Assembly (NCBI GenBank): GCA_009914755.4
Contig: CP086569.2
Span: 29,504,001-29,568,000, forward strand
Direction of reading: 5' to 3'
Length of the DNA: 64,000 bases
Origin: the human T2T-CHM13v2.0 reference genome, Homo sapiens
The notes beneath the pieces were generated by a model. That model searched no databases. It was not told the origin of the DNA and worked only from the letters and a program-made list of their open reading frames with translations. How positions within the stretch are numbered: position 1 is the first letter of the stretch; each line of letters begins with the position of its first letter. A program made the translations under genes and the position numbers. Shown one piece after another: positions 1 to 64,000 of the stretch.

Positions 1-202
1 GAACGGAATGGACTCGAAGGGAAAAGACTGCAATGGAAAGGTCTCGAATGGAATGGAAATTAATGGAATGGAATGGAATCGAATGAAATGGAGTCAAAAG
101 GAATGGAATCGAATGGCAAGAAATCGAATGTAATGGAATCGCAAGGAATAGATGTGAAGGGAACGGAATGGAATGGAATCCAAAGGAATGGAATAGAATG
201 GA
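1..202. repeat. HOR unit U0 (3' end only, truncated by window start)
   Basis: Positions 1-202 match the last ~200 bp of units U3 and U18 (e.g. ...gaacggaatggactcgaagggaaaagactgcaatggaaagg...). Confidence 0.8.
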
Positions 203-3052
203 ATGGAATCGAATGGAAAGGACTCGAATGGAAATCACTCGAATAGAATGCAATTTAATAAAATAGGATCAAATGGAATGGAATGGAATGGAAAGGAATC
301 GAAACGAAAGGAATGGAGACAGATGGAATGGAATGGAACAGAGAGCAATGGTATAGAATGGAATGGAATCATCTGGAATGGAATTGAATGGAATGGAATA
401 ATATGAAATGGAATGGAATGGAATGGAATGTCCTTGAATTAAGTGGACTGGAATGGAATGGACTCGAAAAGAGTGGAATGGAAAGTGTTGAAATAGAATG
501 GAATGGACTCCTTTGGAATGGTGTAGTATGCAATGCAATCGACTGGCAGGGAATCAAATGGAATGTAATGGAATGGATTGGACTGGAATGCAATGGACTC
601 GAATAGATTGGAAACGGAAAGCAAAGGAATGGAATGGAATAGTATGGAATGGAATGGAAAGGAATGGAGTGGAATAGACTAGAGTGGAATGGAATGGACT
701 CGAAAGGAATGGACTGGAATGGAACTTTCTTGAATGGACTGGAATCAAACGGAATGGAATGCAATGCAATCAAATGGCATGGAATAAAATAGAATGAAAG
801 AGAATCAAATGGAATTGAATCGAATGGAATCGAATGGATTGGAAAGGAATAGAATGGAATGGAATGGAATTGACTCAAATGGAAAGGACTAGAATGGAAT
901 GGATTCGAATGGAAGGCAAAGGAATGGAATCTATTGGAATGGACTGTAATGGAATGGAATGGAAGGGATTGGAATGGACTCGAATGGAATGGACTGCAAT
1001 AGAAAGGATTCGAATGGAATGAAAAAGAATTGAATGGAATAGAACAGAATGGAATCAAATCGAATGAAATGGAATGGAATAGAAAGGAATGGAATGAAAT
1101 GGAATGGAAAGGATTCGAATGGAATGCAATCGAATGGAATGGAATCGAACGGAATGGAATAAAATGGAAGAAAACTGGCAAGAAATGGAATCGAAATGAA
1201 TGGAGTGTTATGGAACGGACTCAAAAGGAATTGAATGTAATAGAATGGAGTGGAGTGGACTCGAATATAATGGACTGGAATGGAATGAAATCACATGGAA
1301 TGGGAACGAATGGAATGGAATGGAAAGGAATGGAATCGAATGGAAAGGAATCGAATGGAAGGGAATGAAATTGAATCAACAGGAATGGAAGGGAATAGAA
1401 TAGACGGTAATGGAATGGACTCGAATAGAATGGACACGAATGCTCAAATTGAATGGACTCGAATGGAATGGAAACGAAAGGAATGTCATCGAATGGAATT
1501 GAATCGATTGGAATGAAATCGCATAGAATGGAGTGGAATCAAATGGAATTGAATCGAAAGCAAAGGAAGCGAATGGACTGAAATGAAATGGACTCAAATT
1601 GAAAGGGCTCGAAAGGAATGGAGTCAAATGGAATGGTCTGGAATGGAGTGAACACGAATGTAATGCAATCCAATAGAATGGAATCGAATGGCATGGAATA
1701 TAAAGAAATGGAATCGAAGAGAATGGAAACAAATGGAATGGAATTGAATGGAATGGAATTGAATGGAATGGGAACGAATGGAGTGAAATTGTATGCAGTA
1801 GAAGAGAATAGAATGGAATGCAAGCGAAAGGAAAGGAATGGATTGGAATGGAATGGAATTCATTGGAATAGAAGGGAATGTAGTGTAATGGACAGGCCTG
1901 GAATAAAGTGGAATGCTACGGTCTCGAATGGAATAAAAATGTATGGAATGGAATGCAATGAAACGGAATCGAATGTCATAGAATGTAATGGAATGCAAAA
2001 AAATGGAATCCAAAATCATTGACTGGAAAGGCTGGGTGTCGAAAGGAATTGACTCCAATGGAATGGAATCGAATGGAATGGAAGTGAATAGAATCGAACT
2101 AAATCGAATGGAATGGAATTGATAGGAACGGAATGGAAAGGAATGCAATGATTTGGCATGGAATGGAATCGAATGGCATCGAATGGAATGGAATGGAATG
2201 CAATGGAATGGAATGTATTAGAATGTAATGAACATTAATGGAATGTACTCGAATGGATTCGACTGGCATGGAATGTTCTGGAAGTGAATGGAATCCAATG
2301 GAATGGATTCAAAAGGAATGGAATCATACGGAATGGAATCTAATGGAATGGAATTAAATGGAAATGAATCAAATTGAATAGCACGGAATTGAATTGAATG
2401 GAATCTAATGCAACGGAATCTAATGAAACGGAAAGGAAAGGAATGGAATGGAATGGAATGGGCTGGAATGGAAAGGAATCGAAACGAATGGAATGGAATC
2501 GAACTGAAGAGACTGGAATGGAATGCACTGGAATGGAAGGGAGTGTAATGGAAGGTTCTCGACAAAAATGGAATCGAATGGAATGGAATTGAATGGAACG
2601 GAATAGAGTGGAATGGAATTGAATGGAATGGAATGGACTAGAGTGAAATGGAATCGAACCACAAGGAATGGACAGGAATAGAATGGTCTCGAATTGAATG
2701 GAATCGTATGGAATGGCATCAAACGGAATGGAATGGACAGCCACGGAATGGAATGCACTCGAATGCAATGGAGTCGAAACTAATGGACTGGAATAGAATG
2801 GACTCGACTGGTACGGACTCCAATGGAATGGAATCGAATGGAAGGGAATCGAACGGAATGGACTCGAAGGGAAAAGACTGCAATGGAAAGGTATCGAATG
2901 GAATGGAAATTAATGGAATGGAATGGAATCGAATGAAATGGAGTCAAAAGGAATGGAATCGAATGGCAAGAAATCGAATGTAATGGAATCGCAAGGAATT
3001 GATGTGAACGGAACGGAATGGAATGGAATCCAAAGGAATGGAATAGAATGGA
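203..3052. repeat. HOR unit U1, short form (2850 bp; lacks the ~704-bp segment)
   Basis: Unit phase is arbitrary and anchored on the recurring landmark atggaatcgaatggaaaggactcgaatggaaatcactcg. The next landmark lies 2850 bp away. Confidence 0.85.
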
Positions 3053-5902
3053 ATGGAATCGAATGGAAAGGACTCGAATGGAAATCACTCGAATAGAATG
3101 CAATTTAATAAAATAGGAGCAAATGTAATGGAATGGAATGGAAAGGAATCGAAACGAAAGGAATGGAGACAGATGGAATGGAATGGAACAGAGAGCAATG
3201 GTATAGAATGGAATGGAATCATCTGGAATGGAATTGAATGGAATGGAATAATATGAAATGGAATGGAATGGAATGGAATATCCTTGAATTAAGTGGACTG
3301 GAATGTAATGGACTCGAACAGAGTGGAATGGAAAGTGTTGAAATAGAATGGAATGGACTCCTTTGGAATGGTCTAGTATGCAATGCAATCGACTGGCAGG
3401 GAATCAAATGGAATGTAATGGAATGGATTGGACTGGAATGCAATGGACTCGAATAGATTGGAAACGGAAAGCAAAGGAATGGAATGGAATAGTATGGAAT
3501 GGAATGGAAAGGAATGGAGTGGAATAGACTAGAGTGGAATGGAATGGACTCGAAAGCAATGGAATGGAATGGAACTTTCTTGAATGGACTGGAATCAAAC
3601 GGAATGGAAAGCAATGCAATCAAATGGCATGGAATAAAATAGAATGAAAGAGAATCAAATTGAATTGAATCGAATGGAATCGAATGGATTTGAAAGGAAT
3701 AGAATGGAATGGAATGGAATTGATTCAAATGGAATGGACTAGAATGGAATGGATTCGAATGGAAGGCAAAGGAATGGAATCTATTGGAATGGACTGTAAT
3801 GGAATGGAATGGAAGGGATTGGAATGGACTCGAATGGAATGGACTGCAATAGAAAGGATTCGAATGGAATGAAAAAGAATTGAATGGAATAGAACAGAAT
3901 GGAATCAAATCGAATGAAATGGAATGGAATAGAAAGGAATGGAATGAAATGGAATGGAAAGGATTCGAATGGAATGCAATCGAATGGAATGGAATCGAAC
4001 GGAATGGAATAAAATGGAAGAAAACTGGCAAGAAATGGAATCGAAATGAATGGAGTGTTATGGAACGGACTCAAAAGGAATTGAATGTAATAGAATGGAG
4101 TGGAGTGGACTCGAATATAATGGACTGGAATGGAATGAAATCACATGGAATGGGAACGAATGGAATGGAATGGAAAGGAATGGAATCGAATGGAAAGGAA
4201 TCGAATGGAAGGGAATGAAATTGAATCAACAGGAATGGAAGGGAATAGAATAGACGGTAATGGAATGGACTCGAATAGAATGGACACGAATGCTCAAATT
4301 GAATGGACTCGAATGGAATGGAAACGAAAGGAATGTCATCGAATGGAATTGAATCGATTGGAATGAAATCGCATAGAATGGAGTGGAATCAAATGGAATT
4401 GAATCGAAAGCAAAGGAAGCGAATGGACTGAAATGAAATGGACTCAAATTGAAAGGGCTCGAAAGGAATGGAGTCAAATGGAATGGTCTGGAATGGAGTG
4501 AACACGAATGTAATGCAATCCAATAGAATGGAATCGAATGGCATGGAATATAAAGAAATGGAATCGAAGAGAATGGAAACAAATGGAATGGAATTGAATG
4601 GAATGGAATTGAATGGAATGGGAACGAATGGAGTGAAATTGTATGCAGTAGAAGAGAATAGAATGGAATGCAAGCGAAAGGAAAGGAATGGATTGGAATG
4701 GAATGGAATTCATTGGAATAGAAGGGAATGTAGTGTAATGGACAGGCCTGGAATAAAGTGGAATGCTACGGTCTCGAATGGAATAAAAATGTATGGAATG
4801 GAATGCAATGAAACGGAATCGAATGTCATAGAATGTAATGGAATGCAAAAAAATGGAATCCAAAATCATTGACTGGAAAGGCTGGGTGTCGAAAGGAATT
4901 GACTCCAATGGAATGGAATCGAATGGAATGGAAGTGAATAGAATCGAACTAAATCGAATGGAATGGAATTGATAGGAACGGAATGGAAAGGAATGCAATG
5001 ATTTGGCATGGAATGGAATCGAATGGCATCGAATGGAATGGAATGGAATGCAATGGAATGGAATGTATTAGAATGTAATGAACATTAATGAAATGTACTC
5101 GAATGGATTCGACTGGCATGGAATGTTCTGGAAGTGAATGGAATCCAATGGAATGGATTCAAAAGGAATGGAATCGTACGGAATGGAATCTAATGGAATG
5201 GAATTAAATGGAAATGAATCAAATTGAATAGCACGGAATTGAATTGAATGGAATCGAATGCAATGGAATCTAATGAAACGGAAAGGAAAGGAATGGAATG
5301 GAATGGAATGGGCTGGAATGGAAAGGAATCGAAATGAATGGAATGGAATCGAACTGAAGAGACTGGAATGGAATGCACTGGAATGGAAGGGAGTGTAATG
5401 GAAGGTTCTCGACAAAAATGGAATCGAATGGAATGGAATTGAATGGAACGGAATAGAGTGGAATGGAATTGAATGGAATGGAATGGACTAGAGTGAAATG
5501 GAATCGAACCACAAGGAATGGACAGGAATAGAATGGTCTCGAATTGAATGGAATCGTATGGAATGGCATCAAACGGAATGGAATGGACAGCCACGGAATG
5601 GAATGCACTCGAATGCAATGGAGTCGAAACTAATGGACTGGAATAGAATGGACTCGACTGGTACGGACTCCAATGGAATGGAATCGAATGGAAGGGAATC
5701 GAATGGAATGGACTCGAAGGGAAAAGACTGCAATGGAAAGGTCTCGAATGGAATGGAAATTAATGGAATGGAATGGAATCGAATGAAATGGAGTCAAAAG
5801 GAATGGAATCGAATGGCAAGAAATCGAATGTAATGGAATCGCAAGGAATTGATGTGAACGGAACGGAATGGAATGGAATCCAAAGGAATGGAATAGAACG
5901 GA
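3053..5902. repeat. HOR unit U2, short form (2850 bp)
   Basis: Landmark spacing is 2850 bp. The ORF-track translations are near-identical to U1 at +2850. Confidence 0.85.
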
Positions 5903-8751
5903 ATGGAATCGAATGGAAAGGACTCGAATGGAAATCACTCGAATAGAATGCAATTTAATAAAATAGGATCAAATGTAATGGAATGGAATGGAAAGGAATC
6001 GAAACGAAAGGAATGGAGACAGATGGAATGGAATGGAACAGAGAGCAATGGTATAGAATGGAATGGAATCATCTGGAATGGAATTGAATGGAATGGAATA
6101 ATATGAAATGGAATGGAATGGAATGGAATGTCCTTGAATTAAATGGACTGGAATGGAATGGACTCGAACAGAGTGGAATGGAAAGTGTTGAAATAGAATG
6201 GAATGGACTCCTTTGGAATGGTCTAGTATGCAATGCAATCGACTGGCAGGGAATCAAAAGGAATGTAATCGAATGGATTGGACTGGAATGCAATGGACTC
6301 GAATAGATTGGAAACGGAAAGCAAAGGAATGGAATGGAATAGTATGGAATGGAATGGAAAGGAATGGAGTGGAATAGACTAGAGTGGAATGGAATGGACT
6401 CGAAAGCAATGGACTGGAATGGAACTTTCTTGAATGGACTGGAATCAAACGGAATGGAATGCAATGCAATCAAATGGCATGGAATAAAATAGAATGAAAG
6501 AGAATCAAATGGAATTGAATCGAATGGAATCGAATGGATTTGAAAGGAATAGAATGGAATGGAATGGAATTGACTCAAATGGAATGGACTAGAATGGAAT
6601 GGATTCGAATGGAAGGCAAAGGAATGGAATCTATTGGAATGGACTGTAATGGAATGGAATGGAAGGGATTGGAATGGACTCGAATGGAATGGACTGCAAT
6701 AGAAAGGATTCGAATGGAATGAAAAGGAATTGAATGGAATAGAACAGAATGGAATCAAATCGAATGAAATGGAATGGAATAGAAAGGAATGGAATGAAAT
6801 GGAATGGAAAGGATTCGAATGGAATGCAATCGAATGGAATGGAACCGAACGGAATGGAATAAAATGGAAGAAAACTGGCAAGAAATGGAATCGAAATGAA
6901 TGGAGTGTTATGGAACGGACTCAAAAGGAATTGAATGTAATAGAATGGAGTGGAGTGGACTCGAATATAATGGACTGGAATGGAATGAAATCACATGGAA
7001 TGGGAACGAATGGAATGGAATGGAAAGGAATGGAATCGAATGGAAAGGAATCGAATGGAAGGGAATGAAATTGAATCAACAGGAATGGAAGGGAATAGAA
7101 TAGACGGTAATGGAATGGACTCGAATAGAATGGACACGAATGCTCAAATTGAATGGACTCGAATGGAATGGAAACGAAAGGAATGTCATCGAATGGAATT
7201 GAATCGATTGGAATGAAATCGCATAGAATGGAGTGGAGTCAAATGGAATTGAAACGAAAGCAAAGGAAGCGAATGGACTGAAATGAAATGGACTCAAATT
7301 GAAAGGGCTCGAAAGGAATGGAGTCAAATGGAATGGTCTGGAATGGAATGAACACGAATGTAATGCAATCCAATAGAATGGAATCGAATGGCATGGAATA
7401 TAAAGAAATGGAATCGAAGAGAATGGAAACAAATGGAATGGAATTGAATGGAATGGAATTGAATGGAATGGGAACGAATGGAGTGAAATTGTATGCAGTA
7501 GAAGAGAATAGAATGGAATGCAAGCGAAAGGAAAGGAATGGATTGGAATGGAATGGAATTCATTGGAATGGAAGGGAATGTAGTGTAATGGACACCCTGG
7601 AATAAAGTGGAATGCTACGGTCTCGAATGGAATAAAAATGTATGGAATGGAATGCAATGAAACGGAATCGAATGTCATAGAATGGAATGGAATGCAAAAA
7701 AATGGAATCCAAAATCATTGACTGGAAAGGCTGGGTGTCGAAAGGAATTGACTCCAATGGAATGGAATCGAATGGAATGGAAGTGAATAGAATCGAACTA
7801 AATCGAATGGAATGGAATTGATAGGAACGGAATGGAAAGGAATGCAATGATTTGGCATGGAATGGAATCGAATGGCATCGAATGGAATGGAATGGAATGC
7901 AATGGAATGGAATGTATTAGAATGTAATGAACATTAATGGAATGTACTCGAATGGATTCGACTGGCATGGAATGTTCTGGAAGTGAATGGAATCCAATGG
8001 AATGGATTCAAAAGGAATGGAATCGTACGGAATGGAATCTAATGGAATGGAATTAAATGGAAATGAATCAAATTGAATAGCACGGAATTGAATTGAATGG
8101 AATCGAATGCAATGGAATCTAATGAAACGGAAAGGAAAGGAATGGAATGGAATGGAATGGGCTGGAATGGAAAGGAATCGAAACGAATGGAATGGAATCG
8201 AACTGAAGAGACTGGAATGGAATGCACTGGAATGGAAGGGAGTGTAATGGAAGGTTCTCGACAAAAATGGAATCGAATGGAATGGAATTGAATGGAACGG
8301 AATAGAGTGGAATGGAATTGAATGGAATGGAATGGACTAGAGTGAAATGGAATCGAACCACAAGGAATGGACAGGAATAGAATGGTCTCGAATTGAATGG
8401 AATCGTATGGAATGGCATCAAACGGAATGGAATGGACAGCCACGGAATGGAATGCACTCGAATGCAATGGAGTCGAAACTAATGGACTGGAATAGAATGG
8501 ACTCGACTGGTACGGACTCCAATGGAATGGAATCGAATGGAAGGGAATCGAACGGAATGGACTCGAAGGGAAAAGACTGCAATGGAAAGGTCTCGAATGG
8601 AATGGAAATTAATGGAATGGAATGGAATCGAATGAAATGGAGTCAAAAGGAATGGAATCGAATGGCAAGAAATCGAATGTAATGGAATCGCAAGGAATTG
8701 ATGTGAACGGAACGGAATGGAATGGAATCCAAAGGAATGGAATAGAATGGA
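5903..8751. repeat. HOR unit U3, short form (2849 bp; 1-bp deletion destroys its HaeIII site near 7595)
   Basis: Landmark spacing is 2849 bp. gacaggcctgg is replaced by gacaccctgg at ~7591-7600. Confidence 0.85.
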
Positions 8752-11700
8752 ATGGAATCGAATGGAAAGGACTCGAATGGAAATCACTCGAATAGAATGC
8801 AATTTAATAAAATAGGATCAAATGTAATGGAATGGAATGGAAAGGAATCGAAACGAAAGGAATGGAGACAGATGGAATGGAATGGAACAGAGAGCAATGG
8901 TATAGAATGGAATGGAATCATCTGGAATGGAATTGAATGGAATGGAATAATATGAAATGGAATGGAATGGAATGGAATGTCCTTGAATTAAATGGACTGG
9001 AATGGAATGGACTCGAACAGAGTGGAATGGAAAGTGTTGAAATAGAATGGAATGGACTCCTTTGGAATGGTCTAGTATGCAATGCAATCGACTGGCAGGG
9101 AATCAAAAGGAATGTAATCGAATGGATTGGACTGGAATGCAATGGACTCGAATAGATTGGAAACGGAAAGCAAAGGAATGGAATGGAATAGTATGGAATG
9201 GAATGGAAAGGAATGGAGTGGAATAGACTAGAGTGGAATGGAATGGACTCGAAAGCAATGGACTGGAATGGAACTTTCTTGAATGGACTGGAATCAAACG
9301 GAATGGAATGCAATGCAATCAAATGGCATGGAATAAAATAGAATGAAAGAGAATCAAATGGAATTGAATCGAATGGAATCGAATGGATTGCAAAGGAATA
9401 GAATGGAATGGAATGGAATTGACTCAAATGGAATGGACTATAATGGAATGGATTCGAATGGAAGGCAAAGGAATGGAATCTATTGGAATGGACTGTAATG
9501 GAATGGAATGGAAGGGATTGGAATGGACTCGAATGGAATGGACTGCAATAGAAAGGATTCGAATGGAATGAAAAAGAATTGAATGGAATAGAACAGAATG
9601 GAATCAAATCGAATGAAATGGAATGGAATAGAAAGGAATGGAATGAAATGGAATGGAAAGGATTCGAATGGAATGCAATCGAATGGAATGGAATCGAACG
9701 GAATGGAATAAAATGGAAGAAAACTGGCAAGAAATGGAATCGAAATGAATGGAGTGTTATGGAACGGACTCAAAAGGAATTGAATGTAATAGAATGGAGT
9801 GGAGTGGACTCGAATATAATGGACTGGAATGGAATGAAATCACATGGAATGGGAACGAATGGAATGGAATGGAAAGGAATGGAATCGAATGGAAAGGAAT
9901 TGAATGAAAGGGAATGAAATTGAATCAACAGGAATGGAAGGGAATAGAATAAACGGTAATGGAATGGACTCGAATAGAATGGACACGAATGCTCAAATTG
10001 AATGGACTCGAATGGAATGGAAACGAAAGGAATGTCATCGAATGGAATTGAATCGATTGGAATGAAATCGCATAGAATGGAGTGGAATGAAATGGAATTG
10101 AATCGAAAGGAAAGGAAGCGAATGCACTGAAATGAAATGGAATGGAATTGAATGGAAAGTAATGCAATGGAATAGAATGGAACGAAATTTCACGGAATGG
10201 AATCAAACTGAATGGAATCAAATCAATGGAATATAATCAAATGGAATGGAAAGGAATTGAATGGAGTAGATTGGATTGGATGGGATTGGAATGAAATGTA
10301 CTGGAAAGGACTCGAATTTCATGAAAAGGAATAGAATGAATTGGAACGGAATGGATTCGAATGGAATGGAATGTCATGGAATGGCATCAACTGGAATGGC
10401 ATCAAATGGAATGGAATCGAATGCAATGGAATGCTATGGAATGGAATGGAATGCATTGGAATGGAATGTCCTCTAATGGAATGGATTTGAGTGGAATGGA
10501 ATCGAATATAATGGAGTCGAATGAAATGGAATTGAAAAGAATGGGATCGAATAGAATGGAATATACTGGAATGTAATGTAATGAACTCGAATGTAATTGA
10601 CTGGAATGGAATGTACATGAATGGAATGTAATCGAATGGAAAGTAATCCAATGGAATAGAATCTAATGCAATAAAATCGACTCAGATAGAGTAGAATGTA
10701 AAGGAATGGAGTGCAGTGCAATGGAATGGAATGGAATGGAATGCAATGGAATGGAATGGAATGGAATGGAATGGAATGGGATGGGATGGAATGGTATGGA
10801 ATGGATAGTAATGGACTGGAGTGAAATGGACTGGAAAGGAGTGGACTCAAATTGAAAGGGCTCGAAAGGAATGGAGTCAAATGGAATGGTCTGGAATGGA
10901 ATGAACGCGAATGTAATGCAATCCAATAGAATGGAATCGAATGGCATGGAATATAAAGAAATGGAATCGAAGAGAATGGAAACAAATGGAATGGAATTGA
11001 ATGGAATGGAATTGAATGGAATGGGAACGAATGGAGTGAAATTGTATGCAGTAGAGGAGAATAGAATGGAATGCAAGCGAAAGGAAAGGAATGGATTGGA
11101 ATGGAATGGAATTCATTGGAATGGAAGGGAATGTAGTGTAATGGACAGGCCTGGAATAAAGTGGAATGCTACGGTCTCGAATGGAATAAAAATGTATGGA
11201 ATGGAATGCAATGAAACGGAATCGAATGTCATAGAATGTAATGGAATGCAAAAAAATGGAATCCAAAATCATTGACTGGAAAGGCTGGGTGTCGAAAGGA
11301 ATTGACTCCAATGGAATGGAATCGAATGGAATGGAAGTGAATAGAATCGAACTAAATCGAATGGAATGGAATTGATAGGAACGGAATGGAAAGGAATGCA
11401 ATGATTTGGCATGGAATGGAATCGAATGGCATCGAATGGAATGGAATGGAATGCAATGGAATGGAATGTATTAGAATGTAATGAACATTAATGGAATGTA
11501 CTCGAATGGATTCGACTGGAATGGAATGTCCTGGAAGTGAATGGACTCCAATGGAATGGATTCAAAAGGAATGGAATCGTACGGAATGGAATCTAATGGA
11601 ATGGAATTAAATGGAAATGAATCAAATTGAATAGCACGGAATTGAATTGAATGGAATGGAATGCAATGGAATCTAATGAAACGGAAAGGAAAGGAATGGA

Positions 11701-12305
11701 ATGGAATGGAATGGGCTGGACTGGAAAGGAATCGAAACGAATGGAATGGAATCGAACTGAAGAGACTGGAATGGAATGCACTGGAATGGAAGGGAGTGTA
11801 ATGGAAGGTTCTCGAAAAAAATGGAATCGAATGGAATGGAATTGAATGGAACGGAATAGAGTCGAATGGAATTGAGTGGAATGGAATGGACTAGAGTGAA
11901 ATGGAATCGAACCACAAGGAATGGACAGGAATAGAATGGTCTCGAATTGAATGGAATCGTATGGAATGGCATCAAACGGAATGGAATGGACAGCCACGGA
12001 ATGGAATGCACTCGAATGCAATGGAGTCGAAACTAGTGGACTGGAATAGAATGGACTCGACTGGTACGGACTCCAATGGAATGGAATCGAATGGAAGTTA
12101 ATCGAACGGAATGGACTCGAAGGGAAAAGACTGCAATGGAAAGGTCTCGAATGGAATGGAAATTAATGGAATGGAATGGAATCGAATGAAATGGAGTCAA
12201 AAGGAATGGAATGGAATGGCAAGAAATCGAATGTAATGGAATCGCAAGGAATTGATGTGAATGGAACGGAATGGAATGGAATCCAAAGGAATGGAATAGA
12301 ATGGA
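8752..12305. repeat. HOR unit U4, long form (3554 bp); hybrid with a short-subfamily-like head and a long-subfamily-like tail
   Basis: The head, 8752 to ~9870, is near-identical to U3 at +2849. From ~9890 onward it carries substitutions and the extra segment 10142-10844, which U1-U3 lack. Confidence 0.8.
10142..10844. repeat. ~703-bp segment present in long-form HOR units and absent from short-form units (shown in U4)
   Basis: Short units read ctgaaatgaaatgga|ctcaaattgaaagggctcg at ~1580-1600. Long units read ctgaaatgaaatgga|atggaattgaatggaaagtaatgc ... gtgaaatggactggaaaggagtgga|ctcaaattgaaagggctcg. Unit lengths differ by 3554 - 2850 = 704 bp. Confidence 0.8.
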
Positions 12306-15300
12306 ATGGAATCGAATGGAAAGGACTCGAATGGAAATCACTCGAATAGAATGCAATTTAATAAAATAGGATCAAATGTAATGGAATGGAAAGGAAAGGA
12401 ATCGAAACGAAAGGAATGGAGACAGATGGAATGGAATGGAACAGAGAGCAATGGTATAGAATGGAATGGAATCATCTGGAATGGAATTGAATGGAATGGA
12501 ATAATATGAAATGGAATGGAATGGAATGGAATGCAATTGAATTAAATGGACTGGAATGGAATGGACTCGAACAGAGTGGAATGGAAAGTGTTGAGATAGA
12601 ATGGAATGGACTCCTTTGGAATGGTCTAGTATGCAATGCAATCGACTGGCAGGGAATCAAAAGGAATGTAATGGAATGGATTGGACTGGAATGCAATGGA
12701 CTCGAATAGATTGGAAACGGAATGCAAAGGAATGGAATTGAATAGTATGGAATGGAATGGAAAGGAATGGAGTGGAATAGACTAGAGTGGAATGGAATGG
12801 ACTCGAAAGCAATGGACTGGAATGGAACTTTCTTGAATGGACTGGAATCAAACGGAATGGAATGCAATGCAATCAAATGGCATGGAATAAAATAGAATGA
12901 AAGAGAATCAAATGGAATTGTATCGAATGGAATCGAATGGATTGGAAAGGAATAGAATGGAATGGAATGGAATTGACTCAAATGGAATGGACTAGAATGG
13001 AATGGATTCGAATGGAAGGCAAAGGAATGGAATCTATTGGAATGGACTGTAATGGAATGGAATGGAAGGGATTGGAATGGACTCGAATGGAATGGACTGC
13101 AATAGAAAGGATTCGAATGGAATGAAATAGAATTGAATGGAATAGAACAGAATGGAATCAAATCGAATGAAATGGAATGGAATAGAAAGGAATGGAATGA
13201 AATGGAATGGAAAGGATTCGAATGGAATGCAATCGAATGGAATGCAATCGAATGGAATGGAATCGAACGGAATGGAATAAAATGGAAGAAAACTGGCAAG
13301 AAATGGAATCGAAATGAATGGAGTGTTATGGAACGGACTCAAAAGGAATTGAATGTAATAGAATGGAGTGGAGTGGACTCGAATATAATGGACTGGAATG
13401 GAATGAAATCACATGGAATGGGAACGAATGGAATGGAATGGAAAGGAATGGAATCGAATGGAAAGGAATCGAATGGAAGGGAATGAAATTGAATCAACAG
13501 GAATGGAAGGGAATAGAATAGACGGTAATGGAATGGACTCGAATAGAATGGACACGTATGCTCAAATTGAATGGACTCGAATGGAATGGAAACGAAAGGA
13601 ATGTCATCGAATGGAATTGAATCGATTGGAATGAAATCGCATAGAATGGAGTGGAATCAAATGGAATTGAATCGAAAGGAAAGGAAGCGAATGGACTGAA
13701 ATGAAATGGAATGGAATTGAATGGAAAGTAATGCAATGGAATAGAATGGAACGAAATTTCACGGAATGGAATCAAACTGAATGGAATCAAATCAAAGGAA
13801 TATAATCAAATGGAATGGAAAGGAATTGAATGGAGTAGATTGGATTGGATGGGGTTGGAATGAAATGTACTGGAAAGGACTCGAATTTCATGAAACGGAA
13901 TGGAATGAATTGGAACGGAATGGACTCGAATGGAATGGAATGTCATGGAATGGCATCAAATGGAATGGCATCAAATGGAATGGAATCGAATGCAATGGAG
14001 TGCTATGGAATGGAATGGAATGGAATGCATTGGAATGGAATGTCCTCTAATGGAATGGATTCGAGTGGAATGGAATCGAATATAATGGAGTCGAATGAAA
14101 TGGAATTGAAAGGAATGGGATCGAATACAATGGAATATACTGGAATGTAATGTAATGAACTCGAATGTAATTGACTGGAATGGAATGTACATGAATGGAA
14201 TGTAATCGAATGGAAAGTAATCCAATGGAATAGAATCTAACGCAATAAAATCGACTCAGATAGAGTAGAATGTAATGGAATGGAGTGCAGTGCAATGGAA
14301 TGGAATGGAATGGAATGCAATGGAATGGAATGGAATGGAATGGAATGGGATGGAATGGTATGGAATGGATAGTAATGGACTGGAGTGAAATGGACTGGAA
14401 AGGAATGGAATCAAATTGAAAGGGCTCGAAAGGAATGGAGTCAAATGGAATGGTCTGGAATGGAATGAACACGAATGTAATGCAATCCAATAGAATGGAA
14501 TCGAATGGCATGGAATATAAAGAAATGGAATCGAAGAGAATGGAAACAAATGGAATGGAATTGAATGGAATGGAATTGAATGGAATGGGAACGAATGGAG
14601 TGAAATTGTATGCAGTAGAAGGGAATAGAATGGAATGCAAGCGAAAGGAAAGGAATGGATTGGAATGGAATGGAATTCATTGGAATGGAAGGGAATGTAG
14701 TGTAATGGACAGGCCTGGAATAAACTGGAATGCTACGGTCTCGAATGGAATAAAAATGTATGGAATGGAATGCAATGAAACGGAATCGAATGTCATAGAA
14801 TGTAATGGAATGCAAAAAATGGAATCCAAAATCATTGACTGGAAAGGCTGGGTGTCGAAAGGAATTGACTCCAATGGAATGGAATCGAATGGAATGGAAG
14901 TGAATAGAATCGAACTAAATCGAATGGAATGGAATTGATAGGAACGGAATGGAAAGGAATGCAATGATTTGGCATGGAATGGAATCGAATGGCATCGAAT
15001 GGAATGGAATGGAATGCAATGGAATGGAATGTATTAGAATGTAATGAACATTAATGGAATGTACTCGAATGGATTCGACTGGAATGGAATGTTCTGGAAG
15101 TGAATGGACTCCAATGGAATGGATTCGAAAGGAATGGAATCGAACGGAATGGAATCTAATGGAATGGAATTAAATGGAAATGAATCAAATTGAATAGCAC
15201 GGAATTGAATTGAATGGAATGGAATTCAATGGAATCTAATGAAACGGAAAGGAAAGGAATGGAATGGAATGGAATGGGCTGGAATGGAAAGGAATCGAAA

Positions 15301-15868
15301 CGAATGGAATGGAATCGAACTGAAGAGACTGGAATGGAATGCACTGGAATGGAAGGGAGTGTAATGGAAGGTTCTCGAAAAAAATGGAATCAAATGGAAT
15401 GGAATTGAATGGAACGGAATAGAGTCGAATGGAATTGAATGGAATGGAATGGACTAGAGTGAAATGGAATCGAACCACAAGGAATGGACAGGAATAGAAT
15501 GGTCTCGAATTGAATGGAATCGTATGGAATGGCATCAAACGGAATGGAATGGAAAGCCACGGAATGGAATGCACTCGAATGCAATGGAGTCGAAAGTAGT
15601 GGACTGGAATAGAATGGACTTGACTGGTACGGACTCCAATGGAATGGAATCGAATATAAGGGAATCGAACGGAATGGACTCGAAGGGAAAAGACTGCAAT
15701 GGAAAGGTCTCGAATGGAATGGAAATTAATGGAATGGAATGGAATCGAATGAAATGGAGTCAAAAGGAATGGAATGGAATGGTAAGAAATCGAATGTAAT
15801 GGAATCGCAAGGAATTGATGTGAACGGAACGGAATGGAATGGAATCCAAAGGAATGGAATAGAATGGA
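12306..15868. repeat. HOR unit U5, long form (3563 bp)
   Basis: Landmark spacing. Carries the 15-bp tandem duplication aatgcaatcgaatgg at 13226-13255 and an extra EcoRI-forming variant ggaattcaatgg near 15222. Confidence 0.8.
13226..13255 (+). repeat. 15-bp tandem duplication (aatgcaatcgaatgg x2) found in only some HOR units
   Basis: Present in U5, U7 (~20335), U8 (~23895) and U9 (~27455). It reads as NAIEWNAIEW on + and HSIAFHSIAFHS on -. Absent from U1-U4, U6 and U10-U19. Confidence 0.7.
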
Positions 15869-18800
15869 ATGGAATCGAATGGAAAGGACTCGAATGGAAA
15901 TCACTCGAATAGAATGCAATTTAATAAAATAGGATCAAATGTAATGGAATGGAATGGAAAGGAATCGAAACGAAAGGAATGGAGACAGATGGAATGGAAT
16001 GGAACAGAGAGCAATGGTATAGAATGGAATGGAATCATCTGGAATGGAATTGAATGGAATGGAATAATATGAAATGGAATGGAATGGAATGGAATGCCCT
16101 TGAATTAAATGGACTGGAATGGAATGGACTCGAACAGAGTGGAATGGAAAGTGTTGAAATAGAATGGAATGGACTCCTTTGGAATGGTCTAGTATGCAAT
16201 GCAATCGACTGGCAGGGAATCAAAAGGAATGTAATGGAATGGATTGGACTAGAATGCAATGGACTCGCATAGATTGGAAACGGAATGCAAAGGAATGGTA
16301 TGGAATAGTATGGAATGGAATGGAAAGGAATGGAGTGGAATAGACTAGAGTGGAATGGAATGGACTCAAAAGCAATGGACTGGGATGGAACTTTCTTGAA
16401 TGGACTGGAATCAAACGGAATGGAATGCAATGCAATCAAATGGCATGGAATAAAATAGAATGAAAGAGAATCAAATGGAGTTGAATCGAATGGAATCGAA
16501 TGGATTGGAAAGGAATAGAATGGAATGGAATGGAATTGACTCAAATGGAATGGACTAGAATGGAATGGATTCGAATGGAAGGCAAAGGAATGGAATCTAT
16601 TGGAATGGACTGTAATGGAATGGAATGGAAGGGATTGGAATGGACTCGAATGGAATGGACTGCAATAGAAAGGATTCGAATGGAATGAAAAAGAATTGAA
16701 TGGAATAGAACAGAATGGAATCAAATCGAATGAAATGGAATGGAATAGAAAGGAATGGAATGAAATGGAATGGAAAGGATTCGAATGGAATGCAATCGAA
16801 TGGAATGGAATCGAACGGAATGGAATAAAATGGAAGAAAACTGGCAAGAAATGGAATCGAAATGAATGGAGTGTTATGGAACGGACTCAAAAGGAATTGA
16901 ATGTAATAGAAAGGAGTGGAGCGGACTCGAATATAATGGACTGGAATGGAATGAAATCACATGGAATGGGAACGAATGGAATGGAATGGAAAGGAATGGA
17001 ATCGAATGGAAAGGAATCGAATGGAAGGGAATGAAATTGAATCAACAGGAATGGAAGGGAATAGAATAGACGGTAATGGAATGGACTCGAATAGAATGGA
17101 CACGAATGCTCAAATTGAATGGACTCGAATGGAATGGAAACCAAAGGAATGTCATCGAATGGAATTGAATCGATTGGAATGAAATCGCATAGAATGGAGT
17201 GGAATCAAATGGAATTGAATCGAAAGGAAAGGAAGCGAATGGACTGAAATGAAATGGAATGGAATTGAATGGAAAGTAATGCAATGGAATAGAATGGAAC
17301 GAAATTTCACGGAATGGAATCAAACTGAATGGAATCAAATTAATGGAATATAATCAAATGGAATGGAAAGGAATTGAATGGAGTAGATTGGATTGGATGG
17401 GATTGGAATGAAATGTACTGGAAAGGACTCGAATTTCATGAAACGGAATGGAACGAATTGGAACGGAATGGACTCGAATGGAATGGAAGGTCATGGAATG
17501 GCATCAAATGGAATGGCATCAAATGGAATGGAATCGAATGCAATGGAATGCTATGGAATGGAATGGAATGCATTGGAATGGAATGTCCTCTAATGTAATG
17601 GATTCGAGTGGAATGGAATCGAATATAATGGAGTCGAATGAAATGGAATTGAAAGGAATGGGATCGAATACAATGGAATATAATGGAATGTAACGTAATG
17701 AACTCGAATGTAATTGACTGGAATGGAATGTACATGAATGGAATGTAATCGAATGGAAAGTAATCCAATGGAATAGAATCTAATGCAATAAAATCGACTC
17801 AAATAGAATAGAATGTAATGGAATGGAGTGCAGTGCAATGGAATGGAATGGAATGGAATGCAATGGAATGGAATGGAATTGAACGGAATGGAATGGGATG
17901 GAATGGTATGGAATGGATAGTAATGGATTGGAGTGAAATGGACTGGAAAGGAATGGACTCAAATTGAAAGGGCTCGAAAGGAATGGAGTCAAATGGAATG
18001 GTTTGGAATGGAGTGCACAAGAATGTAATGCAATCCAATAGAATGGAATCGAATGGCATGGAATATAAAGAACTGGAATCGAAGAGAATGGAAACAAATG
18101 GAATGGAATTGAATGGAATGGAATTGAATGGAATGGGAACGAATGGAGTGAAATTGTATGGAGTAGAAGTGAATAGAATGGAATGCAAGCGAAAGGAAAG
18201 GAATGGATTGGAATGGAATGGAATTCATTGGAATGGAAGGGAATGTAGTGTAATGGACAGGCCTGGAATAAACTGGAATGCTACGGTCTCGAATGGAATA
18301 AAAATGTATGGAATGGAATGCAATGAAACGGAATCGAATGTCATAGAATGTAATGGAATGCAAAAAAATGGACTCCCAAATCATTGACTGGAAAGGCTGG
18401 GAGTCGAAAGGAATTGACTCCAATGGAATGGAATCGAATGGAATGGAAGTGAATAGAATCGAACTAAATCGAATGGAATGGAATTGATAGGAACGGAATG
18501 GAAAGGAATGCTATGATTTGGCATGGAATGGAATCGAATGGCATCAAATGGAATGGAATGGAATGCAATGGAATGGAATGTATTAGAATATAATGAACAT
18601 TAATGGAATGTACTCGAATGGATTCGACTGGAATGGAATGTTCTGGAAGTGAATGGACTCCAATGGAATGGATTCGAAAGGAATGGAATCGAACGGAATG
18701 GAATCTAATGGAATGGAATTAAATGGAAATGAATCAAATTGAATAGCACGGAATTGAATTGAATGGAATCGAATGCAATGGAATCTAATGAAACGGAAAG

Positions 18801-19417
18801 GAAAGGAATGGAATGGAATGGAATGGGCTGGAATGGAAAGGAATCGAAACGAATGGAATGGAATCGAACTGAAGAGACTGGAATGGAATGCACTGGAATG
18901 GAAGGGAGTGTAATGGAAGGTTCTCGAAAAAAATGGAATCGAATGGAATGGAATTGAATGGAACGGAATAGAGTCGAATGGAATTGAATGGAATGGAATG
19001 GACTAGAGTGAAATGGAATCGAACCACAAGGAATGGACAGGAATAGAATGGTCTCGAATTGAATGGAATCGTATGGAATGGCATCAAACGGAATGGAATG
19101 GACAGCCACGGAATGGAATGCACTCGAATGCAATGGAGTCGAAACTAGTGGACTGGAATAGAAAGGACTCGACTGTTACGGACTCCAATGGAATGGAATC
19201 GAATGGAATGGAATCGAACGGAATGGACTCGAAGGGAAAAGACTGCAATGGAAAGGTCTCGAATGGAATGGAAATTAATGGAATGGAATGGAATCGAATG
19301 AAATGGAGTCAAAAGGAATTTAATGGAATGGCAAAAAATCGAATGTAATGGAATCGCAAGGAATTGATGTGAACGGAACGGAATGGAATGGAATCCAAAG
19401 GAATGGAATAGAATGGA
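15869..19417. repeat. HOR unit U6, long form (3549 bp)
   Basis: Landmark spacing. Confidence 0.8.
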
Positions 19418-22400
19418 ATGGAATCGAATAGAAAGGACTCGAATGGAAATCACTCGAATAGAATGCAATTTAATAAAATAGGATCAAATGTAATGGAATG
19501 GAATGGAAAGGAATCGAAACGAAAGGAATGGAGACAGATGGAATGGAATGGAACAGAGAGCAATGGTATAGAATGGAATGGAATCATCTGGAATGGAATT
19601 GAATGGAATGGAATAATATGAAATGGAATTGAATGGAATGGAATGCCCTTGAATTAAATGGACTGGAATGGAATGGACTCGAACAGAGTGGAATGGAAAG
19701 TATTGAGATAGAATGGAATGGACTCTTTGGAATGGTGTAGTACGCAATGCAATCGACTGGCAGGGAATCAAAAGGAATGTAATCGAATGGATTGGACTGG
19801 AATGCAATGGAATCGAATAGATTGGAAACGGAATGCAAAGGAATGGAATGGAATAGTATGGAATGGAATGGAAAGGAATGGAGTGGAATAGACTAGAGTG
19901 GAATGGAATGGATCGAAAGCAATGGACTGGAATGGAACTTTCTTGAATGGACTGGAATCAAACGGAATGGAATGCAATGCAATCAAATGGCATGGAATAA
20001 AATAGAATGAAAGAGAATCAAATGGAATTGAATCGAATGGAATCGAATGGATTGGAAAGGAATAGAATGGAATGGAATGGAATTGACTCAAATGGAATGG
20101 ACTAGAATGGAATGGATTCGAATGGAAGGCAAAGGAATGGAATCTATTGGAATGGACTGTAATGGAATGGAATGGAAGGGATTGGAATGGACTCGAATGG
20201 AATGGACTGCAATAGAAAGGATTCGAATGGAATGAAAAAGAATTGAATGGAATAGAACAGAATGGAATCAAATCGAATGAAATGGAATGGAATAGAAAGG
20301 AATGGAATGAAATGGAATGGAAAGGATTCGAATGGAATGCAATCGAATGGAATGCAATCGAATGGAATGGAATCGAACGGAATGGAATAAAATGGAAGAA
20401 AACTGGCAAGAAATGGAATCGAAATGAATGGAGTGTTATGGAACGGACTCAAAAGGAATTGAATGTAATAGAATGGAGTGGAGTGGACTCGAATATAATG
20501 GACTGGAATGGAATGAAATCACATGGAATGGGAACGAATGGAATGGAATGGAAAGGAATGGAATCGAATGGAAAGGAATCGAATGGAAGGGAATGAAATT
20601 GAATCAACAGGAATGGAAGGGAATAGAATAGACGGTAATGGAATGGACTCGAATAGAATGGACACGAATGCTGAAATTGAATGGACTCGAATGGAATGGA
20701 AACGAAAGGAATGTCATCGAATGGAATTGAATCGATTGCAATGAAATCGCATAGAATGGAGTGGAATCAAATGGAATTGAATCGAAAGGAAAGGAAGCGA
20801 ATGGACTGAAATGAAATGGAATGGAATTGAATGGAAAGTAATGCAATGGAATAGAATGGAACGAAATTTCACGGAATGGAATCAAACTGAATGGAATCAA
20901 ATCAATGGAATCTAATCAAATGGAATGGAAAGGAATTGAATGGAGTAGATTGGATTGGATGGGATTGGAATGAAATGTACTGGAAAGGACTCGAATTTCA
21001 TGAAACGGAATGGAATGAATTGGAACGGAATGGACTCGAATGGAATGGAATGTCATGGAATGGCATCAACTGGAATGGCATCAAATGGAATGGAATCGAA
21101 TGCAATGGAATGCTATGGAATGGAATGGAATGCATTGGAATGGAATGTCCTCTAATGGAATGGATTCGAGTGGAATGGAATCGAATATAATGGAGTCGAA
21201 TGAAATGGAATTGAAAGGAATGGGATCGAATAGAATGGAATATACTGGAATGTAATGTAATGAACTCGAATGTAATTGACTGGAATGGAATGTACATGAA
21301 TGGAATGTAATCGAATGGAAAGTAATCCAATGGAATAGAATCTAATGCAATAAAATCGACTCAGATAGAGTAGAATGTAATGGAATGGAGTGCAGTGCAA
21401 TGGAATGGAATGGAATGCAATGGAATGGAATGGAATGGAATGGAATGGGATGGAATGGTATGGAATGGATAGTAATGGACTGGAGTGAAATGGACTGGAA
21501 AGGAATGGACTCAAATTGAAAGGGCTCGAAAGGAATGGAGTCAAATGGAATGGTCTGGAATGGAATGAACACGAATGTAAAGCAATCCAATAGAATGGAG
21601 TCGAATGGCATGGAATATAAAGAAATGGAATCGAAGAGAATGGAAACAAATGGAATGGAATTGAATGGAATGGAATTGAATGGAATGGGAACGAATTGAG
21701 TGAAATTGTATGCAGTAGAAGAGAATAGAATGGAATGCAAGCGAAAAGAAAGGAATGGATTGGAATGGAATGAAATTCATCGGAATGGAAGGGAATGTAG
21801 TGTAATGGACAGGCCTGGAATAAAGTGGAATGCTACGGTCTCGAATGGAATAAAAATGTATGGAATGGAATGCAATGAAATGGAATCGAATGTCATAGAA
21901 TGTAATGGAATGCAAAAAAATGGAATCCAAAATCATTGACTGGAAAGGCTGGGTGTCGAAAGGAATTGACTCCAATGGAATGGAATCGAATGGAATGGAA
22001 GTGAATAGAATCGAACTAAATCGAATGGAATGGAATTGATAGGAATGGAATGGAAAGGAATGCAATGATTTGGCATGGAATGGAATCGAATGGCATCGAA
22101 TGGAATGGAATGGAATGCAATGGAATAGAATGTATTAGAATGTAATGAACATTAATGGAATGTACTCGAATGGATTCGACTGGAATGGAATGTTCTGGAA
22201 GTGAATGGACTCCAATGGAATGGATTCGAAAGGAATGGAATCGTACGGAATGGAATCTAATGGAATGGAATTAAATGGAAATGAATCAAATTGAATAGCA
22301 CGGAATTGAATTGAATGGAATCGAATGCAATGGAATCTAATGAAACGGAAAGGAAAGGAATGGAATGGAATGGAATGGGCTGAAATGGAAAGGAATCCAA

Positions 22401-22969
22401 ACGAATGGAATGGAATCGAACTGAAGAGACTGGAATAGAATGCACTGGAATGGAAGGGAGTGTAATGGAAGGTTCTCGAAAAAAATGGAATCGAATGGAA
22501 TGGAATTGAATGGAACGGAATAGAGTCGAATGGAATTGAATGGAATGGAATGGACTAGAGTGAAATGGAATCGAACCACAAGGAATGGACAGGAATAGAA
22601 TGGTCTCGAATTGAATGGAATCGTATGGAATGGCATCAAACGGAATGGAATGGACAGCCACGGAATGGAATGCACTCGAATGCAATGGAGTCGAAACTAA
22701 TGGACTGGAATAGAATGGACTCGACTGGTACGGACTCCAATGGAATGGAATCGAATGGAAGGGAATCGAACGGAATGGACTCGAAGGGAAAAGACTGCAA
22801 TGGAAAGGTCTCGAATGGAATGGAAATTAATGGAATGGAATGGAATCGAATGAAATGGAGTCAAAAGGAATGGAATGGAATGGCAAGAAATCGAATGTAA
22901 TGGAATCGCAAGGAATTGATGTGAATGGAACGGAATGGAATGGAATCCAAAGGAATGGAATAGAATGGA
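19418..22969. repeat. HOR unit U7, long form (3552 bp)
   Basis: Landmark spacing. Several 1-bp indels relative to its neighbours in 19600-19900, e.g. ggactctttgg versus ggactcctttgg. Confidence 0.8.
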
Positions 22970-25900
22970 ATGGAATCGAATGGAAAGGACTCGAATGGAA
23001 ATCACTCGAATAGAATGCAATTTAATAAAATAGGATCAAATGTAATGGAATGGAAAGGAAAGGAATCGAAACGAAAGGAATGGAGACAGATGGAATGGAA
23101 TGGAACAGAGAGCAATGGTATAGAATGGAATGGAATCATCTGGAATGGAATTGAATGGAATGGAATAATATGAAATGGAATGGAATGGAATGGAATGCAA
23201 TTGAATTAAATGGACTGGAATGGAATGGACTCGAACAGAGTGGAATGGAAAGTGTTGAGATAGAATGGAATGGACTCCTTTGGAATGGTCTAGTATGCAA
23301 TGCAATCGACTGGCAGGGAATCAAAAGGAATGTAATGGAATGGATTGGACTGGAATGCAATGGACTCGAATAGATTGGAAACGGAATGCAAAGGAATGGA
23401 ATTGAATAGTATGGAATGGAATGGAAAGGAATGGAGTGGAATAGACTAGAGTGGAATGGAATGGACTCGAAAGCAATGGACTGGAATGGAACTTTCTTGA
23501 ATGGACTGGAATCAAACGGAATGGAATGCAATGCAATCAAATGGCATGGAATAAAATAGAATGAAAGAGAATCAAATGGAATTGTATCGAATGGAATCGA
23601 ATGGATTGGAAAGGAATAGAATGGAATGGAATGGAATTGACTCAAATGGAATGGACTAGAATGGAATGGATTCGAATGGAAGGCAAAGGAATGGAATCTA
23701 TTGGAATGGACTGTAATGGAATGGAATGGAAGGGATTGGAATGGACTCGAATGGAATGGACTGCAATAGAAAGGATTCGAATGGAATGAAAAAGAATTGA
23801 ATGGAATAGAACAGAATGGAATCAAATCGAATGAAATGGAATGGAATAGAAAGGAATGGAATGAAATGGAATGGAAAGGATTCTAATGGAATGCAATCGA
23901 ATGGAATGCAATCGAATGGAATGGAATCGAACAGAATGGAATAAAATGGAAGAAAACTGGCAAGAAATGGAATCGAAATGAATGGAGTGTTATGGAACGG
24001 ACTCAAAAGCAATTGAATGTAATAGAATGGAGTGGAGTGGACTCGAATATAATGGACTGGAATGGAATGAAATCACATGGAATGGGAACGAATGGAATGG
24101 AATGGAAAGGAATGGAATCGAATGGAAAGGAATCGAATGGAAGGGAATGAAATTGAATCAACAGGAATGGAAGGGAATAGAATAGACGGTAATGGAATGG
24201 ACTCGAATAGAATGGACACGAATGCTCAAATTGAATGGACTCCAATGGAATGGAAACGAAAGGAATGTCATCGAATGGAATTGAATCGATTGGAATGAAA
24301 TCGCATAGAATGGAGTGGAATCAAATGGAATTGAATCGAAAGGAAAGGAAGCGAATGGACTGAAATGAAATGGAATGGAATTGAATGGAAAGTAATGCAA
24401 TGGAATAGAATGGAACGAAATTTCACGGAATGGAATCAAACTGAATGGAATCAAATCAAAGGAATATAATCAAATGGAATGGAAAGGAATTGAATGGAGT
24501 AGATTGGATTGGATGGGATTGGAATGAAATGTACTGGAAAGGACTCGAATTTCATGAAACGGAATGGAATGAATTGGAACGGAATGGACTCGAATGGAAT
24601 GGAATGTCATGGGATGGCATCAAATGGAATGGCATCAAATGTAATGGAATCGAATGCATTGGAATGCTATGGAATGGAATGGAATGCATTGGAATGGAAT
24701 GTCCTCTAATGGAATGGATTCGAGTGGAATGGAATCGAATATAATGGAGTCGAATGAAATGGAATTGAAAGGAATGGGATCGAATACAATGGAATATACT
24801 GGAATGTAATGTAATGAACTCGAATGTAATTGACTGGAATGGAATGTACATGAATGGAATGTAATCGAATGGACAGTAATCCAATGGAATAGAATCTAAT
24901 GCAATAAAATCGACTCAGATAGAGTAGAATGTAATGGAATGGAGTGCAGTGCTATGGAATGGAATGGAATGCAATGCAATGGAATGGAATGGAATGGAAT
25001 GGAATGGGATGGAATGGTATGGAATGGATAGTAATGGACTGGAGTGAAATGGACTGGAAAGGAATGGACTCAAATTGAAAGGGCTCGAAAGGAATGGAGT
25101 CAAATGGAATGGTCTGGAATGGAATGAACACGAATGTAATGCAATCCAATAGAATGGAATCGAATGGCATGGAATATAAAGAAATGGAATCGAAGAGAAT
25201 GGAAACAAATGGAATGGAATTGAATGGAATGGAATTGAATGGAATGGGAACGAATGGAGTGAAATTGTATGCAGTAGAAGGGAATAGAATGGAATGCAAG
25301 CGAAAGGAAAGGAATGGATTGGAATGAAATGGAATTCATTGGAATGGAAGGGAATGTAGTGTAATGGACAGGCCTGGAATAAAGTGGAATGCTACGGTCT
25401 CGAATGGAATAAAAATGTATGCAATGGAATGCAATGAAACGGAATCGAATGTCATAGAATGTAATGGAATGCAAAAAATGGAATCCAAAATCATTGACTG
25501 GAAAGGCTGGGTGTCGAAAGGAATTGACTCCAATGGAATGGAATCGAATGGAATGGAAGTGAATAGAATCGAACTAAATCGAATGGAATGGAATTGATAG
25601 GAACGGAATGGAAAGGAATGCAATGATTGGCATGGAATGGAATCGAATGGCATCGAATGGAATGGAATGGAATGCAATGGAATGGAATGTATTAGAATGT
25701 AATGAACTTTAATGGAATGTACTCGAATGGATTCGACTGGAATGGAATGTTCTGGAAGTGAATGGACTCCAATGGAATGGATTCAAAAGGAATGGAATCG
25801 TACGGAATGGAATCTAATGGAATGGAATTAAATGGAAATGAATCAAATTGAATAGCACGGAATTGAATTGAATGAAATCGAATGCAATGGAATCTAATGA

Positions 25901-26526
25901 AACGGAAAGGAAAGGAATGGAATGGAATGGAATGGGCTGGACTGGAAAGGAATCGAAACGAATGGAATGGAATCGAACTGAAGAGACTGGAATGGAATGC
26001 ACTGGAATGGAAGGGAGTGTAATGGAAGGTTCTCGAAAAAAATGGAATCGAATGGAATGGAATTGAATGGAACGGAATAGAGTCGAATGGAATTGAATGG
26101 AATGGAATGGACTAGAGTGAAATGGAATCGAACCACAAGGAATGGACAGGAATAGAATGGTCTCGAATTGAATGGAATCGTATGGAATGGCATCAAACGG
26201 AATGGAATGGACAGCCACGGAATGGAATGCACTCGAATGCAATGGAGTCGAAACTAATGGACTGGAATAGAATGGACTCGACTGGTACGGACTCCAATGG
26301 AATGGAATCGAATGGAAGGGAATCGAATGGAATGGACTCGAAGGGAAAAGACTGCAATGGAAAGGTCTCGAATGGAATGGAAATTAATGGAATGGAATGG
26401 AATCGAATGAAATGGAGTCAAAAGGAATGGAATGGAATGGCAAGAAATCGAATGTAATGGAATCGCAAGGAATTGATGTGAATGGAACGGAATGGAATGG
26501 AATCCAAAGGAATGGAATAGAATGGA
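22970..26526. repeat. HOR unit U8, long form (3557 bp); close relative of U5 and U9
   Basis: Long identical ORF-track translations are shared with U5 at offset 10664 and with U9 at offset 3557. Confidence 0.8.
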
Positions 26527-29500
26527 ATGGAATCGAATGGAAAGGACTCGAATGGAAATCACTCGAATAGAATGCAATTTAATAAAATAGGATCAAATGT
26601 AATGGAATGGAAAGGAAAGGAATCGAAACGAAAGGAATGGAGACAGATGGAATGGAATGGAACAGAGAGCAATGGTATAGAATGGAATGGAATCATCTGG
26701 AATGGAATTGAATGGAATGGAATAATATGAAATGGAATGGAATGGAATGGAATGCAATTGAATTAAATGGACTGGAATGGAATGGACTCGAACAGAGTGG
26801 AATGGAAAGTGTTGAGATAGAATGGAATGGACTCCTTTGGAATGGTCTAGTATGCAATGCAATCGACTGGCAGGGAATCAAAAGGAATGTAATGGAATGG
26901 ATTGGACTGGAATGCAATGGACTCGAATAGATTGGAAACGGAATGCAAAGGAATGGAATTGAATAGTATGGAATGGAATGGAAAGGAATGGAGTGGAATA
27001 GACTAGAGTGGAATGGAATGGACTCGAAAGCAATGGACTGGAATGGAACTTTCTTGAATGGACTGGAATCAAACGGAATGGAATGCAATGCAATCAAATG
27101 GCATGGAATAAAATAGAATGAAAGAGAATCAAATGGAATTGTATCGAATGGAATCGAATGGATTGGAAAGGAATAGAATGGAATGGAATGGAATTGACTC
27201 AAATGGAATGGACTAGAATGGAATGGATTCGAATGGAAGGCAAAGGAATGGAATCTATTGGAATGGACTGTAATGGAATGGAATGGAAGGGATTGGAATG
27301 GACTCGAATGGAATGGACTGCAATAGAAAGGATTCGAATGGAATGAAAAAGAATTGAATGGAATAGAACAGAATGGAATCAAATCGAATGAAATGGAATG
27401 GAATAGAAAGGAATGGAATGAAATGGAATGGAAAGGATTCGAATGGAATGCAATCGAATGGAATGCAATCGAATGGAATGGAATCGAACAGAATGGAATA
27501 AAATGGAAGAAAACTGGCAAGAAATGGAATCGAAATGAATGGAGTGTTATGGAACGGACTCAAAAGCAATTGAATGTAATAGAATGGAGTGGAGTGGACT
27601 CGAATATAATGGACTGGAATGGAATGAAATCACATGGAATGGGAACGAATGGAATGGAATGGAAAGGAATGGAATCGAATGGAAAGGAATCGAATGGAAG
27701 GGAATGAAATTGAATCAACAGGAATGGAAGGGAATAGAATAGACGGTAATGGAATGGACTCGAATAGAATGGACACGAATGCTCAAATTGAATGGACTCG
27801 AATGGAATGGAAACGAAAGGAATGTCATCGAATGGAATTGAATCGATTGGAATGAAATCGCATAGAATGGAGTGGAATCAAATGGAATTGAATCGAAAGG
27901 AAAGGAAGCGAATGGACTGAAATGAAATGGAATGGAATTGAATGGAAAGTAATGCAATGGAATAGAATGGAACGAAATTTCACGGAATGGAATCAAACTG
28001 AATGGAATCAAATCAATGGAATCAAATCAAATGGAATGGAAAGGAATTGAATGGAGTAGATTGGATTGGATGGGATTGGAATGAAATGTACTGGAAAGGA
28101 CTCGAATTTCATGAAACGGAATGGAATGAATTGGAACGGAATGGACTCGAATGGAATGGAATGTCATGGAATGGCATCAAATGGAATGGCATCAAATGGA
28201 ATGGAATCGAATGCAATGGAGTGCTATGGAATGGAATGGAATGGAATGCATTGGAATGGAATGTCCTCTAATGGAATGGATTCGAGTGGAATGGAATCGA
28301 ATATAATGGAGTCGAATGAAATGGAATTGAAAGGAATGGGATCGAATACAATGGAATATACTGGAATGTAATGTAATGAACTCGAATGTAATTGACTGGA
28401 ATGGAATGTACATGAATGGAATGTAATCGAATGGAAAGTAATCCAATGGAATAGAATCTAATGCAATAAAATCGACTCAGATAGAGTAGAATGTAATGGA
28501 ATGGAGTGCAGTGCAATGGAATGGAATGGAATGGAATGCAATGGAATGGAATGGAATGGAATGGAATGGAATAGAATGGGATGGTATGGAATGGATAGTA
28601 ATGGACTGGAGTGAAATGGACTGGAAAGGAATGGACTCAAATTGAAAGGGCTCGAAAGGAATGGAGTCAAATGGAATGGTCTGGAATGGAATGAACACGA
28701 ATGTAATGCAATCCAATAGAATGGAATCGAATGGCATGGAATATAAAGAACTGGAATCGAAGAGAATGGAAACAAATGGAATGGAATTGAATGGAATGGA
28801 ATTGAATTGAATGGGAACGAATGGAGTGAAATTGTATGCAGTAGAAGAGAATAGAATGGAATGCAAGAGAAAGGAAAGGAATGGATTGGAATGGAATGGA
28901 ATTCATTGGAATGGAAGGGAATGTAGTGTAATGGACAGGCCTGGAATAAAGTGGAATGCTATGGTCTCGAAAGGAATAAAAATGTATGGAATGGAATGCA
29001 ATGAAACGGAATCGAATGTCATAGAATGTAATGGAATGCAAAAAAATGGAATCCAAAATCATTGACCGGAAAGGCTGGGTGTCGAAAGGAATTGATTCCA
29101 ATGGAATGGAATCGAATGGAATGGAAGTGAATAGAATCGAACTAAATCGAATGAAATGGAATTGATAGGAACGGAATGGAAAGGAATGCAATGATTTGGC
29201 ATGGAATGGAATCGAATGGCATCGAATGGATTGGAATGAAATGCAATGGAATGGAATGTATTAGAATGTAATGAACTTTAATGGAATGTACTCCAATGGA
29301 TTCGACTGGAATGGAATGTTCTGGAAGTGAATGGACTCCAATGTAATGGATTCGAAAGGAATGGAATCGTACGGAATGGAATCTAATGGAATGGAATTAA
29401 ATGGAAATGAATCAAATTGAATAGCACGGAATTGAATTGAATGGAATCGAATGCAATGGAATCTAATGAAACGGAAAGGAAAGGAATGGAATGGAATGGA

Positions 29501-30095
29501 ATGGGCTGGAATGGAATGGAATCGAAACGAATGGAATGGAATCGAACTGAAGAGACTGGAATGGAATGCACTGGAATGGAAGGGAGTGTAATGGAAGGTT
29601 CTCGACAAAAATGGAATCGAATGGAATGGAATTGAATGGAACGGAATAGAGTCGAATGGAATTGAATGGAATGGAATGGACTAGAGTGAAATGGAATCGA
29701 ACCACAAGGAATGGACAGGAATAGAATGGTCTCGAATTGAATGGAATCGTATGGAATGGCATCAAACGGAATGGAATGGACAGCCACGGAATGGAATGCA
29801 CTCGAATGCAATGGAGTCGAAACTAGTGGACTGGAATAGAATGGACTTGACTGGTACGGACTCCAATGGAATGGAATCGAATGGAAGGGAATCGAACGGA
29901 ATGGACTCGAAGGGAAAAGACTGCAATGGAAAGGTCTCGACTGGAATGGAAATTAATGGAATGGAATGGAATCGAATGAAATGGAGTCAAAAGGAATGGA
30001 ATCGAATGGCAAGAAATCGAATGTAATGGAATCGCAAGGAATTGATGTGAACGGAACAGAATGGAATGGATTCCAAAGGAATGGAATAGAATGGA
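26527..30095. repeat. HOR unit U9, long form (3569 bp)
   Basis: Landmark spacing. Shares the WKGKESK and LIQLHSIPF variant set with U5 and U8. Confidence 0.8.
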
Positions 30096-33000
30096 ATGGA
30101 ATCGAATGGAAAGGACTCGAATGGAAATCACTCGAATAGAATGCAATTTAATAAAATAGGATCAAATGTAATGGAATGGATTGGAAAGGAATCGAAACGA
30201 AAGGAATGGAGACAGATGGAATGGAATGGAACAGAGAGCAATGGTACAGAATGGAATGGAATCATCTGGAATGGAATTGAATGGAATAGAATAATATGAA
30301 ATGGAATGGAATGGAATGGAATGCCCTTGAATTAAATGGACTGGAATGGAATGGACTCGAACAGAGTGGAATGGAAAGCGATGAGATAGAATGGAATGGA
30401 CTCCTTTGGAATGGTCTAGTATGCAATGCAATCGACTGGCAGGGAATCAAAAGGAATGTAATCGAATGGATTGGACTGGAATGCAATGGACTCGAATAGA
30501 TTGGAAACGGAAAGCAAAGGAATGGAATGGAATAGTATGGAATGGAATGGAAAGGAATGGAGTGGAATAGACTAGAGTGGAATGGAATGGACTCGAAAGC
30601 AATGGACTGGATTGGAACTTTCTTGAATGGACTGGAATCAAAGGGAATGGAATGCAATGCAATCAAATGGCATGGAATAAAATAGAATGAAAGAGAATCA
30701 AATGGAATTGAATCGAATGGAATCGAATGGATTGGAAAGGAATAGAATGGAATGGAATGGAATTGACTCAAATGGAATGGACTAGAATGGAATGGATTCG
30801 AATGGAAGGCAAAGGAATGGAATCTATTGGAATGGACTGTAATGGAATGGAATGGAAGGGATTGGAATGGACTCGAATGGAATGGACTGCAATAGAAAGG
30901 ATTCGAATGGAATGAAAAAGAATTGAATGGAATAGAACAGAATGGAATCAAATCGAATGAAATGGAATGGAATAGAAAGGAATGGAATGAAATGGAATGG
31001 AAAGGATTCGAATGGAATGCAATCGAATGGAATGGAATCGAACGGAATGGAATAAAATGGAAGAAAACTGGCAAGAAATGGAATCGAAATGAATGGAGTG
31101 TTATGGAACGGACTCAAAAGGAATTGAATATAATAGAAAGGAGTGGAGTGGACTCGAATATAATGGACTGGAATGGAATGAAATCACATGGAATGGGAAC
31201 GAATGGAATGGAATGGAAAGGAATGGAATCGAATGGAAAGGAATCGAATGGAAGGGAATGAAATTGAATCAACAGGAATGGAAGGGAATAGAATAGAAGG
31301 TAATGGAATGGACTCGAAAAGAATGGACACGAATGCTCAAATTGAATGGACTCGAATGGAATGGAAACGAAAGGAATGTCATCGAATGGAATTGAATCGA
31401 TTGCAATGAAATCGCATAGAATGGAGTGGAATCAAATGGAATTGAATCGAAAGGAAACGAAGCGAATGGACTGAAATGAAATGGAATGGAATTGAATGGA
31501 AAGTAATGCAATGGAATAGAATGGAACGAAATTTCACGGAATGGAATCAAACTGAATGGAATCAAATCAATGGAATATAATCAAATGGAATGGAAAGGAA
31601 TTGAATGGAGTAGATTGGATTGGATGGAATTGGAATGAAATGTACTGGAAAGGACTCGAATTTCATGAAACGGAATGGAATGAATTGGAACGGAATGGAC
31701 TCGAATGGAATGGAATGTCATGGAATGGCATCAACTGGAATGGCATCAAATGGAATGGAATCGAATGCAATGGAATGTTATGGAATGGAATGGAATGCAT
31801 TGGAATGGAATGTCCTCTAATGGAATGGATTCGAGTGGAATGGAATCGAATATAATGGAGACGAATGAAATGGAATTGAAAGGAATGGGATCGAATACAA
31901 TGGAATATACTGGAATGTAATGTAATGAACTCGAATGTAATTGACTGGAATGGAATGTACATGAATGGAATGTAATCGAATGGAAAGTAATCCAATGGAA
32001 TAGAATCTAATGCAATAAAATCGACTCAGATAGAGTAGAATGTAATGGAATGGAGTGCAGTGCAATGGAATGGAATGGAATGGAATGCAATGCAATGGAA
32101 TGGAATGGAATGGAATGCAATGGGATGGAATGGTATGGAATGGATAGTAATGGACTGGAGTGAAATGCACTGGAAAGGAATGGACTCAAATTGAAAGGGC
32201 TCGAAAGGAATGGAGTCAAATGGAATGGTCTGGAATGGAATGAACACGAATGTAATGCAATCCAATAGAATGGAATCGAATGGCATGGAATATAAAGAAC
32301 TGGAATCGAAGAGAATGGAAACAAATGGAATGGAATTGAATGGAATGGAATTGAATTGAATGGGAACGAATGGAGTGAAATTGTATGCAGTAGAAGAGAA
32401 TAGAATGGAATGCAAGAGAAAGGAAAGGAATGGATTGGAATGGAATGGAATTCATTGGAATGGAAGGGAATGTAGTCTAATGGACAGGCCTGGAATAAAG
32501 TGGAATGCTACGGTCTCGAATGGAATAAAAATGTATGGAATGGAATGCAATGAAACGGAATCGAATGTCATAGAATGTAATGGAATGCAAAAAAATGGAA
32601 TCCAAAATCATTGACAGGAAAGGCTGGGTGTCGAAAGGAATTGACTCCAATGGAATGGAATCGAATGGAATGGAAGTGAATAGAATCGAACTAAATCGAA
32701 TGGAATGGAATTGATAGGAACGGAATGGAAAGGAATGCAATGATTTGGCATGGAATGGAATCGAATGGCATCGAATGGATTGGAATGGAATGCAATGGAA
32801 TGGAATGTATTAGAATGTAATCAACTTTAATGGAATGTACTCGAATGGATTCGACTGGAATGGAATGTTCTGGAAGTGAATGGACTCCAATGGAATGGAT
32901 TCGAAAGGAATGGAATCGTACGGAATGGAATCTAATGGAATGGAATTAAATGGAAATGAATCAAATTGAATAGCACGGAATTGAATTGAATGGAATCGAA

Positions 33001-33644
33001 TGCAATGGAATCTAATGAAACGGAAAGGAAAGGAATGGAATGGAATGGAATGGGCTGGAATGGAAAGGAATCGAAACGAATGGAATGGAATCGAACTGAA
33101 GAGACTGGAATGGAATGCACTGGAATGGAAGGGAGTGTAATGGAAGGTTCTCGACAAAAATGGAATCGAATGGAATGGAATTGAATGGAACGGAATAGAG
33201 TCGAATGGAATTGAATGGAATGGAATGGACTAGAGTGAAATGGAATCGAACCACAAGGAATGGACAGGAATAGAATGGTCTCGAATTGAATGGAATCGTA
33301 TGGAATGGCATCAAACGGATTGGAATGGACAGCCACGGAATGGAATGCACTCGAATGCAATGGAGTCGAATCTAGTGGACTGGAATAGAATGGACTTGAC
33401 TGGTACGGACTCCAATGGAATGGAATCGAATGGAAGGGAATCGAACGGAATGGACTCGAAGGGAAAAGACTGCAATGGAAAGGTCTCGACTGGAATGGAA
33501 ATTAATGGAATGGAATGGAATCGAATGAAATGGAGTCAAAAGGAATGGAATCGAATGGCAAGAAATCGAATGTAATGGAATCGCAAGGAATTGATGTGAA
33601 CGGAACAGAATGGAATGGATTCCAAAGGAATGGAATAGAATGGA
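30096..33644. repeat. HOR unit U10, long form (3549 bp)
   Basis: Landmark spacing. Near-identical to U11. Confidence 0.8.
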
Positions 33645-36600
33645 ATGGAATCGAATGGAAAGGACTCGAATGGAAATCACTCGAATAGAATGCAATTTAA
33701 TAAAATAGGATCAAATGTAATGGAATGGATTGGAAAGGAATCGAAACGAAAGGAATGGAGACAGATGGAATGGAATGGAACAGAGAGCAATGGTACAGAA
33801 TGGAATGGAATCATCTGGAATGGAATTGAATGGAATAGAATAATATGAAATGGAATGGAATGGAATGGAATGCCCTTGAATTAAATGGACTGGAATGGAA
33901 TGGACTCGAACAGAGTGGAATGGAAAGCGATGAGATAGAATGGAATGGACTCCTTTGGAATGGTCTAGTATGCAATGCAATCGACTGGCAGGGAATCAAA
34001 AGGAATGTAATCGAATGGATTGGACTGGAATGCAATGGACTCGAATAGATTGGAAACGGAAAGCAAAGGAATGGAATGGAATAGTATGGAATGGAATGGA
34101 AAGGAATGGAGTGGAATAGACTAGAGTGGAATGGAATGGACTCGAAAGCAATGGACTGGATTGGAACTTTCTTGAATGGACTGGAATCAAAGGGAATGGA
34201 ATGCAATGCAATCAAATGGCATGGAATAAAATAGAATGAAAGAGAATCAAATGGAATTGAATCGAATGGAATCGAATGGATTGGAAAGGAATAGAATGGA
34301 ATGGAATGGAATTGACTCAAATGGAATGGACTAGAATGGAATGGATTCGAATGGAAGGCAAAGGAATGGAATCTATTGGAATGGACTGTAATGGAATGGA
34401 ATGGAAGGGATTGGAATGGACTCGAATGGAATGGACTGCAATAGAAAGGATTCGAATGGAATGAAAAAGAATTGAATGGAATAGAACAGAATGGAATCAA
34501 ATCGAATGAAATGGAATGGAATAGAAAGGAATGGAATGAAATGGAATGGAAAGGATTCGAATGGAATGCAATCGAATGGAATGGAATCGAACGGAATGGA
34601 ATAAAATGGAAGAAAACTGGCAAGAAATGGAATCGAAATGAATGGAGTGTTATGGAACGGACTCAAAAGGAATTGAATATAATAGAAAGGAGTGGAGTGG
34701 ACTCGAATATAATGGACTGGAATGGAATGAAATCACATGGAATGGGAACGAATGGAATGGAATGGAAAGGAATGGAATCGAATGGAAAGGAATCGAATGG
34801 AAGGGAATGAAATTGAATCAACAGGAATGGAAGGGAATAGAATAGAAGGTAATGGAATGGACTCGAAAAGAATGGACACGAATGCTCAAATTGAATGGAC
34901 TCGAATGGAATGGAAACGAAAGGAATGTCATCGAATGGAATTGAATCGATTGCAATGAAATCGCATAGAATGGAGTGGAATCAAATGGAATTGAATCGAA
35001 AGGAAACGAAGTGAATGGACTGAAATGAAATGGAATGGAATTGAATGGAAAGTAATGCAATGGAATAGAATGGAACGAAATTTCACGGAATGGAATCAAA
35101 CTGAATGGAATCAAATCAATGGAATATAATCAAATGGAATGGAAAGGAATTGAATGGAGTAGATTGGATTGGATGGAATTGGAATGAAATGTACTGGAAA
35201 GGACTCGAATTTCATGAAACGGAATGGAATGAATTGGAACGGAATGGACTCGAATGGAATGGAATGTCATGGAATGGCATCAACTGGAATGGCATCAAAT
35301 GGAATGGAATCGAATGCAATGGAATGTTATGGAATGGAATGGAATGCATTGGAATGGAATGTCCTCTAATGGAATGGATTCGAGTGGAATGGAATCGAAT
35401 ATAATGGAGACGAATGAAATGGAATTGAAAGGAATGGGATCGAATACAATGGAATATACTGGAATGTAATGTAATGAACTCGAATGTAATTGACTGGAAT
35501 GGAATGTACATGAATGGAATGTAATCGAATGGAAAGTAATCCAATGGAATAGAATCTAATGCAATAAAATCGACTCAGATAGAGTAGAATGTAATGGAAT
35601 GGAGTGCAGTGCAATGGAATGGAATGGAATGGAATGCAATGCAATGGAATGGAATGGAATGGAATGCAATGGGATGGAATGGTATGGAATGGATAGTAAT
35701 GGACTGGAGTGAAATGCACTGGAAAGGAATGGACTCAAATTGAAAGGGCTCGAAAGGAATGGAGTCAAATGGAATGGTCTGGAATGGAATGAACACGAAT
35801 GTAATGCAATCCAATAGAATGGAATCGAATGGCATGGAATATAAAGAACTGGAATCGAAGAGAATGGAAACAAATGGAATGGAATTGAATGGAATGGAAT
35901 TGAATTGAATGGGAACGAATGGAGTGAAATTGTATGCAGTAGAAGAGAATAGAATGGAATGCAAGAGAAAGGAAAGGAATGGATTGGAATGGAATGGAAT
36001 TCATTGGAATGGAAGGGAATGTAGTGTAATGGACAGGCCTGGAATAAAGTGGAATGCTACGGTCTCGAATGGAATAAAAATGTATGGAATGGAATGCAAT
36101 GAAACGGAATCGAATGTCATAGAATGTAATGGAATGCAAAAAAATGGAATCCAAAATCATTGACAGGAAAGGCTGGGTGTCGAAAGGAATTGACTCCAAT
36201 GGAATGGAAACGAATGGAATGGAAGTGAATAGAATCGAACTAAATCGAATGGAATGGAATTGATAGGAACGGAATGGAAAGGAATGCAATGATTTGGCAT
36301 GGAATGGAATCGAATGGCATCGAATGGATTGGAATGGAATGCAATGGAATGGAATGTATTAGAATGTAATGAACTTTAATGGAATGTACTCGAATGGATT
36401 CGACTGGAATGGAATGTTCTGGAAGTGAATGGACTCCAATGGAATGGATTCGAAAGGAATGGAATCGTACGGAATGGAATCTAATGGAATGGAATTAAAT
36501 GGAAATGAATCAAATTGAATAGCACGGAATTGAATTGAATGGAATCGAATGCAATGGAATCTAATGAAACGGAAAGGAAAGGAATGGAATGGAATGGAAT

Positions 36601-37193
36601 GGGCTGGAATGGAAAGGAATCGAAACGAATGGAATGGAATCGAACTGAAGAGACTGGAATGGAATGCACTGGAATGGAAGGGAGTGTAATGGAAGGTTCT
36701 CGACAAAAATGGAATCGAATGGAATGGAATTGAATGGAACGGAATAGAGTCGAATGGAATTGAATGGAATGGAATGGACTAGAGTGAAATGGAATCGAAC
36801 CACAAGGAATGGACAGGAATAGAATGGTCTCGAATTGAATGGAATCGTATGGAATGGCATCAAACGGATTGGAATGGACAGTCACGGAATGGAATGCACT
36901 CGAATGCAATGGAGTCGAATCTAGTGGACTGGAATAGAATGGACTTGACTGGTACGGACTCCAATGGAATGGAATCGAATGGAAGGGAATCAAACGGAAT
37001 GGACTCGAAGGGAAAAGACTGCAATGGAAAGGTCTCGAATGGAATGGAAATTAATGGAATGGAATGGAATCGAATGAAATGGAGTCAAAAGGAATGGAAT
37101 CGAATGGCAAGAAATCGAATGTAATGGAATTGCAAGGAATTGATGTGAACGGAACGGAATGGAATGGATTCCAAAGGAATGGAATAGAATGGA
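33645..37193. repeat. HOR unit U11, long form (3549 bp); near-identical tandem copy of U10
   Basis: More than a dozen ORF-track translations are identical at +3549, e.g. the 270-aa frames 30262-31074 and 33811-34623, and the 117-aa frames 31817-32170 and 35366-35719. Confidence 0.8.
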
Positions 37194-40100
37194 ATGGAAT
37201 CGAATGGAAAGGACTCGAATGGAAATCACTCGAATAGAATGCAATTTAATAAAATAGGATCAAATGTAATGGAATGGAATGGAAAGGAATCGAAACGAAA
37301 GGAATGGAGACAGATGGAATGGAATGGAACAGAGAGCAATGGTATAGAATGGAATGGAATCATCTGGAATGGATTTGAATGGAATAGAATAATATGAAAT
37401 GGAATGGAATGGAATGGAATACCCTTGTATTAAATGGATTGGAATGGAATGGACTCGAACAGAGTGGAATGGAAAGTGTTGAGATAGAATGGAATGGACT
37501 CTTTGGAATGGTGTAGTATGCAATGCAATCGACTGGCAGGAATCAAAAGGAATGTAATGGAATGGATTGGACTGGAATGCAATGGACTCGAATAGATTGG
37601 AAACGGAATGCAAAGGAATGGAATGGAATAGTATGGAATGGAATGGAAAGGAATGGAGTGGAATAGACTAGAGTGGAATGGAATGGACTCGAAAGCAATG
37701 GACTGTAATGGAACTTTCTTGAATGGACTGGAATCAAACGGAATGGAATGCAATGCAATCAAATGGCATGGAATAAAATAGAATGAAAGAGAATCAAATG
37801 GAATTGAATCGAATGGAATCGAATGGATTGGAAAGGAATAGAATGGAATGGAATGGAATTGACTCAAATGGAATGGACTAGAATGGAATGGATTCGAATG
37901 GAAGGCAAAGGAATGGAATCTATTGGAATGGACTGTAATGGAATGGAATGGAAGGGATTGGAATGGACTCGAATGGAATGGACTGCAATAGAAAGGATTC
38001 GAATGGAATGAAAAAGAATTGAATGGAATAGAACAGAATGGAATCAAATCGAATGAAATGGAATGGAATAGAAAGGAATGGAATGAAATGGAATGGAAAG
38101 GATTCGAATGGAATGCAATCGAATGGAATGGAATCGAACGGAATGGAATAAAATGGAAGAAAACTGGCAAGAAATGGAATCGAAATGAATGGAGTGTTAT
38201 GGAACGGACTCAAAAGGAATTGAATGTAATAGAATGGAGTGGAGTGGACTCGAATATAATGGACTGGAATGGAATGAAATCACATGGAATGGGAACGAAT
38301 GGAATGGAATGGAAAGGAATGGAATCGAATGGAAAGGAATCGAATGGAAGGGAATGAAATTGAATCAACAGGAATGGAAGGGAATAGAATAGACGGTAAT
38401 GGAATGGACTCGAATAGAATGGACACGAATGCTCAAATTGAATGGACTCGAATGGAATGGAAACGAAAGGAATGTCATCGAATGGAATTGAATCGATTGG
38501 AATGAAATCGCATAGAATGGAGTGGAATCAAATGGAATTGAATCGAAAGGAAAGGAAGCGAATGGACTGAAATGAAATGGAATGGAATTGAATGGAAAGT
38601 AATGCAATGGAATAGAATGGAACGAAATTTCACGGAATGGAATCAAACTGAATGGAATCAAATCAAATGGAATGGAAAGGAATTGAATGGAGTAGATTGG
38701 ATTGGATGGGATTGGAATGAAATGTACTGGAAAGGACTCGAATTTCATGAAACGGAATGGAATGAATTGGAACGGAATGGACTCGAATGGAATGGAATGT
38801 CATGGAATGGCATCAAATGGAATGGCATCAAATGGAATGGAATCGAATGCAATGGAATGCTATGGAATGGAATGGAATGCATTGGAATGGAATGTCCTCT
38901 AATGGAATGGATTCGAGTGGAATGGAATCGAATATAATGGAGTCGAATGAAATCGAATTGAAAGGAATGGGATCAAATACAATGGAATATACAGGAATGT
39001 AACGAAATGAACTCGAATGTAATTGACTGGAATGGAATGTACATGAATGGAATGTAATCGAATGGAAAGTAATCCAATGGAATAGAATCTAATGCAATAA
39101 AATCGACTCAAATAGAATAGAATGTAATGGAATGGAGTGCAGTGCAATGGAATGGAATGGAATGGAATTCAATGGAATGGAATGTAATGGAACGGAATGG
39201 AATGGGATGGAATGGTATGGAATGGATAGTAATGGACTGGAGTGAAATGGACTGGAAAGGAATGGACTCAAATTGAAAGGGCTCGAAAGGAATGGAGTCA
39301 AATGGAATGGTCTGGAATGGAATGAACACGAATGTAATGCAATCCAATAGAATGGAATCGAATGGCATGGAATATAAAGAAATGGAATCGAAGAGAATAG
39401 AAACAAATGGAATGGAATTGAATGGAATGGAATTGAATGGAATGGGAACGAATGGAGTGAAATTGTATGCAGTAGAAGAGAATAGAATGGAATGCAAGCG
39501 AAAGGAAAGGAATGGATTGGAATGGAATGGAATTCATTGGAATGGAAGGGAATGTAGTGTAATGGACAGGCCTGGAATAAAGCGGAATGCTACGGTCTCG
39601 AATGGAATAAAAATGTATGGAATGGAATGCAATGAAACGGAATCGAATGTCATAGAATGTAATGGAATGCAAAAAAATGGACTCCAAATCATTGACTGGA
39701 ATGGCTGGGTGTCGAAAGGAATTGACTCCAATGGAATGGAATCGAATGGAATGGAAGTGAATAGAATCGAACTAAATCGAATGGAATGGAATTGATAGGA
39801 ACGGAATGGAAAGGAATGGAATGATTTGGCATGGAATGGAATCGAATGGCTTCCAATGGAATGGAATGGAATGCAATGGAATGGAATGTATTAGAATGTA
39901 ATGAACTTTAATGGAATGTCCTCGAATGGATTCGACTGTAATGGAATGTTCTGGAAGTGAATAGACTCCAATGGAATGGATTCAAAAGGAATGGAATCGT
40001 ACGGAATGGAATCTAATGGAATGGAATTAAATGGAAATGAATCAAATTGAATAGCACGGAATTGAATTGAATGGAATCGAATGCAATGGAATCTAATGAA

Positions 40101-40725
40101 ACGGAAAGGAAAGGAATGGAATGGAATGGAATGGGCTGGAATGGAAAGGAATCGAAACGAATGGAATGGAATCGAACTGAAGAGACTGGAATGGAATGCA
40201 CTGGAATGGAAGGGAGTGTAATGGAAGGTTCTCGACAAAAATGGAATCGAATGGAATGGAATTGAATGGAACGGAATAGAGTCGAATGGAATTGAATGGA
40301 ATGGAATGGACTAGAGTGAAATGGAATCGAACCACAAGGAATGGACAGGAATAGAATGGTCTCGAATTGAATGGAATCGTATGGAATGGCATCAAACGGA
40401 ATGGAATGGACAGCCACGGAATGGAATGCACTCGAATGCAATGGAGTCGAAACTAATGGACTGGAATAGAATGGACTCGACTGGTACGGACTCCAATGGA
40501 ATGGAATCGAATGGAAGGGAATCGAACGGAATGGACTCGAAGGGAAAAGACTGCAATGGAAAGGTCTCGAATGGAATGGAAATTAATGGAATGGAATGGA
40601 ATCGAATGAAATGGAGTCAAAAGGAATGGAATCGAATGGCAAGAAATCGAATGTAATGGAATCGCAAGGAATTGATGTGAACGGAACGGAATGGAATGGA
40701 ATCCAAAGTAATGGAATAGAATGGA
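37194..40725. repeat. HOR unit U12, long form (3532 bp; carries a 14-bp deletion near 38665)
   Basis: aatcaaatcaatggaatataatcaaatggaatgg is reduced to aatcaaatcaaatggaatgg at ~38650-38670. The unit is 17 bp shorter than U10/U11. Confidence 0.75.
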
Positions 40726-43700
40726 ATGGAATCGAATGGAAAGGACTCGAATGGAAATCACTCGAATAGAATGCAATTTAATAAAATAGGATCAAATGTA
40801 ATGGAATGGAATGGAAAGGAATCGAAACGAAAGGAATGGAGACAGATGGAATGGAATGGAACAGAGAGCAATGGTATAGAATGGAATGGAATCATCTGGA
40901 ATGGAATTGAATGGAATGGAAAAATATGAAATGGAATGGAATGGAATGGAATGCCCTTGAATTAAATGGACTGGAATGGAATGGACTCGAACAGAGTGGA
41001 ATGGAAAGTGTTGAGATAGAATGGAATGGACTCCTTTGGAATGGTGTAGTATGCAATGCAATCGACTGGCAGGGAATCAAAAGGAATGTAATCGAATGGA
41101 TTGGACTGGAATGCAATGGACTCGAATAGATTGGAAACGGAATGCAAAGGAATGGAATGGAATAGTATGGAATGGAATGGAAAGGAATGGAGTGGAATAG
41201 ACTAGAGTGGAATGGAATGGACTCGAAAGCAATGGACTGGAATGGAACTTTCTTGAATGGACTGGAATCAAACGGAATGGAATGCAATGCAATCAAATGG
41301 CATGGAATAAAATAGAATGAAAGAGAATCAAATGGAACTGAATCGAATATAATCGAATGGATTGGAAAGGAATAGAATGGAATGGAATGGAATTGACTCA
41401 AATGGAATGGACTAGAATGGAATGGATTCGAATGGAAGGCAAATGAATGGAATCTATTGGAATGGACTGTAATGGAATGGAATGGAAGGGATTGGAATGG
41501 ACTCGATTGTAATGGACTGCAATACAAAGGATGCGAATGGAATGAAAAAGAATTGAATGGAATAGAACAGAATGGAATCAAATCGCATGAAATGGAATGG
41601 AATAGAAAGGAATGGAATGAAATGGAATGGAAAGGATTCGAATGGAATGCAATCGAATGGAATGGAATCGAACGGAATGGAATAAAATGGAAGAAAACTG
41701 GCAAGAAATGGAATCGAAATGAATGGAGTGTTATGGAACGGACTCAAAAGGAATTGAATGTAATAGAATGGAGTGGAGTGGACTCGAATATAATGGACTT
41801 GAATGGAATGAAATCACATGGAATGGGAACGAATGGAATCGAATGGAAAGGAATCGAATCGAATGGAAAGGAATCGAATGGAAGGGAATGAAATTGAATC
41901 AACAGGAATGGAAGGGAATAGAATAGACGGTAATGGAATGGACTCGAATAGAATGGACACGAATGCTCAAATTGAATGGACTCGAATGGAATGGAAACGA
42001 AAGGAATGTCATCGAATGGAATTGAATCGATTGGAATGAAATCGCATAGAATGGAGTGGAATCAAATGGAATTGAATCGAAAGGAAAGGAAGCGAATGGA
42101 CTGAAATGAAATGGAATGGAATTGAATGGAAAGTAATGCAATGGAATAGAATGGAACGAAATTTCACGGAATGGAATCAAACTGAATGGAATCAAATCAA
42201 TGGAATCAAATCAAATGGAATGGAAAGGAATTGAATGGAGTAGATTGGATTGGATGGGATTGGAATGAAATGTACTGGAAAGGACTCGAATTTCATGAAA
42301 CGGAATGGAATGAATTGGAACGGAATGGACTCGAATGGAATGGAATGTCATGGAATGGCATCAAATGGAATGGCATCAAATGGAATGGAATCGAATGCAA
42401 TGGAATGCTATGGAATGGAATGGAATGCATTGGAATGGAATGTCCTCTAATGGAATGGATTCGAGTGGAATGGAATCGAATATAATGGAGTCGAATGAAA
42501 TGGAATTGAAAGGAATGGGATCGAATACAATGGAATATACTGGAATGAAATGTAATGAACTCGAATGTAATTGACTGGAATGGAATGTACATGAATGGAA
42601 TGTAATCGAATGGAAAGTAATCTAATGGAATAAAATCTAATGCAATAAAATCGACTCAGATAGAGTAGAATGTAATGGAATGGAGTGCAGTGCAATGGAA
42701 TGGAATGGAATGGAATGCAATGGAATGGAATGGAATGGAATGGAATGGAATGGAATGGGATGGAATGGCATGGAATGGATAGTAATGGACTGGAGTGAAA
42801 TGGACTGGAAAGGAATGGACTCAAATTGAAAGGGCTCGAAAGGAATGGAGTCAAATGGAATGGTCTGGAATGGAATGAACACGAATGTAATGCAATCCAA
42901 TAGAATGGAATCGAATGGCATGGAATATAAAGAAATGGAATCGAAGAGAATGGAAACAAATGGAATGGAATTGAATGGAATTGAATTGAATGGAATGGGA
43001 ACGAATGGAGTGAAATTGTATGCAGTAGAAGAGAATAGAATGGAATGCAAGCGAAAGGAAAGGAATGGATTGGAATGGAATGGAATTCATTGGAATGGAA
43101 GGGAATGTAGTGTAATGGACAGGCCTGGAATAAAGCGGAATGCTACGGTCTCGAATGGAATAAAAATGTATGGAATGGAATGCAATGAAACGGAATCGAA
43201 TGTCATAGAATGTAATGGAATGCAAAAAAATGGACTCCAAAATCATTGACTGGAAAGGCTGGGTGTCGAAAGGAATTGACTCCAATGGAATGGAATCGAA
43301 TGGAATGGAAGTGAATAGAATCGAACTAAATCGAATGGAATGGAATTGATAGGAACGGAATGGAAAGGAATGCAATGATTTGGCATGGAATGGAATCGAA
43401 TGGCATCGAATGGAATGGAATGGAATGCAATGGAATGGAATGTATTAGAAGGTAATGAACTTTAATGGAATGTCCTCGAATGGATTCGACTGTAATGGAA
43501 TGTTCTGGAAGTGAATGAACTCCAATGGAATGGATTCAAAAGGAATGGAATCGTACGGAATGGAATCTAATGGAATGGAATTAAATGGAAATGAATCAAA
43601 TTGAATAGCACGGAATTGAATTGAATGGAATCAAATGCAATGGAATCTAATGAAACAGAAAGGAAAGGAATGGAATGGAATGGAATGGGCTGGAATGGAA

Positions 43701-44279
43701 AGGAATCGAAACGAATGGAATGGAATCGAACTGAAGAGACTGGAATGGAATGCACTGGAATGGAAGGGAGTGTAATGGAAGGTTCTCGACAAAAATGGAA
43801 TCGAATGGAATGGAATTGAATAGAACGGAATAGAGTCGAATGGAATTGAATGGAATGGAATGGACTAGAGTGAAATGGAATAGAACCACAAGGAATGGAC
43901 AGGAATAGAATGGTCTCGAATTGAATGGAATCGTATGGAATGGCATCAAACGGAATGGAATGGACAGCCACGGAATGGAATGCACTCGAATGCAATGGAG
44001 TCGAAACTAGTGGACTGGAATAGAATGGACTTGACTGGTACGGACTCGAAAGGAATGGAATCGAATGGAAGGGAATCGAACGGAATGGACTCGAAGGGAA
44101 AAGACTGCAATGGAAAGGTCTCGAATGGAATGGAAATTTATGGAATGGAATGGAATCGAATGAAATGGAGTCAAAAGGAATGGAATCGATTGGCAAGAAA
44201 TCGAATGTAATGGAATCGCTAGGAATTGATGTGAACGGAACGGTATGGAATGGAATCCAAAGGAATGGAATAGAATGGA
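40726..44279. repeat. HOR unit U13, long form (3554 bp); variant type A
   Basis: Landmark spacing. Near-identical copies lie at +10666 (U16) and +14220 (U17). Confidence 0.8.
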
Positions 44280-47200
44280 ATGGAATAGAATGGAAAGGAC
44301 TCGAATGGAAATCACTCGAATAGAATGCAATTTAATAAAATAGGATCAAATGTAATGGAATGGAATGGAAAGGAATCGAAACGAAAGGAATGGAGACAGA
44401 TGGAATGGAATGGAACAGAGAGCAATGGTATTGAATGGAATGGAATCATCTGGAATGGAATTGAATGGAATGGAATAATATGAAATGGAATTGAATGGAA
44501 TGGAATGGAATGCCCTTGAATTAAATGGACTGGAATGGAATGGACTCGAACAGAGTGGAATGGAAAGTGTTGAAATAGAATGGAATGGACTGCTTTGGAA
44601 TGGTCTAGTATGCAATGCAATCGACTGGCAGGGAATCAAAAGGAATGTAATCGAATGGATTGGACTGGAATGCAATGGACTCGAATAGATTGGAAACGGA
44701 ATGCAAAGGAATGGAATGGAATAGTATGGAATGGAATGGAAAGGAATGGAGTGGAATAGACTAGAGTGGAATGGAATGGACTCGAAAGCAATGGACTGGA
44801 ATGGAACTTTCTTGAATGGACTGGAATCAAATGAATGGAATGCAATGCAATCAAATGGCATGGAATAAAATAGAATGAAAGAGAATCAAATGGAATTGAA
44901 TCGAATGGAATCGAATGGATTGGAAAGGAATAGAATGGAATGGAATGGAATGGACTAGAATGGAATGGATTCGAATGGAAGGCAAAGGAATGGAATCTAT
45001 TGGAATGGTCTGTAATGGAATGGAATGGAAGGGATTGGAATGGACTCGAATTGAATGGACTGCAATAGAAAGGATGCGAATGGAATGAAAAAGAATTGAA
45101 TGGAATAGAACAGAATGGAATCAAATCGCATGAAATGGAATGGAATAGAAAGGAATGGAATGAAATGGATTGGAAAGGATTCGAATGGAATGCAATCGAA
45201 TGGAATGGAATCGAACGGAATGGAATAAAATGGAAGAAAACTGGCAAGAAATGGAATCGAAATGAATGGAGTGTTATGGAACGGACTCAAAAGGAATTGA
45301 ATGTAATAGAATGGAGTGGAGTGGACTCGAATATAATGGACTGGAATGGAATGAAATCACATGGAATGGGAACGAATGGAATGGAATGGAAATGAATGGA
45401 ATCGAATGGAAAGGAATCGAATGGAAGGGAATGAAATTGAATCAACAGGAATGGAAGGGAATAGAATAGACGGTAATGGAATGGACTCGAATAGAATGGA
45501 CACGAATGCTCAAATTGAATGGACTCGAATGGAATGAAAAGGAAAGGAATGTCATCGAATGGAATTGAATCGATTGGAATGAAATCGCATAGAATGGAGT
45601 GGAATCAAAGGGAATTGAATCGAAAGGAAAGGAAGCGAATGGACTGAAATGAAATGGAATGGAATTGAATGGAAAGTAATGCAATGGAAGAGAATGGAAG
45701 GAAATTTCACGGAATGGAATCAAACTGAATGGAATCAAATCAATGGAATATAATCAAATGGAATGGAAAGGAATTGAATGGAGTAGATGGGATTGGATGG
45801 GATTGGAATGAAATGTACTGGAAAGGACTCGAATTTCATGAAACGGAATAGAATGAATTGGAACGGAATGGACTCGAATAGAATGGAATGTCATGGAATG
45901 GCATCAAATGGAATGGCATCAAATGGAATGGAATCGAATGCAATGGAATGTTATGGAATGGAGTGGAATGCATTCGAATGGAATGTCCTCTAATGGAATG
46001 CATTCGAGTGGAATGGAATCGAATATAATGGAGTCGAATGAAATGGAATTGAAAGGAATGGGATCGAATACAATGGAATATACTGGAATGTAAGGTAATG
46101 AACTCGAATGTAATTGACTGGAATGGAATGTACATGAATGAAATGTAATCGAATGGAAAGTAATCCAATGGAATAGAATCTAATGCAATAAAATCGACTC
46201 AGATAGAGTAGAATGTAATGGAATGGAGTGCAGTGCAATGGAATGGAATGGAATGGAATGCAATGGAATGGAATGGAATGGAATGGAATGGAATGGAATG
46301 GAATGGAATGGGATGGAATGGCATGGAATGGATAGTAATGGACTGGAGTGAAATGGACTGGAAAGGAATGGACTCAAATTGAAAGGTCTCGAAAGCAATG
46401 AAGTCAAATGGAATGGTCTGGAATGGAATGAACACGAATGTAATGCAATCCAATAGAATGGAATCGAATGGCATGGAATATAAAGAAATGGAATCGAAGA
46501 GAATGGAAACAAATGGAATGGAATTGAATGGAATGGAATTGAATGGAATGGGAACGAATGGAGTGAAATTGTATGCAGTAGAAGAGAATAGAATGGAATG
46601 CAAGCGAAAGGAAAGGAATGGATTGGAATGGAATGGAATTCATTGGAATGGAAGGGAATGTAGTGTAATGGACAGGCCTGGAATAAAGTGGAATGCTACG
46701 GTCTCGAATGGAATAAAAATGTATGGAATGGAATGCAATGAAACGGAATCGAATGTCATAGAATGTAATGGAATGCAAAAAAATGGACTCCAAAATCATT
46801 GACTGGAAAGGCTGGGTGTCGAAAGGAATTGACTCCAATGGAATGGAATCGAATGGAATGGAAGTGAATAGAATCGAACTAAATCGAATGGAATGGAATT
46901 GATAGGAACGGAATGGAAAGGAATGCAATGATTTGGCATGGAATGGAATCGAATGGCATCGAATGGAATGGAATGGAATGCAATGGAATGGAATGTATTA
47001 GAATGTAATGAACTTTAATGGAATGTACTCGAATGGATTCGACTGGAATGGAATGTTGTGGAAGTGAATGGACTCCAATGGAATGGATTCAAAAGGAATG
47101 GAATCGTGCCGAATGGAATCTAATGGAATGGAATTAAATGGAAATAAATCAAATTGAATAGCACGGAATTGAATTGAATGGAATCGAATGCAATGGAATC

Positions 47201-47832
47201 TAATGAAACGGAAAGGAAAGGAATGGAATGGAATGGAATGGGCTGGAATGGAAAGGAATCGAAACGAATGGAATGGAATCGAACTGAAGAGACTGGAATG
47301 GAATGCACTGGAATGGAAGGGAGTGTAATGGAAGGTTCTCGACAAAAATGGAATCGAATGGAATGGAATTGAATGGAACGGAATAGAGTCGAATGGAATT
47401 GAATGGAATGGAATGGACTAGAGTGAAATGGAATCGAACCACAAGGAATGGACAGGAATAGAATGGTCTCGAATTGAATGGAATCGTATGGAATGGCATC
47501 AAACGGAATGGAATGGACAGCCACGGAATGGAATGCACTCGAATGCAATGGAGTCGAAACTAATGGACTGGAATAGAATGGACTCGACTGGTACGGACTC
47601 CAAAGGAATGGAATCGAATGGAAGGGAATCGAACGGAATGGACTCGAAGGGAAAAGACTGCAATGGAAAGGTCTCGAATGGAATGGAAATTAATGGAATG
47701 GAATGGAATCGAATGAAATGGAGTCAAAAGGAATGGAATCGAATGGCAAGAAATCGAATGTAATGGAATCGCAAGGAATTGATGTGAAGGGAACGGAATG
47801 GAATGGAATCCAAAGGAATGGAATAGAATGGA
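44280..47832. repeat. HOR unit U14, long form (3553 bp); variant type B
   Basis: Private variants: the landmark atcgaatgg is changed to atagaatgg at 44280, a 15-bp deletion of aattgactcaaatgg lies near 44951, and there is an extra aattg pentamer near 44490. All reappear exactly at +14220 in U18. Confidence 0.8.
46267..46311 (+). repeat. Pure (AATGG)9 pentamer tract embedded in the HOR; copy number varies between units (about 4-9)
   Basis: By hand count: five pure repeats before gatgg in U4 (~10746-10770), four in U5 (~14311-14330), six in U13 (~42724-42753), nine in U14 here, eight in U15 (~49831-49870). Coordinates are accurate to about 2 bp. Confidence 0.6.
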
Positions 47833-50800
47833 ATGGAATCGAATGGAAAGGACTCGAATGGAAATCACTCGAATAGAATGCAATTTAATAAAATAGGATC
47901 AAATGTAATGGAATGGAATGGAAAGGAATCGAAACGAAAGGAATGGAGACAGATGGAATGGAATGGAACAGAGAGCAATGGTATAGAATGGAATGGAATC
48001 ATCTGGAATGGAATTGAATGGAATGGAATAATATGAAATGGAATGGAATGGAATGGAATGCCCTTGAATTAAATGGACTGGAATGGAATGGACTCGAACA
48101 GAGTGGAATGGAAAGTGTTGAGATAGAATGGAATGGACTCCTTTGGAATGGTCTAGTATGCAATGCAATCGACTGGCAGGGAATCAAAAGGAATGTAATC
48201 GAATGGATTGGACTGGAATGCAATGGACTCGAATAGATTGGAAACGGAATGCAAAGGAATGGAATGGAATAGTATGGAATGGAATGGAAAGGAATGGAGT
48301 GGAATAGACTAGAGTGCAATGGAATGGACTGGAAAGCAATGGACTGGAATGGAACTTTCTTGAATGGACTGGAATCAAACGGAATGGAATGCAATGCAAT
48401 CAAATGGCATGGAATAAAATAGAATGAAAGAGAATCAAATGGAATTGAATCGAATGGAATCGAATGGATTGGAAAGGAATAGAATGGAATGGAATGGAAT
48501 TGACTCAAATGGAATGGACTAGAATGGAATGGATTCGAATGGAAGGCAAATGAATGGAATCTATTGGAATGGACTGTAATGGAATGGAATGGAAGGGATT
48601 GGAATGGACTCGAATGTAATGGACAGCAATAGAAAGGATGCGAATGGAATGAAAAAGAATTGAATGGAATAGAACAGAATGGAATCAAATCGAATGAAAT
48701 GGAATGGAATAGAAAGGAATGGAATGAAATGGAATGGAAAGGATTCGAATGGAATGCAATCGAATGGAATGGAATCGAACGGAATGGAATAAAATGGAAG
48801 AAAACTGGCAAGAAATGGAATCGAAATGAATGGAGTGTTATGGAACGGACTCAAAAGGAATTGAATGTAATAGAATGGAGTGGAGTGGACTCGAATATAA
48901 TGGACTGGAATGGAATGAAATCTCATGGAATGGGAACGAATGGAATGGAATGGAAAGGAATGGAATCGAATGGAAAGGAATCGAATGGAAGGGAATGAAA
49001 TTGAATCAACAGGAATGGAAGGGAATAGAATAGACGGTAATGGAATGGACTCGAATAGAATGGACACGAATGCTCAAATTGAATGGACACGAATGGAATG
49101 GAAACGAAAGGAATGTCATCGAATGGAATTGAATCGATTGGAATGAAATCGCATAGAATGGAGTGGAATCAAATGGAATTGAATCGAAAGGAAAGGAAGC
49201 GAATGGACTGAAATGAAATGGAATGGAATTGAATGGAAAGTAATGCAATGGAAGAGAATGGAAGGAAATTTCACGGAATGGAATCAAACTGAATGGAATC
49301 AAATCAATGGAATATAATCAAATGGAATGGAAAGGAATTGAATGGAGTAGATGGGATTAGATGGGATTGGAATGAAATGTACTGGAAAGGACTCGAATTT
49401 CATGAAACGGAATGGAATGAATTGGAACGGAATGGACTCGAATAGAATGGAATGTCATGGAATGGCATCAAATGGAATGGCATCAAATGGAATGGAATCG
49501 AATGCAATGGAATGCTATGGAATGGAATGGAATGCATTGGAATGGAATGTCCTCTAATGGAATGGATTCGAGTGGAATGGAATCGAATATAATGGAGTCG
49601 AATGAAATGGAATTGAAAGGAATGGGATCGAATACAATGGAATATACTGGAATGTAATGTAATGAACTCGAATGTAATTGACTGGAATGGAATGTACATG
49701 AATGAAATGTAATCGAATGGAAAGTAATCCAATGGAATAGAATCTAATGCAATAAAATCGACTCAGATAGAGTAGAATGTAATGGAATGGAGTGCAGTGC
49801 AATGGAATGGAATGGAATGGAATGCAATGGAATGGAATGGAATGGAATGGAATGGAATGGAATGGAATGGGATGGAATGGCATGGAATGGATAGTAATGG
49901 ACTGGAGTGAAATGGACTGGAAAGGAATGGACTCAAATTGAAAGGGCTCGAAAGGAATGGAGTCAAATGGAATGGTCTGGAATGGAATGAACACGAATGT
50001 AATGCAATCCAATAGAATGGAAACGAATGGCATGGAATATAAAGAAATGGAATCGAAGAGAATGGAAACAAATGGAATGGAATTGAATGGAATGGAATTG
50101 AATGGAATGGGAACGAATGGAGTGAAATTGTATGCAGTAGAAGAGAATAGAATGGAATGCAAGCGAAAGGAAAGGAATGGATTGGAATGGAATGGAATTC
50201 ATTGGAATGGAAGGGAATGTAGTGTAATGGACAGGCCTGGAATAAAGCGGAATGCTACGGTCTCGAATGGAATAAAAATGTATGGAATGGAATGCAATGA
50301 AACGGAATCGAATGTCATAGAATGTAATGGAATGCAAAAAAATGGACTCCAAAATCATTGACTGGAAAGGCTGGGTGTCGAAAGGAATTGACTCCAATGG
50401 AATGGAATCGAATGGAATGGAAGTGAATAGAATCAAACTAAATCGAATGGAATGGAATTGATAGGAACGGAATGGAAAGGAATGCAATGATTTGGCATGG
50501 AATGGAATCGAATGGCATCGAATGGAATGGAATGGAATGCAATGGAATGGAATGTATTAGAATGTAATGAACTTTAATGGAATGTACTCGAATGGATTCG
50601 ACTGGAATGGAATGTTCTGGAAGTGAATGGACTCCAATGGAATGGATTCAAAAGGAATGGAATCGTGCGGAATGGAATCTAATGGAATGGAATTAAATGG
50701 AAATGAATCAAATTGAATAGCACGGAATTGAATTGAATGGAATCGAATGCAATGGAATCTAATGAAACGGAAAGGAAAGGAATGGAATGGAATGGAATGG

Positions 50801-51391
50801 GCTGGAATGGAAAGGAATCGAAACGAATGGAATGGAATCGAACTGAAGAGACTGGAATGGAATGCACTGGAATGGAAGGGAGTGTAATGGAAGGTTCTCG
50901 ACAAAAATGGAATCGAATGGAATGGAATTGAATGGAACGGAATAGAGTCGAATGGAATTGAATGGAATGGAATGGACTAGAGTGAAATGGAATCGAACCA
51001 CAAGGAATGGACAGGAATAGAATGGTCTCGAATTGAATGGAATCGAATGAAATGGCATCAAACGGAATGGAATGTACAGCCACGGAATGGAATGCACTCG
51101 AATGCAATGGAGTCGAAACTAATGGACTGGAATAGAATGGACTCGACTGGTACGGACTCCAATGGAATGGAATCGAATGGAAGGGAATCGAATGGAATGG
51201 ACTCGAAGGGAAAAGACTGCAATGGAAAGGTCTCGAATGGAATGGAAATTAATGGAATGGAATGGAATCGAATGAAATGGAGTCAAAAGGAATGGAATCG
51301 AATGGCAAGAAATCGAATGTAATGGAATTGCAAGGAATTGATGTGAACGGAACGGAATGGAATGGAATCCAAAGGAATGGAATAGAATGGA
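47833..51391. repeat. HOR unit U15, long form (3559 bp); variant type C
   Basis: Near-identical to U19 at +14220, e.g. the 168-aa frames 48561-49067 and 62781-63287. Confidence 0.8.
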
Positions 51392-54300
51392 ATGGAATCG
51401 AATGGAAAGGACTCGAATGGAAATCACTCGAATAGAATGCAATTTAATAAAATAGGATCAAATGTAATGGAATGGAATGGAAAGGAATCGAAACGAAAGG
51501 AATGGAGACAGATGGAATGGAATGGAACAGAGAGCAATGGTATAGAATGGAATGGAATCATCTGGAATGGAATTGAATGGAATGGAATAATATGAAATGG
51601 AATGGAATGGAATGGAATGCCCTTGAATTAAATGGACTGGAATGGAATGGACTCGAACAGAGTGGAATGGAAAGTGTTGAGATAGAATGGAATGGACTCC
51701 TTTGGAATGGTCTAGTATGCAATGCAATCGACTGGCAGGGAATCAAAAGGAATGTAATCGAATGGATTGGACTGGAATGCAATGGACTCGAATAGATTGG
51801 AAACGGAATGCAAAGGAATGGAATGGAATAGTATGGAATGGAATGGAAAGGAATGGAGTGGAATAGACTAGAGTGGAATGGAATGGACTCGAAAGCAATG
51901 GACTGGAATGGAACTTTCTTGAATGGACTGGAATCAAACGGAATGGAATGCAATGCAATCAAATGGCATGGAATAAAATAGAATGAAAGAGAATCAAATG
52001 GAACTGAATCGAATATAATCGAATGGATTGGAAAGGAATAGAATGGAATGGAATGGAATTGACTCAAATGGAATGGACTAGAATGGAATGGATTCGAATG
52101 GAAGGCAAATGAATGGAATCTATTGGAATGGACTGTAATGGAATGGAATGGAAGGGATTGGAATGGACTCGATTGTAATGGACTGCAATACAAAGGATGC
52201 GAATGGAATGAAAAAGAATTGAATGGAATAGAACAGAATGGAATCAAATCGCATGAAATGGAATGGAATAGAAAGGAATGGAATGAAATGGAATGGAAAG
52301 GATTCGAATGGAATGCAATCGAATGGAATGGAATCGAACGGAATGGAATAAAATGGAAGAAAACTGGCAAGAAATGGAATCGAAATGAATGGAGTGTTAT
52401 GGAACGGACTCAAAAGGAATTGAATGTAATAGAATGGAGTGGAGTGGACTCGAATATAATGGACTTGAATGGAATGAAATCACATGGAATGGGAACGAAT
52501 GGAATCGAATGGAAAGGAATCGAATCGAATGGAAAGGAATCGAATGGAAGGGAATGAAATTGAATCAACAGGAATGGAAGGGAATAGAATAGACGGTAAT
52601 GGAATGGACTCGAATAGAATGGACACGAATGCTCAAATTGAATGGACTCGAATGGAATGGAAACGAAAGGAATGTCATCGAATGGAATTGAATCGATTGG
52701 AATGAAATCGCATAGAATGGAGTGGAATCAAATGGAATTGAATCGAAAGGAAAGGAAGCGAATGGACTGAAATGAAATGGAATGGAATTGAATGGAAAGT
52801 AATGCAATGGAATAGAATGGAACGAAATTTCACGGAATGGAATCAAACTGAATGGAATCAAATCAATGGAATCAAATCAAATGGAATGGAAAGGAATTGA
52901 ATGGAGTAGATTGGATTGGATGGGATTGGAATGAAATGTACTGGAAAGGACTCGAATTTCATGAAACGGAATGGAATGAATTGGAACGGAATGGACTCGA
53001 ATGGAATGGAATGTCATGGAATGGCATCAAATGGAATGGCATCAAATGGAATGGAATCGAATGCAATGGAATGCTATGGAATGGAATGGAATGCATTGGA
53101 ATGGAATGTCCTCTAATGGAATGGATTCGAGTGGAATGGAATCGAATATAATGGAGTCGAATGAAATGGAATTGAAAGGAATGGGATCGAATACAATGGA
53201 ATATACTGGAATGAAATGTAATGAACTCGAATGTAATTGACTGGAATGGAATGTACATGAATGGAATGTAATCGAATGGAAAGTAATCTAATGGAATAAA
53301 ATCTAATGCAATAAAATCGACTCAGATAGAGTAGAATGTAATGGAATGGAGTGCAGTGCAATGGAATGGAATGGAATGGAATGCAATGGAATGGAATGGA
53401 ATGGAATGGAATGGAATGGAATGGGATGGAATGGCATGGAATGGATAGTAATGGACTGGAGTGAAATGGACTGGAAAGGAATGGACTCAAATTGAAAGGG
53501 CTCGAAAGGAATGGAGTCAAATGGAATGGTCTGGAATGGAATGAACACGAATGTAATGCAATCCAATAGAATGGAATCGAATGGCATGGAATATAAAGAA
53601 ATGGAATCGAAGAGAATGGAAACAAATGGAATGGAATTGAATGGAATTGAATTGAATGGAATGGGAACGAATGGAGTGAAATTGTATGCAGTAGAAGAGA
53701 ATAGAATGGAATGCAAGCGAAAGGAAAGGAATGGATTGGAATGGAATGGAATTCATTGGAATGGAAGGGAATGTAGTGTAATGGACAGGCCTGGAATAAA
53801 GCGGAATGCTACGGTCTCGAATGGAATAAAAATGTATGGAATGGAATGCAATGAAACGGAATCGAATGTCATAGAATGTAATGGAATGCAAAAAAATGGA
53901 CTCCAAAATCATTGACTGGAAAGGCTGGGTGTCGAAAGGAATTGACTCCAATGGAATGGAATCGAATGGAATGGAAGTGAATAGAATCGAACTAAATCGA
54001 ATGGAATGGAATTGATAGGAACGGAATGGAAAGCAATGCAATGATTTGGCATGGAATGGAATCGAATGGCATCGAATGGAATGGAATGGAATGCAATGGA
54101 ATGGAATGTATTAGAAGGTAATGAACTTTAATGGAATGTCCTCGAATGGATTCGACTGTAATGGAATGTTCTGGAAGTGAATGAACTCCAATGGAATGGA
54201 TTCAAAAGGAATGGAATCGTACGGAATGGAATCTAATGGAATGGAATTAAATGGAAATGAATCAAATTGAATAGCACGGAATTGAATTGAATGGAATCAA

Positions 54301-54945
54301 ATGCAATGGAATCTAATGAAACGGAAAGGAAAGGAATGGAATGGAATGGAATGGGCTGGAATGGAAAGGAATCGAAACGAATGGAATGGAATCGAACTGA
54401 AGAGACTGGAATGGAATGCACTGGAATGGAAGGGAGTGTAATGGAAGGTTCTCGACAAAAATGGAATCGAATGGAATGGAATTGAATGGAACGGAATAGA
54501 GTCGAATGGAATTGAATGGAATGGAATGGACTAGAGTGAAATGGAATCGAACCACAAGGAATGGACAGGAATAGAATGGTCTCGAATTGAATGGAATCGA
54601 ATGAAATGGCATCAAACGGAATGGAATGTACAGCCACGGAATGGAATGCACTCGAATGCAATGGAGTCGAAACTAATGGACTGGAATAGAATGGACTCGA
54701 CTGGTACGGACTCCAATGGAATGGAATCGAATGGAAGGGAATCGAATGGAATGGACTCGAAGGGAAAAGACTGCAATGGAAAGGTCTCGAATGGAATGGA
54801 AATTAATGGAATGGAATGGAATCGAATGAAATGGAGTCAAAAGGAATGGAATCGAATGGCAAGAAATCGAATGTAATGGAATCGCAAGGAATTGATGTGA
54901 ACGGAACGGAATGGAATGGAATCCAAAGTAATGGAATAGAATGGA
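51392..54945. repeat. HOR unit U16, long form (3554 bp); type A-like with a type C-like tail
   Basis: 51558-53915 matches U13 at offset 10666. The tail 54233-54945 matches the U15 tail 50679-51391 at offset 3554. Confidence 0.75.
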
Positions 54946-57900
54946 ATGGAATCGAATGGAAAGGACTCGAATGGAAATCACTCGAATAGAATGCAATTTA
55001 ATAAAATAGGATCAAATGTAATGGAATGGAATGGAAAGGAATCGAAACGAAAGGAATGGAGACAGATGGAATGGAATGGAACAGAGAGCAATGGTATAGA
55101 ATGGAATGGAATCATCTGGAATGGAATTGAATGGAATGGAAAAATATGAAATGGAATGGAATGGAATGGAATGCCCTTGAATTAAATGGACTGGAATGGA
55201 ATGGACTCGAACAGAGTGGAATGGAAAGTGTTGAGATAGAATGGAATGGACTCCTTTGGAATGGTGTAGTATGCAATGCAATCGACTGGCAGGGAATCAA
55301 AAGGAATGTAATCGAATGGATTGGACTGGAATGCAATGGACTCGAATAGATTGGAAACGGAATGCAAAGGAATGGAATGGAATAGTATGGAATGGAATGG
55401 AAAGGAATGGAGTGGAATAGACTAGAGTGGAATGGAATGGACTCGAAAGCAATGGACTGGAATGGAACTTTCTTGAATGGACTGGAATCAAACGGAATGG
55501 AATGCAATGCAATCAAATGGCATGGAATAAAATAGAATGAAAGAGAATCAAATGGAACTGAATCGAATATAATCGAATGGATTGGAAAGGAATAGAATGG
55601 AATGGAATGGAATTGACTCAAATGGAATGGACTAGAATGGAATGGATTCGAATGGAAGGCAAATGAATGGAATCTATTGGAATGGACTGTAATGGAATGG
55701 AATGGAAGGGATTGGAATGGACTCGATTGTAATGGACTGCAATACAAAGGATGCGAATGGAATGAAAAAGAATTGAATGGAATAGAACAGAATGGAATCA
55801 AATCGCATGAAATGGAATGGAATAGAAAGGAATGGAATGAAATGGAATGGAAAGGATTCGAATGGAATGCAATCGAATGGAATGGAATCGAACGGAATGG
55901 AATAAAATGGAAGAAAACTGGCAAGAAATGGAATCGAAATGAATGGAGTGTTATGGAACGGACTCAAAAGGAATTGAATGTAATAGAATGGAGTGGAGTG
56001 GACTCGAATATAATGGACTTGAATGGAATGAAATCACATGGAATGGGAACGAATGGAATCGAATGGAAAGGAATCGAATCGAATGGAAAGGAATCGAATG
56101 GAAGGGAATGAAATTGAATCAACAGGAATGGAAGGGAATAGAATAGACGGTAATGGAATGGACTCGAATAGAATGGACACGAATGCTCAAATTGAATGGA
56201 CTCGAATGGAATGGAAACGAAAGGAATGTCATCGAATGGAATTGAATCGATTGGAATGAAATCGCATAGAATGGAGTGGAATCAAATGGAATTGAATCGA
56301 AAGGAAAGGAAGCGAATGGACTGAAATGAAATGGAATGGAATTGAATGGAAAGTAATGCAATGGAATAGAATGGAACGAAATTTCACGGAATGGAATCAA
56401 ACTGAATGGAATCAAATCAATGGAATCAAATCAAATGGAATGGAAAGGAATTGAATGGAGTAGATTGGATTGGATGGGATTGGAATGAAATGTACTGGAA
56501 AGGACTCGAATTTCATGAAACGGAATGGAATGAATTGGAACGGAATGGACTCGAATGGAATGGAATGTCATGGAATGGCATCAAATGGAATGGCATCAAA
56601 TGGAATGGAATCGAATGCAATGGAATGCTATGGAATGGAATGGAATGCATTGGAATGGAATGTCCTCTAATGGAATGGATTCGAGTGGAATGGAATCGAA
56701 TATAATGGAGTCGAATGAAATGGAATTGAAAGGAATGGGATCGAATACAATGGAATATACTGGAATGAAATGTAATGAACTCGAATGTAATTGACTGGAA
56801 TGGAATGTACATGAATGGAATGTAATCGAATGGAAAGTAATCTAATGGAATAAAATCTAATGCAATAAAATCGACTCAGATAGAGTAGAATGTAATGGAA
56901 TGGAGTGCAGTGCAATGGAATGGAATGGAATGGAATGCAATGGAATGGAATGGAATGGAATGGAATGGAATGGAATGGGATGGAATGGCATGGAATGGAT
57001 AGTAATGGACTGGAGTGAAATGGACTGGAAAGGAATGGACTCAAATTGAAAGGGCTCGAAAGGAATGGAGTCAAATGGAATGGTCTGGAATGGAATGAAC
57101 ACGAATGTAATGCAATCCAATAGAATGGAATCGAATGGCATGGAATATAAAGAAATGGAATCGAAGAGAATGGAAACAAATGGAATGGAATTGAATGGAA
57201 TTGAATTGAATGGAATGGGAACGAATGGAGTGAAATTGTATGCAGTAGAAGAGAATAGAATGGAATGCAAGCGAAAGGAAAGGAATGGATTGGAATGGAA
57301 TGGAATTCATTGGAATGGAAGGGAATGTAGTGTAATGGACAGGCCTGGAATAAAGCGGAATGCTACGGTCTCGAATGGAATAAAAATGTATGGAATGGAA
57401 TGCAATGAAACGGAATCGAATGTCATAGAATGTAATGGAATGCAAAAAAATGGACTCCAAAATCATTGACTGGAAAGGCTGGGTGTCGAAAGGAATTGAC
57501 TCCAATGGAATGGAATCGAATGGAATGGAAGTGAATAGAATCGAACTAAATCGAATGGAATGGAATTGATAGGAACGGAATGGAAAGGAATGCAATGATT
57601 TGGCATGGAATGGAATCGAATGGCATCGAATGGAATGGAATGGAATGCAATGGAATGGAATGTATTAGAAGGTAATGAACTTTAATGGAATGTCCTCGAA
57701 TGGATTCGACTGTAATGGAATGTTCTGGAAGTGAATGAACTCCAATGGAATGGATTCAAAAGGAATGGAATCGTACGGAATGGAATCTAATGGAATGGAA
57801 TTAAATGGAAATGAATCAAATTGAATAGCACGGAATTGAATTGAATGGAATCAAATGCAATGGAATCTAATGAAACAGAAAGGAAAGGAATGGAATGGAA

Positions 57901-58499
57901 TGGAATGGGCTGGAATGGAAAGGAATCGAAACGAATGGAATGGAATCGAACTGAAGAGACTGGAATGGAATGCACTGGAATGGAAGGGAGTGTAATGGAA
58001 GGTTCTCGACAAAAATGGAATCGAATGGAATGGAATTGAATAGAACGGAATAGAGTCGAATGGAATTGAATGGAATGGAATGGACTAGAGTGAAATGGAA
58101 TAGAACCACAAGGAATGGACAGGAATAGAATGGTCTCGAATTGAATGGAATCGTATGGAATGGCATCAAACGGAATGGAATGGACAGCCACGGAATGGAA
58201 TGCACTCGAATGCAATGGAGTCGAAACTAGTGGACTGGAATAGAATGGACTTGACTGGTACGGACTCGAAAGGAATGGAATCGAATGGAAGGGAATCGAA
58301 CGGAATGGACTCGAAGGGAAAAGACTGCAATGGAAAGGTCTCGAATGGAATGGAAATTTATGGAATGGAATGGAATCGAATGAAATGGAGTCAAAAGGAA
58401 TGGAATCGATTGGCAAGAAATCGAATGTAATGGAATCGCTAGGAATTGATGTGAACGGAACGGAATGGAATGGAATCCAAAGGAATGGAATAGAATGGA
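54946..58499. repeat. HOR unit U17, long form (3554 bp); type A (copy of U13)
   Basis: Identical translations at +14220 from U13, e.g. the 209-aa frames 43567-44196 and 57787-58416. Confidence 0.8.
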
Positions 58500-61400
58500 A
58501 TGGAATAGAATGGAAAGGACTCGAATGGAAATCACTCGAATAGAATGCAATTTAATAAAATAGGATCAAATGTAATGGAATGGAATGGAAAGGAATCGAA
58601 ACGAAAGGAATGGAGACAGATGGAATGGAATGGAACAGAGAGCAATGGTATTGAATGGAATGGAATCATCTGGAATGGAATTGAATGGAATGGAATAATA
58701 TGAAATGGAATTGAATGGAATGGAATGGAATGCCCTTGAATTAAATGGACTGGAATGGAATGGACTCGAACAGAGTGGAATGGAAAGTGTTGAAATAGAA
58801 TGGAATGGACTGCTTTGGAATGGTCTAGTATGCAATGCAATCGACTGGCAGGGAATCAAAAGGAATGTAATCGAATGGATTGGACTGGAATGCAATGGAC
58901 TCGAATAGATTGGAAACGGAATGCAAAGGAATGGAATGGAATAGTATGGAATGGAATGGAAAGGAATGGAGTGGAATAGACTAGAGTGGAATGGAATGGA
59001 CTCGAAAGCAATGGACTGGAATGGAACTTTCTTGAATGGACTGGAATCAAATGAATGGAATGCAATGCAATCAAATGGCATGGAATAAAATAGAATGAAA
59101 GAGAATCAAATGGAATTGAATCGAATGGAATCGAATGGATTGGAAAGGAATAGAATGGAATGGAATGGAATGGACTAGAATGGAATGGATTCGAATGGAA
59201 GGCAAAGGAATGGAATCTATTGGAATGGTCTGTAATGGAATGGAATGGAAGGGATTGGAATGGACTCGAATTGAATGGACTGCAATAGAAAGGATGCGAA
59301 TGGAATGAAAAAGAATTGAATGGAATAGAACAGAATGGAATCAAATCGCATGAAATGGAATGGAATAGAAAGGAATGGAATGAAATGGATTGGAAAGGAT
59401 TCGAATGGAATGCAATCGAATGGAATGGAATCGAACGGAATGGAATAAAATGGAAGAAAACTGGCAAGAAATGGAATCGAAATGAATGGAGTGTTATGGA
59501 ACGGACTCAAAAGGAATTGAATGTAATAGAATGGAGTGGAGTGGACTCGAATATAATGGACTGGAATGGAATGAAATCACATGGAATGGGAACGAATGGA
59601 ATGGAATGGAAATGAATGGAATCGAATGGAAAGGAATCGAATGGAAGGGAATGAAATTGAATCAACAGGAATGGAAGGGAATAGAATAGACGGTAATGGA
59701 ATGGACTCGAATAGAATGGACACGAATGCTCAAATTGAATGGACTCGAATGGAATGAAAAGGAAAGGAATGTCATCGAATGGAATTGAATCGATTGGAAT
59801 GAAATCGCATAGAATGGAGTGGAATCAAAGGGAATTGAATCGAAAGGAAAGGAAGCGAATGGACTGAAATGAAATGGAATGGAATTGAATGGAAAGTAAT
59901 GCAATGGAAGAGAATGGAAGGAAATTTCACGGAATGGAATCAAACTGAATGGAATCAAATCAATGGAATATAATCAAATGGAATGGAAAGGAATTGAATG
60001 GAGTAGATGGGATTGGATGGGATTGGAATGAAATGTACTGGAAAGGACTCGAATTTCATGAAACGGAATGGAATGAATTGGAACGGAATGGACTCGAATA
60101 GAATGGAATGTCATGGAATGGCATCAAATGGAATGGCATCAAATGGAATGGAATCGAATGCAATGGAATGCTATGGAATGGAGTGGAATGCATTCGAATG
60201 GAATGTCCTCTAATGGAATGCATTCGAGTGGAATGGAATCGAATATAATGGAGTCGAATGAAATGGAATTGAAAGGAATGGGATCGAATACAATGGAATA
60301 TACTGGAATGTAAGGTAATGAACTCGAATGTAATTGACTGGAATGGAATGTACATGAATGAAATGTAATCGAATGGAAAGTAATCCAATGGAATAGAATC
60401 TAATGCAATAAAATCGACTCAGATAGAGTAGAATGTAATGGAATGGAGTGCAGTGCAATGGAATGGAATGGAATGGAATGCAATGGAATGGAATGGAATG
60501 GAATGGAATGGAATGGAATGGAATGGAATGGGATGGAATGGCATGGAATGGATAGTAATGGACTGGAGTGAAATGGACTGGAAAGGAATGGACTCAAATT
60601 GAAAGGTCTCGAAAGCAATGAAGTCAAATGGAATGGTCTGGAATGGAATGAACACGAATGTAATGCAATCCAATAGAATGGAATCGAATGGCATGGAATA
60701 TAAAGAAATGGAATCGAAGAGAATGGAAACAAATGGAATGGAATTGAATGGAATGGAATTGAATGGAATGGGAACGAATGGAGTGAAATTGTATGCAGTA
60801 GAAGAGAATAGAATGGAATGCAAGCGAAAGGAAAGGAATGGATTGGAATGGAATGGAATTCATTGGAATGGAAGGGAATGTAGTGTAATGGACAGGCCTG
60901 GAATAAAGTGGAATGCTACGGTCTCGAATGGAATAAAAATGTATGGAATGGAATGCAATGAAACGGAATCGAATGTCATAGAATGTAATGGAATGCAAAA
61001 AAATGGACTCCAAAATCATTGACTGGAAAGGCTGGGTGTCGAAAGGAATTGACTCCAATGGAATGGAATCGAATGGAATGGAAGTGAATAGAATCGAACT
61101 AAATCGAATGGAATGGAATTGATAGGAACGGAATGGAAAGGAATGCAATGATTTGGCATGGAATGGAATCGAATGGCATCGAATGGAATGGAATGGAATG
61201 CAATGGAATGGAATGTATTAGAATGTAATGAACTTTAATGGAATGTACTCGAATGGATTCGACTGGAATGGAATGTTGTGGAAGTGAATGGACTCCAATG
61301 GAATGGATTCAAAAGGAATGGAATCGTGCCGAATGGAATCTAATGGAATGGAATTAAATGGAAATAAATCAAATTGAATAGCACGGAATTGAATTGAATG

Positions 61401-62052
61401 GAATCGAATGCAATGGAATCTAATGAAACGGAAAGGAAAGGAATGGAATGGAATGGAATGGGCTGGAATGGAAAGGAATCGAAACGAATGGAATGGAATC
61501 GAACTGAAGAGACTGGAATGGAATGCACTGGAATGGAAGGGAGTGTAATGGAAGGTTCTCGACAAAAATGGAATCGAATGGAATGGAATTGAATGGAACG
61601 GAATAGAGTCGAATGGAATTGAATGGAATGGAATGGACTAGAGTGAAATGGAATCGAACCACAAGGAATGGACAGGAATAGAATGGTCTCGAATTGAATG
61701 GAATCGTATGGAATGGCATCAAACGGAATGGAATGGACAGCCACGGAATGGAATGCACTCGAATGCAATGGAGTCGAAACTAATGGACTGGAATAGAATG
61801 GACTCGACTGGTACGGACTCCAAAGGAATGGAATCGAATGGAAGGGAATCGAACGGAATGGACTCGAAGGGAAAAGACTGCAATGGAAAGGTCTCGAATG
61901 GAATGGAAATTAATGGAATGGAATGGAATCGAATGAAATGGAGTCAAAAGGAATGGAATCGAATGGCAAGAAATCGAATGTAATGGAATCGCAAGGAATT
62001 GATGTGAAGGGAACGGAATGGAATGGAATCCAAAGGAATGGAATAGAATGGA
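58500..62052. repeat. HOR unit U18, long form (3553 bp); type B (copy of U14)
   Basis: Carries the same private variant set as U14 at +14220. Confidence 0.8.
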
Positions 62053-64000
62053 ATGGAATCGAATGGAAAGGACTCGAATGGAAATCACTCGAATAGAATG
62101 CAATTTAATAAAATAGGATCAAATGTAATGGAATGGAATGGAAAGGAATCGAAACGAAAGGAATGGAGACAGATGGAATGGAATGGAACAGAGAGCAATG
62201 GTATAGAATGGAATGGAATCATCTGGAATGGAATTGAATGGAATGGAATAATATGAAATGGAATGGAATGGAATGGAATGCCCTTGAATTAAATGGACTG
62301 GAATGGAATGGACTCGAACAGAGTGGAATGGAAAGTGTTGAGATAGAATGGAATGGACTCCTTTGGAATGGTCTAGTATGCAATGCAATCGACTGGCAGG
62401 GAATCAAAAGGAATGTAATCGAATGGATTGGACTGGAATGCAATGGACTCGAATAGATTGGAAACGGAATGCAAAGGAATGGAATGGAATAGTATGGAAT
62501 GGAATGGAAAGGAATGGAGTGGAATAGACTAGAGTGCAATGGAATGGACTGGAAAGCAATGGACTGGAATGGAACTTTCTTGAATGGACTGGAATCAAAC
62601 GGAATGGAATGCAATGCAATCAAATGGCATGGAATAAAATAGAATGAAAGAGAATCAAATGGAATTGAATCGAATGGAATCGAATGGATTGGAAAGGAAT
62701 AGAATGGAATGGAATGGAATTGACTCAAATGGAATGGACTAGAATGGAATGGATTCGAATGGAAGGCAAATGAATGGAATCTATTGGAATGGACTGTAAT
62801 GGAATGGAATGGAAGGGATTGGAATGGACTCGAATGTAATGGACAGCAATAGAAAGGATGCGAATGGAATGAAAAAGAATTGAATGGAATAGAACAGAAT
62901 GGAATCAAATCGAATGAAATGGAATGGAATAGAAAGGAATGGAATGAAATGGAATGGAAAGGATTCGAATGGAATGCAATCGAATGGAATGGAATCGAAC
63001 GGAATGGAATAAAATGGAAGAAAACTGGCAAGAAATGGAATCGAAATGAATGGAGTGTTATGGAACGGACTCAAAAGGAATTGAATGTAATAGAATGGAG
63101 TGGAGTGGACTCGAATATAATGGACTGGAATGGAATGAAATCTCATGGAATGGGAACGAATGGAATGGAATGGAAAGGAATGGAATCGAATGGAAAGGAA
63201 TCGAATGGAAGGGAATGAAATTGAATCAACAGGAATGGAAGGGAATAGAATAGACGGTAATGGAATGGACTCGAATAGAATGGACACGAATGCTCAAATT
63301 GAATGGACACGAATGGAATGGAAACGAAAGGAATGTCATCGAATGGAATTGAATCGATTGGAATGAAATCGCATAGAATGGAGTGGAATCAAATGGAATT
63401 GAATCGAAAGGAAAGGAAGCGAATGGACTGAAATGAAATGGAATGGAATTGAATGGAAAGTAATGCAATGGAAGAGAATGGAAGGAAATTTCACGGAATG
63501 GAATCAAACTGAATGGAATCAAATCAATGGAATATAATCAAATGGAATGGAAAGGAATTGAATGGAGTAGATGGGATTAGATGGGATTGGAATGAAATGT
63601 ACTGGAAAGGACTCGAATTTCATGAAACGGAATGGAATGAATTGGAACGGAATGGACTCGAATAGAATGGAATGTCATGGAATGGCATCAAATGGAATGG
63701 CATCAAATGGAATGGAATCGAATGCAATGGAATGCTATGGAATGGAATGGAATGCATTGGAATGGAATGTCCTCTAATGGAATGGATTCGAGTGGAATGG
63801 AATCGAATATAATGGAGTCGAATGAAATGGAATTGAAAGGAATGGGATCGAATACAATGGAATATACTGGAATGTAATGTAATGAACTCGAATGTAATTG
63901 ACTGGAATGGAATGTACATGAATGAAATGTAATCGAATGGAAAGTAATCCAATGGAATAGAATCTAATGCAATAAAATCGACTCAGATAGAGTAGAATGT
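62053..64000. repeat. HOR unit U19 (5' 1948 bp, truncated by window end); type C (copy of U15)
   Basis: Matches U15 at +14220 through to the window end. Confidence 0.8.

What the first reader, a model, noticed from the sequence alone, without database searches (positions are those of the whole stretch)
8752..12305. Unit U4 is a hybrid marking the boundary between the short-form and long-form HOR subfamilies
From 8752 to ~9870, U4 is almost identical to U3 (the same 270-aa and 89-aa artefact frames recur at +2849). Starting around 9890-9960 it acquires substitutions. Examples are ggaaaggaattgaatgaaagggaatg versus ggaaaggaatcgaatggaagggaatg, and aataaacggtaatgg versus aatagacggtaatgg. By ~10100 it carries long-subfamily diagnostic bases (cgaaaggaaagg rather than cgaaagcaaagg) and retains the 704-bp segment. 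The short block therefore abuts the long block through a recombinant unit, not a clean unit boundary. This is consistent with unequal crossover or gene conversion between HOR subfamilies.
Basis: seen in the sequence. Interest (0 to 1): 0.5.

Follow-up and report, generated by a model that had tools for sequence, protein, structure and literature searches.

The report
Ordinary block boundary in Y-chromosome DYZ1 satellite
In this stretch of human Y-chromosome DYZ1 satellite, the repeat copy at 8752-12305 does begin like its short neighbours and end like its long ones, but several other copies here are patchworks too, as expected for repeats that evolve by misaligned exchange.

Summary
The window is human DYZ1/HSat3A6 satellite. 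It holds three 2.85-kb units (U1-U3), then 3.53-3.57-kb units. The short units lack 704 bp (U4 10138-10841) across a TGGA microhomology.

U4 is mosaic. It shares the derived states T8980, A9041 and A9169 with U1-U3, and 8749-9389 is identical to U3. From 10110 onward it has none of the short-only derived states (C10110, C11520, A11546, G11863). There it groups with U5-U8.

Three points need correcting:
- The substitutions cited at 9901, 9907 and 9952 are private to U4. Every other unit, short or long, carries the alternative, so they are not long-family markers.
- The switch is only bracketed to 9170-10109, not 9.9-10.1 kb.
- "Hybrid unit" depends on an arbitrary unit phase. A deletion-derived 2.85-kb block expanded by unequal exchange must end in a pre-deletion segment abutting the 704 bp.

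Mosaicism is pervasive: the minimum number of recombination events (Rmin) is 24 among 18 units. U9, U16, U15, U12 and U6 contribute more incompatibilities than U4.

The short junction is absent from public contigs that hold 62 long-form junctions.

Verdict: a real feature, but ordinary and of low interest.

The parts
203..8751 (.). Three short DYZ1 units (U1 203-3052, U2 3053-5902, U3 5903-8751; 2850/2850/2849 bp). Bases 1-202 are the tail of a preceding unit, so the short block may continue left of the window.
   Evidence: Anchor matches and lag-2849/2850 k-mer periodicity. Pairwise identity is 99.2-99.3%.
7289..7292 (.). Deletion junction of the short form in U3: a TGGA microhomology. The same junction lies at 1589-1592 in U1 and 4439-4442 in U2.
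   Evidence: U3 matches the left edge of the U4 segment up to 7292 and the right edge back to 7289. The 36-mer spanning the junction occurs only at 1577, 4427 and 7277.
8752..12305 (.). Unit U4 (3554 bp), the first long unit and the subject of the finding.
8749..9389 (.). Tract identical at lag 2849 to U3 (5900-6540). It contains the derived states shared with the short units: T8980 (exclusive to U1-U4), A9041 and A9169.
   Evidence: 0 differences to U3 against 5-11 to every other unit. Polarity from external DYZ1 copies: T8980 0/29, A9041 1/33, A9169 2/34.
9170..10109 (.). Interval that must hold the switch from short-clade to long-clade ancestry. No site in it separates the two families.
   Evidence: Last short-type derived state is at 9169 and the first long-type state is at 10110.
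9901..10841 (.). Zone rich in U4-private substitutions: 12 of U4's 20 private sites in 941 bp.
   Evidence: Scan statistic p=0.017, but similar clusters occur in U7, U8, U9, U12 and U13/U17. All are absent from external copies where countable.
10138..10841 (.). The 704-bp segment present in all long units and missing from U1-U3. It can equally be placed at 10142-10845 because of the TGGA microhomology.
   Evidence: MAFFT gap and junction comparison.
10110..12305 (.). Long-clade part of U4. It lacks the short-only derived states C10110, C11520, A11546 and G11863. It shares derived G12213 with U5-U8, T12262 with U7/U8, C11721 with U8, and G10554 with U7.

Best explanation
The window is human Y-chromosome DYZ1 (HSat3A6) satellite.

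One DYZ1 unit lost 704 bp between two TGGA tetramers. That created a local 2.85-kb periodicity. Out-of-register (2.85-kb) unequal exchange between sister chromatids then multiplied it into a short-unit block.

Write a long unit as A-X-B, where X is the 704 bp. The 2.85-kb-periodic stretch is then necessarily X[B-A]nX. It ends with an A segment that abuts the first intact X.

It therefore shares derived variants with the short units, while X and B of U4 belong to the neighbouring long units (the U5-U8 group).

Exchange in the 2.85-kb register can never replace the bases immediately left of X. This would explain why the last bases before X keep the long state at 10110 and carry private mutations, an edge effect.

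Shown: the mosaic pattern, its polarity, the junction, and the DYZ1 identity. Inferred: the order of events, and crossover rather than gene conversion.
For: DYZ1 identity:
- GGAAT pentamer base.
- About 3.55-kb period with one GGCC site per unit, 38.7% GC and 1 CpG per 35 bp, matching Hallast 2023.
- The HSat3A6 24-mer listed for that subfamily in Altemose 2014 occurs 27 times, against 0 in shuffles.
- Up to 99% identity over whole units to human-derived contaminant contigs.

Deletion: TGGA microhomology at the junction.

Mosaic:
- Derived states shared between U4 and U1-U3 occur only at 8980-9169.
- Short-only derived states are absent from U4 at 10110, 11520, 11546 and 11863.
- 641 bp are identical to U3.
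- U4 shares derived G12213 with U5-U8.
- Sites 8980 and 12213 are four-gamete incompatible.

Mechanism in the literature:
- 29% of de novo Yq12 SNVs look like interlocus gene conversion.

Generality: Rmin is 24 among the 18 units.
Against: - Only one site (8980) is strictly exclusive to U1-U4. States at 9041 and 9169 recur in a few long units.
- The left end of the short block lies outside the window, so the mirror-image prediction cannot be checked.
- A single haplotype cannot separate crossover from gene conversion.
- The cluster of private variants near the boundary is no stronger than clusters in other units, so the edge-effect step is weakly supported.
- Perfect-identity runs as long as 1,355 bp also exist between U1 and U2. 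The 641-bp identity with U3 is therefore not exceptional on its own.
Confidence: 0.7

Rival explanations
1. Non-reciprocal gene conversion. U4 was an ordinary long unit, and a tract of at least 190 bp (8980-9169) and at most about 1.36 kb was later copied into its 5' part from the adjacent short unit U3.
For: The 641-bp tract is identical to U3. Pedigree data indicate gene conversion among DYZ1/DYZ2 copies.
Against: It needs an extra event beyond those that built the short block. The short-type tract has no detectable left boundary and runs continuously out of U3. The pattern is what unequal exchange alone already predicts.
Confidence: 0.2
2. No exchange at all. U4 is simply the closest surviving long relative of the unit that suffered the deletion, and the sorted pattern of shared and short-only variants is chance or recurrent mutation.
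For: Few informative sites exist. A9041 and A9169 also occur in other long units (U6/U14/U18 and U10/U11) and rarely in external copies, which shows homoplasy or exchange at those sites.
Against: Perfect sorting of 3 shared and 5 short-only derived sites has probability about 0.036. U4 also shares derived G12213, T12262 and C11721 with U5-U8 units that lack T8980, giving four-gamete incompatibility.
Confidence: 0.05
3. Assembly artefact. A mis-join or mis-polished consensus at the change of periodicity produced a chimeric unit and the cluster of private substitutions at 9901-10841.
For: The junction of two periodicities in a 98-99% identical array is a hard place to assemble. Twelve private substitutions cluster there.
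Against: All twelve private differences in this zone are substitutions rather than the small indels typical of long-read consensus errors (background knowledge). At least one (9901) is a CpG transition, read from the sequence. Comparable clusters occur in units far from any period change. The three short units are mutually distinct, which argues against a collapse.
Confidence: 0.05

Closest known systems
DYZ1 / HSat3A6 satellite of human Yq12 (3,564-bp HaeIII unit; Altemose 2014; Rhie 2023; Hallast 2023)
   Same: Pentamer base, about 3.55-kb period, one HaeIII site per unit, GC and CpG content, the subfamily 24-mer, and 98-99% identity between units.
   Different: Three units here are 2.85 kb because of a 704-bp internal deletion. 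The DYZ1 papers I searched describe only 1-35-bp length differences and a modal 3,569-bp fragment. I found no mention of this variant.
Unequal-crossover model of tandem-array evolution, with poorly homogenised array edges (Smith 1976, from my own knowledge; edge divergence in DYZ arrays in Hallast 2023)
   Same: Blocks of similar units whose limits ignore unit phase. A length variant spread locally. Less homogenised sequence at a boundary.
   Different: The 'edge' here is internal. It is a change of period inside one DYZ1 array rather than the end of an array.
The 2.7-kb repeat at the Yq11/Yq12 border (Hallast 2023)
   Same: A shorter-than-DYZ1 unit, largely DYZ1-derived, arranged in tandem on Yq.
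   Different: That repeat is 23% DYZ18-derived, and its DYZ1 part is 97% identical to DYZ1. The short units here align over all 2,850 bp to the neighbouring DYZ1 units at 98-99%, so they are pure deletion derivatives.

Membership tests
DYZ1 / HSat3A6 | Built from diverged GGAAT/CATTC pentamers | tested here: met
   TRF periods of 15 and 20 with GGAAT-type consensus across 6-63981. The top five 5-mers are the rotations of GGAAT.
DYZ1 / HSat3A6 | Higher-order unit of about 3.56 kb with a single HaeIII (GGCC) site | tested here: met
   15 long units of 3532-3569 bp. GGCC spacing is 3533-3567 bp. Three units are 2850 bp, and U3 has lost its site.
DYZ1 / HSat3A6 | Subfamily 24-mer TCGTTTCGATTCCTTTCCATTCCA (listed for HSat3A6 in Altemose 2014) | tested here: met
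   27 exact matches on the minus strand and 0 in 100 shuffles.
DYZ1 / HSat3A6 | 38% GC and about 1 CpG per 35 bp (Hallast 2023) | tested here: met
   38.65% GC and 1 CpG per 35.0 bp.
DYZ1 / HSat3A6 | Located on Yq12, male-specific | not testable with these tools
   No human genome collection is available. Indirect support only: the same units at up to 99% identity in human-gut metagenome contigs and contaminated bacterial assemblies.
Recombinant (mosaic) repeat unit | Shares derived variants with one group on one side and with another group on the other side, with one switch | tested here: met
   Short-clade derived states at 8980, 9041 and 9169. Long-clade states from 10110 on. Polarity taken from 22-52 external copies per site.
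Recombinant (mosaic) repeat unit | Four-gamete incompatibility that needs exchange or recurrent mutation | tested here: met
   Sites 8980 and 12213 show all four combinations. Removing U4 drops incompatible pairs from 959 to 867 and Rmin from 24 to 21.
   No family-informative site lies between 9169 and 10110. The variants at 9901, 9907 and 9952 are U4-private.
Hallast 2.7-kb DYZ18/DYZ1 composite repeat | About 23% of the unit derived from DYZ18 | tested here: not met
   All 2850 bp of U1-U3 align to the long DYZ1 units at 98-99% with only the 704-bp gap. No DYZ18 sequence was available for a direct comparison.

The most novel reading that the evidence does not exclude
An internal change of repeat period acts as a barrier to homogenisation. 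The bases next to the first intact 704-bp segment (9901-10841) cannot be overwritten by 2.85-kb-register exchange, so they accumulate private mutations. Alternatively, the mutations were introduced by error-prone repair synthesis at the exchange that built the block. Either way, period-change boundaries would record the history and mutational cost of unequal exchange in Yq12.
Probability: 0.1. Interest if true: 0.35.

Novelty: already known. Interest (0 to 1): 0.12.

Why it matters
It matters little beyond bookkeeping. It is a worked example, at single-base resolution, of how a deletion variant of DYZ1 spreads locally and how block limits ignore the conventional unit phase.

The 2.85-kb junction (ACTGAAATGAAATGGACTCAAATTGAAAGGGCTCGA) is rare and could serve as a lineage marker for comparing Yq12 arrays between Y haplogroups.

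The analysis also warns against reading private singletons as subfamily markers.

Tried and rejected
- Short-form junction 36-mer in metagenome contigs and genome contigs: no hit. The long-form control found 50 and 8 stretches, 62 matches in all. The collections therefore do hold DYZ1, and the short junction is below roughly 5% of junctions (rule of three, my arithmetic).
- blastn of U3 against those loci gave only low-identity, out-of-register alignments across the junction and no true short unit.
- I tried to narrow the switch with the 15-bp indel at 9663. It is a tandem duplication, so its left junction is uninformative, and U6 lacks it too. I dropped this line.
- I tested whether the private-variant cluster at 9901-10841 is special. 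It is not: U7, U8, U9, U12 and U13/U17 cluster as much or more.
- Pfam scan of the 270-aa and 89-aa frames gave only sub-threshold low-complexity matches (Extensin_1 at 28.8 bits against a cut-off of 105, Pentapeptide_4 at 25.4 against 38).
- Literature search for a 2.8-kb DYZ1 variant found nothing.

Full report
**What the window is.** The whole 64 kb is a GGAAT-type pentameric satellite.
- Composition is uniform: 38-39% GC with strong G over C skew.
- Spacing of repeated k-mers shows a higher-order period of about 3.55 kb from about 7.2 kb to the end. Before that the period is 2849-2850 bp.
- GGCC (HaeIII) occurs once per unit. GC is 38.65% and there is one CpG per 35 bp. These are the values Hallast et al. 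2023 give for DYZ1.
- The 24-mer that Altemose et al. 2014 list for the Y-specific subfamily HSat3A6 occurs 27 times on the minus strand and never in shuffles.
- Whole units align at up to 99% to contigs in human-gut metagenomes and in contaminated bacterial assemblies.

I conclude the window is human DYZ1. Its chromosomal position could not be tested.

**Units.**
- U1-U3 are 2850, 2850 and 2849 bp. U4-U18 are 3532-3569 bp.
- Short units are 99.2-99.3% identical to each other. Most other pairs are 97.7-99.0%.
- In a MAFFT alignment the short units lack one block, equal to U4 10138-10841.
- The junction is a 4-bp TGGA microhomology (U3 7289-7292), so the deletion can equally be written 10142-10845.

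**Checking the observation.** The ORF recurrence at +2849, the quoted strings and the retained 704 bp are all correct. The key correction concerns the quoted substitutions.
- The strings at 9891 and 9948 occur once in the window. The alternative strings occur in 18 and 16 other copies, short and long alike. Sites 9901, 9907 and 9952 are therefore private to U4 and are not long-family states.
- Only cgaaagCaaagg (site 10110) is diagnostic, since it occurs only in U1-U3.

**Is U4 mosaic?** The sites where U1-U3 agree and differ from the long majority are 8980, 9041, 9169, 10110, 11261, 11487, 11520, 11546, 11863 and 12036. I polarised them with 58 external DYZ1 stretches.

| Short-unit state | External copies carrying it |
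|---|---|
| T8980 | 0/29 |
| A9041 | 1/33 |
| A9169 | 2/34 |
| C10110 | 0/52 |
| A11546 | 0/22 |
| G11863 | 0/27 |

- So, where they could be polarised externally, the short states are derived; C11520 could not be counted in the external copies.
- U4 carries the derived state at 8980, 9041 and 9169. It carries the ancestral state at 10110, 11520, 11546 and 11863.
- At 11261 and 11487 the short state is also carried by U4's long neighbours, so those sites do not discriminate.
- In its 3' part U4 shares derived G12213 with U5-U8, T12262 with U7/U8 and C11721 with U8.
- Sites 8980 and 12213 show all four combinations, so exchange or recurrent mutation is required.
- U4 is identical to U3 over 8749-9389, whereas every other unit differs from it there by 5-11 sites.

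The mosaic is real. It rests on few sites, however, and only 8980 is exclusive to U1-U4.

**Where is the switch?** No family-informative site lies between 9169 and 10110, so the interval is 9170-10109.
- Exact identity with U3 ends at 9389.
- From 9390 to 9900 U4 differs from U3 at 5 sites and from the long consensus at 2.
- From 9901 U4-private variants become dense: 12 in 9901-10841, against 2 in 8752-9900 and 6 in 10842-12305.
- That cluster has a scan p of 0.017. U7, U8, U9, U12 and U13/U17 show equal or stronger clusters, so it does not localise the switch.

**Is it special?** No.
- Hudson-Kaplan Rmin for the 18 units is 24.
- Dropping one unit at a time lowers the 959 incompatible site pairs as follows:

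| Unit dropped | Incompatible pairs removed |
|---|---|
| U4 | 92 |
| U9 | 208 |
| U16 | 187 |
| U15 | 178 |
| U12 | 130 |
| U6 | 107 |

- U9 switches from a U5/U8-like 5' part to a U10/U11-like 3' part.
- U16 follows U13/U17 up to 11659 and then joins U15 at 11960-11989.
- U15 alternates between the U13/16/17 type and the U14/18 type.

Blocks of similarity simply do not respect the chosen unit phase.

**Mechanism.** Write a long unit as A-X-B, with X the 704 bp.
- After X is lost from one unit, the 2.85-kb-periodic stretch is B-A-B-A, flanked by X on both sides.
- Unequal sister-chromatid exchange in that register multiplies the B-A period.
- Every product still ends in an A segment touching an intact X. 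That A is the 5' part of U4.
- It therefore belongs to the short-period block by construction, while X and B of U4 belong to the long units on the right.
- Exchange in this register never replaces the bases directly left of X. This fits the long-type G10110 and the private variants just before X, although that last step is weakly supported.

Unequal exchange and gene conversion are the documented modes of change in Yq12. A separate gene conversion from U3 into U4 gives the same picture and cannot be excluded from one haplotype. Pure chance and mis-assembly are less likely, for the reasons given under the rival explanations.

**Abundance of the short form.**
- The junction 36-mer is absent from the metagenome and prokaryote-genome collections.
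- The corresponding long-form 36-mer gives 62 matches in 58 stretches.
- The short form is therefore a rare, probably local, variant.
- It is not the 2.7-kb DYZ18/DYZ1 composite of Hallast et al., because all 2850 bp are 98-99% DYZ1.
- I found no description of it in the papers searched.

**Verdict.** The feature is real and partly as described, but it is an ordinary consequence of how tandem arrays evolve. Interest is low.

Noticed in passing
window 40381-49780 versus 54601-64000: A recent tandem duplication of four units (lag 14,220 bp). There are only 6 mismatches in 9,400 bp, and it runs to the end of the window. U13 = U17 (100%) and U14 = U18 (99.9%).
   Followed up: partly
window 7594-7595 (U3): U3 has lost its HaeIII (GGCC) site through a 1-bp deletion plus G>C. 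This gives a 6,403-bp GGCC-to-GGCC interval (4745 to 11148) in an array that otherwise has one site per unit.
   Followed up: partly
U9 26527-30095; U15 47833-51391; U16 51392-54945; U12 37194-40725: These units are at least as mosaic as U4. U9 is U5/U8-like on its 5' side and U10/U11-like on its 3' side. U16 follows U13/U17 and then joins U15 at the equivalents of 11960-11989. Overall Rmin is 24.
   Followed up: partly
window 29240-33606 (lag 3549) and 50606-54603 (lag 3554): Near-identical neighbouring units: U10/U11 at 99.7% and U16/U17 at 99.5%, with 14 and 12 mismatches over about 4 kb. These indicate very recent single-unit duplications or homogenisation.
   Followed up: no
U4-U8, equivalents of U4 positions 11816 and 12213: U4-U8 share A11816 and G12213. 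In external DYZ1 copies 11816 is always A (23/23) and 12213 always C (33/33). The C11816 carried by U1-U3 and U9-U18 is therefore a derived, array-specific state, and U4-U8 form a distinct five-unit patch.
   Followed up: partly
L051-L058 (for example BMRF01000076.1 Actinomadura cremea JCM 3308, BMUF01000085.1 Streptomyces malachitofuscus JCM 4493, NZ_JBFAJD010000109.1 Streptomyces sp.): Contigs deposited as bacterial genome sequence carry human DYZ1 units at up to 99% identity over whole units (shown for L051 and L058). This is human male DNA contamination in public prokaryote assemblies. The 55-kb metagenome contigs BNJT01001888.1 and BNJU01004413.1 do too.
   Followed up: partly
U9 and U13/U17 (also U7, U8, U12): Unit-private substitutions are significantly clustered within units (scan statistic, 941-bp window: U9 p<0.0002, U13 p=0.004). 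This suggests patches derived from donors outside the window, or patches that escaped homogenisation.
   Followed up: partly
L017 and L047 (contig BNJU01001848.1), L010 (BNJU01004413.1): Some external DYZ1-like units are only 82-94% identical to the window's units, and one long-junction spacing is 3,486 bp. More diverged DYZ1-type arrays therefore exist in other samples.
   Followed up: no

What the first reader, a model, noticed from the sequence alone, without database searches (positions are those of the whole stretch)
40726..64000. ~14.22-kb four-unit super-repeat (A-B-C-A | A-B-C...) copied at near-perfect identity
Every feature between 40726 and ~49800 reappears exactly 14,220 bp downstream. 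This includes the private variant set of U14: the landmark changed to atagaatgg at 44280, the 15-bp deletion of aattgactcaaatgg near 44951, and the extra aattg pentamer. It also includes the 209-aa frames 43567-44196 and 57787-58416, and the 168-aa frames 48561-49067 and 62781-63287. A second level of repeat organisation, four HOR units long, has therefore been duplicated very recently. Within copy 1, U13 and U16 are nearly the same unit (offset 10666). The tail of U16, 54233-54945, instead matches the tail of U15, pointing to an exchange event inside the block.
Basis: seen in the sequence. Interest (0 to 1): 0.6.

Follow-up and report, generated by a model that had tools for sequence, protein, structure and literature searches.

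The report
Recent four-unit duplication in DYZ1 satellite
The window is human Y-chromosome DYZ1 satellite DNA. A 14.2-kb block of four 3.55-kb repeat units has been copied in tandem almost perfectly, which is a real but ordinary product of the unequal exchange known to reshape this satellite.

Summary
Window 40528-49780 matches 54748-64000 at an offset of exactly 14,220 bp, with 3 substitutions and no indel in 9,253 bp (99.968%). The same stretch aligned to neighbours 1, 2 or 3 units away is 98.5-98.8% identical, with 110-141 substitutions and 5-8 indels.

All 64 kb is a (AATGG)n-derived satellite with ~3.55-kb units. It has one HaeIII site per unit, 38.65% GC and one CpG per 35 bp, which is the published description of human Yq12 DYZ1/HSat3A6.

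It runs off the window end, so only 1.65 copies are visible. No 4-unit relation exists upstream.

U16 is a mosaic. It has a U15-like head, a 2.4-2.6-kb U13-like core, a U15-identical tail, and a last 63-198 bp identical to U12, which is the duplication junction.

The best explanation is one out-of-register (4-unit) homologous exchange, preceded by a conversion-like patch in U16. Published Yq12 mutation rates put it roughly 10^2.5-10^4 generations ago. A multi-copy "second-level HOR" is not shown. The ORFs are translation artefacts of the pentamer repeat. Overall this is ordinary and of low interest.

The parts
40528..54747 (.). Copy 1 of the 14,220-bp duplicated block: the last ~198 bp of U12, then U13, U14, U15 and most of U16
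   Evidence: At offset 14,220 there are 3 mismatches in the 9,253 comparable bases. The last background mismatch is at 40527.
54748..64000 (.). Copy 2, cut off by the window end: the last ~198 bp of U16, then U17, U18 and 1,948 bp of U19
   Evidence: Exact matches of 3716, 1605 and 3829 bp to copy 1. U13/U17 differ at 1 site, U14/U18 at 2 and U15/U19 at 0.
54748..54882 (.). Interval containing the duplication junction (equivalent to 40528-40662 in U12). No novel sequence is present, only a switch of variant phase.
   Evidence: U16 equals U15 and differs from U12 at 54600, 54604, 54629 and 54747. U16 equals U12 and differs from U15 at 54883 and 54929.
40726..44279 (.). U13 (type A), 3554 bp
   Evidence: Unit boundaries from blastn. 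It shares 15 private columns with U16 and U17, and 8 more with U17 only.
44280..47832 (.). U14 (type B), 3553 bp, carrying the private variant set
   Evidence: 48 private alignment columns are shared only with U18. They include the 15-bp deletion after 44951 and two 5-bp insertions.
47833..51391 (.). U15 (type C), 3559 bp
   Evidence: Zero differences from U19 over 1,948 bp.
51392..54945 (.). U16, a mosaic unit with a C-like head, an A-like core, a C-identical tail and a U12-identical end
   Evidence: Segment-wise differences from every unit.
51713..54322 (.). U13-like tract inside U16 (maximum extent; minimum 51876-54299), the conversion-like patch
   Evidence: A 2,321-bp exact match between 41047-43367 and 51713-54033. 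One private U16 substitution lies at 54034. There is 1 difference from U13 here, against 37 from U15 and 27 from the consensus.
54300..54747 (.). U15-identical tail segment of U16
   Evidence: A 583-bp exact match between 50746-51328 and 54300-54882. There are 0 differences from U15, against 11 from U13 and 4 from U12.
54946..58499 (.). U17, the copy of U13
   Evidence: One difference, at 58464 (A) against 44244 (T).
58500..62052 (.). U18, the copy of U14
   Evidence: Two differences, at 60070 and 60171.
62053..64000 (.). U19 (partial), the copy of U15
   Evidence: Zero differences in 1,948 bp.

Best explanation
The window is a stretch of the human Y-chromosome long-arm heterochromatin satellite DYZ1 (HSat3A6), read on its purine-rich (GGAAT) strand. 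DYZ1 consists of ~3.55-kb units built from diverged CATTC/GGAAT pentamers.

Within it, one 14,220-bp segment of exactly four units has been duplicated head to tail. It runs from a point 63-198 bp before the end of U12 to the same point in U16.

The most likely mechanism is homologous exchange between two copies of the array paired four units out of register. On the non-recombining Y this would be unequal sister-chromatid exchange. An equivalent homology-directed repair event, such as break-induced replication or template switching, would give the same product. The exchange resolved within the 135-bp interval 54748-54882, equivalent to 40528-40662.

This predicts what is seen: no novel junction sequence, a hybrid junction unit (U16 head plus U12 tail), and two copies that were identical at birth. 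They have since accumulated 3 substitutions.

Before or around that time, U16 had acquired a 2.4-2.6-kb tract identical to U13. U16 is otherwise a U15-type unit, so the tract is flanked on both sides by U15-type sequence. That is the signature of a non-reciprocal gene-conversion patch or a double exchange.

Shown directly: the coordinates, the identity, the hybrid phase switches, and the properties that identify DYZ1. Inferred: the exchange mechanism, the order of events, the age, and the chromosomal origin.
For: Evidence that this is DYZ1:
- The dominant long period is 3,554 bp.
- There are 19 tandem units, 15 of them 3,532-3,569 bp long.
- Each unit has one GGCC (HaeIII) site, giving virtual fragments of 3,533-3,567 bp. 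GC is 38.65% and there is one CpG per 35.0 bp. One third of all 5-mers are rotations of AATGG.
- Hallast et al. describe DYZ1 as ~3.5 kb, pentameric, HaeIII-defined with a modal fragment of 3,569 bp, 38% GC and 1 CpG per 35 bp.
- The T2T-Y paper describes ~3.6-kb nested repeats derived from CATTC, with units >98% identical.
- Two DYZ1 sex-typing primers, recalled from memory, hit once per unit in convergent orientation and span 154 bp.
- The same repeat occurs at 96-99% identity in human gut metagenome contigs, and as ~3.6-kb contaminant contigs in bacterial assemblies.

Evidence for the duplication: which give 3 differences in 9,253 bp against 110-174 at other registers.

Evidence for the hybrid junction and the mosaic U16.

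Precedent for the mechanism:
- The CEPH pedigree study reports about one de novo structural variant per Y transmission that removes or adds whole DYZ2 units. It also reports that 29% of Yq12 de novo SNVs look like interlocus gene conversion.
Against: - Copy 2 runs off the window, so the right end of the duplication is unseen. That end is predicted at window-equivalent ~68,967. A longer multi-copy array therefore cannot be excluded.
- No reads are available, so an assembly-made duplicate cannot be formally excluded.
- The sequence could not be aligned to a published DYZ1 consensus or to a Y assembly with these tools. The primer sequences rest on memory, and two paper searches did not find them.
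- Unequal crossover cannot be told apart from replication-based duplication by sequence alone.
Confidence: 0.8

Rival explanations
1. The window catches the left edge of a true multi-copy higher-order repeat domain. The 14.2-kb four-unit block would be iterated three or more times downstream, making a locally homogenised sub-array with a third tier of periodicity (5 bp, 3.55 kb, 14.2 kb).
For: - Copy 2 is still at 100% identity where the window ends.
- Satellite expansions in Yq12 are often iterative.
- Multi-unit periodicities have been reported for the neighbouring DYZ2 satellite, with peaks at 2385, 4757 and 7155 bp.
Against: - Only 1.65 copies are visible.
- There is a sharp left boundary, with nothing at a 4-unit offset upstream: U9-U12 against U13-U16 differ at 54-73 sites.
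- The window shows several other small, independent one-off events, such as the U10/U11 twins and the U1-U3 deleted units. This argues for sporadic local events rather than a regular HOR.
Confidence: 0.25
2. The second copy is an assembly artefact: a false duplication made by the assembler in a near-identical satellite.
For: Yq12 is among the hardest regions to assemble, and population-scale Y assemblies carry flagged issues there. No reads could be examined.
Against: - The copies differ at 3 non-homopolymer substitution sites. A re-used read set would normally give identical consensus.
- The junction unit shows a biologically coherent hybrid structure.
- A 14.2-kb period is within the reach of single HiFi or ONT reads.
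Confidence: 0.05
3. The underlying period is three units (10.67 kb, A-B-C) with one extra unit inserted.
For: U13 and U16 differ at only 19 sites at offset 10,666, and share a 2,321-bp exact match.
Against: - The relation at +3 units stops after 2.4-2.6 kb.
- U17 against U14 differs at 68 sites and U18 against U15 at 45, which is background level.
- Identity of 40528-49780 at +3 units is 98.81%, against 99.97% at +4 units.
Confidence: 0.02
4. The repeated 140-270-aa open reading frames are a duplicated protein-coding gene family.
For: Long ORFs recur in every unit on the minus strand. There are weak Pfam similarities to Pentapeptide_4 and Extensin_1.
Against: - The Pfam hits are below the curated cut-offs: 34.8 bits against a cut-off of 38, and 23-30 bits against 105.
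- The ORFs overlap one another in different frames and mostly start at TTG.
- Their sequence is the HSIPF translation of CATTC, which has no stop codon in any frame.
- No gene with either of the two products looked up is on record.
- There is no Rfam match either.
Confidence: 0.01

Closest known systems
DYZ1 / HSat3A6, the ~3.56-kb HaeIII satellite of human Yq12
   Same: It shares the unit length, the single HaeIII site per unit, the CATTC/GGAAT pentamer substructure, 38% GC, one CpG per 35 bp and >98% identity between units.
   Different: Nothing differs at the family level. The window also holds three 2,850-bp units with a shared 704-bp deletion. I did not find this variant in the main-text passages mentioning DYZ1 that the searches returned.
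Recent tandem duplications in Yq12 attributed to unequal exchange (T2T-Y, Extended Data Fig. 8; pedigree de novo SVs of whole DYZ2 units)
   Same: It is a head-to-tail duplication in register with the satellite unit. Identity is near-perfect, there is no novel junction, and conversion-like patches lie nearby.
   Different: The scale differs. This one is 14.2 kb (4 DYZ1 units). The published examples are up to 5 Mb spanning DYZ1/DYZ2 blocks, or 1-2 DYZ2 units (2.4-4.8 kb) arising de novo.
Alpha-satellite higher-order repeats and 'HOR of HOR' patterns; complex multi-unit HORs of DYZ2
   Same: Identity between blocks exceeds identity between adjacent units inside a block.
   Different: A HOR is defined by many tandem iterations. 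Here at most two are visible and none lie upstream.

Membership tests
DYZ1 / HSat3A6 | Tandem units of about 3.56 kb | tested here: met
   The best long offset is 3,554 bp. Units are 3,532-3,569 bp long.
DYZ1 / HSat3A6 | One HaeIII (GGCC) site per unit, giving ~3.56-kb fragments | tested here: met
   There are 17 GGCC sites in 64 kb. Fragments are 3,533-3,567 bp, plus one of 2,850 bp and one of 6,403 bp where U3 lost its site. Hallast et al. use the same digest and find a mode of 3,569 bp.
DYZ1 / HSat3A6 | Built from diverged CATTC/GGAAT pentamers | tested here: met
   32.8% of 5-mers are rotations of AATGG. Self-identity peaks at multiples of 5 bp.
DYZ1 / HSat3A6 | About 38% GC and about 1 CpG per 35 bp | tested here: met
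   38.65% GC and one CpG per 35.0 bp, against the values.
DYZ1 / HSat3A6 | Sequence match to a published DYZ1 consensus or to a Y-chromosome assembly | not testable with these tools
   No human reference or consensus is available in the tools. Two proxies exist. Primers recalled from memory hit once per unit with a 154-bp product, but they were not found in the paper library. Contaminant contigs in human gut metagenomes match at 96-99% identity.
DYZ1 / HSat3A6 | Male-specific, located in Yq12 | not testable with these tools
   This needs mapping to T2T-CHM13v2.0 chrY, or FISH.
Tandem duplication by out-of-register homologous exchange | Two adjacent head-to-tail copies whose length is a whole number of units | tested here: met
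   The offset is 14,220 bp, which equals 3554 + 3553 + 3559 + 3554.
Tandem duplication by out-of-register homologous exchange | Identity between copies far above the array background | tested here: met
   99.968% against 98.1-98.8% at seven other registers.
Tandem duplication by out-of-register homologous exchange | Hybrid junction unit without novel sequence | tested here: met
   U16 switches from U15-phase to U12-phase between 54748 and 54882.
Tandem duplication by out-of-register homologous exchange | Identity returns to background after one full period on the right | not testable with these tools
   The predicted end, at ~68,967, lies beyond the window. Attempts to extend the window failed.
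Higher-order repeat (multi-copy super-repeat) | Three or more tandem iterations of the block | tested here: inconclusive
   1.65 copies are visible. Upstream iterations are absent, and downstream sequence is unseen.
Gene-conversion patch (U16 core) | Donor-identical tract flanked on both sides by sequence of another type, with the donor left intact | tested here: met
   51713-54322 is U13-like, with 1 difference. Both flanks are U15-identical, with 0 differences in 51392-51875 and in 54300-54747. U13 itself is intact.
Protein-coding gene | Significant family match or independent gene record | tested here: not met
   Pfam hits are below the cut-offs. The two ORF products looked up, 168 and 270 aa, are not on record. 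The frames overlap one another.

The most novel reading that the evidence does not exclude
The 14.2-kb block may be the first repeat of a genuine, multi-copy four-unit higher-order repeat domain inside a DYZ1 array. That would be a third nested tier of periodicity (5 bp, 3.55 kb, 14.2 kb). It would mark a locally and very recently homogenised sub-array, usable as a haplogroup-specific marker of Yq12 dynamics.
Probability: 0.25. Interest if true: 0.3.

Novelty: already known. Interest (0 to 1): 0.12.

Why it matters
It matters little beyond bookkeeping. The finding is a clean, base-resolved example of processes already documented for Yq12. These are unit-register tandem duplication by unequal exchange, and kilobase-scale conversion patches.

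Its practical uses are limited:
- The three diagnostic substitutions and the hybrid unit U16 give read-level markers for validating an assembly in this stretch.
- If the block is polymorphic among Y haplogroups, it could help date local DYZ1 turnover.

The ORFs, and the presence of DYZ1 units in bacterial assemblies, are a reminder that this satellite generates spurious proteins and contaminant contigs.

Tried and rejected
- The repeat finder on 36-64 kb (one search was a parameter error). The output was swamped by the 5/10/15-bp periodicity and did not isolate the 14.2-kb repeat. It did report zero inverted repeats. I used my own offset scans instead.
- Extending the window downstream by looking up exact ORF products near its end. 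Nothing was on record.
- Scanning metagenome and prokaryote genome collections for a DYZ1-specific 23-mer. This gave 39 loci, all 90-99% identical to window units. None was specific for U13, U14 or U15, and none overlapped the window. The loci support human origin but not extension.
- Confirming the recalled DYZ1 primer sequences in the paper library. They were not found, so the primers remain 'from memory'.
- Coding reading of the ORFs. Rejected.
- Structured RNA. No Rfam match at gathering thresholds.
- Three-unit period. Rejected.
- The 2.7-kb DYZ18/DYZ1 hybrid repeat of Hallast et al. as an explanation for the short units U1-U3. Rejected, because U1-U3 align to DYZ1 units along their whole length and differ only by one 704-bp deletion.


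Full report
**What the window is**

The whole 64-kb window is strongly strand-asymmetric (A 41%, G 30%, T 21%, C 8%) and uniform in composition, at 38-39% GC with a GC skew of about +0.56 throughout. Ungapped self-identity peaks at multiples of 5 bp, and at long range at 3,554 bp.

U4-U18 are 3,532-3,569 bp long. U1-U3 are 2,850 bp long. U19 is cut off by the window end.

Several properties identify the family:
- Each unit has one GGCC (HaeIII) site, giving virtual fragments of 3,533-3,567 bp.
- GC is 38.65% and there is one CpG per 35.0 bp.
- One third of all 5-mers are rotations of AATGG.

These are the published defining properties of human DYZ1/HSat3A6. Hallast et al. describe it as ~3.5 kb and pentameric, delimited by HaeIII with a modal fragment of 3,569 bp, 38% GC and 1 CpG per 35 bp. 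The T2T-Y paper describes ~3.6-kb nested repeats derived from CATTC, with units >98% identical.

Two further lines support human origin:
- Two DYZ1 sex-typing primers that I recalled from memory hit once per unit, convergently, 154 bp apart. I could not confirm them in the paper library, so they count only as a lead.
- A 23-mer from the unit finds the same repeat, 96-99% identical, in human gut metagenome contigs. It also finds one-unit (~3.6-kb) contigs in bacterial isolate assemblies, which is the pattern of male human DNA contamination.

**Check of the observation**

At offset 14,220, identity per 500-bp bin is 99.2-100% from 40001 to 49780, the last comparable base. It is 10-74% everywhere upstream of 40001.

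From 40528 to 49780 there are exactly three mismatches, at 44244, 45850 and 45951. The three longest exact repeats in the window (3,829, 3,716 and 1,605 bp) all lie at this offset.

Gapped alignment of 40528-49780 to its partners gave these results:

| Register | Substitutions | Indels | Identity |
|---|---|---|---|
| +4 units | 3 | 0 | 99.968% |
| +1 unit | 138 | 8 | 98.50% |
| +2 units | 141 | 5 | 98.47% |
| +3 units | 110 | 7 | 98.81% |
| -1 to -4 units | 151-174 | 7-12 | 98.1-98.4% |

The chance probability at background divergence is about 3e-61.

Other details also check out:
- The private variant set of U14 is real and is shared only with U18. It covers 48 alignment columns, including C->A at 44287, an extra pentamer at 44488-44492, the 15-bp deletion after 44951 and another 5-bp insertion at 46263-46267.
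- The ORFs are at the stated coordinates, on the minus strand.

**Boundaries**

Between 39686 and 40527, the tails of U12 and U16 differ at 13 sites in 842 bp, which is background. After 40527 they are identical.

At 54600, 54604, 54629 and 54747, U16 carries the U15 state and not the U12 state. At 54883 and 54929 it carries the U12 state and not the U15 state. The junction of the duplication therefore lies in 54748-54882, equivalent to 40528-40662.

Copy 1 is 40528-54747. Copy 2 starts at 54748 and is cut off at 64000, so only 1.65 copies are visible. Upstream there is no 4-unit relation, since U9-U12 against U13-U16 differ at 54-73 sites.

**Anatomy of U16**

U16 differs from U13 at 19 sites. 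Two lie in the first 321 bp, one is a private change at 54034, and 16 lie after 54322.

Segment by segment:

| Segment | Differences from U15 | Differences from U13 | Other comparisons |
|---|---|---|---|
| 51392-51875 | 0 | 2 | 0 from the consensus |
| 51876-54299 | 37 | 1 | 27 from the consensus |
| 54300-54747 | 0 | 11 | 4 from U12 |
| 54748-54945 | 2 | 5 | 0 from U12 |

U16 is therefore a U15-type unit carrying an internal U13-identical tract of 2.4-2.6 kb, and its end is the duplication junction. A donor-identical tract flanked on both sides by recipient-type sequence, with the donor left intact, is the signature of a gene-conversion patch or a double exchange.

**Mechanism**

The length is a whole number of units, there is no novel junction sequence, the junction unit is a hybrid, and the copies are near-identical. 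These features are what out-of-register homologous exchange produces.

On the male-specific Y the natural candidates are unequal sister-chromatid exchange or homology-directed repair with a 4-unit register shift. Published work gives direct precedent:
- About one de novo structural variant per Y transmission that adds or removes whole DYZ2 units, and 29% of Yq12 de novo SNVs attributable to interlocus gene conversion.
- 17% of Yq12 SNV events consistent with gene conversion in a second data set.

The mechanism itself is inferred. Sequence alone cannot separate crossover from replication-based duplication.

**Age**

The divergence is 3 differences in 9,253 bp, or 3.2e-4. Two rates give different answers:
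- With the published Yq12 rate of 3.86e-7 per bp per generation, the age is about 420 generations (Poisson 95% interval 87-1,227).
- With an assumed, uncited lower rate of 3e-8 per bp per generation, the age is about 5,400 generations.

All three differences are derived in copy 1. Two of them lie 101 bp apart, and each carries a state also present in other units (A at 45850 in U4, T at 45951 in U10 and U11). They may therefore be a single micro-conversion rather than two point mutations. 'Recent' is right, but it means hundreds to thousands of generations.

**Rivals**

1. Left edge of a true multi-copy 14.2-kb HOR domain. This is not excluded, because copy 2 is still perfect at the window end, and multi-unit periodicities are known for DYZ2. 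However, only 1.65 copies are seen and the window contains several other one-off local events. I give it 0.25.
2. Assembly artefact. This is unlikely, given three non-homopolymer differences and a coherent hybrid junction, but it cannot be tested without reads. I give it 0.05.
3. Three-unit period plus an extra unit. Rejected.
4. Coding ORFs. Rejected, for these reasons:
   - The frames are HSIPF-type translations of CATTC, which has no stop codon in any frame.
   - They overlap one another.
   - Their Pfam hits are below the cut-offs.
   - The two products looked up are not on record.
   - No Rfam family matches either.

**Verdict**

It is nonetheless an ordinary instance of well-described Yq12 satellite dynamics in a known satellite. 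The claim of a second tier of repeat organisation is not demonstrated. Interest is low.

Noticed in passing
window 203-8751 (U1-U3): Three consecutive units are 2,850, 2,850 and 2,849 bp long. They share one identical 704-bp deletion, equivalent to 42112-42815 of U13, with junctions after 1588, 4438 and 7288. This is a deleted DYZ1 variant that was itself amplified three times. The units differ from each other at only 21-23 sites.
   Followed up: partly
window ~7590-7600 (U3): U3 has lost the HaeIII site (GACAGGCCTGG has become GACACCCTGG). A virtual digest therefore gives a 6,403-bp fragment in place of two unit-length ones.
   Followed up: partly
window 30096-37193 (U10, U11): These adjacent units are near-twins, with 9 differences. 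They share exact tracts of 1,640 bp (29823 and 33372) and 1,013 bp (31464 and 35013). This is another, smaller recent one-unit duplication or conversion.
   Followed up: partly
window 12100-13127, 22764-23883, 26329-27440: An identical tract of ~1.0-1.1 kb spanning a unit boundary occurs three times, at U4/U5, U7/U8 and U8/U9. The units are otherwise 1.5-2% diverged. This suggests patchy conversion throughout the array.
   Followed up: no
window 44244, 45850, 45951 (partners 58464, 60070, 60171): All three differences between the copies are derived in copy 1. The states at 45850 (A) and 45951 (T) also occur in U4 and in U10/U11 respectively, and the two sites lie 101 bp apart. They may be a single micro-conversion rather than two point mutations.
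   Followed up: partly
L034-L039 (e.g. BMRF01000076.1 Actinomadura cremea JCM 3308; Streptomyces, Streptosporangium, Senimuribacter, Polyangiaceae MAG) and L001-L033: DYZ1 sequence is present in public bacterial genome assemblies and in metagenome contigs, often as contigs of ~3.6 kb, which is one collapsed unit. This is human male DNA contamination in those records.
   Followed up: partly
window 40000-64000, minus strand: There are 31 ORFs of 140-270 aa, 28 of them on the minus strand, mostly starting at TTG and overlapping in different frames. All are of the HSIPF type. They give sub-threshold Pfam hits to Pentapeptide_4 and Extensin_1, caused by the 15-bp (5-aa) periodicity, and are a likely source of spurious protein predictions.
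   Followed up: yes
whole window: The strongest short-range self-identity is at offset 15 bp (0.684), not 5 bp (0.640). This indicates a 15-bp sub-period, three pentamers long, within the unit.
   Followed up: no
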